A stretch of 63,015 nt of DNA, counting the filler, from Sluysia triapertura (taxonomy: Eukaryota), in the NCBI GenBank assembly GCA_046118255.1. It is 5 parts of 5 records of this genome, joined end to end, with 100 filler letters (N's around TTAATTAATTAA, not from the genome) between each part and the next. Parts side by side here need not be neighbours in the genome. Positions count along the whole stretch, not along the records: positions 49,419 to 63,015 come from JBJNIA010030276.1; 4 more parts are not named here. One strand, written 5' to 3'. This document shows positions 1 through 63,015 of this stretch, one piece after another. Under the pieces are notes generated by a model. The model made no database searches and had not been told where the DNA came from. It saw nothing but the letters and a program-made list of their open reading frames with translations. The translations under genes were made by a program, and so were the position numbers. Numbering within the stretch: position 1 is the stretch's first letter; each line of letters starts with the position of its first letter.

Positions 1-1462
1 TTATTTGAAAACATACTCAATAATGTCGATAACATTGTTTAATTGATTTTATATTTTGTTTTCATTTTTTATTTAACTATCATGTGCATATCTTGTTTTA
101 AACACACTATTTGTGCTTTAATGTAATAAAACGTCATTTGGTTCTTTTAGTTATTATGGTTACAGATGTTCTTACGGATGTTACATTATAAGTTTAATTC
201 ACAAAATGCTTATAATTCTAAAAAAATAAAATAATGCCTAAAATTACTTAAAAAACCACAATAATGAAACCACTATCAAAATTTTACTTTAGTTTTTAAT
301 CGCCGTAATAATTAATTTTAGAAAATGTTTAAATCATATACATTTACAAAATATTTGTAAATCTTTGGGAATAATTTTTGAAAATTATTTATCTTGATAA
401 AAAAATTAATAAAAATATTTTAAAACCATTTTTGTGTTTTCAAGTTTTATACTAATTGAATTTCTTATGTCGAAATAAAGTTGAAATTAATTAAATTTAG
501 ATAATTCTGTTTTATTCTCAAAGTTAAGTTTTATTATATTAAAAGAAAATAATTTGAATTTGAAATATTTTCTAAAAGAAAATAATTATTAAGTGTAACA
601 AAATGATTTATTTTACTCTGAGAAATAATATATTTAAAGATATTTAATTTTCACAATTAAATCTTCACAATTATTCAGTTATTTTACTTACTAATAATTG
701 TTGGTCCGATAAAGTTGACAATGAACAGTTAATGAAAATATTTAGTATCGAAATATCATAATCCCAAAATTATTCAAAATCTTTATTGATTCTACAATTA
801 AATCGTATTAAGTATACTAAAATTACTGTTAGTCTTTTAATAGTATATTGTAACAAATTACTTCTTTTAGTTCTATTGTTTAATAAATTTTTGATAGTTA
901 ATCTTTCTTAGAATTCTATTATATGACTAATTTCAATTTCGTCAATTTCGTCAGTTACATTACATTCAGTTTTGTTGGTTTGTGTTTGAAGTTGTTACTA
1001 TTTATTTCTTCAATTCCACTTTATAAGCTACTAATTAATTCTATTTTTATTTTATTTCATTTACATTATGATATCAGGACATTTTATGAATGTTTCTTTC
1101 AAAATTACTAATGTATTTTAGATTTATTTTTATAATTATTGTTTAAGAATATTAAGAGATTTTGGATTTATTTGAAATTATGTTCATCAATATACAAAAA
1201 GTATATATTTGTAATTTCATAATTAATTCTTATAATCGTATAAAATATTTATAAATTTGGACAATACAACAAATAAAATAAATGAATATTCATGAAATTT
1301 AAACTTTTACTCAACTTTACATCATATATAATATACCAGCACAATGTATCAAGGTATTATTGTTACGAATAAAATATAAAAGAAACTGTAGCTACAAAAG
1401 AAATGTGACAAAATAAGTGTGATGATCTTGTAAAAGGACGGAGCGATCTGAGTCTTATCGAA

Positions 1463-1463
<1 letters not shown>

Positions 1464-1537
<74 letters not shown>
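1464..1537. repeat. (TAA)n microsatellite; others at about 7537-7613, 13183-13253, 13354-13423, 49249-49318, 49605-49650, 53655-53695, 60777-60826
   Basis: Directly visible; source of the poly-I and poly-N ORFs. Confidence 0.95.
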
Positions 1538-3300
1538 TTGTATGTAATATTACTAAGACTTAGAGCCTTTAATGTAATGATAAATTTACAAGCATTTAAT
1601 AATTTTACTACAATCTGTACATCTTATTTTATTTTTGAAATAAAATATTACAAATATTAGACATACAAAACGATGAATTTAACAATTACTTCACACAAGT
1701 AAAACACAATAAATTATCCGAAACTCGGCACAGGCAAAAAACTTTCATCTTGAAATATCATCCAATTTTGACTATTAATATCTATATGCATCATTTTATG
1801 AGAGAAACGGTGGTTTTCTGAATTAAAAATCTCATCGATTTGTTTAAATTTAAAATTAAACTTACATTAATTTTTTCTTATACAAGTTTTTGCATTTTTC
1901 AAAAAGTGCTATAATCATGAAATATTTTTATTCTCATTTTCAAATGAGCCTATAAAATAGTAGAAAAATCTCTAATAAATCGAATAAAGTTTTATTTCGA
2001 ACAATATTTATTTTCATTATTATTTGTAAAATTTTATTTATATTAAGTGACTTGACAACAATAGACATTGATTATAATAAAGTTTCCAGTTATAAAAACA
2101 TTAGTTATTCGAAACCATCCAAAACTTTAACAAAGGATATAAATTCATCTTGTAATTTAACTTCGTTTAACTTAGATTTAACCTCAGTTGAATCAGATAT
2201 AAGTTAATATTTAAAAAAACTTGTTAAGTTTAGCATATATACTCGATTTACACAGACTCTTTAATCTTATGTTTATTCATTTGGTATAGCAAGCCTTCAC
2301 TAACGTAACATTTATCATTCACACCTTATTTAATAAAATTTATTTTTCTTTAAGTTAATTTATTAATTAAGTTTTAGAATTTATATCATTTTGAGCTTAA
2401 AGGTTTTGTCAAAGTTCTAAAGTTGTTTCTTGTTCTTTTTTATAGATTCTTTCTTACAGATTCTTTTTTCTATAAATTATTAAAACATTAAATTCGTCTT
2501 TGTTATCAGTAACAATAATTTTGTTTAACAAGTATTATTAAAGATTTTAAATATTTTACAAGATTACAAGTTATTATTTTCGAAAAATTCTCAATTGCTA
2601 CAAAAAGTACTTTAATATTTCACAAAGTTTTTAAAATCTCTAAAGTGTTTTTATTTTCATTGTTTTTTACTTATTATGTACCTACCCAGTACCACATTTA
2701 TTTTACTCATTATATATCCAACAGTCTGATAATTCTAACCTAAGCGTGAAAGTGTAATATCCTCATTTAGGTTTTTAATTTATTTTGAATCTGGTATAAA
2801 AATATGTGGACAGAAATGAACTTATTTATGTTATTAAATCTGCGGAAGTTTTATCAAATCTTATATTAATCCTTACCCAAATCCTGAACACCACATATAA
2901 TTGATAAATATTAAATTAATATTTTATCATATAAAGTAGTAGCACAAAATGAATAAATATTAAAGTGTTTAAAACTTTTAATTTTTTTTTATATTATATT
3001 TTGAATGTCAATTTAAATATCATTTCACAAACTTAAATAAGATTTTTAGTCATAGTTTTAGCTTTACTGAAATAGTGCACTTAAATAAAATTAAACAAAC
3101 ATTCAAAAATCCAAAAACACTAAGAACTTCTTAATTTTCTTCTTTCTAATCAAATATAATTTAATATTACTAATTTTTATATAACGTCATTGTTAGAAAA
3201 ATGTATTGTTTTCTTGTTTCTGTTATTAATTTGCCTTTACTTTAAAGAATTTATTGAGTATTTATATACTTATTTTTATTAACTGTGATATAGAAAATAT

Positions 3301-3490
3301 TGTTAGTTTGTCATCACAACCCTATAAAATGACTTAAAATTATTTAAAATCATTTAAAAATCAATTAAAATCATATATAATGCTTTAAAACTGTTTATAA
3401 ATCTAGAAAATCACTTAAAAGAAAATTATTTTTCGAAAAAAGAAAATTCGCTTCTAAAAATAGAATGTTCTAGAATATAAAATAGCATCG
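3301..3490 (+). repeat. LTR-like dispersed repeat family A, 5' part (TGTTAG end, HSE, TATA)
   Basis: Starts TGTTAG..ATCACAACCCT, then GCTTCTAAAAATAGAATGTTCTAGAA-TATAAAATAGCATC. Homologous to 32560-32700(+), 37272-37464(-) and 56097-56320(-). Confidence 0.75.
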
Positions 3491-6400
3491 GTTTGTGAGG
3501 ATGTGTAGTTATGAAAATTAATTTAAATTACTACCTATCTTATTGTGAGTCCTCTGTGATATTGGACTTACTCACTGAAGGGCCAGCACACAGATTTTTC
3601 AGCTTTGAAGAAGAAAGATAAGGATTGGAGGTCTTTGTTTGTGTTGTTTTTTAATTCTACTAAATTTAAATATTATTGAAATAACTTAATGGACAACTTA
3701 GTTTAACAGACGTTGAATAATTAATTAACTATTTACAATTTTTACTCGAAATTAAATCAAATACACTTCTCGGAATTTATTTACTGACCGAAATAATAAG
3801 CTGATCAACATAAAATTTATTAAAGTACCTTATAACACGTGAATATACAAAATATCAATTAAATAAACACAAAGAATATAATGCTTATAAATACACTAAA
3901 CTAAAATGAATGATCAACTATCTACCGAAAACTTTGTAGATAAAAGAGTATATTAAATCCTTAGGGCTTAACTAAGCAAATTTATTATTGTAGTAAATAA
4001 TATGTATTTTGTAATATTATTACAATAAATAATTTATGAAGTTATGAATAAGAGTATTGAAATTGTTAAAAAATATTAATTTGTTAATTAATATTTGACT
4101 GTTGAAGTTTAAAAAATATTTTATATAGTAAAAAAATTTACAAAAATATTAAAGATATTAAGTTGTTTATATTGACTTTAAATTTATAACTCGACAGTGA
4201 TAATAACTAACGATTAAACGACTATGAAATCAAATTATTTTTTATAATCTCCTTGTTGAATAACTTCTTTAATCTAAATAGCTTCTTTAAACGTTAACTT
4301 TTGAATAATTTTCCTCATTAGAAATTTCTCCGAATATTGGTTATGAATTCTTCTTCGCCAAATAAAATTTTAAAAATATAGCTATTATCGAATTTATTGT
4401 TGTGAGTTTATTATTTCAAATTCCCTCTTTATATACAATCAACAATTAATCATTTTAAACAAAAATTTTTATTTTATGTTTTTATATTAATTTTTTTTAA
4501 TATTTATTTATATTTTGTTTTAATAATAAAAAAATTTTAATACTTTTTTAAATAATTATTTATTTCAATATAATAATTGTATAAATATATGTTTTAATAA
4601 TAAACATTTTAATAATTTTTTAAATAAATATTTATGTTAATATAATAATTGTAAAAAATGTAAGTATATAATAATATGATATTATTTATTTTACGAAAAA
4701 TACTAAAAATGGAAAACTAAAAATTAAAATTAAAGATTAAAAATACCTTTACAAGTTTAATGAGAATTTCCATTTTGAAAAATCACTTTAGTTTGATTTA
4801 ATTTACAGCGAATTGTGAATTTTTATAGCTGTTTGCAATTCGCAGTTAATTCAAAAATGGGGAAATAAATATTGGACTACAGAAAATCAATTTATTGGTA
4901 AAATATATTTATTTAGAAGTTGAAATTATAAAATACGCGTCTATTTTTTAAGTCCCCGATATATTGATGTATAATTTCAACTTAAAATATTTTAGTAGTA
5001 GAAGAAAACGCTCTCGGGGTTTTAATCTATAAAAATAATTGTTTGTATATTCTCTTATCTTACCACTATTATTATTTAGACCTTTGTGTTTTATAAATAA
5101 AATTAACGTTTTTTGCATTATTTAATTCTTAAAAGTTTAAGCATAAATTATCAAAGTTTTTGAAAAAATTATACTCTTGAGCACTTGTTAAGACCCTAGC
5201 CACATAACATTTATATATAGATAAATTATTAGCTTACTTAATTACAGAAACGCCCTCTTCACGACATAAGACATTTAATGTAACCAGATCCTGCTTGAAA
5301 AATATTTTGCCGTAGGTTAAGAGTTAGAAAAACTACAACAATATAATTGCATTTAAATTTTATTTTTATTTTCTGAGTTATTAAAGAGTCAATTCAAACC
5401 GTTTAAAATACTCAACAAAGTGATTATAATCGATTCAATAATTAACTGAAACACTCTAGATGAATGGGACAAAATAAATCTTATTCAAATTAATCTCCAG
5501 TTTAGATTCACATTGAAATATGACGTTTTTAACATTTAATTTACCTGGGATTAATCTTTCATGATAGACAATATTAAGTAACATTGGCATTGTTCAAAAT
5601 TTAAGATTGCGACAACATCATACATAAATGGTTTTCGTTCAATTTGTTCATTCAGCAGTTGTAGATGAATTGAAAATTAAAAATAATAATGAACATTATC
5701 AACGACTAATATTATTTTGGATAGCAATTATCCAATAAAGATGTTTAAACTTAAGTTGTAAAGTTAATTCACCATTAATTCAAAGTTTTACAAGTTACAG
5801 TGAGTCTCGGAATTTTGAAACTTCTTTTAGATTTTAAATTTAAAATTTCATCGTATTAAATTAGATCAGTAAACATCTTACTAATTAGAAATAATTTAAA
5901 ATAATGCAACTAAACATTCATTTTCTATTTGGAATACCACTTCCATGATGAGCTTGTAAGTGGATATCTTTTATGCATTAGTGCTGCTCCCAGTTCGTAT
6001 GTCTGCATTTCACAAAATCTTCTTACGTAAAATAATGTAAATGATTTACTTTACCTTGCTCCAATTTACCTGGAGCAATTTTAATCTTTGAAAATAATTT
6101 TCTCAAGATTTATTCAATTTAAATTAATCTTTCTTCATAATTCTCCATAAATTACGTATCTACGAACATGGTCAGCCATTGTTGAATATAGTGTAACTGA
6201 ATTTTATTTTCTCTGGACATATTCCATTACCATATTTATTTAGTATATTTCTAATTAAATTTGTTTCGCTTTTATATCATTTTGTTTTCATTAATAACCC
6301 ACTGAATGATTTTAAACCTCCCTCTTATTGGCGTGTGACTGTATTAAGATCATGTATATTCTCTCCGAACTTTTGAAAGTAGTAGTCTCTTACGTCAGCA

Positions 6401-7554
6401 ACGGTTAGATGAGAAACTAAAGATTAGATTTTTTCTATTATATAAGTGTATGTGATGCAATCCTTTTGTTTCGTCAAGCACTAAGAATACATTAATACCA
6501 CTAAATGTTGACATCATGTTTTGCAAGTGTGACATTTGAAGTGCTTTTCATTTCAGTATAGCATTTACGTGTCTCAATAATACAGAATTTTATGTGATTA
6601 CTTTTCCAACTGGCCTAAATAGAATCATAATTCAAAGTAATCTACTTCTTCTATTTACAATAACTACTCTCTTATGCGCCAATTTATTTTTGCAAAAAAG
6701 AATATAAATAAGTGTAACTTGATATAATAATATATTTTATTAATTATAATACATTGTTTATTTATTATTCTTTATTTTTTTACTCTAAAAGCCACAATTT
6801 TTTATAGTTATTTATTAAGTTCGATTTAGCTACATTTTTAGCAATCGCGAGTTGCAGCACTTCGATTTTACAAATTTATTTATTTGAATTTTATAAACCA
6901 AATTCCTTAATAAACATTTTATTCATTAAGTTAGACAAAGAATATGTATTGCACTTCATAAGGCTTACTATCCTCAAATTTAGTATCACATTAAATCACC
7001 ATAACTATAAATTCTAGCCACGTAATATTTACTACGGTCTCATTACAGATCGTAAATTTTAATAATTTATTACTATATTTAACATTATATCCAGATAAAT
7101 ACATACATTAACATATACAAGTTTACTCAGTCGATGAACTTTACTTATAAAATAATAATAATTATAAAATACATAATTCAAGAGCCAATCAAAGCTACAT
7201 ATAATGTATTTAACATTAGTTTCATATGTTTTATCAACTCCATTGACTTAACCAGCACTAGTCCATATATTTGTATCATTTTTCTGATGGCACAAATTAC
7301 TCTTAAATTTGGATAAATTTTACGACTTAAATCTTAAATCTTTATCATTCTATTTAAAGCTGAGTGTCTTACGCTATTCTTTCAAATGTAAGCTTGACAG
7401 AATACTATCATTTTCGAGTTCAGGTACAAAAAAGACTCGAAACATTTCAATATTATTTTACGATGTAACTTACCCAAAAAATCATATAAAATTATTGAAA
7501 GAATTCATTAAATCTTTTCATTCTATTTACATACAAATAAATAATAATAATAAT

Positions 7555-7613
<59 letters not shown>

Positions 7614-8461
7614 GTATTATTATTATTTTAAGTTATATATTTGCTATCCATAGATTTTATAATTACATAAGTAGTCAAGATTATCAAATTATTCTTTTCC
7701 CTGAATTATTATATAAATAATGAAAGTTTAATTTTATAATTAAGACAATTTTTATTTTTCACAGCTTCTTTCAAACAGATATCATTATTTGTACTTTGTT
7801 TAAACAATTACAAATTCTAAAAAAGACTTTGCAACTTAATTGCCAAAGATGTATTTTCTTGATTGATATCTATTTTATATACATAAGATAAGTTTTTCTT
7901 ACAATTACAGAAAACCATCAATCATAAAAATATGATAATACAATGTTTGTTCAGTTTGTTTACATTAATTTTTCTTTCTTAATTTAAAATGTAACTTTAT
8001 TTGCATTTGTAAAAACATATCTTATGGATTAAGACCAATTATATTAATTTATTTTTTATATTTTAATTTTTTATGTTTTAATTTATTGAAAATGTCATAT
8101 GAAAATATTTTACATTTTAAATCTTAATCTGTTTGATGTCAATTTAGGATAGTTATTAATATCATAATTAGCATATCATAATTTATTGAAATGTTCAGCA
8201 ATCTCAGTCATTTGCAGTAGTTATATTGTAATAAAGAATATATTAATTTATTTTTAAAAACGCATAAATATAAGCACTGCATTATAATATTTTAAAAAAA
8301 TATTCGCAGTTGATTTGCAGTTCTCCTTATAACTCAAATTATTATAAACGTTTAACTTTTATCGTATCAATTAAATCAGTTTCTGTATCGCGAGGTTTAT
8401 TTCAGGATGCGTCTGCAATGGTAGAGACGGAAATATGATTTATATAGGTAAATGACGTTAA

Positions 8462-8694
8462 TCCTTTGACTACCAATGGGACGATGGGTCCCACAGACAC
8501 TATGTTCTACATCAGTGGGTTAAAAGTAGCTTTAAACAGCCTAACAGATCGTCTCAATGGTTGTGTAGTGTTTATTGAATGACGTGAAATCAGCTGGTCG
8601 GTTACATTTTTTCAATTATGCCATGGCCATAAGTTATTAGCCAATTAAGTTAATATTATAAAATGGGACCAAAAAAGGTTTGGTAGTGAAAGGG
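8462..8694. mobile_element. piggyBac-type MITE
   Basis: TTAA on both sides; TIRs TCCTTTGACTACCA versus reverse-complement CCCTTTCACTACCA (12/14). Confidence 0.8.
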
Positions 8695-8774
8695 TTAACA
8701 AAAGGATATTGATTTATTTATCAGTTCGTCGTAACCAAACCATACAAAGACAACATGAGTCATATTTGATGTAC

Positions 8775-8878
8775 ACTCAAACCTGTTTTATGCGATTTTT
8801 TATTTGTGCAAACTCTTAATTTAATTATTAAATTATGAGATCGCACAAATAAAAAATCGCATAAAAACAGGTTTGAGT
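8775..8878. mobile_element. Palindromic pogo/Tigger-like MITE (foldback)
   Basis: Near-perfect inverted repeat with about 48-bp arms: ACTCAAACCTGTTTTATGCGATTTTTTATTTGTGC ... GCACAAATAAAAAATCGCATAAAAACAGGTTTGAGT; left end TA-CACTCAAACC. Confidence 0.7.
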
Positions 8879-11800
8879 TGAGAAAAATATTACAATTATC
8901 CGAAACTGTACACCGCACGAAAATGATAATAATGAAGTATTATTTTATTATTTTTGATTTTTAAATACAATTCTTATTATTGTATATTTTATACAATATG
9001 TTAGGATAAATATATTTTTGAGTTAGAAATAAAATTCATACGCAAAAAAAATATTTCAAAAATGTTTGCAAAATAATTTAATTATATTTTGAATTTATTT
9101 ACAAAATATAATAATTATATTTTTATTATAATAATTTGTTGTAATTATGAAATATCGTTGATAATTATTAAAAATAACAAAATAATAATATAAAATTATA
9201 ATGATAATAATATTGATAATCTCAAATTTCGTCGAGCTCTTATCGCCACTGTCAATTTTAGTTTGTTGTAGCTTCAGGCACAGTTTCATTTTTAATATTC
9301 ACCCGATAGATAAAAAATAATAATATTAATAATAATAATAATAATAAATGTAAGATAAATGATGAGAAAATATAAGTAATAAAGAAATGAAAAATATTGA
9401 AAATTAAAATAGATTAAAAAGAACAGTAATAAATTAAATTAAAATAAAATAGATATAAATAAAAACGTAATTAGTAGGATATTAAATAAAAAATAGCTAT
9501 TTTTATTAAATTTTAATACACATTTTAATATTGAATTTGGTCTTCAAACTCTTCAAACTCCTTAGTTTTAAACAAACTTTCACAGGCTTTATAGGAATAT
9601 TATTTCTGTTGTACGAATCTATAAGATATCAGGGTTAACTTAGAGATACGTTAAATAATAGGATACGTTAAATAAAGACGTTAAAAAGGAACGAACATAT
9701 ACCATTCGAAACCATATAAGATGCAGAAAATGAAGCAAATAAAGAAGATGTTTAAAGAGAATTAGAGATAAAATCAAAAAATATCCGATTCCTCCAACAT
9801 AACCACAAAGAAAAATAATAAGTATTAAGTAGAAAATGATCAATAATCACAATTAGAATTAACGGTAGGATAATTGCTTATTTAATTTATACAAGAGCAG
9901 TAACTTCTTTAATAAACGAATCTTTTCTAACAAGTGAATGACCTAAGAAATTAGCTGATCATGTTTTAATCTTGGAGAAGCAATAAAAATAGTAGAAGCA
10001 ACATTAACATATTGTGAATTAGATAGAAATAAGTTTGAGATCAGATTAAATGTTATTAGAGATGTGTTATTTTAGATTTCGATAAAGCTAGGTTAATCGA
10101 CAGTTATTAAAACAGTATTATAGATTATAATGATGTAATAGCAGGTTAAAACTTTGGTTATAAGTAGAACTCGAGGAAAAACAAATTGTTTATTACATAG
10201 GAACTTAATCAAGGATGATTATATATACGTATAGCGGATTATATTTGTAATATTTGTGAAGACAAAATACCAATAAGAATAATTAATTATACTGACGAAG
10301 ATAAGGGGATATATTCCGGAACAAAATTTAGGAAAAGATCTCACTTATAAAGTTGAATCTCAAAGAAACACAATTAAACTTCAATGGGATATTAATGAAT
10401 ATTATGAAAATATTAAGATTAATAATATGAATGTAACAAATAGATAGATTGTATAGAGTAATAAAATATATCCCAAAGCCATAATACCTTCACTTCCTTG
10501 AGGCTCAGAAACTTGTCAAGATACTGTCACATTAAGATCGAAGCGTATAAGAATTTAAAACATACGTTTACTGAAATAAACTCAAATTATTTCTCCTAAT
10601 TATATTTCGAAAACGTTTTGTCGAAAATATTTGTCGCTTCTTCTATATTTAGTTTGTATACTTGTTTAGCACATTTTGGTTATTGTAATTTTATTAAATG
10701 TTAGTATTTTCAGTTGATTTATTGGTAAAAAGCTAATTTAAGATAAAAAATATAATAAATTTCGACAGAATCATATTAAGATTGTTGTCCGAATAAACTC
10801 AATAAACGTGGTTTGAGATAACTCCTATTGCACAAGAAATAATAATAAAGACCTCGAATTAAGATAAATTAAATTATAAATTAATATATATATATATATG
10901 AGGAAGAAGATAGTTAAATTATACGTTAATGTTGTTAACTAATATTTACAGGCAGCCCCACTATCCGTCGTAAGTCATATACTGTAACCTGACCCTGCTA
11001 AAATTTATTTTATCGTATGTTAAGAATAAGAATAATTAATGAATTATTATTCTAAATCATTTAATTCCTTTTTACTCCATTTAACAAAGGATTCAGTTTC
11101 AGGATTATTTAAATTATAAATCAAAATCAATTAAAATCTTGTTTAAGAAAAGAATAAAATCGTTCTATTTCACTCATTTTAAAACGTGATTAAAATCACC
11201 AATAAAAGTCATTATTAAAGAATTATAATTAAAATTAACTGCCAAGATTATAATGACCTTCACACTTTTATTGAATTTAAGGACATTATTCTAAAATTCT
11301 TAATTGTATAAGTTTTCTTAATTCTAAGAGCCATAACATAATTAAAATAGGTTGAGTCATATTTAGTCAAGTATAAAATTAATGATTGTGTCTAAAAATG
11401 AATAAATTTCGAATGATAAATTTATTATCATTTATGTTTCACATAATTACAATAAAAATGTTTATTTATAAAATTAATAATTGCAGGTTTCTCCATCGAG
11501 CTTCATTATTCGATATAGGTTGGAGAACAGTACAGTTTGGAAAACTTATAAAAATTACTCTGGCTCTAAGGTTAAATAAATAAATCATATTTTTTCTTAT
11601 TTAAAGTTTGTATAGCTAAAATTATTTACACCTTATTTATGTAAAGCCAAATCAAGTTTTGTACAAGTTGCATCAATACTAAAATTTAGAATTATCACGA
11701 AATGTTATCGTTTTTTTTGATAGAAATGAAATATCATTTAAATTTTCTTCAAATCACTCAACAAAAATAGTATTAGAATTGATAATTAATACGGTATTTC

Positions 11801-11903
11801 TCAACCCTTTGAGGACATCTATATTTTCAGGAAATAAAAACAATCTTATTACATCTTACATCTTTTATTTCCATTTCAATTTTATTCTAATAATTATCTT
11901 TAT

Positions 11904-12148
11904 TCAACAGTTCTTCCTTTCGATCGTTTTATTTCTTTCGTATTGATATTCCATGATCCACAAATGATTGTTTGAGTTTCCGTTTTGAATTAGTATACTT
12001 ACGAGGATGAAAAGAGTGGCACAAAAAATTGAGGTAACAATGATTGGTATTGTAATTGAAATTAGTCTTTGACTATTATCATCGTAAGCAAAATATTGTT
12101 GCACATAACACATATTGATGATATTGAGAAATACCAAATGGATTCCTT
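11904..12148 (-). CDS. Possible terminal exon or pseudogene encoding a single transmembrane helix
   Basis: ORF with one clean TM segment (LISITIPIIVTSIFCATLFILVSILI) and a candidate AG acceptor near 12150. Upstream frames are interrupted by stops. Confidence 0.25.
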
Positions 12149-13181
12149 TGCTATTTCAAAAAAATTATGTAAGGTCCTTTAATTGCGATATAGACGGAGT
12201 TTTCTTTTGACGCGAAAAACTCTATGGATCTTCTGTTATACTGGTCAGAAATTGAATATATTTGGCAACTTCTTTATTATAGTCCAGTTGTTGTTAAAGG
12301 GAGACGATTAGAAAGATGTTATGGAGAAGTAAAAATTAGTAAAAGAAAGAGAAGGTTACTGAAATTGAAGATGTTTAATGGAAATTTCATTTAGTTTTAT
12401 TTTTTGGATTTTAAAAAAACATAAATTTAGTAAATGTTGATGTGATTATTGATTTGGATGTTGTGTAGATGTCAAAATTGGTGTGTTGTCGAATATTAAA
12501 ATTTTGTGAAACGGTACTGGCCAACATATAAATATTATCGAAATATTCCAAATTTTTACTGCTTGATGACATTGAATTATGTAACCAAATGGAAATCTTT
12601 TTGTTTCAAAAGTTTTTTTAACAACATAATTTGCTAAGTCACAATCAATTATGTTAAACCACTAAATGTTTCATTTCTACTCATAAAAAATTTGCAACAC
12701 TTTTTAATAACTCTGAAATAAACACCAAGTTGAAAAATATTCATATTATTCTTAAGAAAATATGAAAAGAATTAGATCATTACATACAATATAAAAATGT
12801 CATAAAATAAAGATAAAATTTTCTGAAAATATTCTACAATTAAAAGATTAATCATCTGATTGTATATAAGCATATTTTTTGACTGTGTAGTAAACTAAAA
12901 TTTTGTAATTAAGTACTGAACATGTGTTCCTATGTTTACAATCTGCTAATAATAGGTTAACGTTGAACTTCTGAATTGTTTACTTTTTATTCTAATTTTT
13001 GTTTTAATTATAAAAAATAATATCTTGTTTCGTATTTTATAAATCAAATGTAAACGAAAAACTTTCATCAGATTGTATCATTATCATTAAATATGATGAT
13101 ACTAATTAAATTATGTTACATTTTCATACATTTTGCATTATTTATTAAAATCATTTGTTATTTTATTATCAACTAATTTCG

Positions 13182-13253
<72 letters not shown>

Positions 13254-13353
13254 NNNNNNNNNNNNNNNNNNNNNNNNNNNNNNNNNNNNNNNNNNNNTTA
13301 ATTAATTAANNNNNNNNNNNNNNNNNNNNNNNNNNNNNNNNNNNNNNNNNNNN
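13254..13353. other. Artificial contig spacer 44N-TTAATTAATTAA-44N (also 25799-25898, 37172-37271, 49319-49418)
   Basis: Identical 100-nt structure four times; the 12-mer has stop codons in all six frames. Confidence 0.97.
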
Positions 13354-13425
<72 letters not shown>

Positions 13426-16400
13426 ACATACTACATTTTGTACATACCCAATTTTCTTTTATTTGTACTTAACAATTTTAGTTATGTTTTCTTAAATATG
13501 ATAAGAATTCATAACACATGTCATATCAAACCTATTTAAAAAATCATTTAATATACTCAGAAAGAAGAGGTGCTTATTTAAAAAGATAAATTATAAAAGG
13601 ATTTAAAAGAGTAATATCATATAAGATCGAATAGTCCCTTCACGATTTTTCTGATTAAATTCTAGATATATTAAAAATCCTACGAGCCTATGTAAGTCAT
13701 GTCTTTTCTAAAGACGAACATATTTATTCACATAAATTTAATATATCAATTAGATAAAAATTAATTTAATATCCCAAGACATTTTAATAATAATTAATAT
13801 TATTATATTAATTTCAATAAATGAGTTCATCTATGATCCAAGGCTTACAAACTTAATGACTTGTCCACATGATTTTGGTGAAAGAATCAGATATCATAAA
13901 CTTATCTTTAATTAGTCAGTTATCACTTTGAAAAGGTTAATAAGGCTACATTTCGTGAACTTTTTTAATGCTATTATTTTTGTAAATTTTATTGATTACA
14001 CGTAAGTCTAGGACTCTTTATTAATTAGCTTAGTTATAAGTGATTTTATGTTCAGGTTTAAAATAGTACGTCGAAAAATTGATTTTATGGGTCTCTTTAA
14101 AATGACTCTTGAAAACAATAATATAAATTAGCCTTATTTTATGAATTTATTTAAAATAGTCCTTTAAGAATACGCTGATAATTTATGAAGTTTGGGAATA
14201 TTTAATAATAGGCAGTTTCAAAAATCAAAATTAATAATATAGGACTAATAAGATAATACGCAGACACACACACACATACACATAATTAGCCAAATGATAG
14301 AAATTGTTTATATAAAAATGATTATAGAAGAAATATTATAGAATTGAATAAATGAAATAGTAGAAAAACTACTATATAAAGAAGTTTTTTTGTGAGACTC
14401 AGAATAACAATTTATTTAGTAATATAAAAGGAGAGTGAGTTTATTTAAAAATTATCGAATATGTTTGGTCAGAGCGTTTGATATTTCATTAGGAAATATT
14501 AAGTGGACTAATATTATTATTGGAACATTATCTCTGAGTACATCAACAAGACATACCATCGTTGAAGAACTTGTTCGGTCAGATCTTTTAAATTAATATA
14601 TTATTTCAACATTTTATTTAAGTCTACCAATTAGGCCAAATATCTAATTTCACGAATAATATAACAAATAATAATTGTTAGTACAGCATTGAAAATAAAA
14701 TTAAAATTTGCTAAACTAAAACAAAATTTGTAAAGTTAAAAGGTATAATAAATTAAATAGAATTTAACAAATATTAAATCTAATTACGTATGGTCACTTT
14801 TTGTAACTTATTTGTAAATAATTTACTTTACTGTTATAAATAAACCTTAATCGAACTTTGTGGTTTTTATTTGACTTAAAGAACGATTTGAATAAACTAA
14901 CACACTTCATTTTATACATAAGTAAAACTCTGACTTCCAGATACATTTAAGACATAAACTGGAAATCAAGAAGTTGATAAATTATTATACGAATATTTAT
15001 GTTTAACGAATTTTAAATAATATTAGCGTAAAAATAATACCCTACAATGTGAATATTGACCTACAAAATTTTCAAACACAATTAAGTGTACGACATAAAT
15101 TATATACAAATGATGATACTTTGCTGAATCATTGAATACTAATATTTTATCAAGATTTTATAGGTCTATTTAAAATGATTGTGAAAAAACGATTACAAAG
15201 ATTTTACTTCTGTTTTAGCACCTCTTAAACTAGATACAAACTTATTAAAATAAACTAAAGTAATTTTTATGATAGATCAGTAAAGTGTTAACACAAATTT
15301 GAAAATCAGTAGGTGCAATGGAATTGTTTTAATAACTAATTTAATAATTAATTTTAATAGAATTAATTTAATAACATTTGTAGGTAACAATTATCAGAAA
15401 TAACAAGTCTTCTAGACTTTTAAAATGATTATAATTATTATTGTTTAAATTATTATTATTATTTTAAATTATTACTATTATCTTAATATTATTGTAATTA
15501 TATTATTTATGCTATTATTATGAAATTATTATTATTATATTATTTTTACCGTGAATTATGAAAAATGCTTCATTACCATTGCATTTATTTTGAACCTAAT
15601 TGAGTTAGTACTTACCTTTCTCTGCATAGAATATAAATTTAAAAAATGTGAAATATTGATCAAATTAAGGTTAACGTTAATTATGATTTGAATGTCGTAT
15701 TCAATAAGTTCATAATTCAAAATTTTAAAATATCCGATACTTTCAAGAAAACATAATACTGATGCAATAAAGTAACGAATACGTGAACTCTAAAGTGGCC
15801 GAGAATATGTTGACGATGAAAATTAAATAATGTGGGTTTATAATGAAAATTACCTACCTAAATAGTCCATATAGCTTTCACTTATAACAATACCAGTCTT
15901 TACAACGCGTATTTGTCTATAAAATTTTAAAAAATTTATATCATAACATCAACAGAAATTATTCAATACTTCTATTAATAAAAATCTTGTTTAATTTTAA
16001 TTTAATGAAAAGTTCACTAAATTTGACTTTATACCTAGTCTTCATTCTATGTTACACATTTTATTGGGACTATTTTAACGTGTTTTATTAAATGGTTACA
16101 AATTATCTGAAGTTTAACCATAACATAATTAAATATTGCGTAATTTGATGACTCAGTGATTCTCAAACACCCACTTTCTAACGGTTCCCGTAACCAACCA
16201 CTTATTCGTAAAATCCGAGTTTTGCCGGCTCCCGCGCTCTAGCGATACTATATGCAGAACATGTTAAGCCTCTTCCGCAAATAATATGTTAATTTACATA
16301 TTGCATTTATTTACTTCTTACATCAATTCGACTAGCTTATCGGTTTACAATTTACAATTACTTTCTTAAAAATTGTTTATATTTGGAAGTTCGTTATATT

Positions 16401-16919
16401 TGTCTCTATATTTATGTTATATGTATTTCGAACCTTAATTAGAGTCTCCAATCTCTGTACCATGAAAAATACTGATAAATTATTTCTAAGTAATAATGCT
16501 CATTTTGCCTTTAGATCAAATTTTCATTTTTCAAAATAAATTTAAAATCATTATCACTGAGATTATAATGCTTCTATCTCTGCGTAATTATGTAATATAA
16601 AATCAAAAGTTACTAACACATTACGATTAATTTTAAATTGAAATTGTATAAATGATCATTTTAAATTGAGACAACATGAAATTAAAATTTAAAAACACCA
16701 AACCTTACTATTATAGTCAATAAAATCATTTTAAAATAAATATTAATAACAATAATATAAAACTTTAAGAGGATAAATTCTATCAAAATTATCTTAAAAC
16801 CATGATTTAGAATATTATAATAAATAATTAAAATTATATTAAATTAGGATTAAATATATTAATAAATAATTTAATAACATTATAATCGATTAAAATTAAA
16901 GATTAGATAGAATAAATAA

Positions 16920-17095
16920 AATGTTTAATTTCAGATTCATAAACAAATGTATTGCATTGACAAATTTTAGATTTATAAACAAAAGTATTGTATTCATTAA
17001 ACTTAGATATCTAAATAAAAGTATAGTATTATTCAATTTTAGATTTGTAAATAAAAGTATTGTATTTTCTAATATTAGATTCATAAACAAGTGTT
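16920..17095. repeat. Degenerate 36-bp minisatellite, about 5 units
   Basis: Recurring AATTTTAGATTYRTAAAYAAAAGTATTGTATT; explains the periodic ORFs on both strands. Confidence 0.8.
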
Positions 17096-18569
17096 TCAAT
17101 TAAATATTCTTAGTATGTGATACTAAATTTGTAAATATATTAGTAGTTAGCAATCAAGTCTTTCACAGAATCGTTATATTCTTTAAAGTTTTATCGATTA
17201 CTGTTATAATGTATGCGAAATTGTAAAGCTTCAATTCTATTATTATCAAAAATATGTCGCCGTCAAGCTATGCAGATAATGATACCATTACTGTAATGCA
17301 TTTTGGCTATGTTGTGTTAATGTCATTCGGTTTACAGTTAGAAGTTATCATCCTACTGCAGAATGTGACAGTTCAAATACAAGAGTAAGAAGGTACCTTT
17401 ACGTTTTTATGTGTGATAACTCTTCACTCTATATAATAACGTTGTTGATTTATAAATCATTCTTGTTTTATCTTCGTTTTTATTTTATTATCCTCACAGT
17501 ATTATTTGGGAAATGTTTTTTAATAAAAGTGTTAAATAATTGTATCGGATAAATAAAATTTTCATACTTAATGATTTTCATAATTTGATAAATAAACGTT
17601 TTATTATTTGTTTTTTAACTTACCATTCGAGCCTAAATAAACATTTCATAATGTTGCTTAACTTTTTTTCAATTAACTACTGCACTTCAATATAACAGTT
17701 ACAACATCAGAATCACTTTTCTGATTACTCAGATTAAAAGTTAATATTAAAACTTATCCTAACTGACTTTAACCCTGACATTAAAGTTACCTTTTTCCTT
17801 ACCATAAGCGTTTCCTGCGAAGTTTAGTTATTTCTAATATTTTCTCAAAAATAAAGTTAACTGCATCAGTTAGTTCATCCATAAAACGTCTCATAACATT
17901 TCACTGAAGTTGGAAAAATTACAATCGGCATACAACTTGCACCCAAACTCTCTACTGACTCTAGCTTATCTGCTTTCTGCTAAAGTAGATACTGGTTATC
18001 TATTTTAAATGTGCTCTCATATCTATTTTTGATTCTCAGGGACAGAATTAATACTTAAAAAATTCTAGAAGACACTTAAAGTACTTTTCTGAAGATATGT
18101 GTGATAAATCATAACTAATTTGGATTATATATTATCAGTTGTAAATTATGACGTCATACTTTAGGAAAAAATTTAATTGCCCTAGTCAAAGAAACATATT
18201 TTCCAGATTTGCATTCTTTTTTTATTCTGCTGTAGTTACCAAAGTGAAATATAACGCGAAATGAGGTAGAAAAATTAAATTTGTTTGACATTTGGTCTCA
18301 AAAAAATTTTGAAGTTTTGGGTTGACAAGAATTAAAAATGGAAAAAATTAACTGGTAAACATAAGTTAATGTATAATTTATAAACTATTCGACAAAAGTC
18401 TAAGAAAATTTCTGTACAAATATAAATGTATATTTAAATTTCAAAAGCAAATTTATTTCATTTTATAATTACTTATTATTTTTAGATGTTTCATGATGTT
18501 TATATTTGACATTGCGCCATTTTCAAGTATTGAAAAGTGCAAAACTTTTCCAGATTTTGTAAATCTTTG

Positions 18570-19300
18570 AACAGTAGAAAAGTGGTTTCAAAAACTTAGA
18601 TTGAGGACCTTCAGAACTAAAAAATTGATTTTCAAAACACTATAGTTAAACTCAATCCAAGATTTTCAAATAGAGAAATAGTTACGGTACTTAGAAACAT
18701 ATATACATCTGCTTTAAAGCATTTAAAACCACATAATTTTTAAAGATATCAATTATCATTATTATCAAGAAAAAATATTGAACCATTTTTGGACCAAATT
18801 ATTACGGATAAAAAATGGGTACTGTATGTTAATAAGAATTGCAAAAGCAGAGACACTGTGCAGGTCAACTAACCGAACAGACTCGAAAAACCCTTTCTCG
18901 CATGTTTGGTGAAATGACTAGAGTCATCATTATGAATTATTGAAAATTGATGAAACGGTATCTTCCGACATCTATTGTCATCACTTACATCGTTGAAGTC
19001 AGAAAATGTTACAAGTTCGACTAGCACTGATCAATAGAAATGCATAATTTTGCATCATAAAAATGACTCAGAATGGGTCAACATAATTTAAGTTGGAAAT
19101 TTTTCAATATCTCAGTTATAGTCTAGATATTGTTTAGTTAGATTACCATCTATGTGGCTCCATTCATTCTTAGAAGACAGGGAATGAAAAGAAATGGAGT
19201 ATATAAAACTGGCATTGTCCAAATATTTCAGCTCCAAATCAAAAGGTTTATCACCATCGAGATGGGACAAAGTTATCGAAATGAAAGGATACGTATTTAT
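18570..19300 (+). mobile_element. Mariner (DD34D-type) transposase relic
   Basis: Broken frames give PFLDQIITxxKWVLYVN, HYELLK, ILHH, a YSxD..DYHL remnant (cf. YSPDLAPSDYHLF) and SRWDKVIEMKGY. Confidence 0.85.
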
Positions 19301-19414
19301 TAAACATATTTGGAATTTATAAATATAAATATTTTTTATTTCTTACCTTCTTTCCAGTTTAATTATTAACAAATAAACTGATTATGCGTGGATGGGTGTA
19401 ATTTCTTTCATTAA

Positions 19415-19623
19415 CCCTCAACGAGCCGAATTTTTATGCAATTGTATATATTTTAACATTTCAGATTGATGGTGCTGCCAAACGTCATCAGTATTGTTAT
19501 TTGATATTTCAGACTCATTATATAATTAAGTCGTATACATCATCTTGAGAAAAAACTAAAACTATTTAATAAAATGTAGATGTGTTAGCTTGTGACATGA
19601 AAGTCACATGGGCCCATAGAGGG
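19415..19623. mobile_element. piggyBac-type MITE
   Basis: TTAA-CCCTCAACGAGCC ... GGCCCATAGAGGG-TTAA; degenerate TIRs. Confidence 0.7.
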
Positions 19624-20403
19624 TTAAATTAAATTAACTTTATTATTTTATGTGGAATATTTTGTGTTACTTAACTGAAAAAGTATCGTTGGATCAGACT
19701 TCGGTAAAAGATTATAAAAATTCATTATGACATCTTTTAAAGATTTAACACATGTATTAAATTAAAATATTAATATTCTTTATTTAATTCTAATTTGCAT
19801 TTTAACTAGTACATTCATTTATAATTAATATTGATATTAAACGTAAAGTATTGAATGTACTGATTTCGAATGTGAGATCTACCTAAAAACTTCGAGTAAG
19901 ATATAATGTATGGTAGTTTTCCAAACTTCAAAAACTAAATTAATTTTTAAAATAAAAAAATTAAATTTATTTTAAAATATTTTAATTTTTTATTTTAATA
20001 CTTAGGTCTTTGTGAAAAATTAATTAATTTTAAACATTTTTGTTAACGAGACGCAGTGCACATAACGGTAACAGTGGATACACTAGATAACGAGTGGTCA
20101 TTGTTTGATTGATACTTTTTTATTGTTTAGAATTGTTACTGTGATGCTGAAATAAACTGGTCTTTTAAAAATTAAAAATTAATTTAGTTTAGAAGTTTGG
20201 ATTGCCATGTAAACTTTATAATTTAAATTTAAATTATCGTATATGTTTCGAATATTTTTATTAAAATTCTAAAATACTAGATGTATAACTAGTTAATTCT
20301 ACAAAATAAATCTGATATAAAGTATAACTTTTATTAAGAAAATGAAAAATTTTCAAATGACCTTTACCTGGTATTAGATTTATTAATTATTCCTTTTGTT
20401 TAA

Positions 20404-20554
20404 CTCTTTGCGGTTCACGTTTTTATTAGAGTACTGGTAACCATGTCAAGGTAAATTTTTAGAACAAAATAAATAGATGGAAAAGAAGCACAATTGTAAT
20501 AAATGTACATCAATGATAAATAACCAGTGGTACTGAACAGTGGATCGCAAAGGT
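20404..20554. mobile_element. piggyBac-type MITE
   Basis: TTAA-CTCTTTGCGGTTCAC ... GTGGATCGCAAAGGT-TTAA. Confidence 0.7.
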
Positions 20555-20903
20555 TTAATCAGATGTAGCACTTTTAACAAATGCAAAGGTGGATATATTC
20601 CTAATGTTTGATATACACATTTATTAGTAGTTTCAATAGATGAAAAATAAATTTTAGAAAAAATATCATTTTAATACCACCTAAGGAGCATCATAAAGAA
20701 CTTCGTGAAATGTATAAAGTTTAACACTAGATCTTCAACAAAGTTTATAATCATGATCGTATTATGTGATCTCTAATAATAAATTTAATTATCCAATATA
20801 TATTAAAAAGTGGGAATCAGATACCTAGAAATCATATAGGTATCATGAATTTAAACATTCATACTACTGTTACGTTAAATAATGGTTAAAATAAATTTCT
20901 AAC

Positions 20904-21240
20904 CCATTTCTTGATCACTTTGTGTATTACGTGGTTCTGATTTATCAATGGAAGATTGCGAATTATTATAAAAGCTATTTGTTAGACTAGCACTAGAACT
21001 ACCAACATCAGAATCAACCGTTGTAAATGGTTGTGGCATTTCTCGGAAGAATTCAGACATTTGACTAGCATTACGCCATAAATCATTGTCTTCTTTACGA
21101 CTAGTCACTGGATAAAATAAAATGTTACTCACTGCCTGGATTAATTCAAATTGTACAACACATTTTACTAATAATGTAGCAAAAGTTTGAAGTCGATTTT
21201 CTGATTGAGTAGAGATAGAAGATACTTCAGTTTTTGTTTC
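20904..21240 (-). CDS. Next internal exon of the BIG1/BIG2 Arf-GEF gene
   Basis: Acceptor acacag|GAA is phase 0, compatible with the upstream exon. Translates ETKTEV..FATLLVKCVVQFELIQAVSNILFYPVTSRKED..DQEM, matching BIG FAALLIKCVVQLELIQ..NIVFFPATSKKED..DQGM. Donor G|GTTAGA. Confidence 0.93.
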
Positions 21241-23477
21241 CTGTGTACAAAATGGTTATGAAAACATTATACACCAAATATGGCCTATGTAAATTTTGTC
21301 ACTAAAATAAAAATTCACGCAAAATAACCCATTTTGACAATTTTACTTCTAATTTAATAAAATAAATACCGAAATTTATCGCATCATAATATCATATTAA
21401 TATAAAATCAATAATATTAATATTACATTTGCACATCAACTTTAAAAAACTAATAATATATAAATCAAATACATCAAACAAACGCATTGTAATGAAAAAA
21501 GGATAATTTTATAGAATTTATAGAATCTCATTAAATACAAAAAGACAACAGAATTGCATACATTTTATTAAAATTAATAATTGAGTCTTAAAATATATTA
21601 TTAGTGTTCCTTTCGCCTCGGGAATAAATTCAAAACTCACGCTTATTACAAACAAAAGTAATATCTTAAGAGCATTAATGGAAACGTTTGGTAATGATGT
21701 TATGGTAAACAGAATTCTTCATTTAAATCCATGATTCAAATTTTTTTCATTAATGTATTTAGTTACTTTTGATAATTATTAAAATCACGAATTATGTTGT
21801 CAATTTATTCATCACCTTACTGATGCTTTGAAAAAAATTACTATATTGTGTTAAATTTCTTCTTTAAAAATAAAATCAATAAAATGGCAACATCAGATGA
21901 CGATAATGGTAATTTCCAAATTAATGAAAGTGAACTTTGTAATAAAATTCAAAACTTAATGACACATATGAAAACTTTAAATTGATCATCTTAAGAAACT
22001 GTTCAAATAAAGATAAAACTAAAATAAATCCGTATTTCAGTCGTGGCATTACTAAATTATTTTCTAATTTTAATGAATCTAAATTAAAACAAATTCTTAT
22101 TTGACTTTAAATCATAAACGAATTTATCAGATAAAATGCAATCAAAAGAAAAGATAATATCTAAGAGACTTATCGCACCAATGTATTTAATAAAAAGAGA
22201 TTCAACAAAAATAGATTAAATGATAATGGTTTAATAGCAAATCGAAATTCAATAATTTATTATTTGGATACATAATAAATAAAAATTTGGAAAACTAAAT
22301 ATAAAATTGCTTCTGAATGTAGTAATGATTCGCCACAGGCAAATTCATGCGATAGTATTCAAAACGAAACAAGAAATTTTCAGAAATTAATTTCAAACAT
22401 TCCTTCCTGAATTTAGTTGGACTAACATTTTTTGTTGGTGTTATAAAATTTGATTTGATATTTATTCAGTCAGAATTTTGTCAGGCCTTAAGTCAACCGT
22501 AAATTTTAACAAAATTTATGTAAAAAACTACAAATTTATTAAAAAAACAATAATATCGACATAACAGATAAATCATTATATCCGCAAGAAGCAATCTTAA
22601 ATTATTAAAAATAAAAGAACCTTTAATTCCTCAAATCATTATATTTCAATAGTGACCAAATCAGTTCGAATGACTCAAAATTCAATATTCAGAAAGTCAT
22701 TGAAATTATAAAAGCATTACTGCAATATTATGTACGTTACTACAATATAATATTATTAATGCATTGTAATGGTTTGAAAAACATTTATATAGTGACTAAC
22801 ATTTGAATCCAAATCTACCTTAAAAATTATTTGACTGTTTTAATTATTAGATTTGAAATCACGGTATTATACAATGTTGTCTTGTTTATGTGATGATTTT
22901 TGGTAGCTAATATAGTCACATTTCTAATAAGTGCTTTCTTGTAAAATAAATGTATTTTCAATTGTTCGTGCATATAGCGTCTAGACAAAATCTTTGTCTA
23001 TTTGTTTATTTATTAATCTAAACTGTCATTCATTACATCAACGCATCAAACTTTTATTATATTTTATCGACTTATAAATATATACAGATTTGATATTTCG
23101 ACATATTATGCCATAATTTTTTATACCTAAATTTAGTTATTAATTTTGCTTTCAATAATAAAATAATAATTTTAACAAAATAATCTTAATAATTTTGCAT
23201 TCATGTCTGCTGTATCTACTACTTTTATATTGTCAAGATATAGTTTTCCTTCAATAAATTTCGCTATTCAAAATACAACACTTCTCGAACTATTAATGAC
23301 GCTGCGTAGGTTTTACATTAAAGCAAGATTTAATCTTTAGATACTTTTTGAGAATTAGCCTGAGAAATGCCAATATATAAACAAAACCGATTCAAAATCA
23401 AGAACAAGTTCGACTGATTTCAAAAAATTGGCCTCTACAATAGAAACAAAGATGATTTAGTAAATAATATAACAAAC

Positions 23478-23707
23478 TTGATTATGCTTTCCAGGAGTAT
23501 TCGAAGAATTAGGTTTCCATGTGAATAACTGATCTGGTCTTGTCAATTTAAATACATCTTCAAGCAATGTAACTGTTTTTTTCCAATTATCCAAGTCGAA
23601 TTTAGCACCATTAGATAATACTAATGTTTCTATGCAACTTGTACCAGAACGTGCTAACTGCTCGAAGTCTTGTAGACAACACCATTTTAGTTTATTAAGC
23701 AAATCAT
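23478..23707 (-). CDS. Internal exon of a brefeldin A-inhibited Arf-GEF (BIG1/BIG2, ARFGEF1/2, Sec7 family), C-terminal region
   Basis: Translates DLLNKLKWCCLQDFEQLARSGTSCIETLVLSNGAKFDLDNWKKT..DVFKLTRPDQLFTWKP, matching the BIG motif WCxxQDxEQLARSGTxC..NGxKF. Acceptor AG at 23709-23708; donor CAA|GTTTGT, phase 0. Confidence 0.93.
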
Positions 23708-25900
23708 CTTAATTAAAATCATTATAAAGAATATATAATTCGGGAAAAATCTTTTTAGTGAAAATCACTTCAATAATGAAATTTTTATAATTTTTTAAAA
23801 TGTAAATAAAAATTACATTTTCTTTAAATAATTAAATTTTATAAAAATCATAAAAATCACTTTTAAATTATTAGTTATCGATATTAATTGTACATTTATT
23901 TTATTTTTAATATGTTATTTTCTTAGATATTCATTTGACAGAAATAAGTGAAATAACTGTCAGGATGAAGATAAATTACATAATATTTAAATTTCTTAAT
24001 GCCTTCCGTAAGAAATTCATTAGAATATAAGTTAAAAGGCAACAAAAAAGAAAACACATTCAAAAATGAAAATAAGCACATTAATGTCGGTAAGAATAAA
24101 GGCTTATATGAGCTTTAAAAATAAGCACATCGTAGAAGTGACTACAAACTTTACGAAAGATACTAAATTATTAATAAATAAAAAAGGCATCAAAGAAAAT
24201 AAAGCTAAGAACACAAATAACTTAATATCTAAAAAATACAAACAGGTTTACTTTAGACGAACCGGATAAATAGTTTTACTGTTATGAGAAAGTAAGTAGA
24301 AATAAGATCAGTGATCAAATTTTTAGATATCTTAAAGGTATCTAACAACCGTTCATCAATTTATAGGAGGGTAAATGAATTTGAGAAGTCAAATGTATAT
24401 GAAGATTAGAAATCTTCAATTTATTAAAGGATTAGATAAACAAATAGTCGTCAAAAACAAAAATAATAAAATCAAATCCCATTTATAATTAAAGTCAGTT
24501 ATGGTATAAAATGAGTTTGTAATATTAATTATATTGCTTAATTTTAGGGCAGGTTTTTGTTCTTTATTAGCATATATAACTGTAACGTGATCCCTTTGTT
24601 AAACTTAAAATTTCAACTAAATCTTTTCCCTTTAGCCAATGCTTCACATTAATGCATTTTTTAAATCTGACATTGAAGATGAAAAAGTGAACTTATATGT
24701 TACCATATATTCGCAATATTATAAAATAATGTTTTACAAAAAATCATAGATGTCCCTACTCTTTTGATAAATTAAATTCAAGCAAACCTTAATTTTCGAA
24801 TAACGAACACATAAATAAAGCTAAAACAATTGATATTACATAAACTCAGGTCACATAAATTCATTCTTCAAAATTACCTAATGTTATCTTAATCACAGTG
24901 ATCGAAAATAATATTTTATGTAAAATTCGAATATTTGATCTCAGTTGTATTGTAATATAATATTCAAATTTTTATTTTAATTTTTCAATTATTTAATTTT
25001 CAAAATCTATAATTTATTTAATTTAAAAATAAAAGTATTTCAAAATAAAATTTAAATCATAATCATTGAGATTATAAAGATTTATGTCAATTTAAAATGA
25101 GATTTAATAGAGTTAACATAAATTCATAATTTAATAACTAGTTTAAATTGAAATCAAACAAATTGTCATTTTAAAATGAGATTTTATAAATACAATGTAA
25201 CATTAAATTTGAAGAACATGAAGATCATTCTAATTATGACAGTTAAAATTATATTGAATTGAGATTGAATAAAACTAGTGAACAATTAAAAAATTAGTAA
25301 CATTATTTTCGATCAAAATCAACGTAAATTAAAGAATGGGTGGAACAGAAAGAACAATGTAATATCAAAAGTATTTCAAGATTAAAATCATTAAAATCGC
25401 AAAAGATCATATTAAATTAAGATTGAATATATAAATTATACAATCAAAATTTAATAGCAAACTCAAATAACAGTAGTAATTGTAATGGTTACTGAACTAT
25501 TATGATTATGATTATTATTATCATAATCACTATTATTATAATTATATTATTATTGTTGTTGTTGTTCCTATTATTATTATGAATTACTGAATTATTACTT
25601 TGATAGTTATAGTGATTACTGAATTTAATTAATTATCATCTTATGAATAGTGATTATTATTGTGAACTCTTAAATTTAAAATTACAAGTACACGAATTAT
25701 CATGTAATAAAAACATTGTAAATAGTTACAATAATATTATAAATTTTACATTTATGAAATTATTATTGCAAAATTATTAAATTTTAAATTACATAAATNN
25801 NNNNNNNNNNNNNNNNNNNNNNNNNNNNNNNNNNNNNNNNNNTTAATTAATTAANNNNNNNNNNNNNNNNNNNNNNNNNNNNNNNNNNNNNNNNNNNNTA

Positions 25901-26040
25901 ATAAATGTTACAATTCTCTTCAGTTCGAATTTGTATTTAATAAATGATAAGCCCATTTTATACAAACATAAGATTTCGGATAAGTTGATAAATGTTACAA
26001 TTCTCTTCAGTTCGAATTTATATTTAATAAACGATAAGCC
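25901..26040. repeat. 87-bp-period direct repeat at a contig end
   Basis: ATAAATGTTACAATTCTCTTCAGTTCGAATTT..GATAAGCC at 25901 and 25988. Confidence 0.85.
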
Positions 26041-26544
26041 AATTGTAAATTCTTTTGACTTGTCTTCTAACATACGTATGGGGCTCAGCCAGCTCTATTC
26101 AATTAAAATGTCCAATGAGTTACATTCAACGAATAGTAAAGTTGATTCAAATGCTTCCAAACTCTTTTATCGGGGACAAACCATTTTGAGTCAACTCTAT
26201 ACAAACAAAATTTCAAGAAATTCTGCGCGAACTTATACCTTAGTTTACTGGAAACGATCTCTATCGTCGAAATATAAAGTATTTCTAATTAATCTCTTAC
26301 ATTTTTACGATAAATCACAACACGAACAAACTATAGACCCCATATAGTGTCCCCAAACAAACCCACACCACATTTTTAAAAACTTTTAGTAGCAGCTTAT
26401 ATAAAAATCTTAAGGTATTTTCAGACATTTTTGTAAAAAGCTAATTGAAATTCTGACATAATCAATAAACATAATGGGCTTATTTTATTACAAAATATTT
26501 AATATAGTATTATCGTGTTATCGCCCATAAATGAACTTGTATTC

Positions 26545-26610
26545 ACCACCGGCCCCTGGATCCTTGCAGCGCCCACCAGGAGGCGGTAGCGCCCTCTTTG
26601 GGAATCCATG
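26545..26610. mobile_element. hAT MITE terminal fragment
   Basis: GC-rich CGCCC/GGCGG subterminal motifs ending TTTGGGAATCCATG, similar to the reverse complement of CAGTGGTTCCCAAA. The other end was not found. Confidence 0.5.
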
Positions 26611-27299
26611 ATTTAAATAATTTAAAATTTCTGTTTCAGGCTTTTGTTTTTTCTTCTAAAATCGGTATTCAACTAAATGAATATAGTAATTCGCTGAATG
26701 CACTTATGCACTTTCTAAATCAATAATTAATAATTAATAATTGTTTCTTCTATTGAATTATGTCTATCTTTAAACTGGCTCAATTTCGATAATCCTGCTG
26801 AATTTTCTGCTATTAATGTTGAAGTCTGAGTTGCTGTTTTAACTTCTTTGCCAACTGGAACAGTTTCCACAATCGCCACTAACACTACAATCCCGTTGAA
26901 ATTCAATCCTTTTCAAGTTATATTTGTCATGAAACAATTTCAAAGACAAACTTGAAGTCAGATTGCTACTTAATGATGAAGTTGAAGTAGTTCTTGTTTC
27001 AGGTGTTCTTTTTTTGTTTTCAACCTTGCACTAATGATTAATTTATGTACTAATAATTTGATTAATTTTCTTAATTTTTATCTTGTATTTCTAAGAAGAC
27101 GAAGTAGAAGATAGAAAATTTCTATTAAATTCATCTGATATGACATTGTTTAATTTGGATTCATTCTGAAAATTTTGCACAGACTTACTTAGATATGTTT
27201 GAAGAGATATGTTATTTGTGTTCCGATTGTTGTATATAATTTGTTGCATTGAGTTGAAGTTTGATTAAGAATTTGTTTACTTTTAATTTTTGAGGTAAT

Positions 27300-27472
27300 T
27301 GTTAGACTCCAATAAATTGACTGGTCTGAAATCGAACTTTGGGCATTTCGCTTCACAACTGTGCACTTCGATTCTCTGACTACTGAGATATCAGCTCGTC
27401 TAAAAATTTTGTTTTATTACAGTCAATTGCACTATCATTATTCTATGGCATTTTAGGTCTGTACCCCATACA
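27300..27472 (-). mobile_element. Degenerate full-length copy of the tRNA-derived repeat
   Basis: Reverse complement reads TGTATGGGGTACAGACCTAAAATG..TTAGACGAGCTGATATCTCAGTAGTCAGAG..GTTCGATTTC..GAGTCTAACA. Confidence 0.75.
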
Positions 27473-30400
27473 CTACAGAAATGAGCATTATGATACTTCC
27501 TGAAACGAATGAAATAATTTCATTTAAGGAACTTTCAAGATTGCAGAAAGATCATCAATATTATAATCTGTGACACTGTCTTTAGCTTTTTTGCAATTCA
27601 ACTCATGTTAATGTTCATGTTCAACTATGATAAACATTGATTATTATGTGATAGCCGTCTTAAAGAAGTTATGCACGAACTCAACCTTAAAATTCTTTTT
27701 ATAACTAATTTTATTTTTAATTTTAAAATTATAGACTATTTTAGTATTTTAATACGAGTAGTAATTCCTAAACTTATTGTTATCGCTATATAGGTTAGAT
27801 TCTTTCATGTTTTAGTAATAGATTTCGCGAGATCTGGGAAACAATCTGTCATTTTAATAAATAAAAATGCATAAAGTTCAGATTGATATTTAAAAAAATT
27901 ATTATATTAATTAAATCTCTTATTAACGAGATGTAAGGCAGTATGCTTACTGTAATGTTTCATCAAGACTTTGATCGATATCCGTAGCTCAGCCTTGGAT
28001 AGTCGTAGAAATTTGTATTGCAACACATCTAATTAATAATCAACTGTTGGGATTGTCCAACGGTGTGAGAAACAGATAAAACTAGAAAATAAAGGAGGAA
28101 CTTATACAAATTGATGAATTTAACATTATAAACATTGTCTAAATAAGAATCATGAAAATAAAAACATCTATAATAAAGTTAACAGCTAAAGAATATCTTA
28201 ATATTCCATAAGGAAGCTTGAAAAGGACACGGAAAACTTTTGAAGGAATTAAGGTTCCTTTGTATTTGTGAGTTTTTAGATTATTTAAAATTTTATTAAC
28301 CTTTAAGTATTATTGTAACCCTGATAAGCATCTAAGGTCTTCGAGTAATTTTATAAAGTATTTAATATTTTTAAAATAGTTGAGAAATAAAATCGTTGTT
28401 ATTGGTATTAAGAATAAGTTTAGTATAGTAATAATTAATATGAAGAAGTAGAAAGAGGAATCAGAGAGGTGAAGGTTAAAACATCTAGAGCCTACTGAAT
28501 GCCTTATAAATTACTAAATGGCTTCAGAACCTCAATAAAACCTTTAGACATAAAATAAGATTAAGTCTAAAAATAGATTAATTAATTAAAATTTTAATTA
28601 ACCTAATTAAGAAAAAGTACATTTTTATGAATAACTTTTGAATGCGGAGTGCTGTGTTGAATTTGAAACTGTGTATGTATTTGTTTTGAAAATACTTTTC
28701 CATGAAGGTATGATTTGACCGAGTTCACGCAAGAAAAGCCTTAATATTGAGCAAAGTTTAATTAATTTTTAATTATGAAATGTTGAATTTGTTATACTTA
28801 GAGTGATGCACATATAATGAATGGAATATGAGATGATTGCTATGAAAAGGAGAATCTAAAAGTGCCTTCAAAATGTTTGTAGAATGGTTCGTTGGAGAAT
28901 AAGAACCTTAAAACATTTTTCATTAGAAAATTGGGTGCGAAAAATCGAAAATCAATTAAATTCGAAAAAAGTGAAATTAAATTCATTATTTTTATGTCTA
29001 TTAACAATATTGTTGATTTCATTTTAATGTGAGAAGTAATTTATGCAAAAATAGATAAACTAGAGTAAAAAAAAGTTATGGTTGATAATAAATCAAATTT
29101 CTATGTTTTGTATCCATGAAGTTTGACAGATCATACTTGTGCAATTGTGAAATTTGTTATTATCGGTCTAATTCTCAAAGATGTTTTGATGATTTCTTTG
29201 AGAGACTGTTTGATTGTGAGACTGCGGATTGATTGGATGATGAGAATTTTAAAATTTTACAAAAAAATCGCACAACACAAAAATTTGCAGAATTCAATTA
29301 GAAGATCCATCTTNNNNNNNNNNNNNNNNNNNNNNNNNNNNNNNNNNNNNNNNNNNNNNNNNNNNNNNNNNNNNNNNNNNNNNNNNNNNNNNNNNNNNNN
29401 NNNNNNNNNNNNNNNNNNNNNNNNNNNNNNNNNNNNNNNNNNNNNNNNNNNNNNNNNNNNNNNNNNNNNAATTAGTCTTATGGAAGGCATCCAGCCCAAT
29501 TTATTTTTAAAATATTTGAATTAATTATTTTATTTTAACGATTTTTAGATAACTTCGTGAGAGAAACTCTGCTCAAAATATTTTAAGTTTATTTGATTTT
29601 TAGCTACTGTAAAATAATTTTGTGGAAGACACTCTGGCAAATTTATTTTTAAAATATTTAAGCATTAAACTTTTATGCATTGAATATTACTATTTTAAAC
29701 TTTCTAGATATTGATATTTTTAGTGTATGTTCGTCCCCCTGGTTTCTTTAGACAGATAGTTATATCTTTGATACTATTATAAACGTTATTGTTAATCTCA
29801 TCATTTTAGTCATTTTTAGTATTATTTAGTGGAGATTTATAATAATAATTTGTATTAGTTTTTTGTTTAACTCTTAAATTATTGTGTTGTTCTTATTGAT
29901 TTGATTTTCAAAAACTTAATTTTGGGGTAAATAATTATAATTATCAAAATAAGAGAATTGTTGATAAAAATCTAAAAAAATCTATTATTTGTTGCAAATA
30001 GTTTATAAATAGTTTATAACATATGACTTTGATGAGGGTGTTCCCGTTTTCAAAAAGTTTGTAACAGCACGCAACCGTTAAAGTAAGTGTCGCAGTTATT
30101 ATTATGAAAGTATGTTAAGTTTTGAAATGTTGTGTCCCGTGACATTTATTTTATTTTATATATGTTATTTACTGATTTTTAATAAATTTATTAGGTTGGG
30201 TTGAATTCTGTTTAAAATTTTTTTTATGAAGGTTATGTTTCTAGATTGAATTTACCATATTTATTTAATGCAACTTGTAAGTGTGCGTAAATAATTTTTT
30301 TCTTACTAATTATATTTAAATTTGATAATTTCTAATTATATTTCATTAATATCTTGATCTATTCTATCAAAATCAGCGGACATGGCTAAGAGCACCATCA

Positions 30401-32559
30401 AAACTCTTTAAAATATCATAATTTCATCTGAAGGTTATGATTACACTGTTCTTTGAATTTGTAGTAAATATTATTTGTTTTTTAAATATTATTTAAATGT
30501 TACAATAATGCCTTTTTCACATATGACTAAAAATTTATGATCGAATTCTACTAATTTTTAATATGAGTTTAGATTGATAGTGTAATTTGCACATTATTTT
30601 ATAAATCTGATATCATTATTATTAATGATAACTTGTTCGCCTTTCATTGCTATTATGCCAGTTTAAAAAGAAGATTAAGGTTAATTTAAAACACAATACC
30701 TAGGAAATTTAATAGACATCAGTTTCTTTCAATTTTGTGGTTGTATCAAATGAATTTTAGGTAGTTTAATTATATTATATTTCAAATTTTAAATCTCTGA
30801 GGATGCGATCTCCCGCTTTCCTTTTAAACCCAAAGTACAAAACAATAAAATCATAAATAACAAAGGATGAAAAACCAAAATTCATAAAATAGCATAAGTA
30901 ATAAAAAATATTTATTGACAATGTTCAGTAACACCGAAAAGTTTCCGTATAATGTCATTTCGAATTTTTAATATTCTTTTAAAGCCAAATAGGATTTGTT
31001 GGCATCATAAAACTTTTTTTATAAACTTTAGATTTTAGATTGGAATTCTTTATAATTTAAATTATAATTTATTAAAGTGTGTTTTTCTCGTACATATATT
31101 TCATACAATGTTCGAGAATCTTACTGATTGTTATTCGAATTCATAAATGCCACGGGGTTTTTATTTATTCTTTTTATACTAGTATCGGACTCACTAATGT
31201 ATTTGGTACGCTCGTTGATTGTTTCAAGTAATTAAGTTCTTTCGGAATGTATACCTTGGATTACGAGAATTAGTCAGTTATTGCATTGTTTGAGATTCTC
31301 TTTACTTGACTTATTATTGTCCGAAAGCCTGTAATAATATAATATTCATACGAATTCAAATTTTTAATAAAAATATTTACAATTTTATGGAATCACTAGT
31401 CTGTTTTATGAAGTTCTATGACTTAGTAAGAGAGCAACAATTTATTTATTTTTGAAACAGCGACGAAATATATGAACTGCTATTACTTCATAAGATTTTA
31501 TGTGTTAAATTTTAAAATATTAAAAATATAAGTAATAAAACTTAACCTAAAATTTTAATCTAATAATACAATATTATATTGTTACATATTAAATAATATT
31601 AATCAATATAAAATTTGTCTATTTTTATAACATTTGTAATTTTTTTTGATTTGATTTTTACATCCTGTGAATCTGTCATTTTTACTAATGAATTAAGATA
31701 AGAAACATTAGACAAATTTGTTTATTTCTTTTAATATATCTTAATCAAATAAAGATAAATATATAGGTATTTTGTTGGTTTGAGTTAACAGAAGAAACTA
31801 GTATAATATATGCGGTTTAATTCAATCTTTCAGACATTTTATCACGTTGTGGATGAAAAGATTTAGTTGTTAATATATTAATTTTTAAGATTTCAGTCAA
31901 TAAATTCAAATAAGTTATTGATAATTTTATTATGAGCATCACAACGGAGTATTATTTTATCAAGAAAACTTTAGCTACAGTTTCTGCTATATGATTGGCA
32001 GAATTATTATCTCTACAATTATTATCAGATCTGAATATATTGTCTTTGATTTCAAAGGAATATCTGTTTGTACTTCTAATCTACCTCTTATTAAGTCTTA
32101 TTCTATGTTTGATTAATAATCATGATAGCGTTTTCTTTTTGATCGAAACATCCGTAATGAACTCTTGTCATATTGGAATAAGAGTTGTTTGTAACTAACA
32201 TACGATTGTGTTTATTAGTAAAATATAAAGCATTATTTTCAAATTTTTAAGTGATTAGTTAAATTGTTTAACGGAATGATATCTTGATTTGTAAATTTAA
32301 CAATTAGATTTATTATTTCATCAGCTTTGTGAATATGAAGTATACTTTCTTATTGCATTTAGATTTTATTAAATTATGAAAATTCTTTATGATAGGTTGT
32401 AACGTTCATGTATATTCTAATGCTCATTAAGAGATCATTTTATTGAAATTGATATTTGATGTGTAATTGTTCTCGCTATTAGATTTCTTATATATTAAAG
32501 TATGTAATCTGCGATAAGCATATAACTTTCTCTAGGCATAATCATGGAGCCATAGAATA

Positions 32560-33330
32560 AATTTCCAAAAAGGAAATGAAATTTCGAAAAAAGAAAACTC
32601 ACTTCTAAAAATAGAATAGAAGCTCTTGAGTGTTCTAGAACATCCATCGATTCATAAATAAACTAGCATCAGTACAATCATAAGCGCCATTTTTTATTTT
32701 CTACAGTGGTTTTCTAAGCGTTTGTCACAAAATTCACTCAATTCAATTTTGTTTACAATTAAATCTTAGTTACGATTTAATCTTGGTTAAAAATGGATAA
32801 TTATTATTAAATATCTTTGGAAGCAATTTTTATTCGAATCAATTCATGATTGTCGTAAGTTATTTTAGTTAAGGAGATACTAATTTATCTAAAATAGCAT
32901 CCTCAAATCAATGTAAATTTATTTTTCAAATGTATATTAAGTTACCCGACATATTGAGGGATAAAATCTACTTTGTTATAAAAATACAATTAAAGACCCT
33001 CGTGGTTTAATTGAAAATTTTAATTTTTCTATTCACTTTTACTTACTTTATTTTATCTCTTGTAACATTACTTTTAAGAACATCTTTGTAAATTTTAATT
33101 TTTGTAATTTTTAATAATAACATTTTTACTACAGATAAGTGAAAAATTTATTAAATTATTAAGAAATTAGATTTAAGACTCGCTAAGAAACAATACTTAG
33201 AAATAAACTTAGAAATTTCATTTTTAAGTTACAGATAAATTGTAAGTTTAGATTTGATAACATATAGTTATAGGAACGCTTAGTGTAACCGGACCCTGCT
33301 CAAAAAAATTTTGCCGCAGGTTAAGTGTTA
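32560..33330 (+). repeat. LTR-like dispersed repeat family A copy
   Basis: CTTCTAAAAATAGAA..TGTTCTAGAACA..AAACTAGCATC..CGCCATTT, and about 620 bp later the shared motif TGTAACCGGACCCTGCT..TTGCCGCAGGTTAA. Confidence 0.7.
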
Positions 33331-35336
33331 GAAAAATTGTCTAGAAAAAAATTTAATGTCTTCATCCATATCTGAAAAAACTTTCAAGAATAAAGTTTAC
33401 AGTTTCTATATTACAAAATTAATTAAGAGCATTTTGTTTGGAAGGTTCTTTTTGGTCGTAAAGTTCGAAAGGTTTTATTAAATTATTAAATATAAATTAT
33501 TGAAAGTGTCATAGTCGAAGTTATAACACGTTATAGCAATGTTATGTTAAGAATTTCAAATAAATATTTACTAGAACTAAAATATAGCACTTAAGATGCT
33601 TTAAACGTTCAAAACTGACTTAAGGATTGTAGTGAAATTCACATCTACATATCAACATCGCAAACACATTTCATCTCAAATGAACATTTCTTACAGAAAT
33701 AAAATGTTAAAAAATACTCAATTCATTCAAAACATAAAAATAGTTATAGCGCATAATTATCACAACTTATGTTTATTGTTATCATGTTTTCTATCATAAT
33801 AATAATTTTCATAATGATTGCAAATTCTCGCAATACTATTAGCATTATCATATTAAACTATTAAATTCTATTTTTTTAGTTGTTTTCATAATAACTATTA
33901 TTATTGTTGTAATTACTTTAATAATTCTGCAATTTTTTTTATTATCAATGTTGTAATTGTTACTATTATCAATATTGTTGTAATTTCTTTCTCTTATTTT
34001 TTGTACGTATGTAGAATGATAGTGTCTGTAGATTTTTGTCACATACTCGTGCAATGAATACACTACCATTTCAGAAAGAACATAGAATGAAATATTTCAA
34101 AAATTTTGTTTGTGTTGGAACCATTGAAATCAACAGAATATCAATATAGATCAGTTATGCCTTGTTTTAATAAATCAGCATCAGATTAATACATAAAATT
34201 AATTCTATAAGTATTTATTTATTAGTTCTATTCGCATCTTTGCTTAATCTGATAATCATTATAATGTTCCCACTGAAAAACAATCGATTCACTGATAACC
34301 TATGGTTCTATATTTAAATTATTGACATTTCTAATTGGATTTATTTTTCATATGCTGCCTTTGAAAATAGTGAAGAGGATGATGATATTGATGATGATTT
34401 TGTACTTAACCATTGTTAATTAGTATACATAGCAATAATGGCATGTATGCCAAGAATATTATTAATTATTGTATTTTATCGTTGTCGAATTATTTACGAA
34501 TTTTTGGTATTTCACATAATATGGACTTCATATTTATAGGAATGTTAATAAAACTTGGCTGTATAAAATGAAATCTACGAATTCGTCTTCGAAAGAAACA
34601 AATAAGAACATCACGATTATTCAGAGATGGCTTTTATATTTAGTGAAATGGATATGCGAAATTTGATAATTAAAAATTGCGATGCTAAATGTATAATATC
34701 ATCAAATAATAATTTAGAAAGCCTGATACTTATCATATGGAATGAAAATGTTGAATGGTATCCTGGAATGCAGCATTAATGACATCCAATGAAGCTGACG
34801 CACATTATAAATTAACAGCTCCATTTGAAGCATATAATCAAATTTTGATAGATAAAGTTCATGAAAAACAAATATTAGGTTATAATTATTTGAAAATACT
34901 TAAAGACTTATCGAAACAATTAGAAGTGCATAATAAATAAGGATTGTTAAAGAAGAAGATTTACAACAATTCAAAATGGTTAAAATGACAAAATTTCTAT
35001 AAATCATTACCATCATAATTATATTTTATATGTAAAAGAAAATCGTTTTTATTTATGAAGAATTGTATGATTTAAGATATAATAATTAATAATAAAACTA
35101 TTGGTCAACAAAAAATCAATAATTCTTAAAATTTTGTTTGACTATTTAAATGCAATTTGCTAATGTAAGTTTCACATAAGCGTATGGAACTTTCTCTCAT
35201 AGCTATTATCACGAGAAGTACATTTAATTTCGTCAGTTTGACTTTTATTGATAAGTTTTAAGCTCGTTCTACATACAGTTATTGATGAATCAAAAATACA
35301 GTTGGCTGTACAATCAAACAGAGTTTTATTATGAAT

Positions 35337-35848
35337 ATTATTATTATCATTGTTATTATAACCATCTTTATGCTTATCATTATCATTATAGTTATAGATT
35401 TTATAATTTTATGATTATTATTGTAATTATAATTAAAATTATTGTTATGATTGTTTTTATGCTTATTATAATAATTATAATCATCATGCTTATGCCTAAA
35501 GTTTTCAATGATTTTTTACTTAACTGTTTATAAAAAATTAAAAGTAAAAACTCAGTTTTTATGAAATTTATAATTTTAAAGCTTTCCATAATTCTAACTA
35601 TTTTACGCTCTCACCAAAATGGTGTCCGGCTAAAGAGACAAACAAATTGACCAAATCTTTTATCTTTATCTATAGTTTTGATAATGATATTGATAGCGAA
35701 AATGATGATTATAATTACTATATTAAGCATAAAAATAATCATAACAATAATTTTAATTATAATTACAATAATAATCATAAAATATAAAAACTATAACTAT
35801 AAAAACTATAAGCATAAAGATGGTTATTATAGCAATGATAACAATAAT
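35337..35848. repeat. Long inverted repeat: about 150-bp arms, about 215-bp spacer
   Basis: 35337-35487 is the close reverse complement of 35702-35848, including non-microsatellite anchors AACCATCTTTATGCTTA / TAAGCATAAAGATGGTT. Confidence 0.85.
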
Positions 35849-37114
35849 GATAATAATTATTATAGAGAAAATATTAATAACAATAGTGATAATGATGATT
35901 GTAACGACAATAACGATAATAAAGACAATGACAAAATCTGTGCTGTTTGATATTGACAATATAACTGAAAAACCGATATTGGTCTTTACATTATTGTTAT
36001 TATCATAATGTAAAGATACCATTAAGGGCTCATGCGTACATTCAAAATTGATCACACAAATAAAACATTGAAAAGTCATATTATTCATAAATCAACAAAA
36101 TTGATACTAAATTTTATACTGATTTTGTCTTCTAGGTCGAAAACTTCGGTTATTTGAATAATCTTTATTTAAATTTGAATGAGAACATTTGGTAAGGAAA
36201 TGATGATCTAACTAATCATTGGTTGTTAGTTTCAATGTCATTTTGATTAATAGATGTCATTGTTTTGCGACTTGATTAATAAAACTCAGATCGATAATTG
36301 AATATGAAACCGACATTGGAATTCGAATAATTTCCATCGTTCACAGTAATTTGAATTTGCAGATGATTTTCATCTTGAAAACGATTCCAAATATTGACGC
36401 TTTTCATGGAAATTGCATTTATTGCGTTAAGAAAATCACTTAAAAATATCATTCTTTCATGATCTGGACTTAATTGCTTAAGGAATTCATTAAGAAGCTA
36501 CACGAATCGCATCTGTATTTGAATCACTTAGATGGATTTTTATTTTGTTGATTAAATCATTATAATTAATAAAACAATTTCCTAATTCATCTTCAAAATC
36601 ACATTTTTTTAATATTTTAAATTTTTGCATTTATTCTTATTAATATTAAACAAACACGTTTTTTTAGACAAAAGCGCATTGTTATACATCAAAAGTGTTA
36701 CAATCATAATTTAAAAAATAATTTCAATTAGAATAAAATGAAATAAAGCTTATAGCAAAACCGTTTCGATAAAAAATAAAAATACAATAATTATTACAGA
36801 TCAATCGTATTTTTAAAATTTAATATCTTTATAATTATTTAATAACATTATAAATTAAATTAGAAGAAATTTATTTAAGCTTTTACTTGTTCAACACTAC
36901 ACTACGCATTATTTTTGCTTTATGTAATACAAAAGATACAAACAATTATTATTTTTTCAACTTTTTAATTCTTCTAATTGAAATATAATATCATTCACAT
37001 GAAATTCAAAGTTATAATTATTCGAATATTAACATTACAAAAATAAATATTTAAAATACTTAAGTGATGTGTTTATTTGTTTTACCCACATGTGATGAAC
37101 AACAACAACAACTG

Positions 37115-37154
<40 letters not shown>

Positions 37155-37271
37155 TATTATTATTATTATTANNNNNNNNNNNNNNNNNNNNNNNNNNNNN
37201 NNNNNNNNNNNNNNNTTAATTAATTAANNNNNNNNNNNNNNNNNNNNNNNNNNNNNNNNNNNNNNNNNNNN

Positions 37272-37464
37272 ATCAGCCAATAGAAATCGATAGAATGTTC
37301 TATAACATTCTAGAAGCTTCTATTCTATTTTTAGAAGCTTATTTTCTTGGAATTTTTATTTTCTTTTTTGGAAAATAAAGTTGTTTAAAGGTATTTAAAT
37401 ATTTTTTAAGTGATTTTTAATGATGTTTTTGATAATTTTAAAGGGTTGTGAAGGCAACCTAACA
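37272..37464 (-). repeat. LTR-like dispersed repeat family A copy, truncated by a gap
   Basis: Same blocks in reverse; ends AGGGTTGTGAAGGCAACCTAACA. Confidence 0.75.
37293..37320. promoter_or_regulatory. Heat-shock element array (6 phased nGAAn units, 1 mismatch)
   Basis: GAAtgTTCtaTAAcaTTCtaGAAgcTTC next to CCAAT (37277-37281). Confidence 0.6.
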
Positions 37465-37500
37465 AATAGAAGTCATTTGATCATTTCAAAAAATTCAACG

Positions 37501-37913
37501 ATGAAGCTATTCCTCTGTTCAAACTCAATTCAAGGTCATGTGCAACAAGAATGTGTAATCAGCTATTGATATTCTCTGAATTTTAACTAAAAATAAAAAA
37601 TTGATTCTAGTTGCTTCAAACTAAATGTAATTTTGTAACCTATCGCGGTTATTACGTACAAACTGAACTTTCACGGACAATAATCAAACCGGTGATTCTC
37701 GGACATCGTTTAGCTGTGATTACACAAAACTTAACAATGTCTCATAAAGAAATTACGGAAATTGAAACTAATGACATTATATCGTTAAATTATTTTGCTA
37801 ATACTGGAAGAATGTATGAGTCTAAAATCGTATTTTTCACTAATATAAATACGAAATCGACTGAATTGCGAACCAACACCATTTCATATTCTAAGTCAAT
37901 CAAAATTATCTAA
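37501..37913 (+). CDS. Possible two-exon coding fragment of unknown function
   Basis: ATG at 37501 MKLFLCSNSIQGHVQQEC, a 56-nt GT..AG intron (37555-37610), in frame with the 100-codon ORF 37611-37913 of non-low-complexity composition. No recognised family. Confidence 0.3.
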
Positions 37914-38197
37914 ACCATTAACAGGCATGTATTGTAATTTTGACTATTGAATTAATAATAAATTTTGTGAACATTGTTTAATTTAATTTCGTTTCATCGA
38001 AATTTACTTTTTAATTATTTTAGAATTTTTTTAGAATATTTAGAATATTATTAGTAAAAATTTTATTAATTTTGTGATAAAATTAATGAAGTACTCAATA
38101 TGAATTATTTTATACTATACTGAAGTTGAATATAAAAATGAAAGGATTTATTGAATCATTCAAACAATATTGTACATTATGAATTGAAATTTTTCAG

Positions 38198-38663
38198 CAG
38201 ATTCTTAGTACACCAACTCAATTAGTCATAGGAACTATATTAATATTCATTGAATTCATTTTAATTATCATCATTAGAAAACGCTATCCATCTTATACAG
38301 GTGCATATTATTTGGATCGTCAAAGTGCGTATTTGATATGTACTATCCCACACACATTAGCAGTATTTTTACCGATCTTATTTGATGGTGTTTTGGTATT
38401 ATTTTGTACTTGGTATGCAAGTAAAACTCGAAAATTACCGGAAATTCGTTGGTTTTACTATGTATAAAATATGTATAATATGGGTTGGATTAGTACCGAT
38501 ATGTTTTAGTATTGATTTTAAAATTATCTCAATGTCATTTGCCATTAATTTATCTGCTACTGTTGCTTTAGTATTGCTTTTTATACAGAAAATTTACATC
38601 ATTTTATTACGACCTGAAAAAATAAATCAAAAAAATCGATATTTTATTTTGGTAACATGTTAA
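38198..38663 (+). pseudogene. Metabotropic glutamate receptor (class C GPCR) TM4-TM7 fragment with a frameshift
   Basis: Frame 1: ILSTPTQLVIG..YLIC..LVLFCTWYASKTRKLPE. Frame 2: KFVGFTMYKICIIWVGLVPI..LSATVALVLLFIQKIYIILLRPEK. The conserved ICL3 NFNEA is deleted at about 38441-38447, shifting frame. Confidence 0.88.
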
Positions 38664-39099
38664 AAACAGTAAACACTGTTTATCTTACATTTATTGCTAT
38701 TGAATTTCGAAATTTGTATTATTCAATATCTGAAGATACATGCTTTATTTGTGCTAAAAATAATGTTATTGTGGAACTAATTTTGTTAAATGCATTGAGT
38801 TTTGTCAAAATTGTATGTATTCAAATGAACCAGTAATTATAAAGTACTGTGTAATTTCAAATTCATGTCTTGACATATTTGATGCTTCTAATTATACTGT
38901 TTCCTATGATTCTTGTTTACGGTGCTATGATTCAACCCGTGCAAACTATTCAACCCAACGAGACACATTACCTTGTACAATTATGAATTATGGAGATTTG
39001 GAATGTGAAGTAGATGATAACCTGGTTTTAACTATGAGAATTACATTTGATTTTTTAATCAGCGTTATATGTTTTTTAAACTTTTATCTGCTGTTTTAA
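38657..39099 (+). pseudogene. Small Cys-rich, putatively secreted/GPI-anchored protein with one frameshift (Ly6/three-finger-like is uncertain)
   Basis: ATG at 38657: MLKTVNTVYLTFIAI..DTCFICAK. Frameshift near the A-run at about 38756-38763, then CYCGTNFVKCIEFCQNC joins ORF 38815-39099. About 13 Cys, a hydrophobic C-tail and AATAAA overlapping the stop. Confidence 0.55.
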
Positions 39100-41705
39100 T
39101 AAATTTGTAAATTTAGTCATTTTTTCGTTAAAATTTCCACGTTTAAAAGGCCTTAAGCCTAGTTTAGTAATTAATAGGTTTAACATTTCATTAATGTTTT
39201 CCAAATTTCATACTTCGGATAATTTTTAAATAATTAAAAAATAAACAAAATTAATTATGATTTATTAATTTTAAAATATAAAAAGTCCTCTCCACATTAA
39301 TATTTAAACAATAATACTCATTTTTATAATAAAAATAAAACAACAACAAATTATTGTAATAAAAAATAAAAACAATATTAATAATGAAAAATTAATGAAA
39401 TTAATTTGTCATATATTTAATTACTTTAATTTTATTTTAGATTAGTTTATATTGATCGTGTAAAGAAAGTTGTTGATCTTGTGAAAGTGTAATAATGATT
39501 ATGTATTAGTGTTTGTAAATTGAATGGTTTTGGGTTTTGACTCATCACAATTTCAGAATAATTTTATAATCATTGCTGTGGTTTTGTATTTTTAAATTAA
39601 CAACGATAATTATAAAACACAATTAAATGAATCTTAATCTCATTATATTATTACCTTTGGCACAAAACTTATGACAGAGAAATCAAATAATTGTTAACTC
39701 AATATAAATTAGTCTTTTTATAACATTTATTTATAATTCACTATAAATCAATCTTAAAATACTTCAAAATACAAATTAGTTATAATACTCAATCCAAGGA
39801 GTTACACAACATATATTAAAGTAACAATAACTAACCAATAAAACTGAAGACCCAACTAACCATGAATATGTTGGTTTAAAGACGAAGAATTATAAGATTC
39901 AATCAGTGTTTGCCATTACTCTATTGAAATAGTAATAGCTATTGAAATGATTTCTCGTGTGTTCAATGATAGCAAAATGTAATTCTTAATCAAATTTGTA
40001 GAAAATTTCACATTAAAACCAACTCATTTTATTGTACAATCAGCTGCAGTCCATAAGTAACATGTGACACATTTCAACGGAATTTAATGGAAAGCCATCT
40101 ATTATAATTTTAAATACAACTATAACCAAAGTAAGCATTTATGAACGTGTCTGTTATACATATCGGAAATACATTTGATTATTTGCTTATTTTGAAAATT
40201 TTGTTAAAACTATTTTCGTTTTATTGATCTTATAAGGAACACTCAAGCAGATTGCTTAATAAGTTTAGTTTCGATTCGGCCTGAATATTTTATTTTACAT
40301 CTAATACTACTTTTACATAAGTATTATTAACAAATATGTATATATTATATTTTATTTTTGTAAGAAGATTAAAAGTTAACGTTAATATTTTGTAAATGAA
40401 ATTTATCTAATTTTGTTTTTACGTAGAATGTGACAGTTTTAATTAAGAATTGCATTTCGTAACAAGTTATTGTGGAGTTGCTATCACAATTATTTCCCGG
40501 CAATTACAATCAGTTAGTTCTGCCATTTTTGAAAATGTATGTGGTATGTCACTGTCATAGATAGTTTTAACGCATCCAGACAAATTTAAGGAATCGCTTC
40601 CTTTTTATCTAAATTTTTGAATTTCTAATTTCTTTTTAACGTCTTTAAACGTGCCGTTGATCTTACAAAATTATTTCCACGTAATTAGTTAAATGAGTTT
40701 CGTCTAGTGTATAAAGCTGTCGTTTTCTATCATAATTTTAATATCTTGTTCTTTGTAAAACTTTCTTTAAAATACTATTCCCTATTCTTCATCGTATTTT
40801 CTCCGCATTCTCCTAAAAACTTTCCCGATCTTCTCCCTAAGATTTTTTCAAGCACATCACTCTTCCAAGATCACCATGAAATATCCAATCATCCATACGT
40901 ACTGTATTTCATTAATATGTACATCTTTTTAGAACATCCGACAACTTATCTTGGACCTAATTGGCACCAATAATGAAAAATAACAAGCGAAATTTCTTAG
41001 TGATATTAAAAATTGTACTTTGGCCGAAGCAGATATCGGTAGGAAAGAAATTGCTGCATTTTCATAAAAATAGTTTTGAAAATTTAATACTGAGATTTGT
41101 CTATTTCGTGGAGAAGACGCCGTAGTTTTTGTAAAATTTTATCAATTCCAGATACTAAGTTTGTTCATAAAGTTTTCAATCTTAGACTTTAATTTTGTCA
41201 AGTCTACATTCATAGTGAGATCGAACGAAGTCCTAAGATTACTTTATATGAAACACGACAACAGATTTAGAGTTTGTATTTAGATTTTAACACAATTGTT
41301 AAAACATTACAAAATCAGCATTAGGAAGTCACTCTGCGGAAGATCTGTATGCAGTGAGCATGATTACGTCAAATGATTGTCAATATTTCTTCCTCAACCA
41401 ATAATAGTTTGACTCCAAGTTCGTTCACATAATCTTACTTATTCAAATTAGTTAGCATAGTCTACAGTGATCTATATTCCATCAGCTCTTTGATATCAAT
41501 TAATCGAAGTAAATCCAGGGTATCCTAAATAACGTTTGCAATTGATATTTTGTCCATTAAGACTTTTACAACACTACCGAAACAACAACATATTCCTTCC
41601 CGAGCTTGCTATGATGCACAACACAAAATATTGTCACTCTGTTTGGATAATATAGTGTAATGATATATAATATAATGATAATATAGGATAATGATAGTAT
41701 AAAAT

Positions 41706-42015
41706 TGTTAGACGGCGCTGATAGCTATGTAGTCAGAGCATCGAACTGTATAGGTGTGAAGCAAAAGGTCCCGGGTTCGATTCCCGGTCAGTCCATTTTA
41801 TGAAGTCTAACATTTGGGAGCCATTCTGATGTTGAGATAAATCATAATTGATTTAGATGTTGTGGTACAAGCCTAAAGTGACATAAAATAATGATAATAT
41901 AATTGACGACAATAGAATAAAATTGTTGGACGGGACTGATAGCTCAGTGCATAGATGAGAAGCGAGAGGTCCTGGGTTCGTTTCCCAGTCATTCTCCAAT
42001 TAATGAAGTCTAACA
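41706..42015 (+). mobile_element. Tandem pair of tRNA-derived repeat units (SINE or tRNA-bearing TRIM)
   Basis: A-box-like TAGCT(C)A and B-box GGTTCGATTCC with T-stem CCGGG/CCCGG; acceptor-like GGACTGA/TCAGTCC; no canonical anticodon arm. Each unit is bracketed by TGTTRGAC..GTCTAACA. Confidence 0.8.
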
Positions 42016-43073
42016 ATTCCAACACAAATCGTTTCAATCGACATTACACAAGAACTCAGTCACTTTTACCAATTCAATTCTTACACTTTCGACCATCCTG
42101 CATCACAAGATTCAAAAACATACAACCCGTACGTTTCGAAAACATCACAATTATAAAATGCGTCACTTAGTTCGCCAATTTATTACTGTTATTTTTATTG
42201 TTAAAATTCCGAAAGTCCATTGTATGATTTAATTAAATTAAGGTTAAAAACACAGGAAAACTTTCCGTATAAAAGAAAACATTTGCAATAGTTTGAATGT
42301 ACTAGAAATAAATGTTAATTAAATTTCATTTTCACATATATTAAGTATTAACTTAGAACAAATCGTAATTGATTAACGATTCTGAAAGTTGTACTTTAAT
42401 CCCGCATAATATCCTCCATAATGACCATGAAGTTGGATAGTTTTCCATAACATGTATTCCGAACATTACATTTCAAAATTCTTTTCTAATTTCCTGTCTG
42501 AAATCTTTTTTCGTATACTTAATTTTTGATTTACTATTGATGTCAATTATCATCAACTTTTCATGATGAATTTTCAATTGGTCAATCAGCGTGATGTTTC
42601 AGGATGATTTTAATGTAAGACATATTCCTAAAATAAACCCTCATTTTTATTGGGATACCTAATAAAAGTCAATGAATGGCTTGCAACGGTGTTCAATGCA
42701 TTCTTTAGAACAGGCGCCCCCATTTCAACATATTTATTTCTGGCGCTCCCAACTTAATAAAAAATCATAATGCCACTATAAAAAAACTTCATAAATAAAA
42801 TAAACAGTTCTAATTCTTCATCAAAAATAAAGAAATTTAAAAAATTTTAATTTTAATTCTTTATATCAAAAATGCAATATTATATCTGTTAAAAAATAGC
42901 AGAATATCAAATAGCATAACATCTCTAGTGCACATGCATAATTGTTTTATGAATATTTGTAAGTATATTTGCTTTGAAATTTTATTCTTGATGGTTGTTC
43001 TACATCCAGAACGCAAATTATGGAATTAGATGAATTTAGAATTTGTGTGTTTAGAAATTTCATAATTCATAAT

Positions 43074-43168
43074 GAAAATAGGACATCCTTTTCAAAAAGT
43101 AAGCCCTACTGTCATATTGTGGAGTGAAAATTAATATAAGCCCTGTCTTATTTTCTGGAAACACGGTA
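43074..43168. mobile_element. Tc2/pogo-like MITE fragment
   Basis: Right end GTCTTATTTTCTGGAAACACGG-TA with internal TAAGCCCT repeats. Confidence 0.5.
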
Positions 43169-43321
43169 TTTATATGACTTTTAATATTACATTTAATAAG
43201 TAATAATCATAATGATAATAATGATATTTATAAATATAGCAATATACTCTATAATAATAATAATGGTAATAATGATAATAATAATAAATACAATTGCAAA
43301 AATAAATAAAGGCTTGTTGAT

Positions 43322-43488
43322 TTAATATTTGCTAGCTATAAATTTAAGAAAAGAATTCAAATCTATATTTCCGGAGCTTTTTCTCGATGCCAATAAAGCA
43401 TTATCAACATCGTCTGGTTTAATACGTAATCGATAAACTTTATTAAGTGAATTGAATAGTGAAATCAATTGGTTTACTTCTAAAGTAC
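43322..43488 (-). CDS. Last coding exon of a C1orf87-like EF-hand protein
   Basis: tttag|GT acceptor; frame (G)TLEVNQLISLFNSLNKVYRLRIKPDDVDNALLASRKSSGNIDLNSFLKFIASKY*. The spliced junction yields an EF-hand-like loop DYNATGTLE; the pattern resembles the C1orf87 C-terminus as I recall it. Confidence 0.8.
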
Positions 43489-43563
43489 CTAAATTGTATT
43501 TTTATGTAAATTTTATCTACTGACAAATTTAAATAATATTTAAAAAACAAAATACAATTTAAC

Positions 43564-43741
43564 CAGTAGCATTATAATCTCTTTTGTAAAGTTGATCGGC
43601 CATTTCCATAAATCTCTCAAACCATGGTTGTTTGATTGTATCATCAGGATTCTGAATAGATTGAAGATTTCGAGTATTTTCGTTACTATATTCGGAATTA
43701 TCTATTTGATCTGATGAATAATTTGATTTGTGAATTTGTTT
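43564..43741 (-). CDS. Penultimate exon of a C1orf87-like EF-hand protein
   Basis: tttag|AAA acceptor; open frame KQIHKSNYSS..QPWFERFMEMADQLYKRDYNAT-G; donor G|GTTAAA; 75-nt intron to the next exon in matching phase 1. Confidence 0.8.
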
Positions 43742-44003
43742 CTAAATAAGTTAATAAAGCACTAAGTTCTACGTAGGTACTAAAAATGAAATATTTAACA
43801 TTATTTTACTACAAACCAGCATAGTTCTTCAAGGATTGCATCGACACTGACAGTGTAAGGATAACCCTTTGGAAAAGTTTCTCCTTGCTTGGTAAATCGC
43901 GAATTAATTCACATAAAAACGAATAACGTCAGCCAATTCGTAATCATCGATGCATCGTTCTGCATTTGAATTCTGAGTTAATTATTTGACGCAGCATTCG
44001 ATG

Positions 44004-44091
44004 TGTTGGGCTACAGGGCTAAAGTGTCATTTAGAACAATGATAGTATAATTGACTATAATAGAACAAAATTGTTAGACGGGGCTGATAGC
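44004..44091 (+). mobile_element. 3'-truncated copy of the tRNA-derived repeat
   Basis: TGTTGGGCTACAGGGCTAAAGTGTCAT..AAAATTGTTAGACGGGGCTGATAGC, collinear with 41858-41943. Confidence 0.7.
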
Positions 44092-44582
44092 GCCCTGGAC
44101 AGATTCAACAAACTGCAGACTAACGTTTAAAGAATGAACAACGAATAAGTATCAACATCAAAATGAGTCATACTATGTCGTACATCTTTTGAACATTTAA
44201 CAATGGTTTGTCTTCTTTGTTCTTTGAAATTCTTCAAATTTATTCGATTGAAAATCAAGTTTTATCTTGCAGCTTCTTTTTAAGATCTACATCATTAAAT
44301 ATTGGATGATCAAGACATATTCCATGGAATAGTCTATGTTATACGTACTACTTGCTTCGTAGCACAGCTGACAATTACCGTATACATATTTTCACTTTGA
44401 TTCTTCATGGGAAATGGTCATTGTGCAAATTCTTCAATTTTATTATTTAAATTTAATGAAAAGATATTTTAAATAATTACATTTCTTATAAAAAGACTTA
44501 AAATCAATGATAATAGTGATAATAATGATAAAAATAAGGGGCATTAGGAAAACACGAACTTTTATTATAAAAATTGGAAAAT

Positions 44583-45000
44583 ACGAATAATCCTGCCGAA
44601 TCAATGAATTCTGCCCTGAAAAGATGACAAATTTTTCTGAGAGAAGAGCCAAGCGATTTTCAACTTCTGTGGTCGATAACTGTTTAAAAATCTTGAATAG
44701 AAATATTCTAAAAGCTGCACAACTGACTGTAATAGCTTCTACTAATGCGATTTATTTGGTTTACAACAAATATCGAGTTAACTTGTCCGAAAAAATCTTG
44801 TGAATGCTTCGAATGGATCAATTCTAAGATTCCTTGCATTCATTTATATGCTGTCATTGCTCATAAAAGTTTAAATGTTATTAATTTCGTTCCTGATATT
44901 CCAATAACGTACTCCCTTTGACTACAGCTAATTTGGTAAGATCGAATAGTCAAGCTCCAATCTAAAGAAGAGGAAAAGGCAGACCGAAGATAAGAAGAAA
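44583..45000 (+). mobile_element. Mutator/MULE transposase C-terminal relic
   Basis: TNNPAESMNSALK (catalytic Glu motif), SWIM finger SCECFEWINSKIPCIHLYAV and AT-hook-like RGKGRPK, with frameshifts. Confidence 0.85.
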
Positions 45001-45456
45001 TACTGCTGCTTATGAATGACAATGAAAATTATTAAATAAATGTAGTATATAAAAATCGTGTTTTTTAATTTTTATTAATTCATTTGTCAAAGAAAAGTTA
45101 GTATTGTCTAATTTTTAAAATAAGTTCGTCTTTTCCAATTTTCCCTAAATTTATTTACACACTTAAATTAAATGTTTAGTAGATTTTATATTGATTTTAT
45201 ACACATAACAATTTAATGTACATAATTTTAAAATTGTAAAATCTGTAAACAAAATTGCTTTCGACAATTGGAATTTAAGTCCAATTACGTAAAATATTAT
45301 TCAGATTCCATTTCAAGGAATCATCGTAAAATCATTCAAATATTATTATTATTAATTTTTTGATAAAATCTTATAAAATCCTTGAGTATCGAACTTACCT
45401 CCAGACAGTTAAAGATAAAGGATTTCTTTTAGCATCATCCAACACTCTTATTCTCA

Positions 45457-45506
45457 AATCCAACGGCTGGCCCTAACCCGTAAGTCCAGTACGTTGGTGA
45501 ACTTAC
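45457..45506 (-). ncRNA. Candidate structured RNA motif in a dispersed repeat (other copies 3545-3597 +, 49990-50040 +, 59501-59551 -)
   Basis: Conserved pairings with G-U wobbles and covariation across four copies; see findings. Confidence 0.5.
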
Positions 45507-45707
45507 GTTAAATTCTTGATTTATTCTATTACTATTACTTTAAATAAATTCTCACAGTATTTTCAATTCCAAATTTAATAATTAATAATCTATAGTTAAT
45601 TTTTTATTGTATAACTAATTCTACTAAGTGTTTCTGCTGTAAGTATTATCAGTTTCATTTGTATATTAATTAATTTTCTTTTGCATTACTTGTTTGGCCA
45701 TATAATA

Positions 45708-46918
45708 CAGGGTTTTAACCCACATTTTGAATTTCTAAACCCTCATTTTGAATTTTTTAATCAAAGAATAAAAAGAGAAATTTTAATGTTACAAACACAC
45801 TAAACCATAAAATTTAAAATAATCAATATCATTACCAAATTTAATTAACCATCATTAATGGGCTCTTTAGCCATTGATATTAAAATATGAGACGTCAAGT
45901 GTCGATAAAAACCACAACAATCGCTCGGAGTTATAATATAATTTCCTTGAGCAATGTAATTAAACAGTTCTTCTTCGTTTTTCGGTTTTTTCTGTCTAAC
46001 ATAATTTTTCCATTTCAAAAAGGCAATTTTGATAAGATTCAAAAACGGATAATACGGTAGTAAGTACATAATTTTAAATCCTTTATTTTCGATTAAATTC
46101 TGAATCGCTGGAGACTTATGGAAGCAAACATTACCCACCATGATAACAGAATTATTTCACCATTCTTAAGTTAGATCAGTAACTATGTTTTCTTCAAAAC
46201 TTGACATATTAAACGATTAGTCTGTGTGCACATTTGACTATACCATTTTTAGAAATCGCGCAACACAACGATATATTTCTTGGTTTAAAAAACAACCATA
46301 GAGTGCTCACATTGAAACATTAAAACCAACTTCATCGATAAAAATTATGTTAAATTCATCAATGCATATTTAGCTCTCCCTTCAATATTCGCTGCATCAT
46401 TTCTACGTTCAGGTTCTATGGAAACTCGTTTAAAGCCAAATTCAAATTCCTTTATATATTTTGATATTGTGACAATAGAAACATTCAAGTTATATGACCT
46501 TCAATGTTTTTCCTTTAGAAATTCTAAAGTAATACAACAATCTTCTTCTGTTTCGGTTCTGATAAAATCGATATGAAATTGGCTTAGCATTTTCTGTCGT
46601 TTCTTTTCAAATCGACCTTCTTTTGAAATATATTAATTATGGAGTAAACTGTTGGTAGTTTTACGTCATACGTACGTTATGTCAAAATGCTTCAATGTTT
46701 TCGTATTTCATTACAAATATATGCTAATTTAGAGAAATCAAACTTTCTTTAATATCAATTTTTTCATTTTATAAATATATATATAAATGTTTTCATTTTA
46801 TAAAAAGTATTTCATTACAAATATATGCTGATTTAGAGAAATCAAACTTTCTTTAATATCAATTTTTTCATTTTATAAAATTTGGGTTTAGAAATTCAAA
46901 ATGTGGGTTAAAACCCTG
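45708..46918 (-). mobile_element. Tc1/IS630-like DNA transposon (DD34E spacing) with decayed transposase
   Basis: Perfect 35-bp TIRs CAGGGTTTTAACCCACATTTTGAATTTCTAAACCC (45708-45742 / 46884-46918) with TA on both sides. Minus-strand motifs IIFIDEVGFNV, xNVCFHKS and LLPYYPFLNLIK (cf. PPYSPFLNPIE); second D and the E are mutated, 34 aa apart. Confidence 0.95.
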
Positions 46919-47766
46919 TAATTCATTTATACATTTATATTCATTTGTGCGTTGGTTTATAATTGTTTGTTTTTATATTATTCATTTCTTCATTTCTATT
47001 TTAATAAAATAATAAATTTTTCCAGCACTGCTCTCTGACACGTAATCTTGTCTACTTAGTTATTTATGACGAGTTTCAATCTCTGTTATTTGATTACGTT
47101 TTTCTTTTATTTCTTTTACTTCTACTTCAATGAATTTACTGAGATATTCTTTTACATTTATTAAGAATTTTGTTTTGTTTTACTTCTTATTTTAAGATTA
47201 TTAAGTTATTTTCCAATACATTTTTATTATTATTATTATTATTTATAATCGATTATTAATGTTTCGAAATACAAATAAAGGTACCTAAAAATAAAATTCT
47301 ACTTCCACTTTAATAGAATTATTTCATACTTTTTCATAATATACATGTGTTTAATTATTGTTTAAAATATTTATTTAAAAACAATCATAATTAACTAATC
47401 ACAAAATTTCGTTTTATCTTTAGAGTATAAATTTAATATAAATAATCCAAGCAATTAAATTAGTGGCTAAACACCTAAATGACTAATAATCTATTTATAA
47501 AACCAAAAATTATACATAATTTCCAGTACAGACTTTTCATTAAAATATGTAAAAATAAATACGAAATCAAAAACTAAAATTAACCAATCACTTATTGTAT
47601 ATTAATTTGTGTATATTATATATACTACATAGTACAACGTCCAACATATGTAAGAAAGATCTTAATTAATGATAGGTGACTTTTAATAATATGCATTTAT
47701 AATTTATTATTATAAAATATATATGATTTATTCTAGTATATATTAAGGTCCTTGGTTGATTTAATA

Positions 47767-49233
47767 ATGGCCCCATCAAATTCATGTATATATTATCCTA
47801 ACGATAAAATTAATTGGCACAAAGATCTTTCTGGTGCTTATAGATTCTACATTACGCCAATATTTGCTATATTCGGTATATTAGGAAATGCATTAGTAAT
47901 AGTATTATTTTTACTAGAACAAAAGAAATCTCGGTTCTCAATTTATTGTATATCTATTTCGGCGTGTCATATTATAATTTTGGTAACAAATTCTATAATG
48001 GATGATTTCATGGGAAATGGACTTAAATATTGGCGAAATGGATCTCAGATTAAATTCGATCAATTTTCGTACTTAATGTGCATAATCATGGAATCAGTAC
48101 CAAACTGTATGTATACTGTATCATCTGGTTTATTACTAATGTTTTCTTTTGATAGAATTGTAACTATTTTTAAACCGATGAGGTTTTATTCAGTTCACTA
48201 TCGAAAGGTGGCAATTTATGTTTGTATAAGTGTTGTGATTATTAGCTGTATATTAACCATACCGTTATTAGTCTCATCGGAATTGATAATAAATAATACA
48301 ACTAAATATCGTAAATGTACTGTTAATGATAAACTCAGTCTTGGTCGCAGTTCAATTTTTATTAAAGTATTTGTTACTTTTGTAATACCAACTTTCATAA
48401 TTTTAATCGTTAATGTTATTATTTGCATTCGATTATGGCAAACTTCAGTGCAAAGAAAAAAACTCTTACCGACTGATTTAAGAAATAATAGCATTGAAAT
48501 GAATCGAATATGTGGTCATCTTGCTCTTAATACTGTGTTTCTTATGTTCACTTTACCTTTAGTTATTACAATGTTATTACGACAAATTCAACCATGCAGT
48601 ACTAGATTCAAAGATCTCTCAAAATTTTTTTCATCAACTAAAGATATTGCTTATTCATTAGACTTGATTTTATATATTGTATTTTTGAAAAATTTTCGCT
48701 GGAGATTAATTCGTTATTGTGTAATGCCAATACTTACATGTTTACCGTGTTTCCGACAATCACATTTCGTACTTAATATTCAAATTCGATTAATGAAGTA
48801 CGATAGTAATTTTAGTCGTCGAAAACAGAGTGCCCTTATTAGTGGATTATCACACTGCCACAATCCGACAGTATTAAATGCACTAATGTTTCGAAATTGT
48901 TCCAGTTTGCAAAATTGTGTCGATCAGAAGTTGTGTAATACTGTAGTATCATTTAGGAGTAGTACACATAATATTGATTCCAGTCTTGCTTACCCTACAT
49001 TACATCAAAGTCGATCACCATCTTTGAAATTTAAATTAATTTCACCAGCATCATTATCTGTCACTCATACACCAACAATTAGTTCTAAAAGAATAGGTTT
49101 CCATGAAGATGAAATTGATGCTGGTGAAGACCAAGAAGATAATAATCTTTTATTGGATAATAATAATGTTATTAATCATAAACTTGATAATCACAAAAAG
49201 ATAATAAATGATAAAATTGTCAGTAAACTATGA
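47767..49233 (+). CDS. Intronless class A (rhodopsin-like) orphan peptide-type GPCR, probably of a flatworm-expanded family
   Basis: ORF-track ORF 47752-49233; first ATG at 47767. Seven hydrophobic segments: TM1 GILGN, TM3 Cys plus FSFDRIVTIFKP, ECL2 Cys (RKCTV), TM5 FVIP, TM6 FTLP, TM7 SLDLILY, helix 8 NFR, then a long Ser-rich C-tail. Confidence 0.95.
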   Translation: MAPSNSCIYYPNDKINWHKDLSGAYRFYITPIFAIFGILGNALVIVLFLLEQKKSRFSIYCISISACHIIILVTNSIMDDFMGNGLKYWRNGSQIKFDQFSYLMCIIMESVPNCMYTVSSGLLLMFSFDRIVTIFKPMRFYSVHYRKVAIYVCISVVIISCILTIPLLVSSELIINNTTKYRKCTVNDKLSLGRSSIFIKVFVTFVIPTFIILIVNVIICIRLWQTSVQRKKLLPTDLRNNSIEMNRICGHLALNTVFLMFTLPLVITMLLRQIQPCSTRFKDLSKFFSSTKDIAYSLDLILYIVFLKNFRWRLIRYCVMPILTCLPCFRQSHFVLNIQIRLMKYDSNFSRRKQSALISGLSHCHNPTVLNALMFRNCSSLQNCVDQKLCNTVVSFRSSTHNIDSSLAYPTLHQSRSPSLKFKLISPASLSVTHTPTISSKRIGFHEDEIDAGEDQEDNNLLLDNNNVINHKLDNHKKIINDKIVSKL

Positions 49234-49247
49234 ATAGTAAGCATAAA

Positions 49248-49318
<71 letters not shown>

Positions 49319-49607
49319 NNNNNNNNNNNNNNNNNNNNNNNNNNNNNNNNNNNNNNNNNNNNTTAATTAATTAANNNNNNNNNNNNNNNNNNNNNNNNNN
49401 NNNNNNNNNNNNNNNNNNTATAATGTTAGCATTAGAAAAGTAAAGTTCAAATATTAAATATTTGTTTTATTTTATATTTTTAAAATTCAACAAAAAATGT
49501 TTAAAATATTAACCAATCAAAGTCCAACAATTCAAAATGATATCCAATTTCCTGATAAATTTAAATTGTATAAACATTGATTTTTATTAGAAAATTCTTA
49601 TTATTAC

Positions 49608-49649
<42 letters not shown>

Positions 49650-52600
49650 CATTAATATTATTCTTATACTTTTACTTATTATTTTTAATATTGCTATAAT
49701 AATAATAATTATTATTGTTAATATTACTTTAATCTTAAAAAATTGTAAATAAATATAAAGAAATATCTTAGACGAAAATGGAACGCTTATGTAAGATAAA
49801 GGAAGATTGACAGAAGGCATATTGGTAAGATAAATTTTAGAAAATAAATAGAATACATGTTCTTAGAATTGAATATTATGTAGAATAAGTTGGCCATTTA
49901 ATCAAAGAAATGAATAATGTATATATTTAATAAATAGAATATATTAAATATATAAAATATTTAAAGTAGAATAAAGCAAGAGTTTTAACGTGGGTCCACC
50001 AATGTACTGGGCTTGCCAGTTAAGGCTAACCGTTGGATTTGCAGATGGAAGATATAGTTTCAGCTAAAGTCTTCTTACTTGATTCAGAATAATTTTTTTA
50101 TTATTCTGGAGGTATGTAAAAGTATTTAACAGTAATAAAAAATATTTTAATAAGAATTTTATGTTGATCCTATGAAAAGGATCTTTATTAGGTATTTTAC
50201 GAAGTTAGAATTAAAAACTAAATAGTGAAATCCTTAATATTTTATATTTGAAACTATTTAATTTAATAACAAGAATAGATTTTACAAATTCCAATACTAA
50301 CAATAATAGTAAGTTTTCGAAGGAATTATTCTATATAATTCCAATGTCAATAAGATTTTATTAAAATATTTTACGAGGATCTATTATGAGATCCAAATAA
50401 TTATTAAATAATTTAAGTAGATTTTACGCTGATATCTCTTGGATATCTAAACCTTAATACAAATAAATAACTTATTATTTTTCAAAAAAATTATAGAATG
50501 ATCTGGCAACGATGATTGCTTGAAAATATAGTTTATGTTTCGACGAGTTAATCGTAGATGGGGAGTTCGAATTATGTTTTAATGATCTGTACCAAATTTC
50601 GATGTCCAAAATTTACGAAGTATCAATTGTGTTTTTTCAAATTGTTATGAAGATTGTTGTGCAAAATTGTAATTTGTTCTTTCTTTATAAATTTTACTGG
50701 CCTGGCTAGGTCATTCTTTTAAAACAAAATTTAATTTAATAAAACAAAATGTATAAATTTAAAATTTAATATTTACAAAAATTCAAAATTTAATATTTAC
50801 AAAATAAACATAATATTAATAATTGTCCAGAATAAAATAATTGTTCGGAATAATTATGAAATTTATAAAATGATCACAAAAATATAACATAAGTAATTAA
50901 TTAAAATTACAAAGTCCAAAATACTAATAAAAATCAATAAGATCAAAGTCTGATTTACAATATAATGGAATTAACTTAGGATATCGTGGAAATTAATGGC
51001 ATTTTACTTACTTAAAAATGATTTGATAATCTTTGAACCTTTATTTACGAAGACACGAATAAAGACCACTCAATATTATACAATTGAACTTGAATATAAA
51101 TTGTTCTAAATGTGTTGCAAGTTTTACCTGGACCTAAGAATAGTTTTATAGTAATAATTTAATTTCATAGTAAGTGAATAATAATCTCATTTTAAAATAT
51201 CTTTTATATTTCAATTGCAAACAATTATTCGGTTTGATTTTTTGATCAATAAGTGTAAAATAAACCAACTTAAATTAAATTAAATTAAAATTAAATAAAT
51301 AAGTAAAAACATACCTCATAGTGCTGATAATTTCGTGTATCTATGAATTAATTAATTTATTTATTCATTAATTTGTTTAATTTATTTATTAATTTAATTA
51401 ATTTATTTTATTTTTTGTTTTTTTTAATTTGTTTATTAATTTAATTAATTAATTTTATTTATTTAATTTTTATTTTTTTTGAATTTATTTTTAAGTTTTG
51501 ACTTATTTTAACTATAAAATAAATTTGCATCTCCATCTCTACCATCAGAGCCGAATTCAGAACTTCTCATTAAATTGATAATAAAGAGATAAATTATAAA
51601 CCTATTCGAAAAATTATCTCTAATTATATTTATTATATTTCGATAACATAATTCAACTTATAATTTTAAAGTTATCTAAAATAAACACAATCTAGCAAAA
51701 GTTACAACAAATAAAATAATTATTAATTGTAATTAAGACATATAATTAATTATCATTACAATTATAACAACAAAATACTTAACTAAATGATATTATTGAT
51801 TTTATAAAATATATATTATTAATAATAATGATATTCTAAGATTACATTTTAACTCGAAAAAAATTAATCTTGTAGTAATAGACAAAATAATATTTATATA
51901 TTCATATATTAATATATTAATTTTATCTTTTATACATTATATTAATTTATTTTATTTAAATTGTTTTTTTTAAATAGTTTTAGACGAAAATGAAAATAAT
52001 TTTAAATAATGAAAAACTAATCAAAATCATTTTTTTAAATTTATTATAATTTCGAAAATCAAAATTATATTATAAAATATTATAAATAAGTAAATATTAG
52101 CTTATCTTTCGTAAGTAATGTTTCTTTTTCTGATTTCTTTTTATGCAATTATAAATTTAACAATATTGTAATGCAAAATAATCACTATAGAAATATTGTT
52201 TTATATTTTCGTTTTAACGCTACAATTGTTTAAATATTCTAAGTGAAATTAAGCAATTACGATGATATAAAATTGCTTTTGAAGAAATTTCTTTTTCTAA
52301 AAGCAAATATTGAAATTTAAAAGGTATTAAATACTTACATCTTGTTTAGAAAACAATAAATATAGCATTTGAATACGTATTTTGTGTCTGATTCAACAAA
52401 GAAATTATTCCATTTATATGATTAGAAAGTTTTACTTTTGCGATGTAACTATCTGTTTCGCATGAATTAATTTTATTTTAGAGTTATTTTAACTTAAGTT
52501 CGAGTGATTAAAATAACTAAGACACTATTAATTACGAAAAATGTATTCACAACATAACACATTATAGTAAACAATAATAATAATCATGATTACATGTATA

Positions 52601-53109
52601 CAATTTGTACGACGAAATATTCATGTTGTTTTCATTTAAAATATAATTCGAAATATCATTTAAATTATAAAATAACATTTATTTTATGTTATGAAACTTA
52701 ATACTTTTAAAATTGATTTTAAAGATAGTAATTAATCTATCTGAAGACAATGAATTTATCTGTGATTTTATCTTTTGACTTACTACTTGTAACATTTCAG
52801 ATAAACTAGATCAGAATATAATGGTTGTCAATAATGCCGAAGGTGGCACTTCAGATGTGATTGTTGTTCGTGGTACACATCGATTTCGCAGATTTGATAT
52901 AATTTGTAAATTAATTTTCTAACAATTTCTATAGTTGCTCAAAGTCTAAACACAGATCTTAGGATTTAATTATATAAACACATTTTTCAAGACGGTTGTT
53001 GTTCTAAAGATTATTCGTCAATCGATAGGAATTTTTCAAAGATTTTTATATCAAATTAAAGACAATTTTGTATTCGCTTTTTGCGCGAAAGACAAGAATA
53101 AAATATTAG

Positions 53110-53487
53110 AAAAACACTCAAATGAAATAAAGAAATCTTTCTCTTTTCAATGCATGCTACAAATTTCTGTAAATATTTCACTTATGGACTTCAAGAAAGA
53201 ACTAATTAGAAGTCTTTGAAAAGTTTGGTAACCAAAGAGAAACCTTGAGAGGAAGACCACCTTCTGAAAATCATTTCAGGTTTAATAGTAGACATTTACC
53301 AAAAACCGTCAAAAGATTTATTTTGTATACAGTGGAAGTATAAATAAAAAGGAAGACTAGATATGTATGTAATTGTTGGGTTATGTTTCCCCCACTGTTC
53401 CACTATATATGTATATATATCATACGAAAAAATGAATAAAAATTGCATTTCTGACACTTTGCGAAACATTGATTCCGAAAGAGTTAA
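53110..53487 (+). mobile_element. piggyBac transposon 3' relic
   Basis: Broken frames LMDFKKELIRSL, GRPPSENHFRFNSRHLP, RKTRYVC..VGLCFPHCSTIY (Cys-rich C-terminal domain). Ends in CCGAAAGAG-TTAA. Confidence 0.7.
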
Positions 53488-53654
53488 TTATTTTTATTTC
53501 TTTTAATTAATGTCATCTCTTTATTATTTTTATTATTACTGCAAACATTAAGATTATGTAGAGGTAATACAAAATCAAATAACAACATGAAATCAAAATT
53601 TGTAAACATTAAACTTTGTTTATTACCGTCAGTTCAATAAATAAAATTATTAAA

Positions 53655-53703
<49 letters not shown>

Positions 53704-55540
53704 ATGAGCGTTATGTTTACATTAATAATACTATAATTATTATTATTTTATTACGTTTTGAAATGTTATGGCATGCTCCTTGTAATATTTTCGGATCGGC
53801 ATATAAAGTATGTGTTATGCCATGTAGAATTATTTGATACTTCATCTTAAAACTAATTAAATAAAATAAATATTTATATTTCCATAAATAATAACTAAGA
53901 TAAATTCTTCGAATTATCATAAAGAAATAACAAATAAAATTCAAATTTTCTTTACTGACTTTTCTACTGAAAGAATAATCTAAAAATAAAAAGTTGTATT
54001 TAAAATTGATATACATATTTAATGCAATATTAACTTTTTTAAAGTTATTTTATGATATCTTTAATGAAAATCTCTTTTTAAACTCTACTTTGACACTGTC
54101 TGATATGTCTATAAAAATAAGTCATAAACAAATCAAAATAAATTAACAAAAGAGTTGATAATACATACTTATTTCATACAGAACTTCAAATAATTTCTGA
54201 TTTTCTTGTTATTGTGCAATATAAAGATGCAGTTTCTTGATTAATGATTTTATTTGCATATGAATAATTTGACAATATTATTATTATTATTATTGTTATT
54301 ATTATTATTGTTGTTGTTGTTTAATCGAATAAGACGATAATTTCATGGCTAAAAGCGAAAAATTATTTAAAATGCATAAATANNNNNNNNNNNNNNNNNN
54401 NNNNNNNNNNNNNNNNNNNNNNNNNNNNNNNNNNNNNNNNNNNNNNNNNNNNNNNNNNNNNNNNNNNNNNNNNNNNNNNNNNNNNNNNNNNNNNNNNNNN
54501 NNNNNNNNNNNNNNNNNNNNTAATCGAATAAGACGATAATTTCATAGCTAAAAGCGAAAAATTATTTAAAATGCTCAAATAATATTAATATTAAATATTT
54601 ATTAATAAAACATTAAATAAATTCTAAAAAAAATATTCATTTTTATGAATGTAGTAACAATTATTCAAAAATTATACAACGTTAAACTAAATAAAACAAA
54701 ATATTACGAAATGGAACTTGATAAACAAATGATATTTTAGTTTTTACTTACCACAATTTTTAAATCAAAAATTAAATCATTATAAATTGAAATTTTTATC
54801 AGAAAACAGCGTGGCTTAATATTTAAGGTAATATTCATGATATTGTTATTATTTATTATCATTATTATTAGTATTAGTATTAGTATACAATTCCTTATAG
54901 ACCTAACATCATTTATTTAGTATAATTCATGTTGATTTTCATTATATATTTTGATTTAATGAATAACCTTGAACATTATCGTTTATTATTTCACTATTAT
55001 TTACGATTATTAGCATTTTTTTATTTTTATATGTTTCTTTTCATATTAATAATTTAGTAAATCTGTAAGAAAACCTATTTTTTTAAAATTAAATTATCAC
55101 AATAATTAATATATTATTTATTAAAATTTAAATGTTTTATTTATTAATATTAAAGGCAATATACTTTATTCATTAATAATAAAACTAAAATTATTGATAT
55201 TTTTTATTTATTACTCCAATTTAAAACATTTATTTCTTATTTTTAAATATAGTAATTGCTTACAACTATGTAAAAATAGTTTATTTAATATTATTTTAGT
55301 TGTAATTAATTTTTTCGGGTTTATTTTCGTACACATTTCTTTCGTTTATATAGGAGTTAGTTATAAAATGATTAAATTAATTTATAAATATATTTGTGGA
55401 AATTACTTCTTTACTTCTTTAAAGATGGAAGTCTATAAATGGTTTAATAAATTTAATTTTATTATTTTTCTACTAAATTCATAATTTTAATAATAAATTT
55501 TAAAATTTAATAATAATAATAATGCGGTTTTTGCATAATA

Positions 55541-56320
55541 GTAAACCTACGGCAAAATAAAATTGAGTAGGGTTCGGCTACGGTAAGCGTCTTACAACTA
55601 ATAGTTGGCACTTCTGTAGCTTATAAGTGGAAATTCGTATTACTTAACTTAATACTGCCTTAAAAATGTCACAATAAAATGAATTAACTTTATTAAATTT
55701 ATTGATTATACAAAAATTAATATTACAAATAAGACAAAAATAAAAATGGAAATAGCTTAAGACAAAAAGGTAGTTTAAGAACAAAATCCTCTTGGGATAT
55801 TTGATCAATTAATAAATAAGATTTTGAGTATAAAATTTCCCACCACTATATCGGAGTCCTTACAAAAATTTATAATAAAATTGAATTTACGTCTATTTTA
55901 AGATTCTGATTTTTTTAAAAATCAAAATCACCTTAATAAAAAAATAGTTTACCCTAGCATGGAATTGTGAAAACGGATTTGAATTCCAAAATTCGTAGAC
56001 GATCAAATGAATTGAATGACTTCAGTAAGATGGCGACGAAAAATTAACTAGCTAAAAATTAAACGACTGAAAACTTAAATGGCGATTTTCATTGTAAGAT
56101 GCTAGTTTATATACTAGTCATCATCCAATGAAAATCGATCGAATGTTCTAAAATATTTTAGAACATTCTAGAAGCTTCTCATCTATTTTTAGAAGCTTAT
56201 TTTTTATTTTAGAAAAAATAATTTCTTTTTTGGAAAATTAATACTTTTTGGTGTTTTTTGACACATAAATAATTTTAAAACATTTTGATATTTTAAAAGG
56301 TCGTGATGGCAGACCTAACA
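55541..56320 (-). repeat. LTR-like dispersed repeat family A copy
   Basis: TGTTAGGT end at 56320, HSE array 56141-56178, CCAAT 56125-56129, TATATAAA 56113-56106, 3' motif 55541-55595. Confidence 0.75.
56141..56178. promoter_or_regulatory. Heat-shock element array (8 phased nGAAn units, 2 single mismatches)
   Basis: GAAtgTTCtaAAAtaTTTtaGAAcaTTCtaGAAgcTTC. Confidence 0.6.
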
Positions 56321-56398
56321 ATTAAGTTATATTTCTAAAATATAATAAAACAGTGGAAAAGATATATAACGTGTTCCATAAGTATGTGTTGCTTAGGC

Positions 56399-56654
56399 CA
56401 GTGTTGTTCAAAAGAGATCACGAAAAATTTGTGAGGTTCGCGAGATACTTCAAAGTTATAGTAAATGAGAAGTTTAATTTTACATAATTTTTAATACAAT
56501 TATTATTTTTTTTATTGATATTATAGTAATGCAAAAAACATTCTCAACAAGATTATGTTCTAATACGTTATTATGAAATTTTTTTTTTAAAAATTTACTT
56601 TATTATTTGTATTTTAGTCCCTAGGTCGCAGCACAAAAAGTGTGAAGACCACTG
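56399..56654. mobile_element. hAT (Charlie/Buster-type) MITE
   Basis: CAGTG..CACTG termini with a perfect 8-bp TSD GCTTAGGC (56391-56398, 56655-56662) having a central TA. Confidence 0.9.
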
Positions 56655-59600
56655 GCTTAGGCTCTATCAAAAATTGACAAAATATTTTAAAATGGAAAAA
56701 ATTATCAGTATCAACTATGGGTGATGAAATGAATAAGTAATAATGTAATAGATTAGTAAGATATTTTGAAATATTAGTTACAAACTTCAAAATCGAAATA
56801 TCTTTATAAATTGTTAGACTTTTAAAATAGGAGTATATTGATAATGTGTATTGTAGTATAAGGTGTGTATGGAAATTGATATACAAATAAGTAGTAAAAA
56901 GAATTATACAAATCTATATAAAATAAAAATACATATAAAACGGTTAATTTTTTCATATACAAATAGTTTAATCATTTTATTTTTGGAGAGCACACCTATA
57001 TCAAGACAATCAATATTATTGATCTAAATGAAACAATAAATTCTAACCGGCAACAGTTATTGCAATATTTAAGAAGTCCAATAATATACATATAAAACTA
57101 ATATTTACGATAAGCTAAAATTGCCTACAAGTCAAAATTTTTTTATAATTGTTGAAATCATTTGAATTTATCTTTTTAGGGTTTACTTATTGTGAATGGT
57201 TTTTTAATTTCAGAGTATATTTACGTAGTTATATTTATTGTATATCTTATAAGTTAACGTTAATCTAATAGCAATACTTTGTTTTACGTTCTCTATACCT
57301 GATTATTCCACGACTTTTATTTTGCTGATATTGCAATATTTATTAACTTCATTTATTAGCAATATAAACTTCTACCCTGTGGATAGCGAGATAATTCTAA
57401 TTATGTTGAACTAATATTATGATAACGCCTATTATCATTTTCTATCGACGTCTGTATACTTCTTAATGAGGATTTAGTCTTTTAGACAATCTGTCGTATT
57501 TATTCAGAGGTTGAGTTACAAATGACAAATTAAACAATTTTATTTAATCGTACAAAACCAAAACCTTTATAACTTACAATCTATCTCTTTAATATACTTA
57601 AATAAAAAATTGATAATTTGTATTATATAACAATGTAAAAACGACTTTACTAAATACATATGCGTTTACGAATAAGAGAAAAGTACTTTACAAGTTTGCA
57701 CACTTTATAAAAGTAGATAATTATAATATAGAGTGATATTGTATTTATGATTTTAAAAATAGAATTTTTCTTATTGAAATGACTTGATTTTGTGTAATAT
57801 TTTGAATCTTAGACCAACAATAAAAAATTAAGGACGCAAAAGAAAATTTGAAAATAGTGCAGTTAAATTCAGTTAACAATTCAGCCAATTTGTGAATTTA
57901 TTTGTTAAATTACAATTCAATGTAGTTATAGTTGCAACCACGCAATTCGATCTAATCATCTACTGACGTTCAGTATTTGTCTTTTTCAATAACACAACTG
58001 TAACATGATGAATTTGCCTCGTACGTTGTAGTTTTAGTCTTTGTTGTAGTGAGCGGATTTGGTGTTTTTTAAATTATTATTATCATTATTCACACTACAT
58101 TACAAAATTTATTATCATTTTTATTATTTATTACTTTAAAATTTTTTTATTACTGTAAAATAAATTTAATTACAAGTCTTAATTTCTATTAGGTTTTTGC
58201 ATCTTTCTGTATATCTGTTAATTCTTTCTATTCAGATTTATTCTTATTCTTTATAATTCTTTTACTGACAACTCTAAAATCTAACTATGGTTAAATCTTG
58301 ATAAATCGACTCTTTAAATTATTTACAATCCTTTTTCTTAATATTAATTCCTCTCTTATAATTATTAACATGGAAGTCTAGTAAAGTTTAACTCAATTAA
58401 TTTAATATTTGTTTTCCACACCCTTTAATATTAATTTCTCTTTGAAAGTTTAGAAATTGAGTTAAGATACTCGTCTCTGTTCTAAAAGGTGGAAGTGCTG
58501 ATTAAACTTTATACTTGTTCGACTACACACAAGTGTACTGTAACTATAAATAATTTTATACTAATTACACGCATTGTATGTTATAAATAATTTTATGCTA
58601 TTGTATTATAACTATAAATAATTTTATGCTGTTATTGATCATTAATCATTATTTTGACAATTTTATTGATTATTATTTTGTTTCATTTTGCCAAATTTTA
58701 ATCGGAATAATAATAGCTTAAGTATTTAAAATATTTTTATTTTTTAATTTTAAATTAAATCACAATTTTAAATTAAATTAATAATTTATCAACGTTGATA
58801 GCTAAAATATTTTAGTAAAAATTTTAAAATTAAATTTTTGTTTAACATAATTAAGGTCAACCTAAAAAGACTAAATATAAGTTAAGAAAATTTTAAAACA
58901 CAATTTGTTAAATAATTTCGTATAACTTTGGTATCAAAGTGGCCAGCAACCAAAGTTGTTAAATCGTAAGTTTGTTATTATAATCTTCGTACCGTAAGGT
59001 ACATTCGTAAAATACCCACTTAAATTCTAAATTTTTGTAATAGATTTCTGGAATTGTTTAATAGTTCCATTTGTAAAATATCTTTTAAAATTGTAAATTT
59101 GAATTAACTTTTGTTAATTATCGTAATTTATTATCTAATATTACTTGTTGTAACCATTTAATTTTCGTAATAAACCTTCGTGTCATTAATAAGATTTTTT
59201 GATTTCAGATCCTAACATAAAAGAAAAAATTAATATTAGAATTATTCGAATCTTTTAACAGATATTACGTAATATATTGTTTTCAGATTTCTTTTAAAAA
59301 CTTCCAGACAAACCCTAAGTCATATAATCTTTTTAATAGATTCTTTAGTAACCTACTATTTCGAATCCTTTCACGGATTTTACGTAAAATTATCATAATA
59401 TTACTTTTCTTAATAAACTGATATAATTACAAGAGAATGCTTAAGGACATTGATTCAATTACAACTTTAGCATCTGACTTCTTTCACATAACTGTTTCCG
59501 AAATTCAACGGCCAGCCCTAATCGGTAAGTCTAGTACGTTGGTGGATTCACTATAAGTTAAGAATATTAAGTTTATTTTCACATCTTTTGATTCTTGTTT

Positions 59601-60791
59601 TCTTTTCAAACAATATCCAATAAATACAGTTACAATTATAAATCCATCAAAATTTCACTACACCTAAAAGATTTTATAAGATATCAATCATATTTATTTA
59701 ATCGTAACAATAAGTTTATCGTTATATTTCTTACATGATTTAAATAATTAATAATTCACTTACATGTGTAAATCAAAATTAGTCTTTTAGATGATAATTA
59801 ATGTGGCCAGTGATTCGGTTAATCTCGAATTTGTTAATCGCAGTATTTAAACAGTCCTTGATTATTTTGATTTGATATCGTAGTTTCAATTCTTAACAGT
59901 TAGCTTTACTCAAAAGCAGTCCGAAGTTGTAGATAAAAATATTTATTACTTTTGATGTGGTTTTGTGTAGAGTTTTTCTTAAATATATTCCCTTTTATAT
60001 TAATTTCTTAAATTCTTCTTTATTATATATTTCTGTTGTTAATTCCTTTAATATACAGTAGATTATTAATATTAACGTATAATATTGAAAAATTTGTGAA
60101 TAATAAATCATTAAATTCCCATTATTTATGGTTTATAATATATTTCGTTTATTAATGCACAAAATATTAATAATATATATGCATAGGTTTTTTATTAATA
60201 CGTATTTACATAGTTTGTGAATTATTATTAAATTACTCTATTTCTATTTTATGTAATATGTTGGTAATCAAATATTCAGTTTTTAATATTTAACATAGAT
60301 TATTTACAAAGTTTAAAAAATTAAAATTATTCAACAATTGTATAATTTTCTACATATAAATTTCCTAGTGCATTTAGCATCAAATATCGTTTATATAAAA
60401 TTGATAAATTTATTTTATTATTCAGAATTCATTTGGTACGGTAGCAATCATATGCATATGCACCATATTTATTACATATTATCAAAGTTTCATACTATTC
60501 ACTAAATTCATTAGCACATTATTGATTTATTAATACTTAGCATTCATTTTCATTCATTAACGTTTTATTAATGTATTTTAGAACATTTATTTTCAAATAA
60601 TTTTCGTTCGTTAACGTAATAATACAATTATTTTAATTTTGAGACATTTATTTAAATGCAATAATAATTATTCATTAAACATTTTTAAACATTCAAACAT
60701 TCATGCAAATTCATGCATTCACTTTTTATTAACATTACAATTAGTATTATTATTATTATTATTAAATGATTTCAAAATAATAATAATAATG

Positions 60792-60827
<36 letters not shown>

Positions 60828-63015
60828 TGCTTAAAAAAGTATATTTAAAGAAATCTATTTTTCAAGAATTTGTAATTATTACTTTTACAACTTGAAATTT
60901 AAAGTGGTTTTTAAGAATTAATAAAAACTTAATTTTGCGATAATTTTTATACATTTTTGTAATTAAAGGTTTCTTAATATTATTAAATAAATTAATTTCG
61001 TTTAACTTGATTTTTAAAAATAATTATTAAATTTAGTTATAAAATATTTTACTAAAATTTGTTTAATTTTTATTATTAAACAATTAACGATTGTTGGAAT
61101 AAAACAATTTCAATAAAAATTTGAAAATGAATTCACTTATAAAATGGTTTAAAAATTGAGTAAAATTAAAATAATTATATTACTTGTTTTCAGTCTTCAC
61201 TTTTATGCCATCTGTATACTTTGATAATTGATATCTTATTAACTGATGATTATGTGCTTACAATTTTCTATTGGCAACTTAATAAAAAATAATATATTAT
61301 TTTCATTCATAATTTATTTATACTTTTTTAATGTAATAATTTAATTTAATTTAATTCAACCATTTGAATTCCATTATATTTGTTTATTTAATTATTTGTT
61401 TACTGTTGTGTTTATGTATTATTTATTTAGAGTTCATCTCTAATATAAATTTTTATTTCATCAAATGTGCTATTTGTAAGATTTGCAAAATTTTAGATAC
61501 TGAAATTGTTAATATCTTATAATTTATTTATTTTGAAAAATATAATTTCTTGCGATTTTTTGTTAATATTTTTATAATATTGATTTTGTTATCGTGCATA
61601 AAACTATTTAGTATTTACATCGTTATAAATTAGGTATTTTATTCATTTTTTCTTTCTTCTTTTGCATTTTTATTTAACGTTTACATAACCTAATATAACA
61701 TTATTTCTTTATGTACCTTAATTTGTTATGTTTCATTTCTTTCATTTAATTATACTCTATTTATTATTATTAGTAAGTTTATTAATATGATATAATTGCT
61801 TCATCAAAACTTATTTAAAATTAGTAAGTACATTGTGTAATATTCAATTTTACAAGCTAAAATTACTAAGTAAACATTGCTTTTATAAACATTTATGCGA
61901 CAATTATTTGTTAGCTAAGAAATCAACAGCAGTTTAAATCAAATGGAACAAATAGAATTTTATTCTTATTTAATGAAATTATTAATATCGATTAGAAGAA
62001 ATCGCGAATAACTCCTGAAAATTACGGAAACAATGCAATAAATTAATCGTTGGTTAACCACACCTGCAACTGCGTTTTAAAATTTTGAGTGAAACAATTT
62101 TGATATTCCAAAAAATCCACAATGAAAAATTGAGTTTAACGGAGAAAAACGTTTCGAGATTGAAAAATATTTTTTATTTTGTGTGTTTAGTTCCTTAAAA
62201 TCAATTAATATAACAAAGTCTTTATATTAATGATATTTGTTAAACACGCTCAATTAAACAATAAAATTTAATACAAATGAATAATTACCATTGTTGAAAA
62301 AATTTCACTTTTGGATATTTTTGGCATGAGAATAATAATACAATTTTGTGCAATGAACGAATTTGTGCATTTAGCTTGTAAGTTTGTAAGAAAATAGTCT
62401 TGTGACTATTTAAACATATCCCATTTAGATTTTTAAATACCTCTGTGGTGGCCCAGCCTATACCTACTTATACATCACATCAATCATAACATTCATCTAC
62501 TCAAATCTCATGACAAAAATTACACTATAACAAGTCTCACCTATATCACTCACAACATTACAACACTCATTCTTATAAAATCACAGATGCCTAATAAAAT
62601 CATTTTACTAACACTATTTCATCAAAGTAAAGCACAACGCATTGTCATTTTGCCATCATTATGATACAATATCTTCCTATCTGTATATTATAACCTCTTT
62701 ATCTTATATTCCTATGTGTTTTACAACTTTTATACATTTTTATAATTTAATTGAGAATTTTTAATTAGTTTTTGTTTTAATTCAATTTCTTTACGGTTTT
62801 ATTACCAATTCAATTGCTGGCTCATTCCATTATGAATTTTATTAGTATTTTTTACCTTTAATATTATACAACATTGCAAGTGTTGATTATGAATATTTGT
62901 AATGAGTCTGTGAACAATTTGTCGCAAGTGCCGATTTTGATGTCGAGTCATCACGGCTTCAACTTAAACACATTCGCAGAGTTACATAACAAAAATCAAT
63001 TATTACGAAAATATA

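Follow-up and report, generated by a model that had tools for sequence, protein, structure and literature searches.

A conserved structured motif of dispersed repeats in Sluysia triapertura that probably acts as RNA

What is the short motif that recurs on both strands of this stretch of the Sluysia triapertura genome, and does it act as RNA? In a preliminary description, four copies were listed and read as a covarying, probably pseudoknotted structure in the 5′ leader of a retroelement. Here, the whole stretch of DNA (the window, 63 kb) and one public sequencing run, called run X1 below, were analysed at the sequence level. It was confirmed that the motif, of about 50 bases, is a real, selected, and structured unit of dispersed repeats: the pairs of its P2 and P3 stems change on both sides, and a covariance model built from one family of copies finds the 45506 copy of another. 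The motif probably acts at the RNA level.

Copies of the motif and their fold

The letters, places, and strands of the four copies already listed (45506, minus; 49990, plus; 59551, minus; 3545, plus) were all confirmed, but the total of four proved to be an undercount. Eight clear copies, one decayed copy, and one doubtful copy were found in the 63 kb, and the spacing between any two copies is at least 1.7 kb. The elements of the motif follow in the order P1 (6 nt), a linker (2-4 nt), P2 (6-7 nt), UA, P3 (4 nt), the P1 partner (6 nt), a loop (7-11 nt), GG, the P3 partner, one pyrimidine, and the P2 partner. The copies, with the parts of the 45506 copy, are as follows.

45456..45506, minus strand: the most regular copy, of family A; all 16 pairs standard; site of the depth peak in run X1
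45506-45501 with 45485-45480, minus strand: P1 of the 45506 copy
45500-45498, minus strand: linker of the same copy
45497-45492 with 45465-45460, minus strand: P2 of the same copy
45491-45490, minus strand: UA of the same copy
45489-45486 with 45470-45467, minus strand: P3 of the same copy
45479-45473, minus strand: loop of the same copy
45472-45471, minus strand: GG of the same copy
45466, minus strand: bulged C of the same copy
45459-45456, minus strand: ATTT of the same copy
49990..50040, plus strand: family A copy; six G-U pairs, four of them in P1; one A-C break in P3
59501..59551, minus strand: family A copy; two-sided change of a P3 pair from G-C to A-U; two A-C breaks
3545..3597, plus strand: family C copy; four P2 pairs rewritten on both sides
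55567..55624, plus strand: new family B copy; 7-bp P2, 4-nt linker, 3-bp hairpin with a 5-nt loop before GG; P1 paired at 6 of 6
5237..5294, minus strand: new family B copy; P3 rewritten relative to family A
10941..10998, minus strand: new family B copy, partly decayed; P1 paired at 4 of 6, P3 at 2 of 4
33223..33299, minus strand: new family B copy with an intact 5′ half; 3′ half broken up and some 17 nt longer, with only an approximate end coordinate; E 0.0009
13821..13876, plus strand: decayed copy of a further family, E; P3 paired at 4 of 4 with different letters, P1 at 5 of 6; UA and GG changed by one letter each; weak match, E 0.31
8559..8612, plus strand: doubtful copy, D; found by the descriptor only, at two broken pairs, within the chance rate

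A pairing descriptor allowing at most one broken pair recovers three of the four copies already listed, and the fourth is recovered at two broken pairs. With G, UA, and GG fixed, the window gave four matches at no more than one broken pair versus two summed over 20 local dinucleotide shuffles, and eight matches at no more than two broken pairs versus 13 summed over 20 shuffles; since the descriptor was derived from these very copies, the comparison overstates significance. In the four copies of families A and C, 60 of the 64 cells pair, and five pairs carry two-sided changes, all in P2 or P3 and none in P1, counts which come from four related sequences and so are not probabilities. When the partners were slid against each other, pairing fell to 22-39%. 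The outer stem of the 3545 copy had been described as rewritten but still paired, and indeed four of its P2 pairs are altered on both sides.

Family B was found by the pairing descriptor and BLAST. It differs from family A in the letters of P2 and P3, in having a 7-bp P2, and in a small hairpin before the GG, whose 5-nt loop is closed by a C-G pair. In three B copies, 50 of the 60 cells pair, and four pairs show two-sided changes. The covariance model built from only these three copies recovered the held-out 33299 copy (E 0.0009) and matched 45506, a family A copy, in exact register (E 0.008), which is an independent check on the descriptor. It also gave weak matches to the 3545 copy (E 1.9) and the 59551 copy (E 2.3), both on the expected strands. 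In the reverse test, which is weaker, the model of families A and C missed family B in the window; the same model matched the decayed 13821 copy, whose P3 is rewritten yet fully paired (E 0.31). The 8559 copy was recovered by neither model. A further descriptor match at 30852 was set aside as chance, and so were weak model matches with E of at least 0.2, among them 40544.

G1 is present in eight of the nine tabulated copies (A in the decayed 13821 copy) and is paired with C or U in seven; the 33299 copy also has G. UA is likewise present in eight of nine. Single copies fold no better than shuffled sequences (best z about -2). The hairpin made of P2, the UA bulge, and P3 is backed by two-sided covariation across rewritten sequence.

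Abundance, strand, and the pseudoknot

How abundant is the motif, and where does its conservation end? Run X1 holds contigs whose kind is not recorded, possibly from the source sample, and 2,637 of them were mapped to 44950-45850 at 80% likeness. The summed depth was 457,966 at motif base 22 and 173,019 at base 3. Outside the core it was down to 6,253 at the position seven bases before G1 and to 8,184 at six bases beyond P2. Since the depth drops at both edges, the conserved unit ends where the fold ends. Contigs specific to the 45506 locus have a depth of 13-30. Summed depth is not a copy number; read as an order of magnitude, it points to ten thousand or more copies of family A. Loose ends of contigs cluster at 45456 (180 contigs, agreement 0.47), with further clusters at 45503, 45511, and 45514. 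Thus, the flanks are heterogeneous, and the motif is not one satellite. A contig joint from 45530 to 45357 hints at a tandem arrangement, but it lies within AT-rich sequence.

Among the X1 variants listed (lowest share about 8%), the core has at least five, three in the loop and two in P1 (A3G at 99% and A22G at 26%), and none in P2, P3, UA, or GG. The flank of equal length at 45296-45347 has at least 15 among those listed. Both A3G and A22G stay paired as G-U on the proposed strand and would be A-C on the opposite strand.

It had been claimed that most substitutions are G-U wobbles working on one strand only. In the four A and C copies, there are 10 G-U cells versus three A-C cells, and the excess persists over eight copies (20 versus 9, p 0.03). 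It weakens if every combination of column and pair type enters the count a single time, as a distinct event (12 G-U versus 8 A-C, p 0.25). The proposed strand folds better in P2 plus P3 in five of the eight copies (one tie; two decayed copies worse) and in P1 in six of the eight (one tie, one worse). P2 and P3 alone contain seven G-U versus five A-C cells, which is little strand bias, while P1 has a fixed G-U pair in both main families, at 99% in run X1. The strand first proposed is favoured, mainly through P1, but is not proven.

Is P1 itself real? When 127 nearby hexamers were compared as partners for the loop hexamer, the 5′ hexamer (GTRRGT in the preliminary description) came out as the unique best one in seven of nine copies; as a background, 0.06% of the window hexamers would pair at six of six positions. 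The A-type 5′ strands pair at six of six positions with A loops and at five of six with loops of family B; for the best B strand it is the other way round. The difference lies in pair 6, which is the lone family-level two-sided change in P1. On the other hand, two-sided change in P1 is absent within the four A and C copies, both P1 strands are conserved in sequence, and a plain hairpin competes with the knot: the loop bases that form P1 can, in family A, pair instead with UAGG, and the resulting CUUA/UAGG helix lengthens the hairpin. This non-knotted helix is the predicted minimum for the 45506 and 59551 copies. The 49990 copy retains both the knot and the extended-hairpin pairings despite its changes, and the 55567 copy retains P1 only. 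The pairings suggest two conformers, of which the knot would be the universal one. In a straight stack, the distance from P1 to the start of P2 would be 29-32 angstrom by a rough calculation with A-form helix values. A 2-4-nt linker cannot span this distance, so the UA bulge would have to bend for the knot to form.

Flanking sequences and the search for a carrier

Which elements carry the motif? The window has a G+C content of 16-33%, with assembly gaps and AAT microsatellites, and holds the following features besides the copies.

47737-49233, plus strand: long single-exon ORF of a rhodopsin-type GPCR, the sole long ORF in the window
45706-46920: Tc1/mariner-like element; decayed DDE_3 gene on the minus strand; 44-bp inverted ends, 95% alike
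27286-27489, 41658-42029, and 43995-44120: tRNA-related repeat, probably a SINE; four copies, two adjacent
38183-38660, plus strand: pieces of a class C GPCR (7tm_3) in two frames
44736-44918, plus strand: SWIM zinc finger remnant
8759-8893: MITE-like 135-bp near-palindrome (85%)
16925-17104: run of 36-bp repeats
45304..45322, minus strand: small hairpin of family A, the second one, some 175-185 nt 3′ of G1
near 50166-50183 (plus strand) and 59364-59380 (minus strand): counterparts of the second hairpin, stems changed but paired
45393..45404, minus strand: donor-like CTGGAG/GTAAGT, a feature of 2 of 10 copies only
50106-50117, plus strand: counterpart donor-like CTGGAG/GTATGT, in the second of these 2 copies
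3300..3489, plus strand: repeat H with heat-shock elements (HSE) and a TATA box, sense to the 3545 copy; as a repeat, H is antisense to three B copies
about 56104-56324 (minus strand), 32560-32700 (plus strand), and 37272-37468 (minus strand): other H copies
3483, 32664, 32895, 45430, and 59468 (plus strand) and 56104 (minus strand): TAGCATC words
6023, 45285, 59265, and 59380: TTACGTAA words

The GPCR at 47737-49233 has three relatives at E 1e-10 or better, two of them 53-59% identical and one fluke sequence at 40%. The host is taken to be a flatworm, and its base composition suggests a planarian. An Rfam tRNA match at 41715-41795 lies within the tRNA-related repeat. The neighbouring DDE_3 gene has no part in the finding; it belongs to its own Tc1-like element with inverted ends at about 45706 and 46920.

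Two of the three A copies share about 25 nt upstream of the motif, and family A shares about 250 nt downstream at 62-64% identity. The B copies share 25-45 nt upstream, and three of the four also share 350-600 nt downstream. Since related copies share 25-45 nt upstream, G1 is not the element end, unlike in an HDV-like cut. The motif lies near one end (about 25-55 nt) of short, apparently non-coding elements, and the constant extension lies 5′. The second family A hairpin was considered as stem II of a hammerhead and was rejected, the flanking core being absent. Of the four TTACGTAA words, three are found downstream of family A copies, at a distance of 170-290 nt.

A splice donor and an HSE-TATA promoter had also been assigned to the motif. 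The two downstream donor-like sites are present, 62 and 76 nt past the end of P2. As a general feature, however, the donor does not hold: it occurs in 2 of the 10 copies, and the depth there is about 2,100 versus 188,000-386,000 in the core bins. The promoter fared similarly. Upstream of the 3545 copy, HSE 8-mers lie at 77-103 nt and a TATA box at about 65 nt, but among the 10 copies this is the only one with an HSE cluster and a TATA box upstream in the sense direction. The 33299 copy has two scattered HSE 8-mers, and the 49990 copy has one.

These promoter sequences belong to repeat H, which carries clustered heat-shock elements, starts with TGTTAG in three of its four copies, and also carries TAGCATC. 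H lies about 530-720 nt downstream of the B copies 55567 and 33299 and points against the motif. It takes the same antisense stance 1.8 kb downstream of the 5294 copy, with the 3545 element between them. Probably, the 3545 element was inserted between H and the 5294 copy, a nested insertion being the simplest reading; the homology at the right junction is weak. When B and H were considered together as a solo LTR, one element had a possible 4-bp duplication and the others had none. Repeat H may be spreading heat-shock promoters through the genome. Six of the eight TAGCATC words in the window are within motif-bearing elements or H, each antisense to an A or B copy.

A conserved AACCTRCGGCAAAA-like stretch precedes the family B copies at 55567, 5294, 10998, and 33299. 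Its CCTRC could pair with the first five bases of the motif and covaries in the 33299 copy. The same stretch, together with a T-tract and GYAG, resembles a branch point followed by a splice acceptor.

Are there coding remnants beside the copies? No RT, GIY-YIG, or other protein remnant was matched in Pfam, a homolog search, HMMER (1.84 billion representatives), PDB, PHROGs, or a motif search, in which the queries were decayed read-throughs with low sensitivity. In a frameshift-aware comparison of 45 pairs, the sense frames were no more alike than the antisense frames, and no open or conserved frame was found around the copies. By eye, the frames downstream of the A and E copies may resemble the N-terminus of Penelope proteins, a likeness that gained no support from the protein searches. 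A Y-[IV]-G block lies 245-310 nt downstream of three B copies and is suggestive only; the idea of a GIY-YIG domain in family B found no confirmation in the Pfam, PDB, and PHROGs searches. Scans of the window gave no HUH or helicase remnant, and no convincing Helitron-type ends were seen by eye.

From sequence alone, a retroelement carrier with the motif in its 5′ leader may be inferred. The carriers are perhaps Penelope-like elements of the hammerhead-free kind, or non-autonomous derivatives of these. A hallmark of Penelope-like elements, in the passages of PMC8557442 that treat it, is a partial tandem or inverted pLTR with a 30-40-bp tail. The present copies are single, and a constant extension of 25-55 nt lies 5′ of the motif. 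The sections of PMC8557442 on Naiad describe Penelope-like elements without canonical hammerheads. The supplement of the same paper contains Chlamys-6, Chlamys-7, and three entries like them, algal Penelope-like elements that share a conserved GC-rich segment at their 3′ ends. Over roughly its first 20 bases, this segment looks like a blend of the starts of families A and B, and by eye it has no P1 partner. This likeness is probably a coincidence with a splice donor.

Candidate functions and comparison with known RNAs

What might such a motif do? It is proposed, at a probability of roughly 40%, that it is a self-cleaving ribozyme of an undescribed fold, which would cut repeat transcripts for retroposition. 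A fuller version of this model is put forward more tentatively: the motif would be a new natural class of small ribozyme with a 5′-invading pseudoknot and a strained UA bulge, present in some ten thousand or more copies in flatworm retroelements, where it would replace the hammerhead and switch between an inactive hairpin and an active knot. Under either version, the hairpin would form first and, in family A, would be lengthened by the CUUA/UAGG helix. The 5′ hexamer would then invade the loop, free the GG, and force a bend at the UA bulge, and the strained core would be the active site. The predicted cut is between U16 and A17 as the first choice and just 5′ of G1 as the second. The size, the knot, the conserved unpaired bases, and the very high repeat copy number speak for a ribozyme. 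As far as PMC6765202 and PMC4209133 cover them, small ribozymes in retroelements have such a profile. Against a ribozyme stand the shared sequence upstream of G1, single copies that fold no better than shuffles, the competing non-knotted helix, a strand bias that fades on distinct events, and protein searches that were blank beside every copy. In addition, the promoter-like repeat points against the motif in three B elements, and the copies are dispersed, not tandem as in retrozymes.

The main rival fits the same data and is doubtful rather than improbable: the motif would be a non-catalytic RNA signal bound by a reverse transcriptase or another retroposition protein, marking the RNAs to be copied or the start or end of copying, and retained by many non-autonomous families. 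Protein recognition would also conserve the loop bases, and the unit lies within about 25-55 nt of the element end and is far more abundant than any flank. Yet it stands at the 5′ end of the element on the strand favoured by G-U pairs, and the tails recognised by LINE reverse transcriptases sit at the 3′ end. No partner protein was found in the searches described above, and the strained knot with invariant UA and GG exceeds most such tails. Precedents, in the excerpts cited, are the R2 protein, which binds a pseudoknot in its own 5′ UTR (PMC6765202), and a Penelope-like reverse transcriptase, which starts at an internal stem-loop and for which hammerhead cleavage is dispensable in vitro (PMC11167929).

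Alternatively, the motif might be a signal in single-stranded DNA, with an imperfect hairpin and a short guide pairing a second site, for an HUH transposase of the rolling-circle or REP type. For a DNA signal, the antisense promoter in family B would be irrelevant, and P2 and P3 alone show little strand bias (7 G-U versus 5 A-C). Also in its favour, a G-Y-R-R start followed by a bulged hairpin may resemble bacterial REP units, and the HSE-bearing repeats may resemble those of nematode Helitrons. The G-U pair fixed in P1 in both main families argues against it, as do the window scans, blank for HUH and helicase remnants, and the want of convincing Helitron-type ends by eye; this reading is improbable. 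Still less credit is given to the masking of splice sites suggested in the preliminary description, by which a GURAGU would be hidden behind a U1-like ACUUAC so that the RNA of an intron-bearing retroelement escapes or delays splicing. Families A, C, and E do open with a donor-like hexamer, two copies have a second donor downstream, and Penelope-like elements keep introns near the ribozyme in the part of PMC4209133 that deals with them. However, family B retains the fold and the pairing while starting with GYAGG after a T-rich tract, which is acceptor-like and not a donor. Masking would also leave P2, P3, UA, and GG superfluous, and the downstream donor is limited to 2 of 10 copies. The least probable reading takes the motif for a translational signal left from a decayed coding element, either for recoding, by frameshift or read-through, or for initiation, as an IRES-like pseudoknot. 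A frameshift pseudoknot has a slippery heptamer 5-9 nt upstream and lies within overlapping ORFs. Upstream of the copies, the slippery heptamer and spacer are absent, the frames are closed around them, and the length of stem 2 exceeds what the usual geometry allows, although the topology and size of an H-type knot fit, and Athena-type Penelope-like elements carry a frameshift pseudoknot according to the portion of 10.1101/2021.04.23.441226 that mentions them.

The ribozyme reading, if right, would add to a short list. About ten natural classes of small self-cleaving RNA are known, and none is known to have been first found in an animal repeat family of such abundance. A cleaving motif would be a new class and a candidate answer to how RNA is processed in hammerhead-free Penelope-like elements, a gap indicated in passages of PMC8557442. 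If it does not cleave, it would still be an undescribed and very abundant structural signal, which could unite repeat families beyond the reach of sequence search and aid in classifying much of the flatworm genome. A 47-nt motif with several natural variants is cheaply and quickly testable.

Does the motif belong to a known RNA family? At the gathering level, Rfam 15 gave a single match in the whole window, a tRNA-like one elsewhere, and the motif matches no Rfam 15 family. Local scans to E 10 around 45506, 55567, and 3545 gave chance-level matches only, far below threshold, with no small self-cleaving ribozyme among them. The family A pattern had no match in the JGI metagenomes or in IMG/VR. 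Looser patterns in viral, metagenomic, and prokaryotic collections gave 1, 0, 6, and 3 loci. In nine of these, at most 3 of 6 positions pair in P2 and at most 2 of 4 in P3; the tenth reaches 4 of 6 and 4 of 4. All ten were treated as chance and not as relatives, since their model scores stem from the letters selected for. No description of the motif was found in the open-access full-text literature or, by short-word searches, among the Naiad consensus sequences.

The preliminary description had judged by eye that the hammerhead, HDV-like, twister, and pistol cores do not fit, and the defining features of each indeed fail. In twister, the closing helix is followed by an internal loop with a U-A step, the opposite strand of about 5 nt is purine-rich, and there are two tertiary pairings, T1 and T2. 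The motif shares with it a U-A step between two helices, a nearby conserved G, and a similar size, but the opposite side is one pyrimidine, a second tertiary pairing is lacking, and it is the 5′ end that forms the knot. In pistol, a hairpin loop pairs with a downstream segment, a linker of AAA is present, and cleavage occurs at a G-U step that lies between P3 and P2; here the loop pairs with the upstream 5′ end, and the AAA linker is absent. In HDV-like ribozymes, P1 starts at the 5′ G and is followed by a short linker and P2, and the P3 stem and L3 loop (about 13 nt) lie between the P2 5′ strand and the P1 3′ strand in a nested double pseudoknot. The motif resembles this in that P1 opens with a G, at which the conservation begins, the linker is short, and the 3′ end closes a P2 of 6-7 bp. 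In contrast, it has only 6 nt at the place of P3 and L3, four of which covary with the 3′ strand, its knot is single, and its upstream sequence is shared within families.

HDV-like ribozymes stand at the 5′ ends of R2, RTE, and L1Tc retrotransposons, as excerpted from PMC6765202. Like structures recognised by reverse transcriptases, such as the R2 5′ pseudoknot and the stem-loop of anole Poseidon (in the relevant part of PMC11167929), the motif is a fold near the element end which non-autonomous families could share; it differs in topology, and no partner reverse transcriptase was found in the searches. Hammerheads occur in Penelope-like pLTRs and in non-LTR retrozymes (PMC4209133, PMC7229834, and 10.64898/2026.07.22.740005, each for the part concerned). 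Non-LTR retrozymes are tandem 150-400-nt units with a type I hammerhead in each (passages of PMC7229834), whereas the motif comes with no hammerhead and its copies are never closer than 1.7 kb. On the motif strand, the stretch from -400 to +500 nt around each of the 10 copies was free of the hammerhead core, which consists of CUGAnGA followed by stem II and GAAA. As these sources describe Penelope and retrozyme hammerheads, the likeness lies in a small motif spread across thousands of heterogeneous animal repeats, including those of the flatworm Schistosoma, near the element end and sometimes beside a splice site. Unlike them, the motif has no three-way junction, its copies are single and dispersed, and the protein searches gave no Penelope ORF beside it. 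In its size and placement, the motif is thus likened to the hammerheads of Penelope-like elements and to the HDV-like ribozymes of LINEs, and is a member of neither.

Follow-up and report, generated by a model that had tools for sequence, protein, structure and literature searches.

Transposable elements wired to the heat-shock response have been validated in few lineages, namely as ONSEN, as Helitron1_CE and as LTRs of the flatworm Macrostomum (PMC12801592). In Macrostomum lignano, according to the available part of that report, six LTR families carry canonical heat-shock elements (HSEs); four of them are induced > 250-fold and two are not induced, and mutation of the HSE abolishes the heat response. 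These families have 4–20 copies, only two solo LTRs lie < 2 kb from mildly induced genes, and the HSE-bearing Ty3/Mdg4 families belong to the Mag (Mlig-id115), CsRN1 (id36, id55) and Gmr1 (id38) types (PMC12801592). In Caenorhabditis elegans, Helitron1_CE and its derivatives hold 61% of HSEs (11 527 of 18 766), in tandem arrays, and HSF-1 binding has been shown (PMC6927752). A literature search that covered few subscription papers found no report of HSE-driven transposons in flatworms other than Macrostomum, and the available part of a planarian genome paper makes no mention of HSF (PMC11410931).

Here we describe a repeat of the flatworm Sluysia triapertura (GenBank assembly GCA_046118255.1), which is ∼800 bp long, very common and larger than first described. 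The window, that is, the whole stretch of DNA that was analysed, has 63 015 nucleotides and 23.7% G+C. Its gaps (13254–13353, 25799–25898, 37172–37271 and 49319–49418) each consist of a 12-base stop linker between two runs of 44 N, and three of them adjoin (ATT)n tracts. Our best explanation, to which we give a probability of roughly 0.6, makes the repeat a solo LTR from an abundant, diversified group of LTR retrotransposons; its U3 would contain a heat-shock promoter and its parent would be HSF-driven. No published description of the family was found by title or abstract start, in a search of few subscription papers with Repbase outside its scope; the family may already be catalogued.

Extent, copies and abundance of the repeat

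Sequence comparison within the window identified four promoter-bearing copies that are homologous to one another, and five pieces of the repeat (Table 1). A first-pass annotation had ended the repeat of the 56-kb copy at 56097, a limit that has to be abandoned because homology extends to ∼55523. It had also given all four copies a TGTTAG terminus, which holds for three (3301+, 37464− and 56320−); the first base of the 32.5-kb copy lies ∼80–100 bp inside the element. The 3′ block, of ∼100 bp, occurs four times in the window (5243+, 10945+, 33250+ and 55620−), and in the three promoter copies that can be traced it always lies downstream on the same strand, at ∼620, 690 and 1830 bp (chance 0.020, 0.022 and 0.057). 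The intervening middles are collinear by anchored global alignment, with z-values of 2.9, 2.5 and 3.8, and with 0, 2 and 0 of 300 genomic null windows scoring as high; when aligned locally, they did not reach significance (scores of 33 and 27, against a genomic null mean of 27 and maximum of 46).

Table 1. Positions of the repeat copies and of the motifs of the 56-kb copy in the window.
Feature	Position	Strand	Remarks
Most complete copy, 798 bp; probable solo LTR	55523–56320	−	Contig-depth drops, joints, collinearity with other copies
Copy 2, both ends present (TGTTAGT...TACAACA)	3301–5340	+	Exact ATAT duplication 3297–3300/5341–5344; 3-unit HSE 3463–3475
Copy 3, TGTTAGG end	37272–37464	−	6-unit HSE 37293–37320; CCAAT box 37275–37283; remainder hidden by gap 37172–37271
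Copy 4, 5′-truncated	32559–33336	+	Degenerate HSE ∼32619–32645, no CCAAT, TATA-like and YY1-like motifs, middle, 3′ block 33250–33336, no terminal CA
Piece 5, 3′ block alone	10945–11036	+	No homology found upstream of block
5′ terminus TGTTAGG	56314–56320	−	Matches LTR integrase motif TGTTRNR
Short 5′ hairpin	56298–56316	−	5-bp stem matched in 37-kb copy, broken in 3.3-kb copy; z −2.5, −1.2, +0.3
HSE array, 8 alternating units, 6 perfect	56141–56178	.	Perfect 28-bp palindrome 56141–56168
ATCGAT motif	56134–56139	.	Kept in 3/4 copies
CCAAT box, inverted relative to promoter	56125–56129	+	
TATA box TATATAAA	56106–56113	−	
CGCCATTT, YY1/initiator-like	56077–56084	−	
Second YY1-like motif CGCCATCTT	56027–56035	−	
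Long imperfect palindrome, TATA box in loop	56083–56137	.	56-kb copy only; 56083–56180 folds with z −10.7
AT-rich middle	55630–56075	−	Diverged yet collinear among three copies; global alignment
Conserved 3′ block	55523–55625	−	5-bp stem-loop 55546–55571; ends AACCGCA; flanks TAAT/TTAT (3/4 match)

We then used contigs of one public run (X1), aligned to 55350–56550 at 80% likeness (6350 records). Their depth falls from 5594 (56293–56333) to 22 (56334–56374) at the 5′ edge, and from 24 835 (55514–55554) to 159 (55473–55513) at the 3′ edge, with values of 31–284 farther out; by this measure, the flanks of the 56-kb copy are single-copy. Within the element, the summed depth is 3600–5600 over the first 70 bp, 335 000–403 000 over the promoter core (56088–56210), 430–3500 over the middle and 25 000–113 000 at 55514–55636. 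Contig joints from 55598 to 55923, and from 55884 and 55907 to 56099, tie the middle to both conserved blocks. The depth profile, the joints and the recurrent collinear 3′ block therefore define a unit of ∼800 bp, of which the window contains five pieces. Set against a single-copy contig depth of 10–21, the depth of the core suggests ∼10⁴ related promoter cores, a rough figure in that summed contig depth is not copy number; the copy density in the window, four per 62 kb, is of the same order.

The promoter-core motif had no match in a metagenome contig collection and none in a viral one. Matches to the 3′ motif in these collections (6 + 1) were rejected as chance, the downstream context being absent in all; six lie in DNA of 53–67% G+C and one at 37%. 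Inside the 3301–5340 copy there is ∼1.27 kb of extra sequence (∼3495–4760, +), with a 72-bp tandem repeat at 4498–4702, in which we found no long frame and of which there is no second copy within the window. At 56399–56654, 80 bp from the LTR-like copy, lies a short element whose ends read CAGTG and which has an exact duplication of 8 bp, GCTTAGGC (56391 and 56655); we take this element to be a hAT-type MITE, and X1 depth is high at 56457–56538.

Other features of the window are of several kinds. A dispersed family (41667–42018, 27297–27473 and 44003–44104) has a tRNA-like part at 41715–41795 (32 bits), the only match at gathering score in an Rfam search, and is probably a tRNA-derived SINE. 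A DDE_3 transposase fragment of the Tc1/mariner type (45845–46156, −) has repeats nearby (45455–45749 and 46703–46920). A single-exon rhodopsin-type receptor (47737–49233, +) has as its best named relative a Schistosoma allatostatin/somatostatin-like receptor; of its four matches, the named Schistosoma relatives are 39–40% identical and two unnamed proteins 62–64%. A BIG1/BIG2 ARF exchange factor is represented by two exons (21013–21246 and 23505–23708, −), whose one named match is from a monogenean. The relatives of the receptor and of these exons mark the DNA as that of a flatworm, and the base composition hints at a free-living triclad, which is no more than a guess.

An mGlu1/5-like metabotropic glutamate receptor transmembrane segment lies at 38200–38660 (+) in two frames, with a shift near 38433–38443; no other part of the receptor could be mapped in the window, and we regard the segment as a pseudogene fragment or an assembly collapse. 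The candidate coding fragment at 37501, which had been noted as a neighbour of one repeat copy, is unsupported as a gene. Neither it nor the frame at 37611–37910 has a Pfam or PDB match of note, 14 of 14 mGluR-type proteins tried, out of 150 listed, align only to 38279–38657 and none to the fragment, and the adjacent repeat copy points away from it.

Heat-shock-element arrays and promoter motifs

From the TG end, the minus strand of the 56-kb copy presents a 30-bp block, an AT-rich tract, the HSE array, ATCGAT, the inverted CCAAT, TATA, CGCCATTT and the second YY1-like motif. By motif only, HSE, CCAAT, TATA and a YY1/initiator-like site form, in this order, a Pol II promoter layout in the putative U3. 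The 30-bp block is 81–87% identical among three copies; the promoter core is 72–81% identical between copies, against 56% for the adjoining AT-rich part in the one pair compared. We take the ATCGAT motif to be DRE-like.

A run of at least three alternating pentamers is a binding site for HSF trimers. The nGAAn arrays are present exactly where the first-pass annotation had placed them: eight units in the 56-kb copy, six in the 37-kb copy (five perfect), three, all perfect, in the 3.3-kb copy, and a degenerate array with no perfect triplet in the 32.5-kb copy, which has also lost its CCAAT. Four of the five perfect HSE triplets in the window fall within repeat copies, and none of 100 dinucleotide shuffles reached five (mean 0.85, maximum 4); the sole triplet outside the repeat (1284–1296, +) compares with one expected by chance. 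Arrays with at least four perfect units number two in the window and were absent from 15 of 15 block shuffles. Three of the four promoter-bearing copies have a perfect triplet, which is followed by TATA in two and by the gap, which would hide it, in the third.

The array of the 56-kb copy lies 28–65 bp upstream of TATA, and the inverted CCAAT and the TATA box do follow it within 35 bp, as had been claimed. The sequence ATAAAnTAGCATC occurs three times in the window, each time within a copy of the element. The heat-shock promoter architecture attributed to the repeat is complete in the 56-kb copy; the other three lack a complete visible set, the 3.3-kb copy having lost the CCAAT segment and the 37464 copy running into a gap after its HSE and CCAAT. 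The CCAAT at 37275 has a better NF-Y-type context, and this stronger context accounts for 36% of X1 depth; in 56 X1 contigs the sequence goes on past a CCAAT box in the direction of TATA. The family does not lack phased GAA/TTC units, the outcome that would have refuted the earlier description: among the 40 X1 differences listed, with 22 more beyond these, two are inside the array, one in 97% of depth and the other in 18%, and both yield the canonical pentamer. Because of these differences and the stronger CCAAT context, the family is nearer to an ideal heat-shock promoter than the 56-kb copy itself.

The predicted transcription start lies at ∼56080, at a distance of 33 bp from the TATA box. 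CGCCATTT begins 29 bp past the start of TATA and its A is at 33 bp, a usual TATA-to-start distance. The homologous site in the 32-kb copy, at 32685, is an exact CGCCATNTT, a motif that we take to be YY1-like and that has three exact matches in the window, two of them in the element, with 0.5 expected. AATAAA, a candidate poly(A) signal in the putative R region, occurs at 55703 and 55694, and is too common to mark a poly(A) site (551 window matches). The long palindrome and the neighbouring 28-bp palindrome, which are found in the 56-kb copy only, may be a record of palindrome-perfecting mutations during decay.

The arrays are embedded in a periodic sequence. The AT-rich tract after the 30-bp block has a periodicity of 10 and 20 bp, and autocorrelation across the 5′ 160 bp peaks at 10 and 19–21 bp in all four copies; the arrays of the 56-kb and 37-kb copies differ in length by exactly 10 bp, with the phase kept. 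This periodicity, the gain and loss of units among copies seen at X1 joints, and the richness of the 56-kb copy in palindromes would all be expected if the array, whether in a solo LTR or in another transposon, were a slippage by-product of a 10/20-bp periodic, palindrome-rich tract, with no HSF-dependent function. We consider this unlikely, as only the TATA-proximal units, 12–35 bp from CCAAT and TATA, are canonical, and related X1 contigs are nearer to the HSE consensus than the 56-kb copy. An HSE is itself palindromic with a period of 10 bp, and slippage origin and function are therefore not mutually exclusive.

Ends and class of the element

LTRs have the end consensus TGTTRNR...YNYAACA (PMC3601003, available part). 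All three intact 5′ ends of the repeat read TGTTAGG or TGTTAGT, starting with TG and matching TGTTRNR at 7/7 positions in two copies and 6/7 in the third. The single-copy flank contig of the 56-kb copy stops at 56291, 30 bases inside the element, which would place the branch for 31-letter words at 56320/56321 and hence the start at TG. At the other end, TACAACA (5334–5340) matches YNYAACA at 7/7 positions and is followed by ATAT, identical to the left flank. The 11-mer pattern of a TACAACA-type end plus ATAT has five occurrences on both window strands, or 4e-4 per 10 positions, this end having been chosen after inspection. The target-site duplication is exact in the 3301–5340 copy, where ATAT nevertheless consists of A and T alone in a genome of 24% G+C, and matches at 3/4 positions in the 56-kb copy (TAAT/TTAT), with nulls of 0.007 and 0.076. 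A terminal CA is present in two of four 3′ ends, at positions 3 nt apart; the 55523 end, AACCGCA, shares only the CA with the consensus, and the 33-kb and 11-kb ends have none.

No paired LTR, primer-binding site or polypurine tract was found beside the five window pieces, as is expected of solo LTRs, and this has no bearing on the parent. None of 76 frames of at least 48 codons in 1–12.5, 30.5–38.2 and 53.5–59.5 kb, low-complexity and gap-containing frames being left out, encodes a gag/pol or transposon domain. The earlier suggestion of an abundant animal retroelement is borne out as to the flatworm host, the TG start, the near-consensus end pair and exact 4-bp duplication of one copy, and the high core depth, and not as to gag-pol or paired LTRs. 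We judge the element to be probably a solo LTR, and its parent most likely of the Ty3/Gypsy type. Four-bp duplications are described for flatworm CsRn1-type Gypsy elements in the available part of PMC2582038; the published CsRN1 end motif, TGTGGYG, does not match the ends of the window repeat, though the 4-bp duplication would fit a CsRn1-like Gypsy clade.

The same ends and folds can be read as those of a non-autonomous Helentron (HINE or DINE-1-like, HLE2), a rolling-circle element that would insert at T-rich sites with no duplication and carry the heat-shock promoter of a parent transposase, as in the Caenorhabditis Helitrons; we judge this quite unlikely. Like the DINE-1 and HINE Helentrons, the repeat is a high-copy non-coding unit with conserved end blocks, a variable middle, a 5′ hairpin and a 3′ stem-loop (PMC4067079 and PMC11417382, available parts). 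The hairpin is nested in the first 23 bp in two of three copies, and the stem-loop lies ∼16 nt before the end of homology (8–35 bp from the end in Helentrons), with 94% of cells paired in four sequences against at most 50% when slid. Copy number is very high, and the window contains a 3′-only fragment and a 5′-truncated copy. A T precedes the TG in three of three copies; the right flank begins with T in one of two complete copies, and the flank contig ending at 56291 would imply another copy without a T before TG. Covariation in the 3′ stem did not go beyond that of shuffles (195/500; four sequences). DINE-1 and HINE elements need subterminal inverted repeats of 11–15 near-identical bases and a T–T insertion without duplication (same sources), whereas here the candidate repeat, 42–52 bp from the 3′ end and inside the range of PMC4067079, matches at 7 or 8 of 10 bases, the fraction of random windows that score at least as high being 0.08–0.98 over 12 pairs, and a Helentron would not be expected to leave the exact ATAT duplication that follows TACAACA.

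That duplication would also fit a Ginger2-like or unclassified cut-and-paste transposon, non-autonomous and with TG...CA ends, which makes AT-rich duplications of 4 bp and had captured a host heat-shock promoter. Ginger2 has ends that follow TGTNR, makes 4-bp duplications and prefers RTATAY targets, but Ginger elements have terminal inverted repeats of 40–270 bp (PMC2836005, available part). Such long repeats are absent from both complete copies, whose best end-to-end match, 9–10 of 12, is not above the null (0.28), and we regard this origin as very unlikely.

Several further candidates were rejected. A SINE- or LINE-type retroposed origin was dismissed, given that the promoter is situated upstream of the predicted start and that three copies have their 5′ end in common. 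A canonical Helitron (HLE1; 5′ TC, 3′ CTRR, insertion between A and T) does not fit, as neither orientation starts with TC, and CTAG is found near one of four 3′ ends with no T after it. The layouts of hammerhead and twister ribozymes, judged by eye, do not fit either. On the 33-kb end, Rfam gave two matches at chance level, with E = 2.2 and E = 4.9; the latter, to freshwater-1 at 33284–33346 (+), scores 14.5 bits, where the gathering score is 72, and has an 11-base run in common. A Crypton was raised as a candidate since one copy has a second TGTTAG close to its 3′ end, and was set aside; animal Cryptons are reported to have no terminal repeats (PMC3212892, available part).

Proposed mechanism and comparison with known systems

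If the repeat is the solo LTR of an HSF-driven retrotransposon, its first 240 bp would be a U3 promoter, in which the last 6–8 units of a 10/20-bp periodic tract form the canonical HSE array, followed by CCAAT, TATA and a YY1/initiator-like start from which transcription would run inward. HSF trimers activated by heat would, in the parent, occupy the array and so increase genomic RNA, and with it transposition under stress; both HSF binding and heat induction are predicted here from the motifs. LTR–LTR recombination would have left single LTRs genome-wide, and these would have spread the promoter module, the window copies now decaying.

With four promoter-bearing copies in 63 kb, and four of the five perfect triplets in them, this repeat may account for most of the genome's HSEs, in which case HSE-based target prediction would be confounded in S. 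triapertura, and it could be tested simply whether solo LTRs rewire the heat-shock response or titrate it. A wider proposition, which we regard as doubtful, is that one LTR group has seeded some ten thousand strong HSE–CCAAT–TATA promoters, holds most canonical HSEs, and then either rewires the heat-shock and wound-stress response, by way of solo-LTR promoters and enhancers, or acts as a genome-wide HSF sink. If true, flatworms would have, in LTR form, a parallel to the Helitrons of Caenorhabditis, far above the 4–20-copy Macrostomum families.

ONSEN had been named as the precedent, and the HSE-bearing LTR families of M. lignano are closer (PMC12801592). As HSE-driven LTRs have already been demonstrated there, the novelty of the present repeat is lowered, and lies in its host and, above all, its apparent scale; with its 6–8 unit array, it would be another flatworm instance of the same design. 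ONSEN, a Ty1/Copia element of the Brassicaceae, has HSEs in its LTR promoter, as here, but is a plant Copia element for which direct HSF interaction has been shown (PMC12801592, available part). Helitron1_CE resembles the present repeat, if the scale of the latter holds, in that one transposon supplies most HSEs, here four of five window triplets (PMC6927752, available part); it is a rolling-circle element, whereas the window repeat has LTR-like ends and, by motif, a single array of 6–8 units in each copy, together with CCAAT and TATA. The Macrostomum LTRs share with it a flatworm host and a canonical HSE upstream of TATA in an LTR, the LTR class being our own assignment here, and three window copies pass the canonical-HSE regular expression given in the available part of that report (PMC12801592). 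They differ in having internal genes and a measured induction, whereas the repeat of S. triapertura is represented by solo pieces only, with apparently thousands of related cores.
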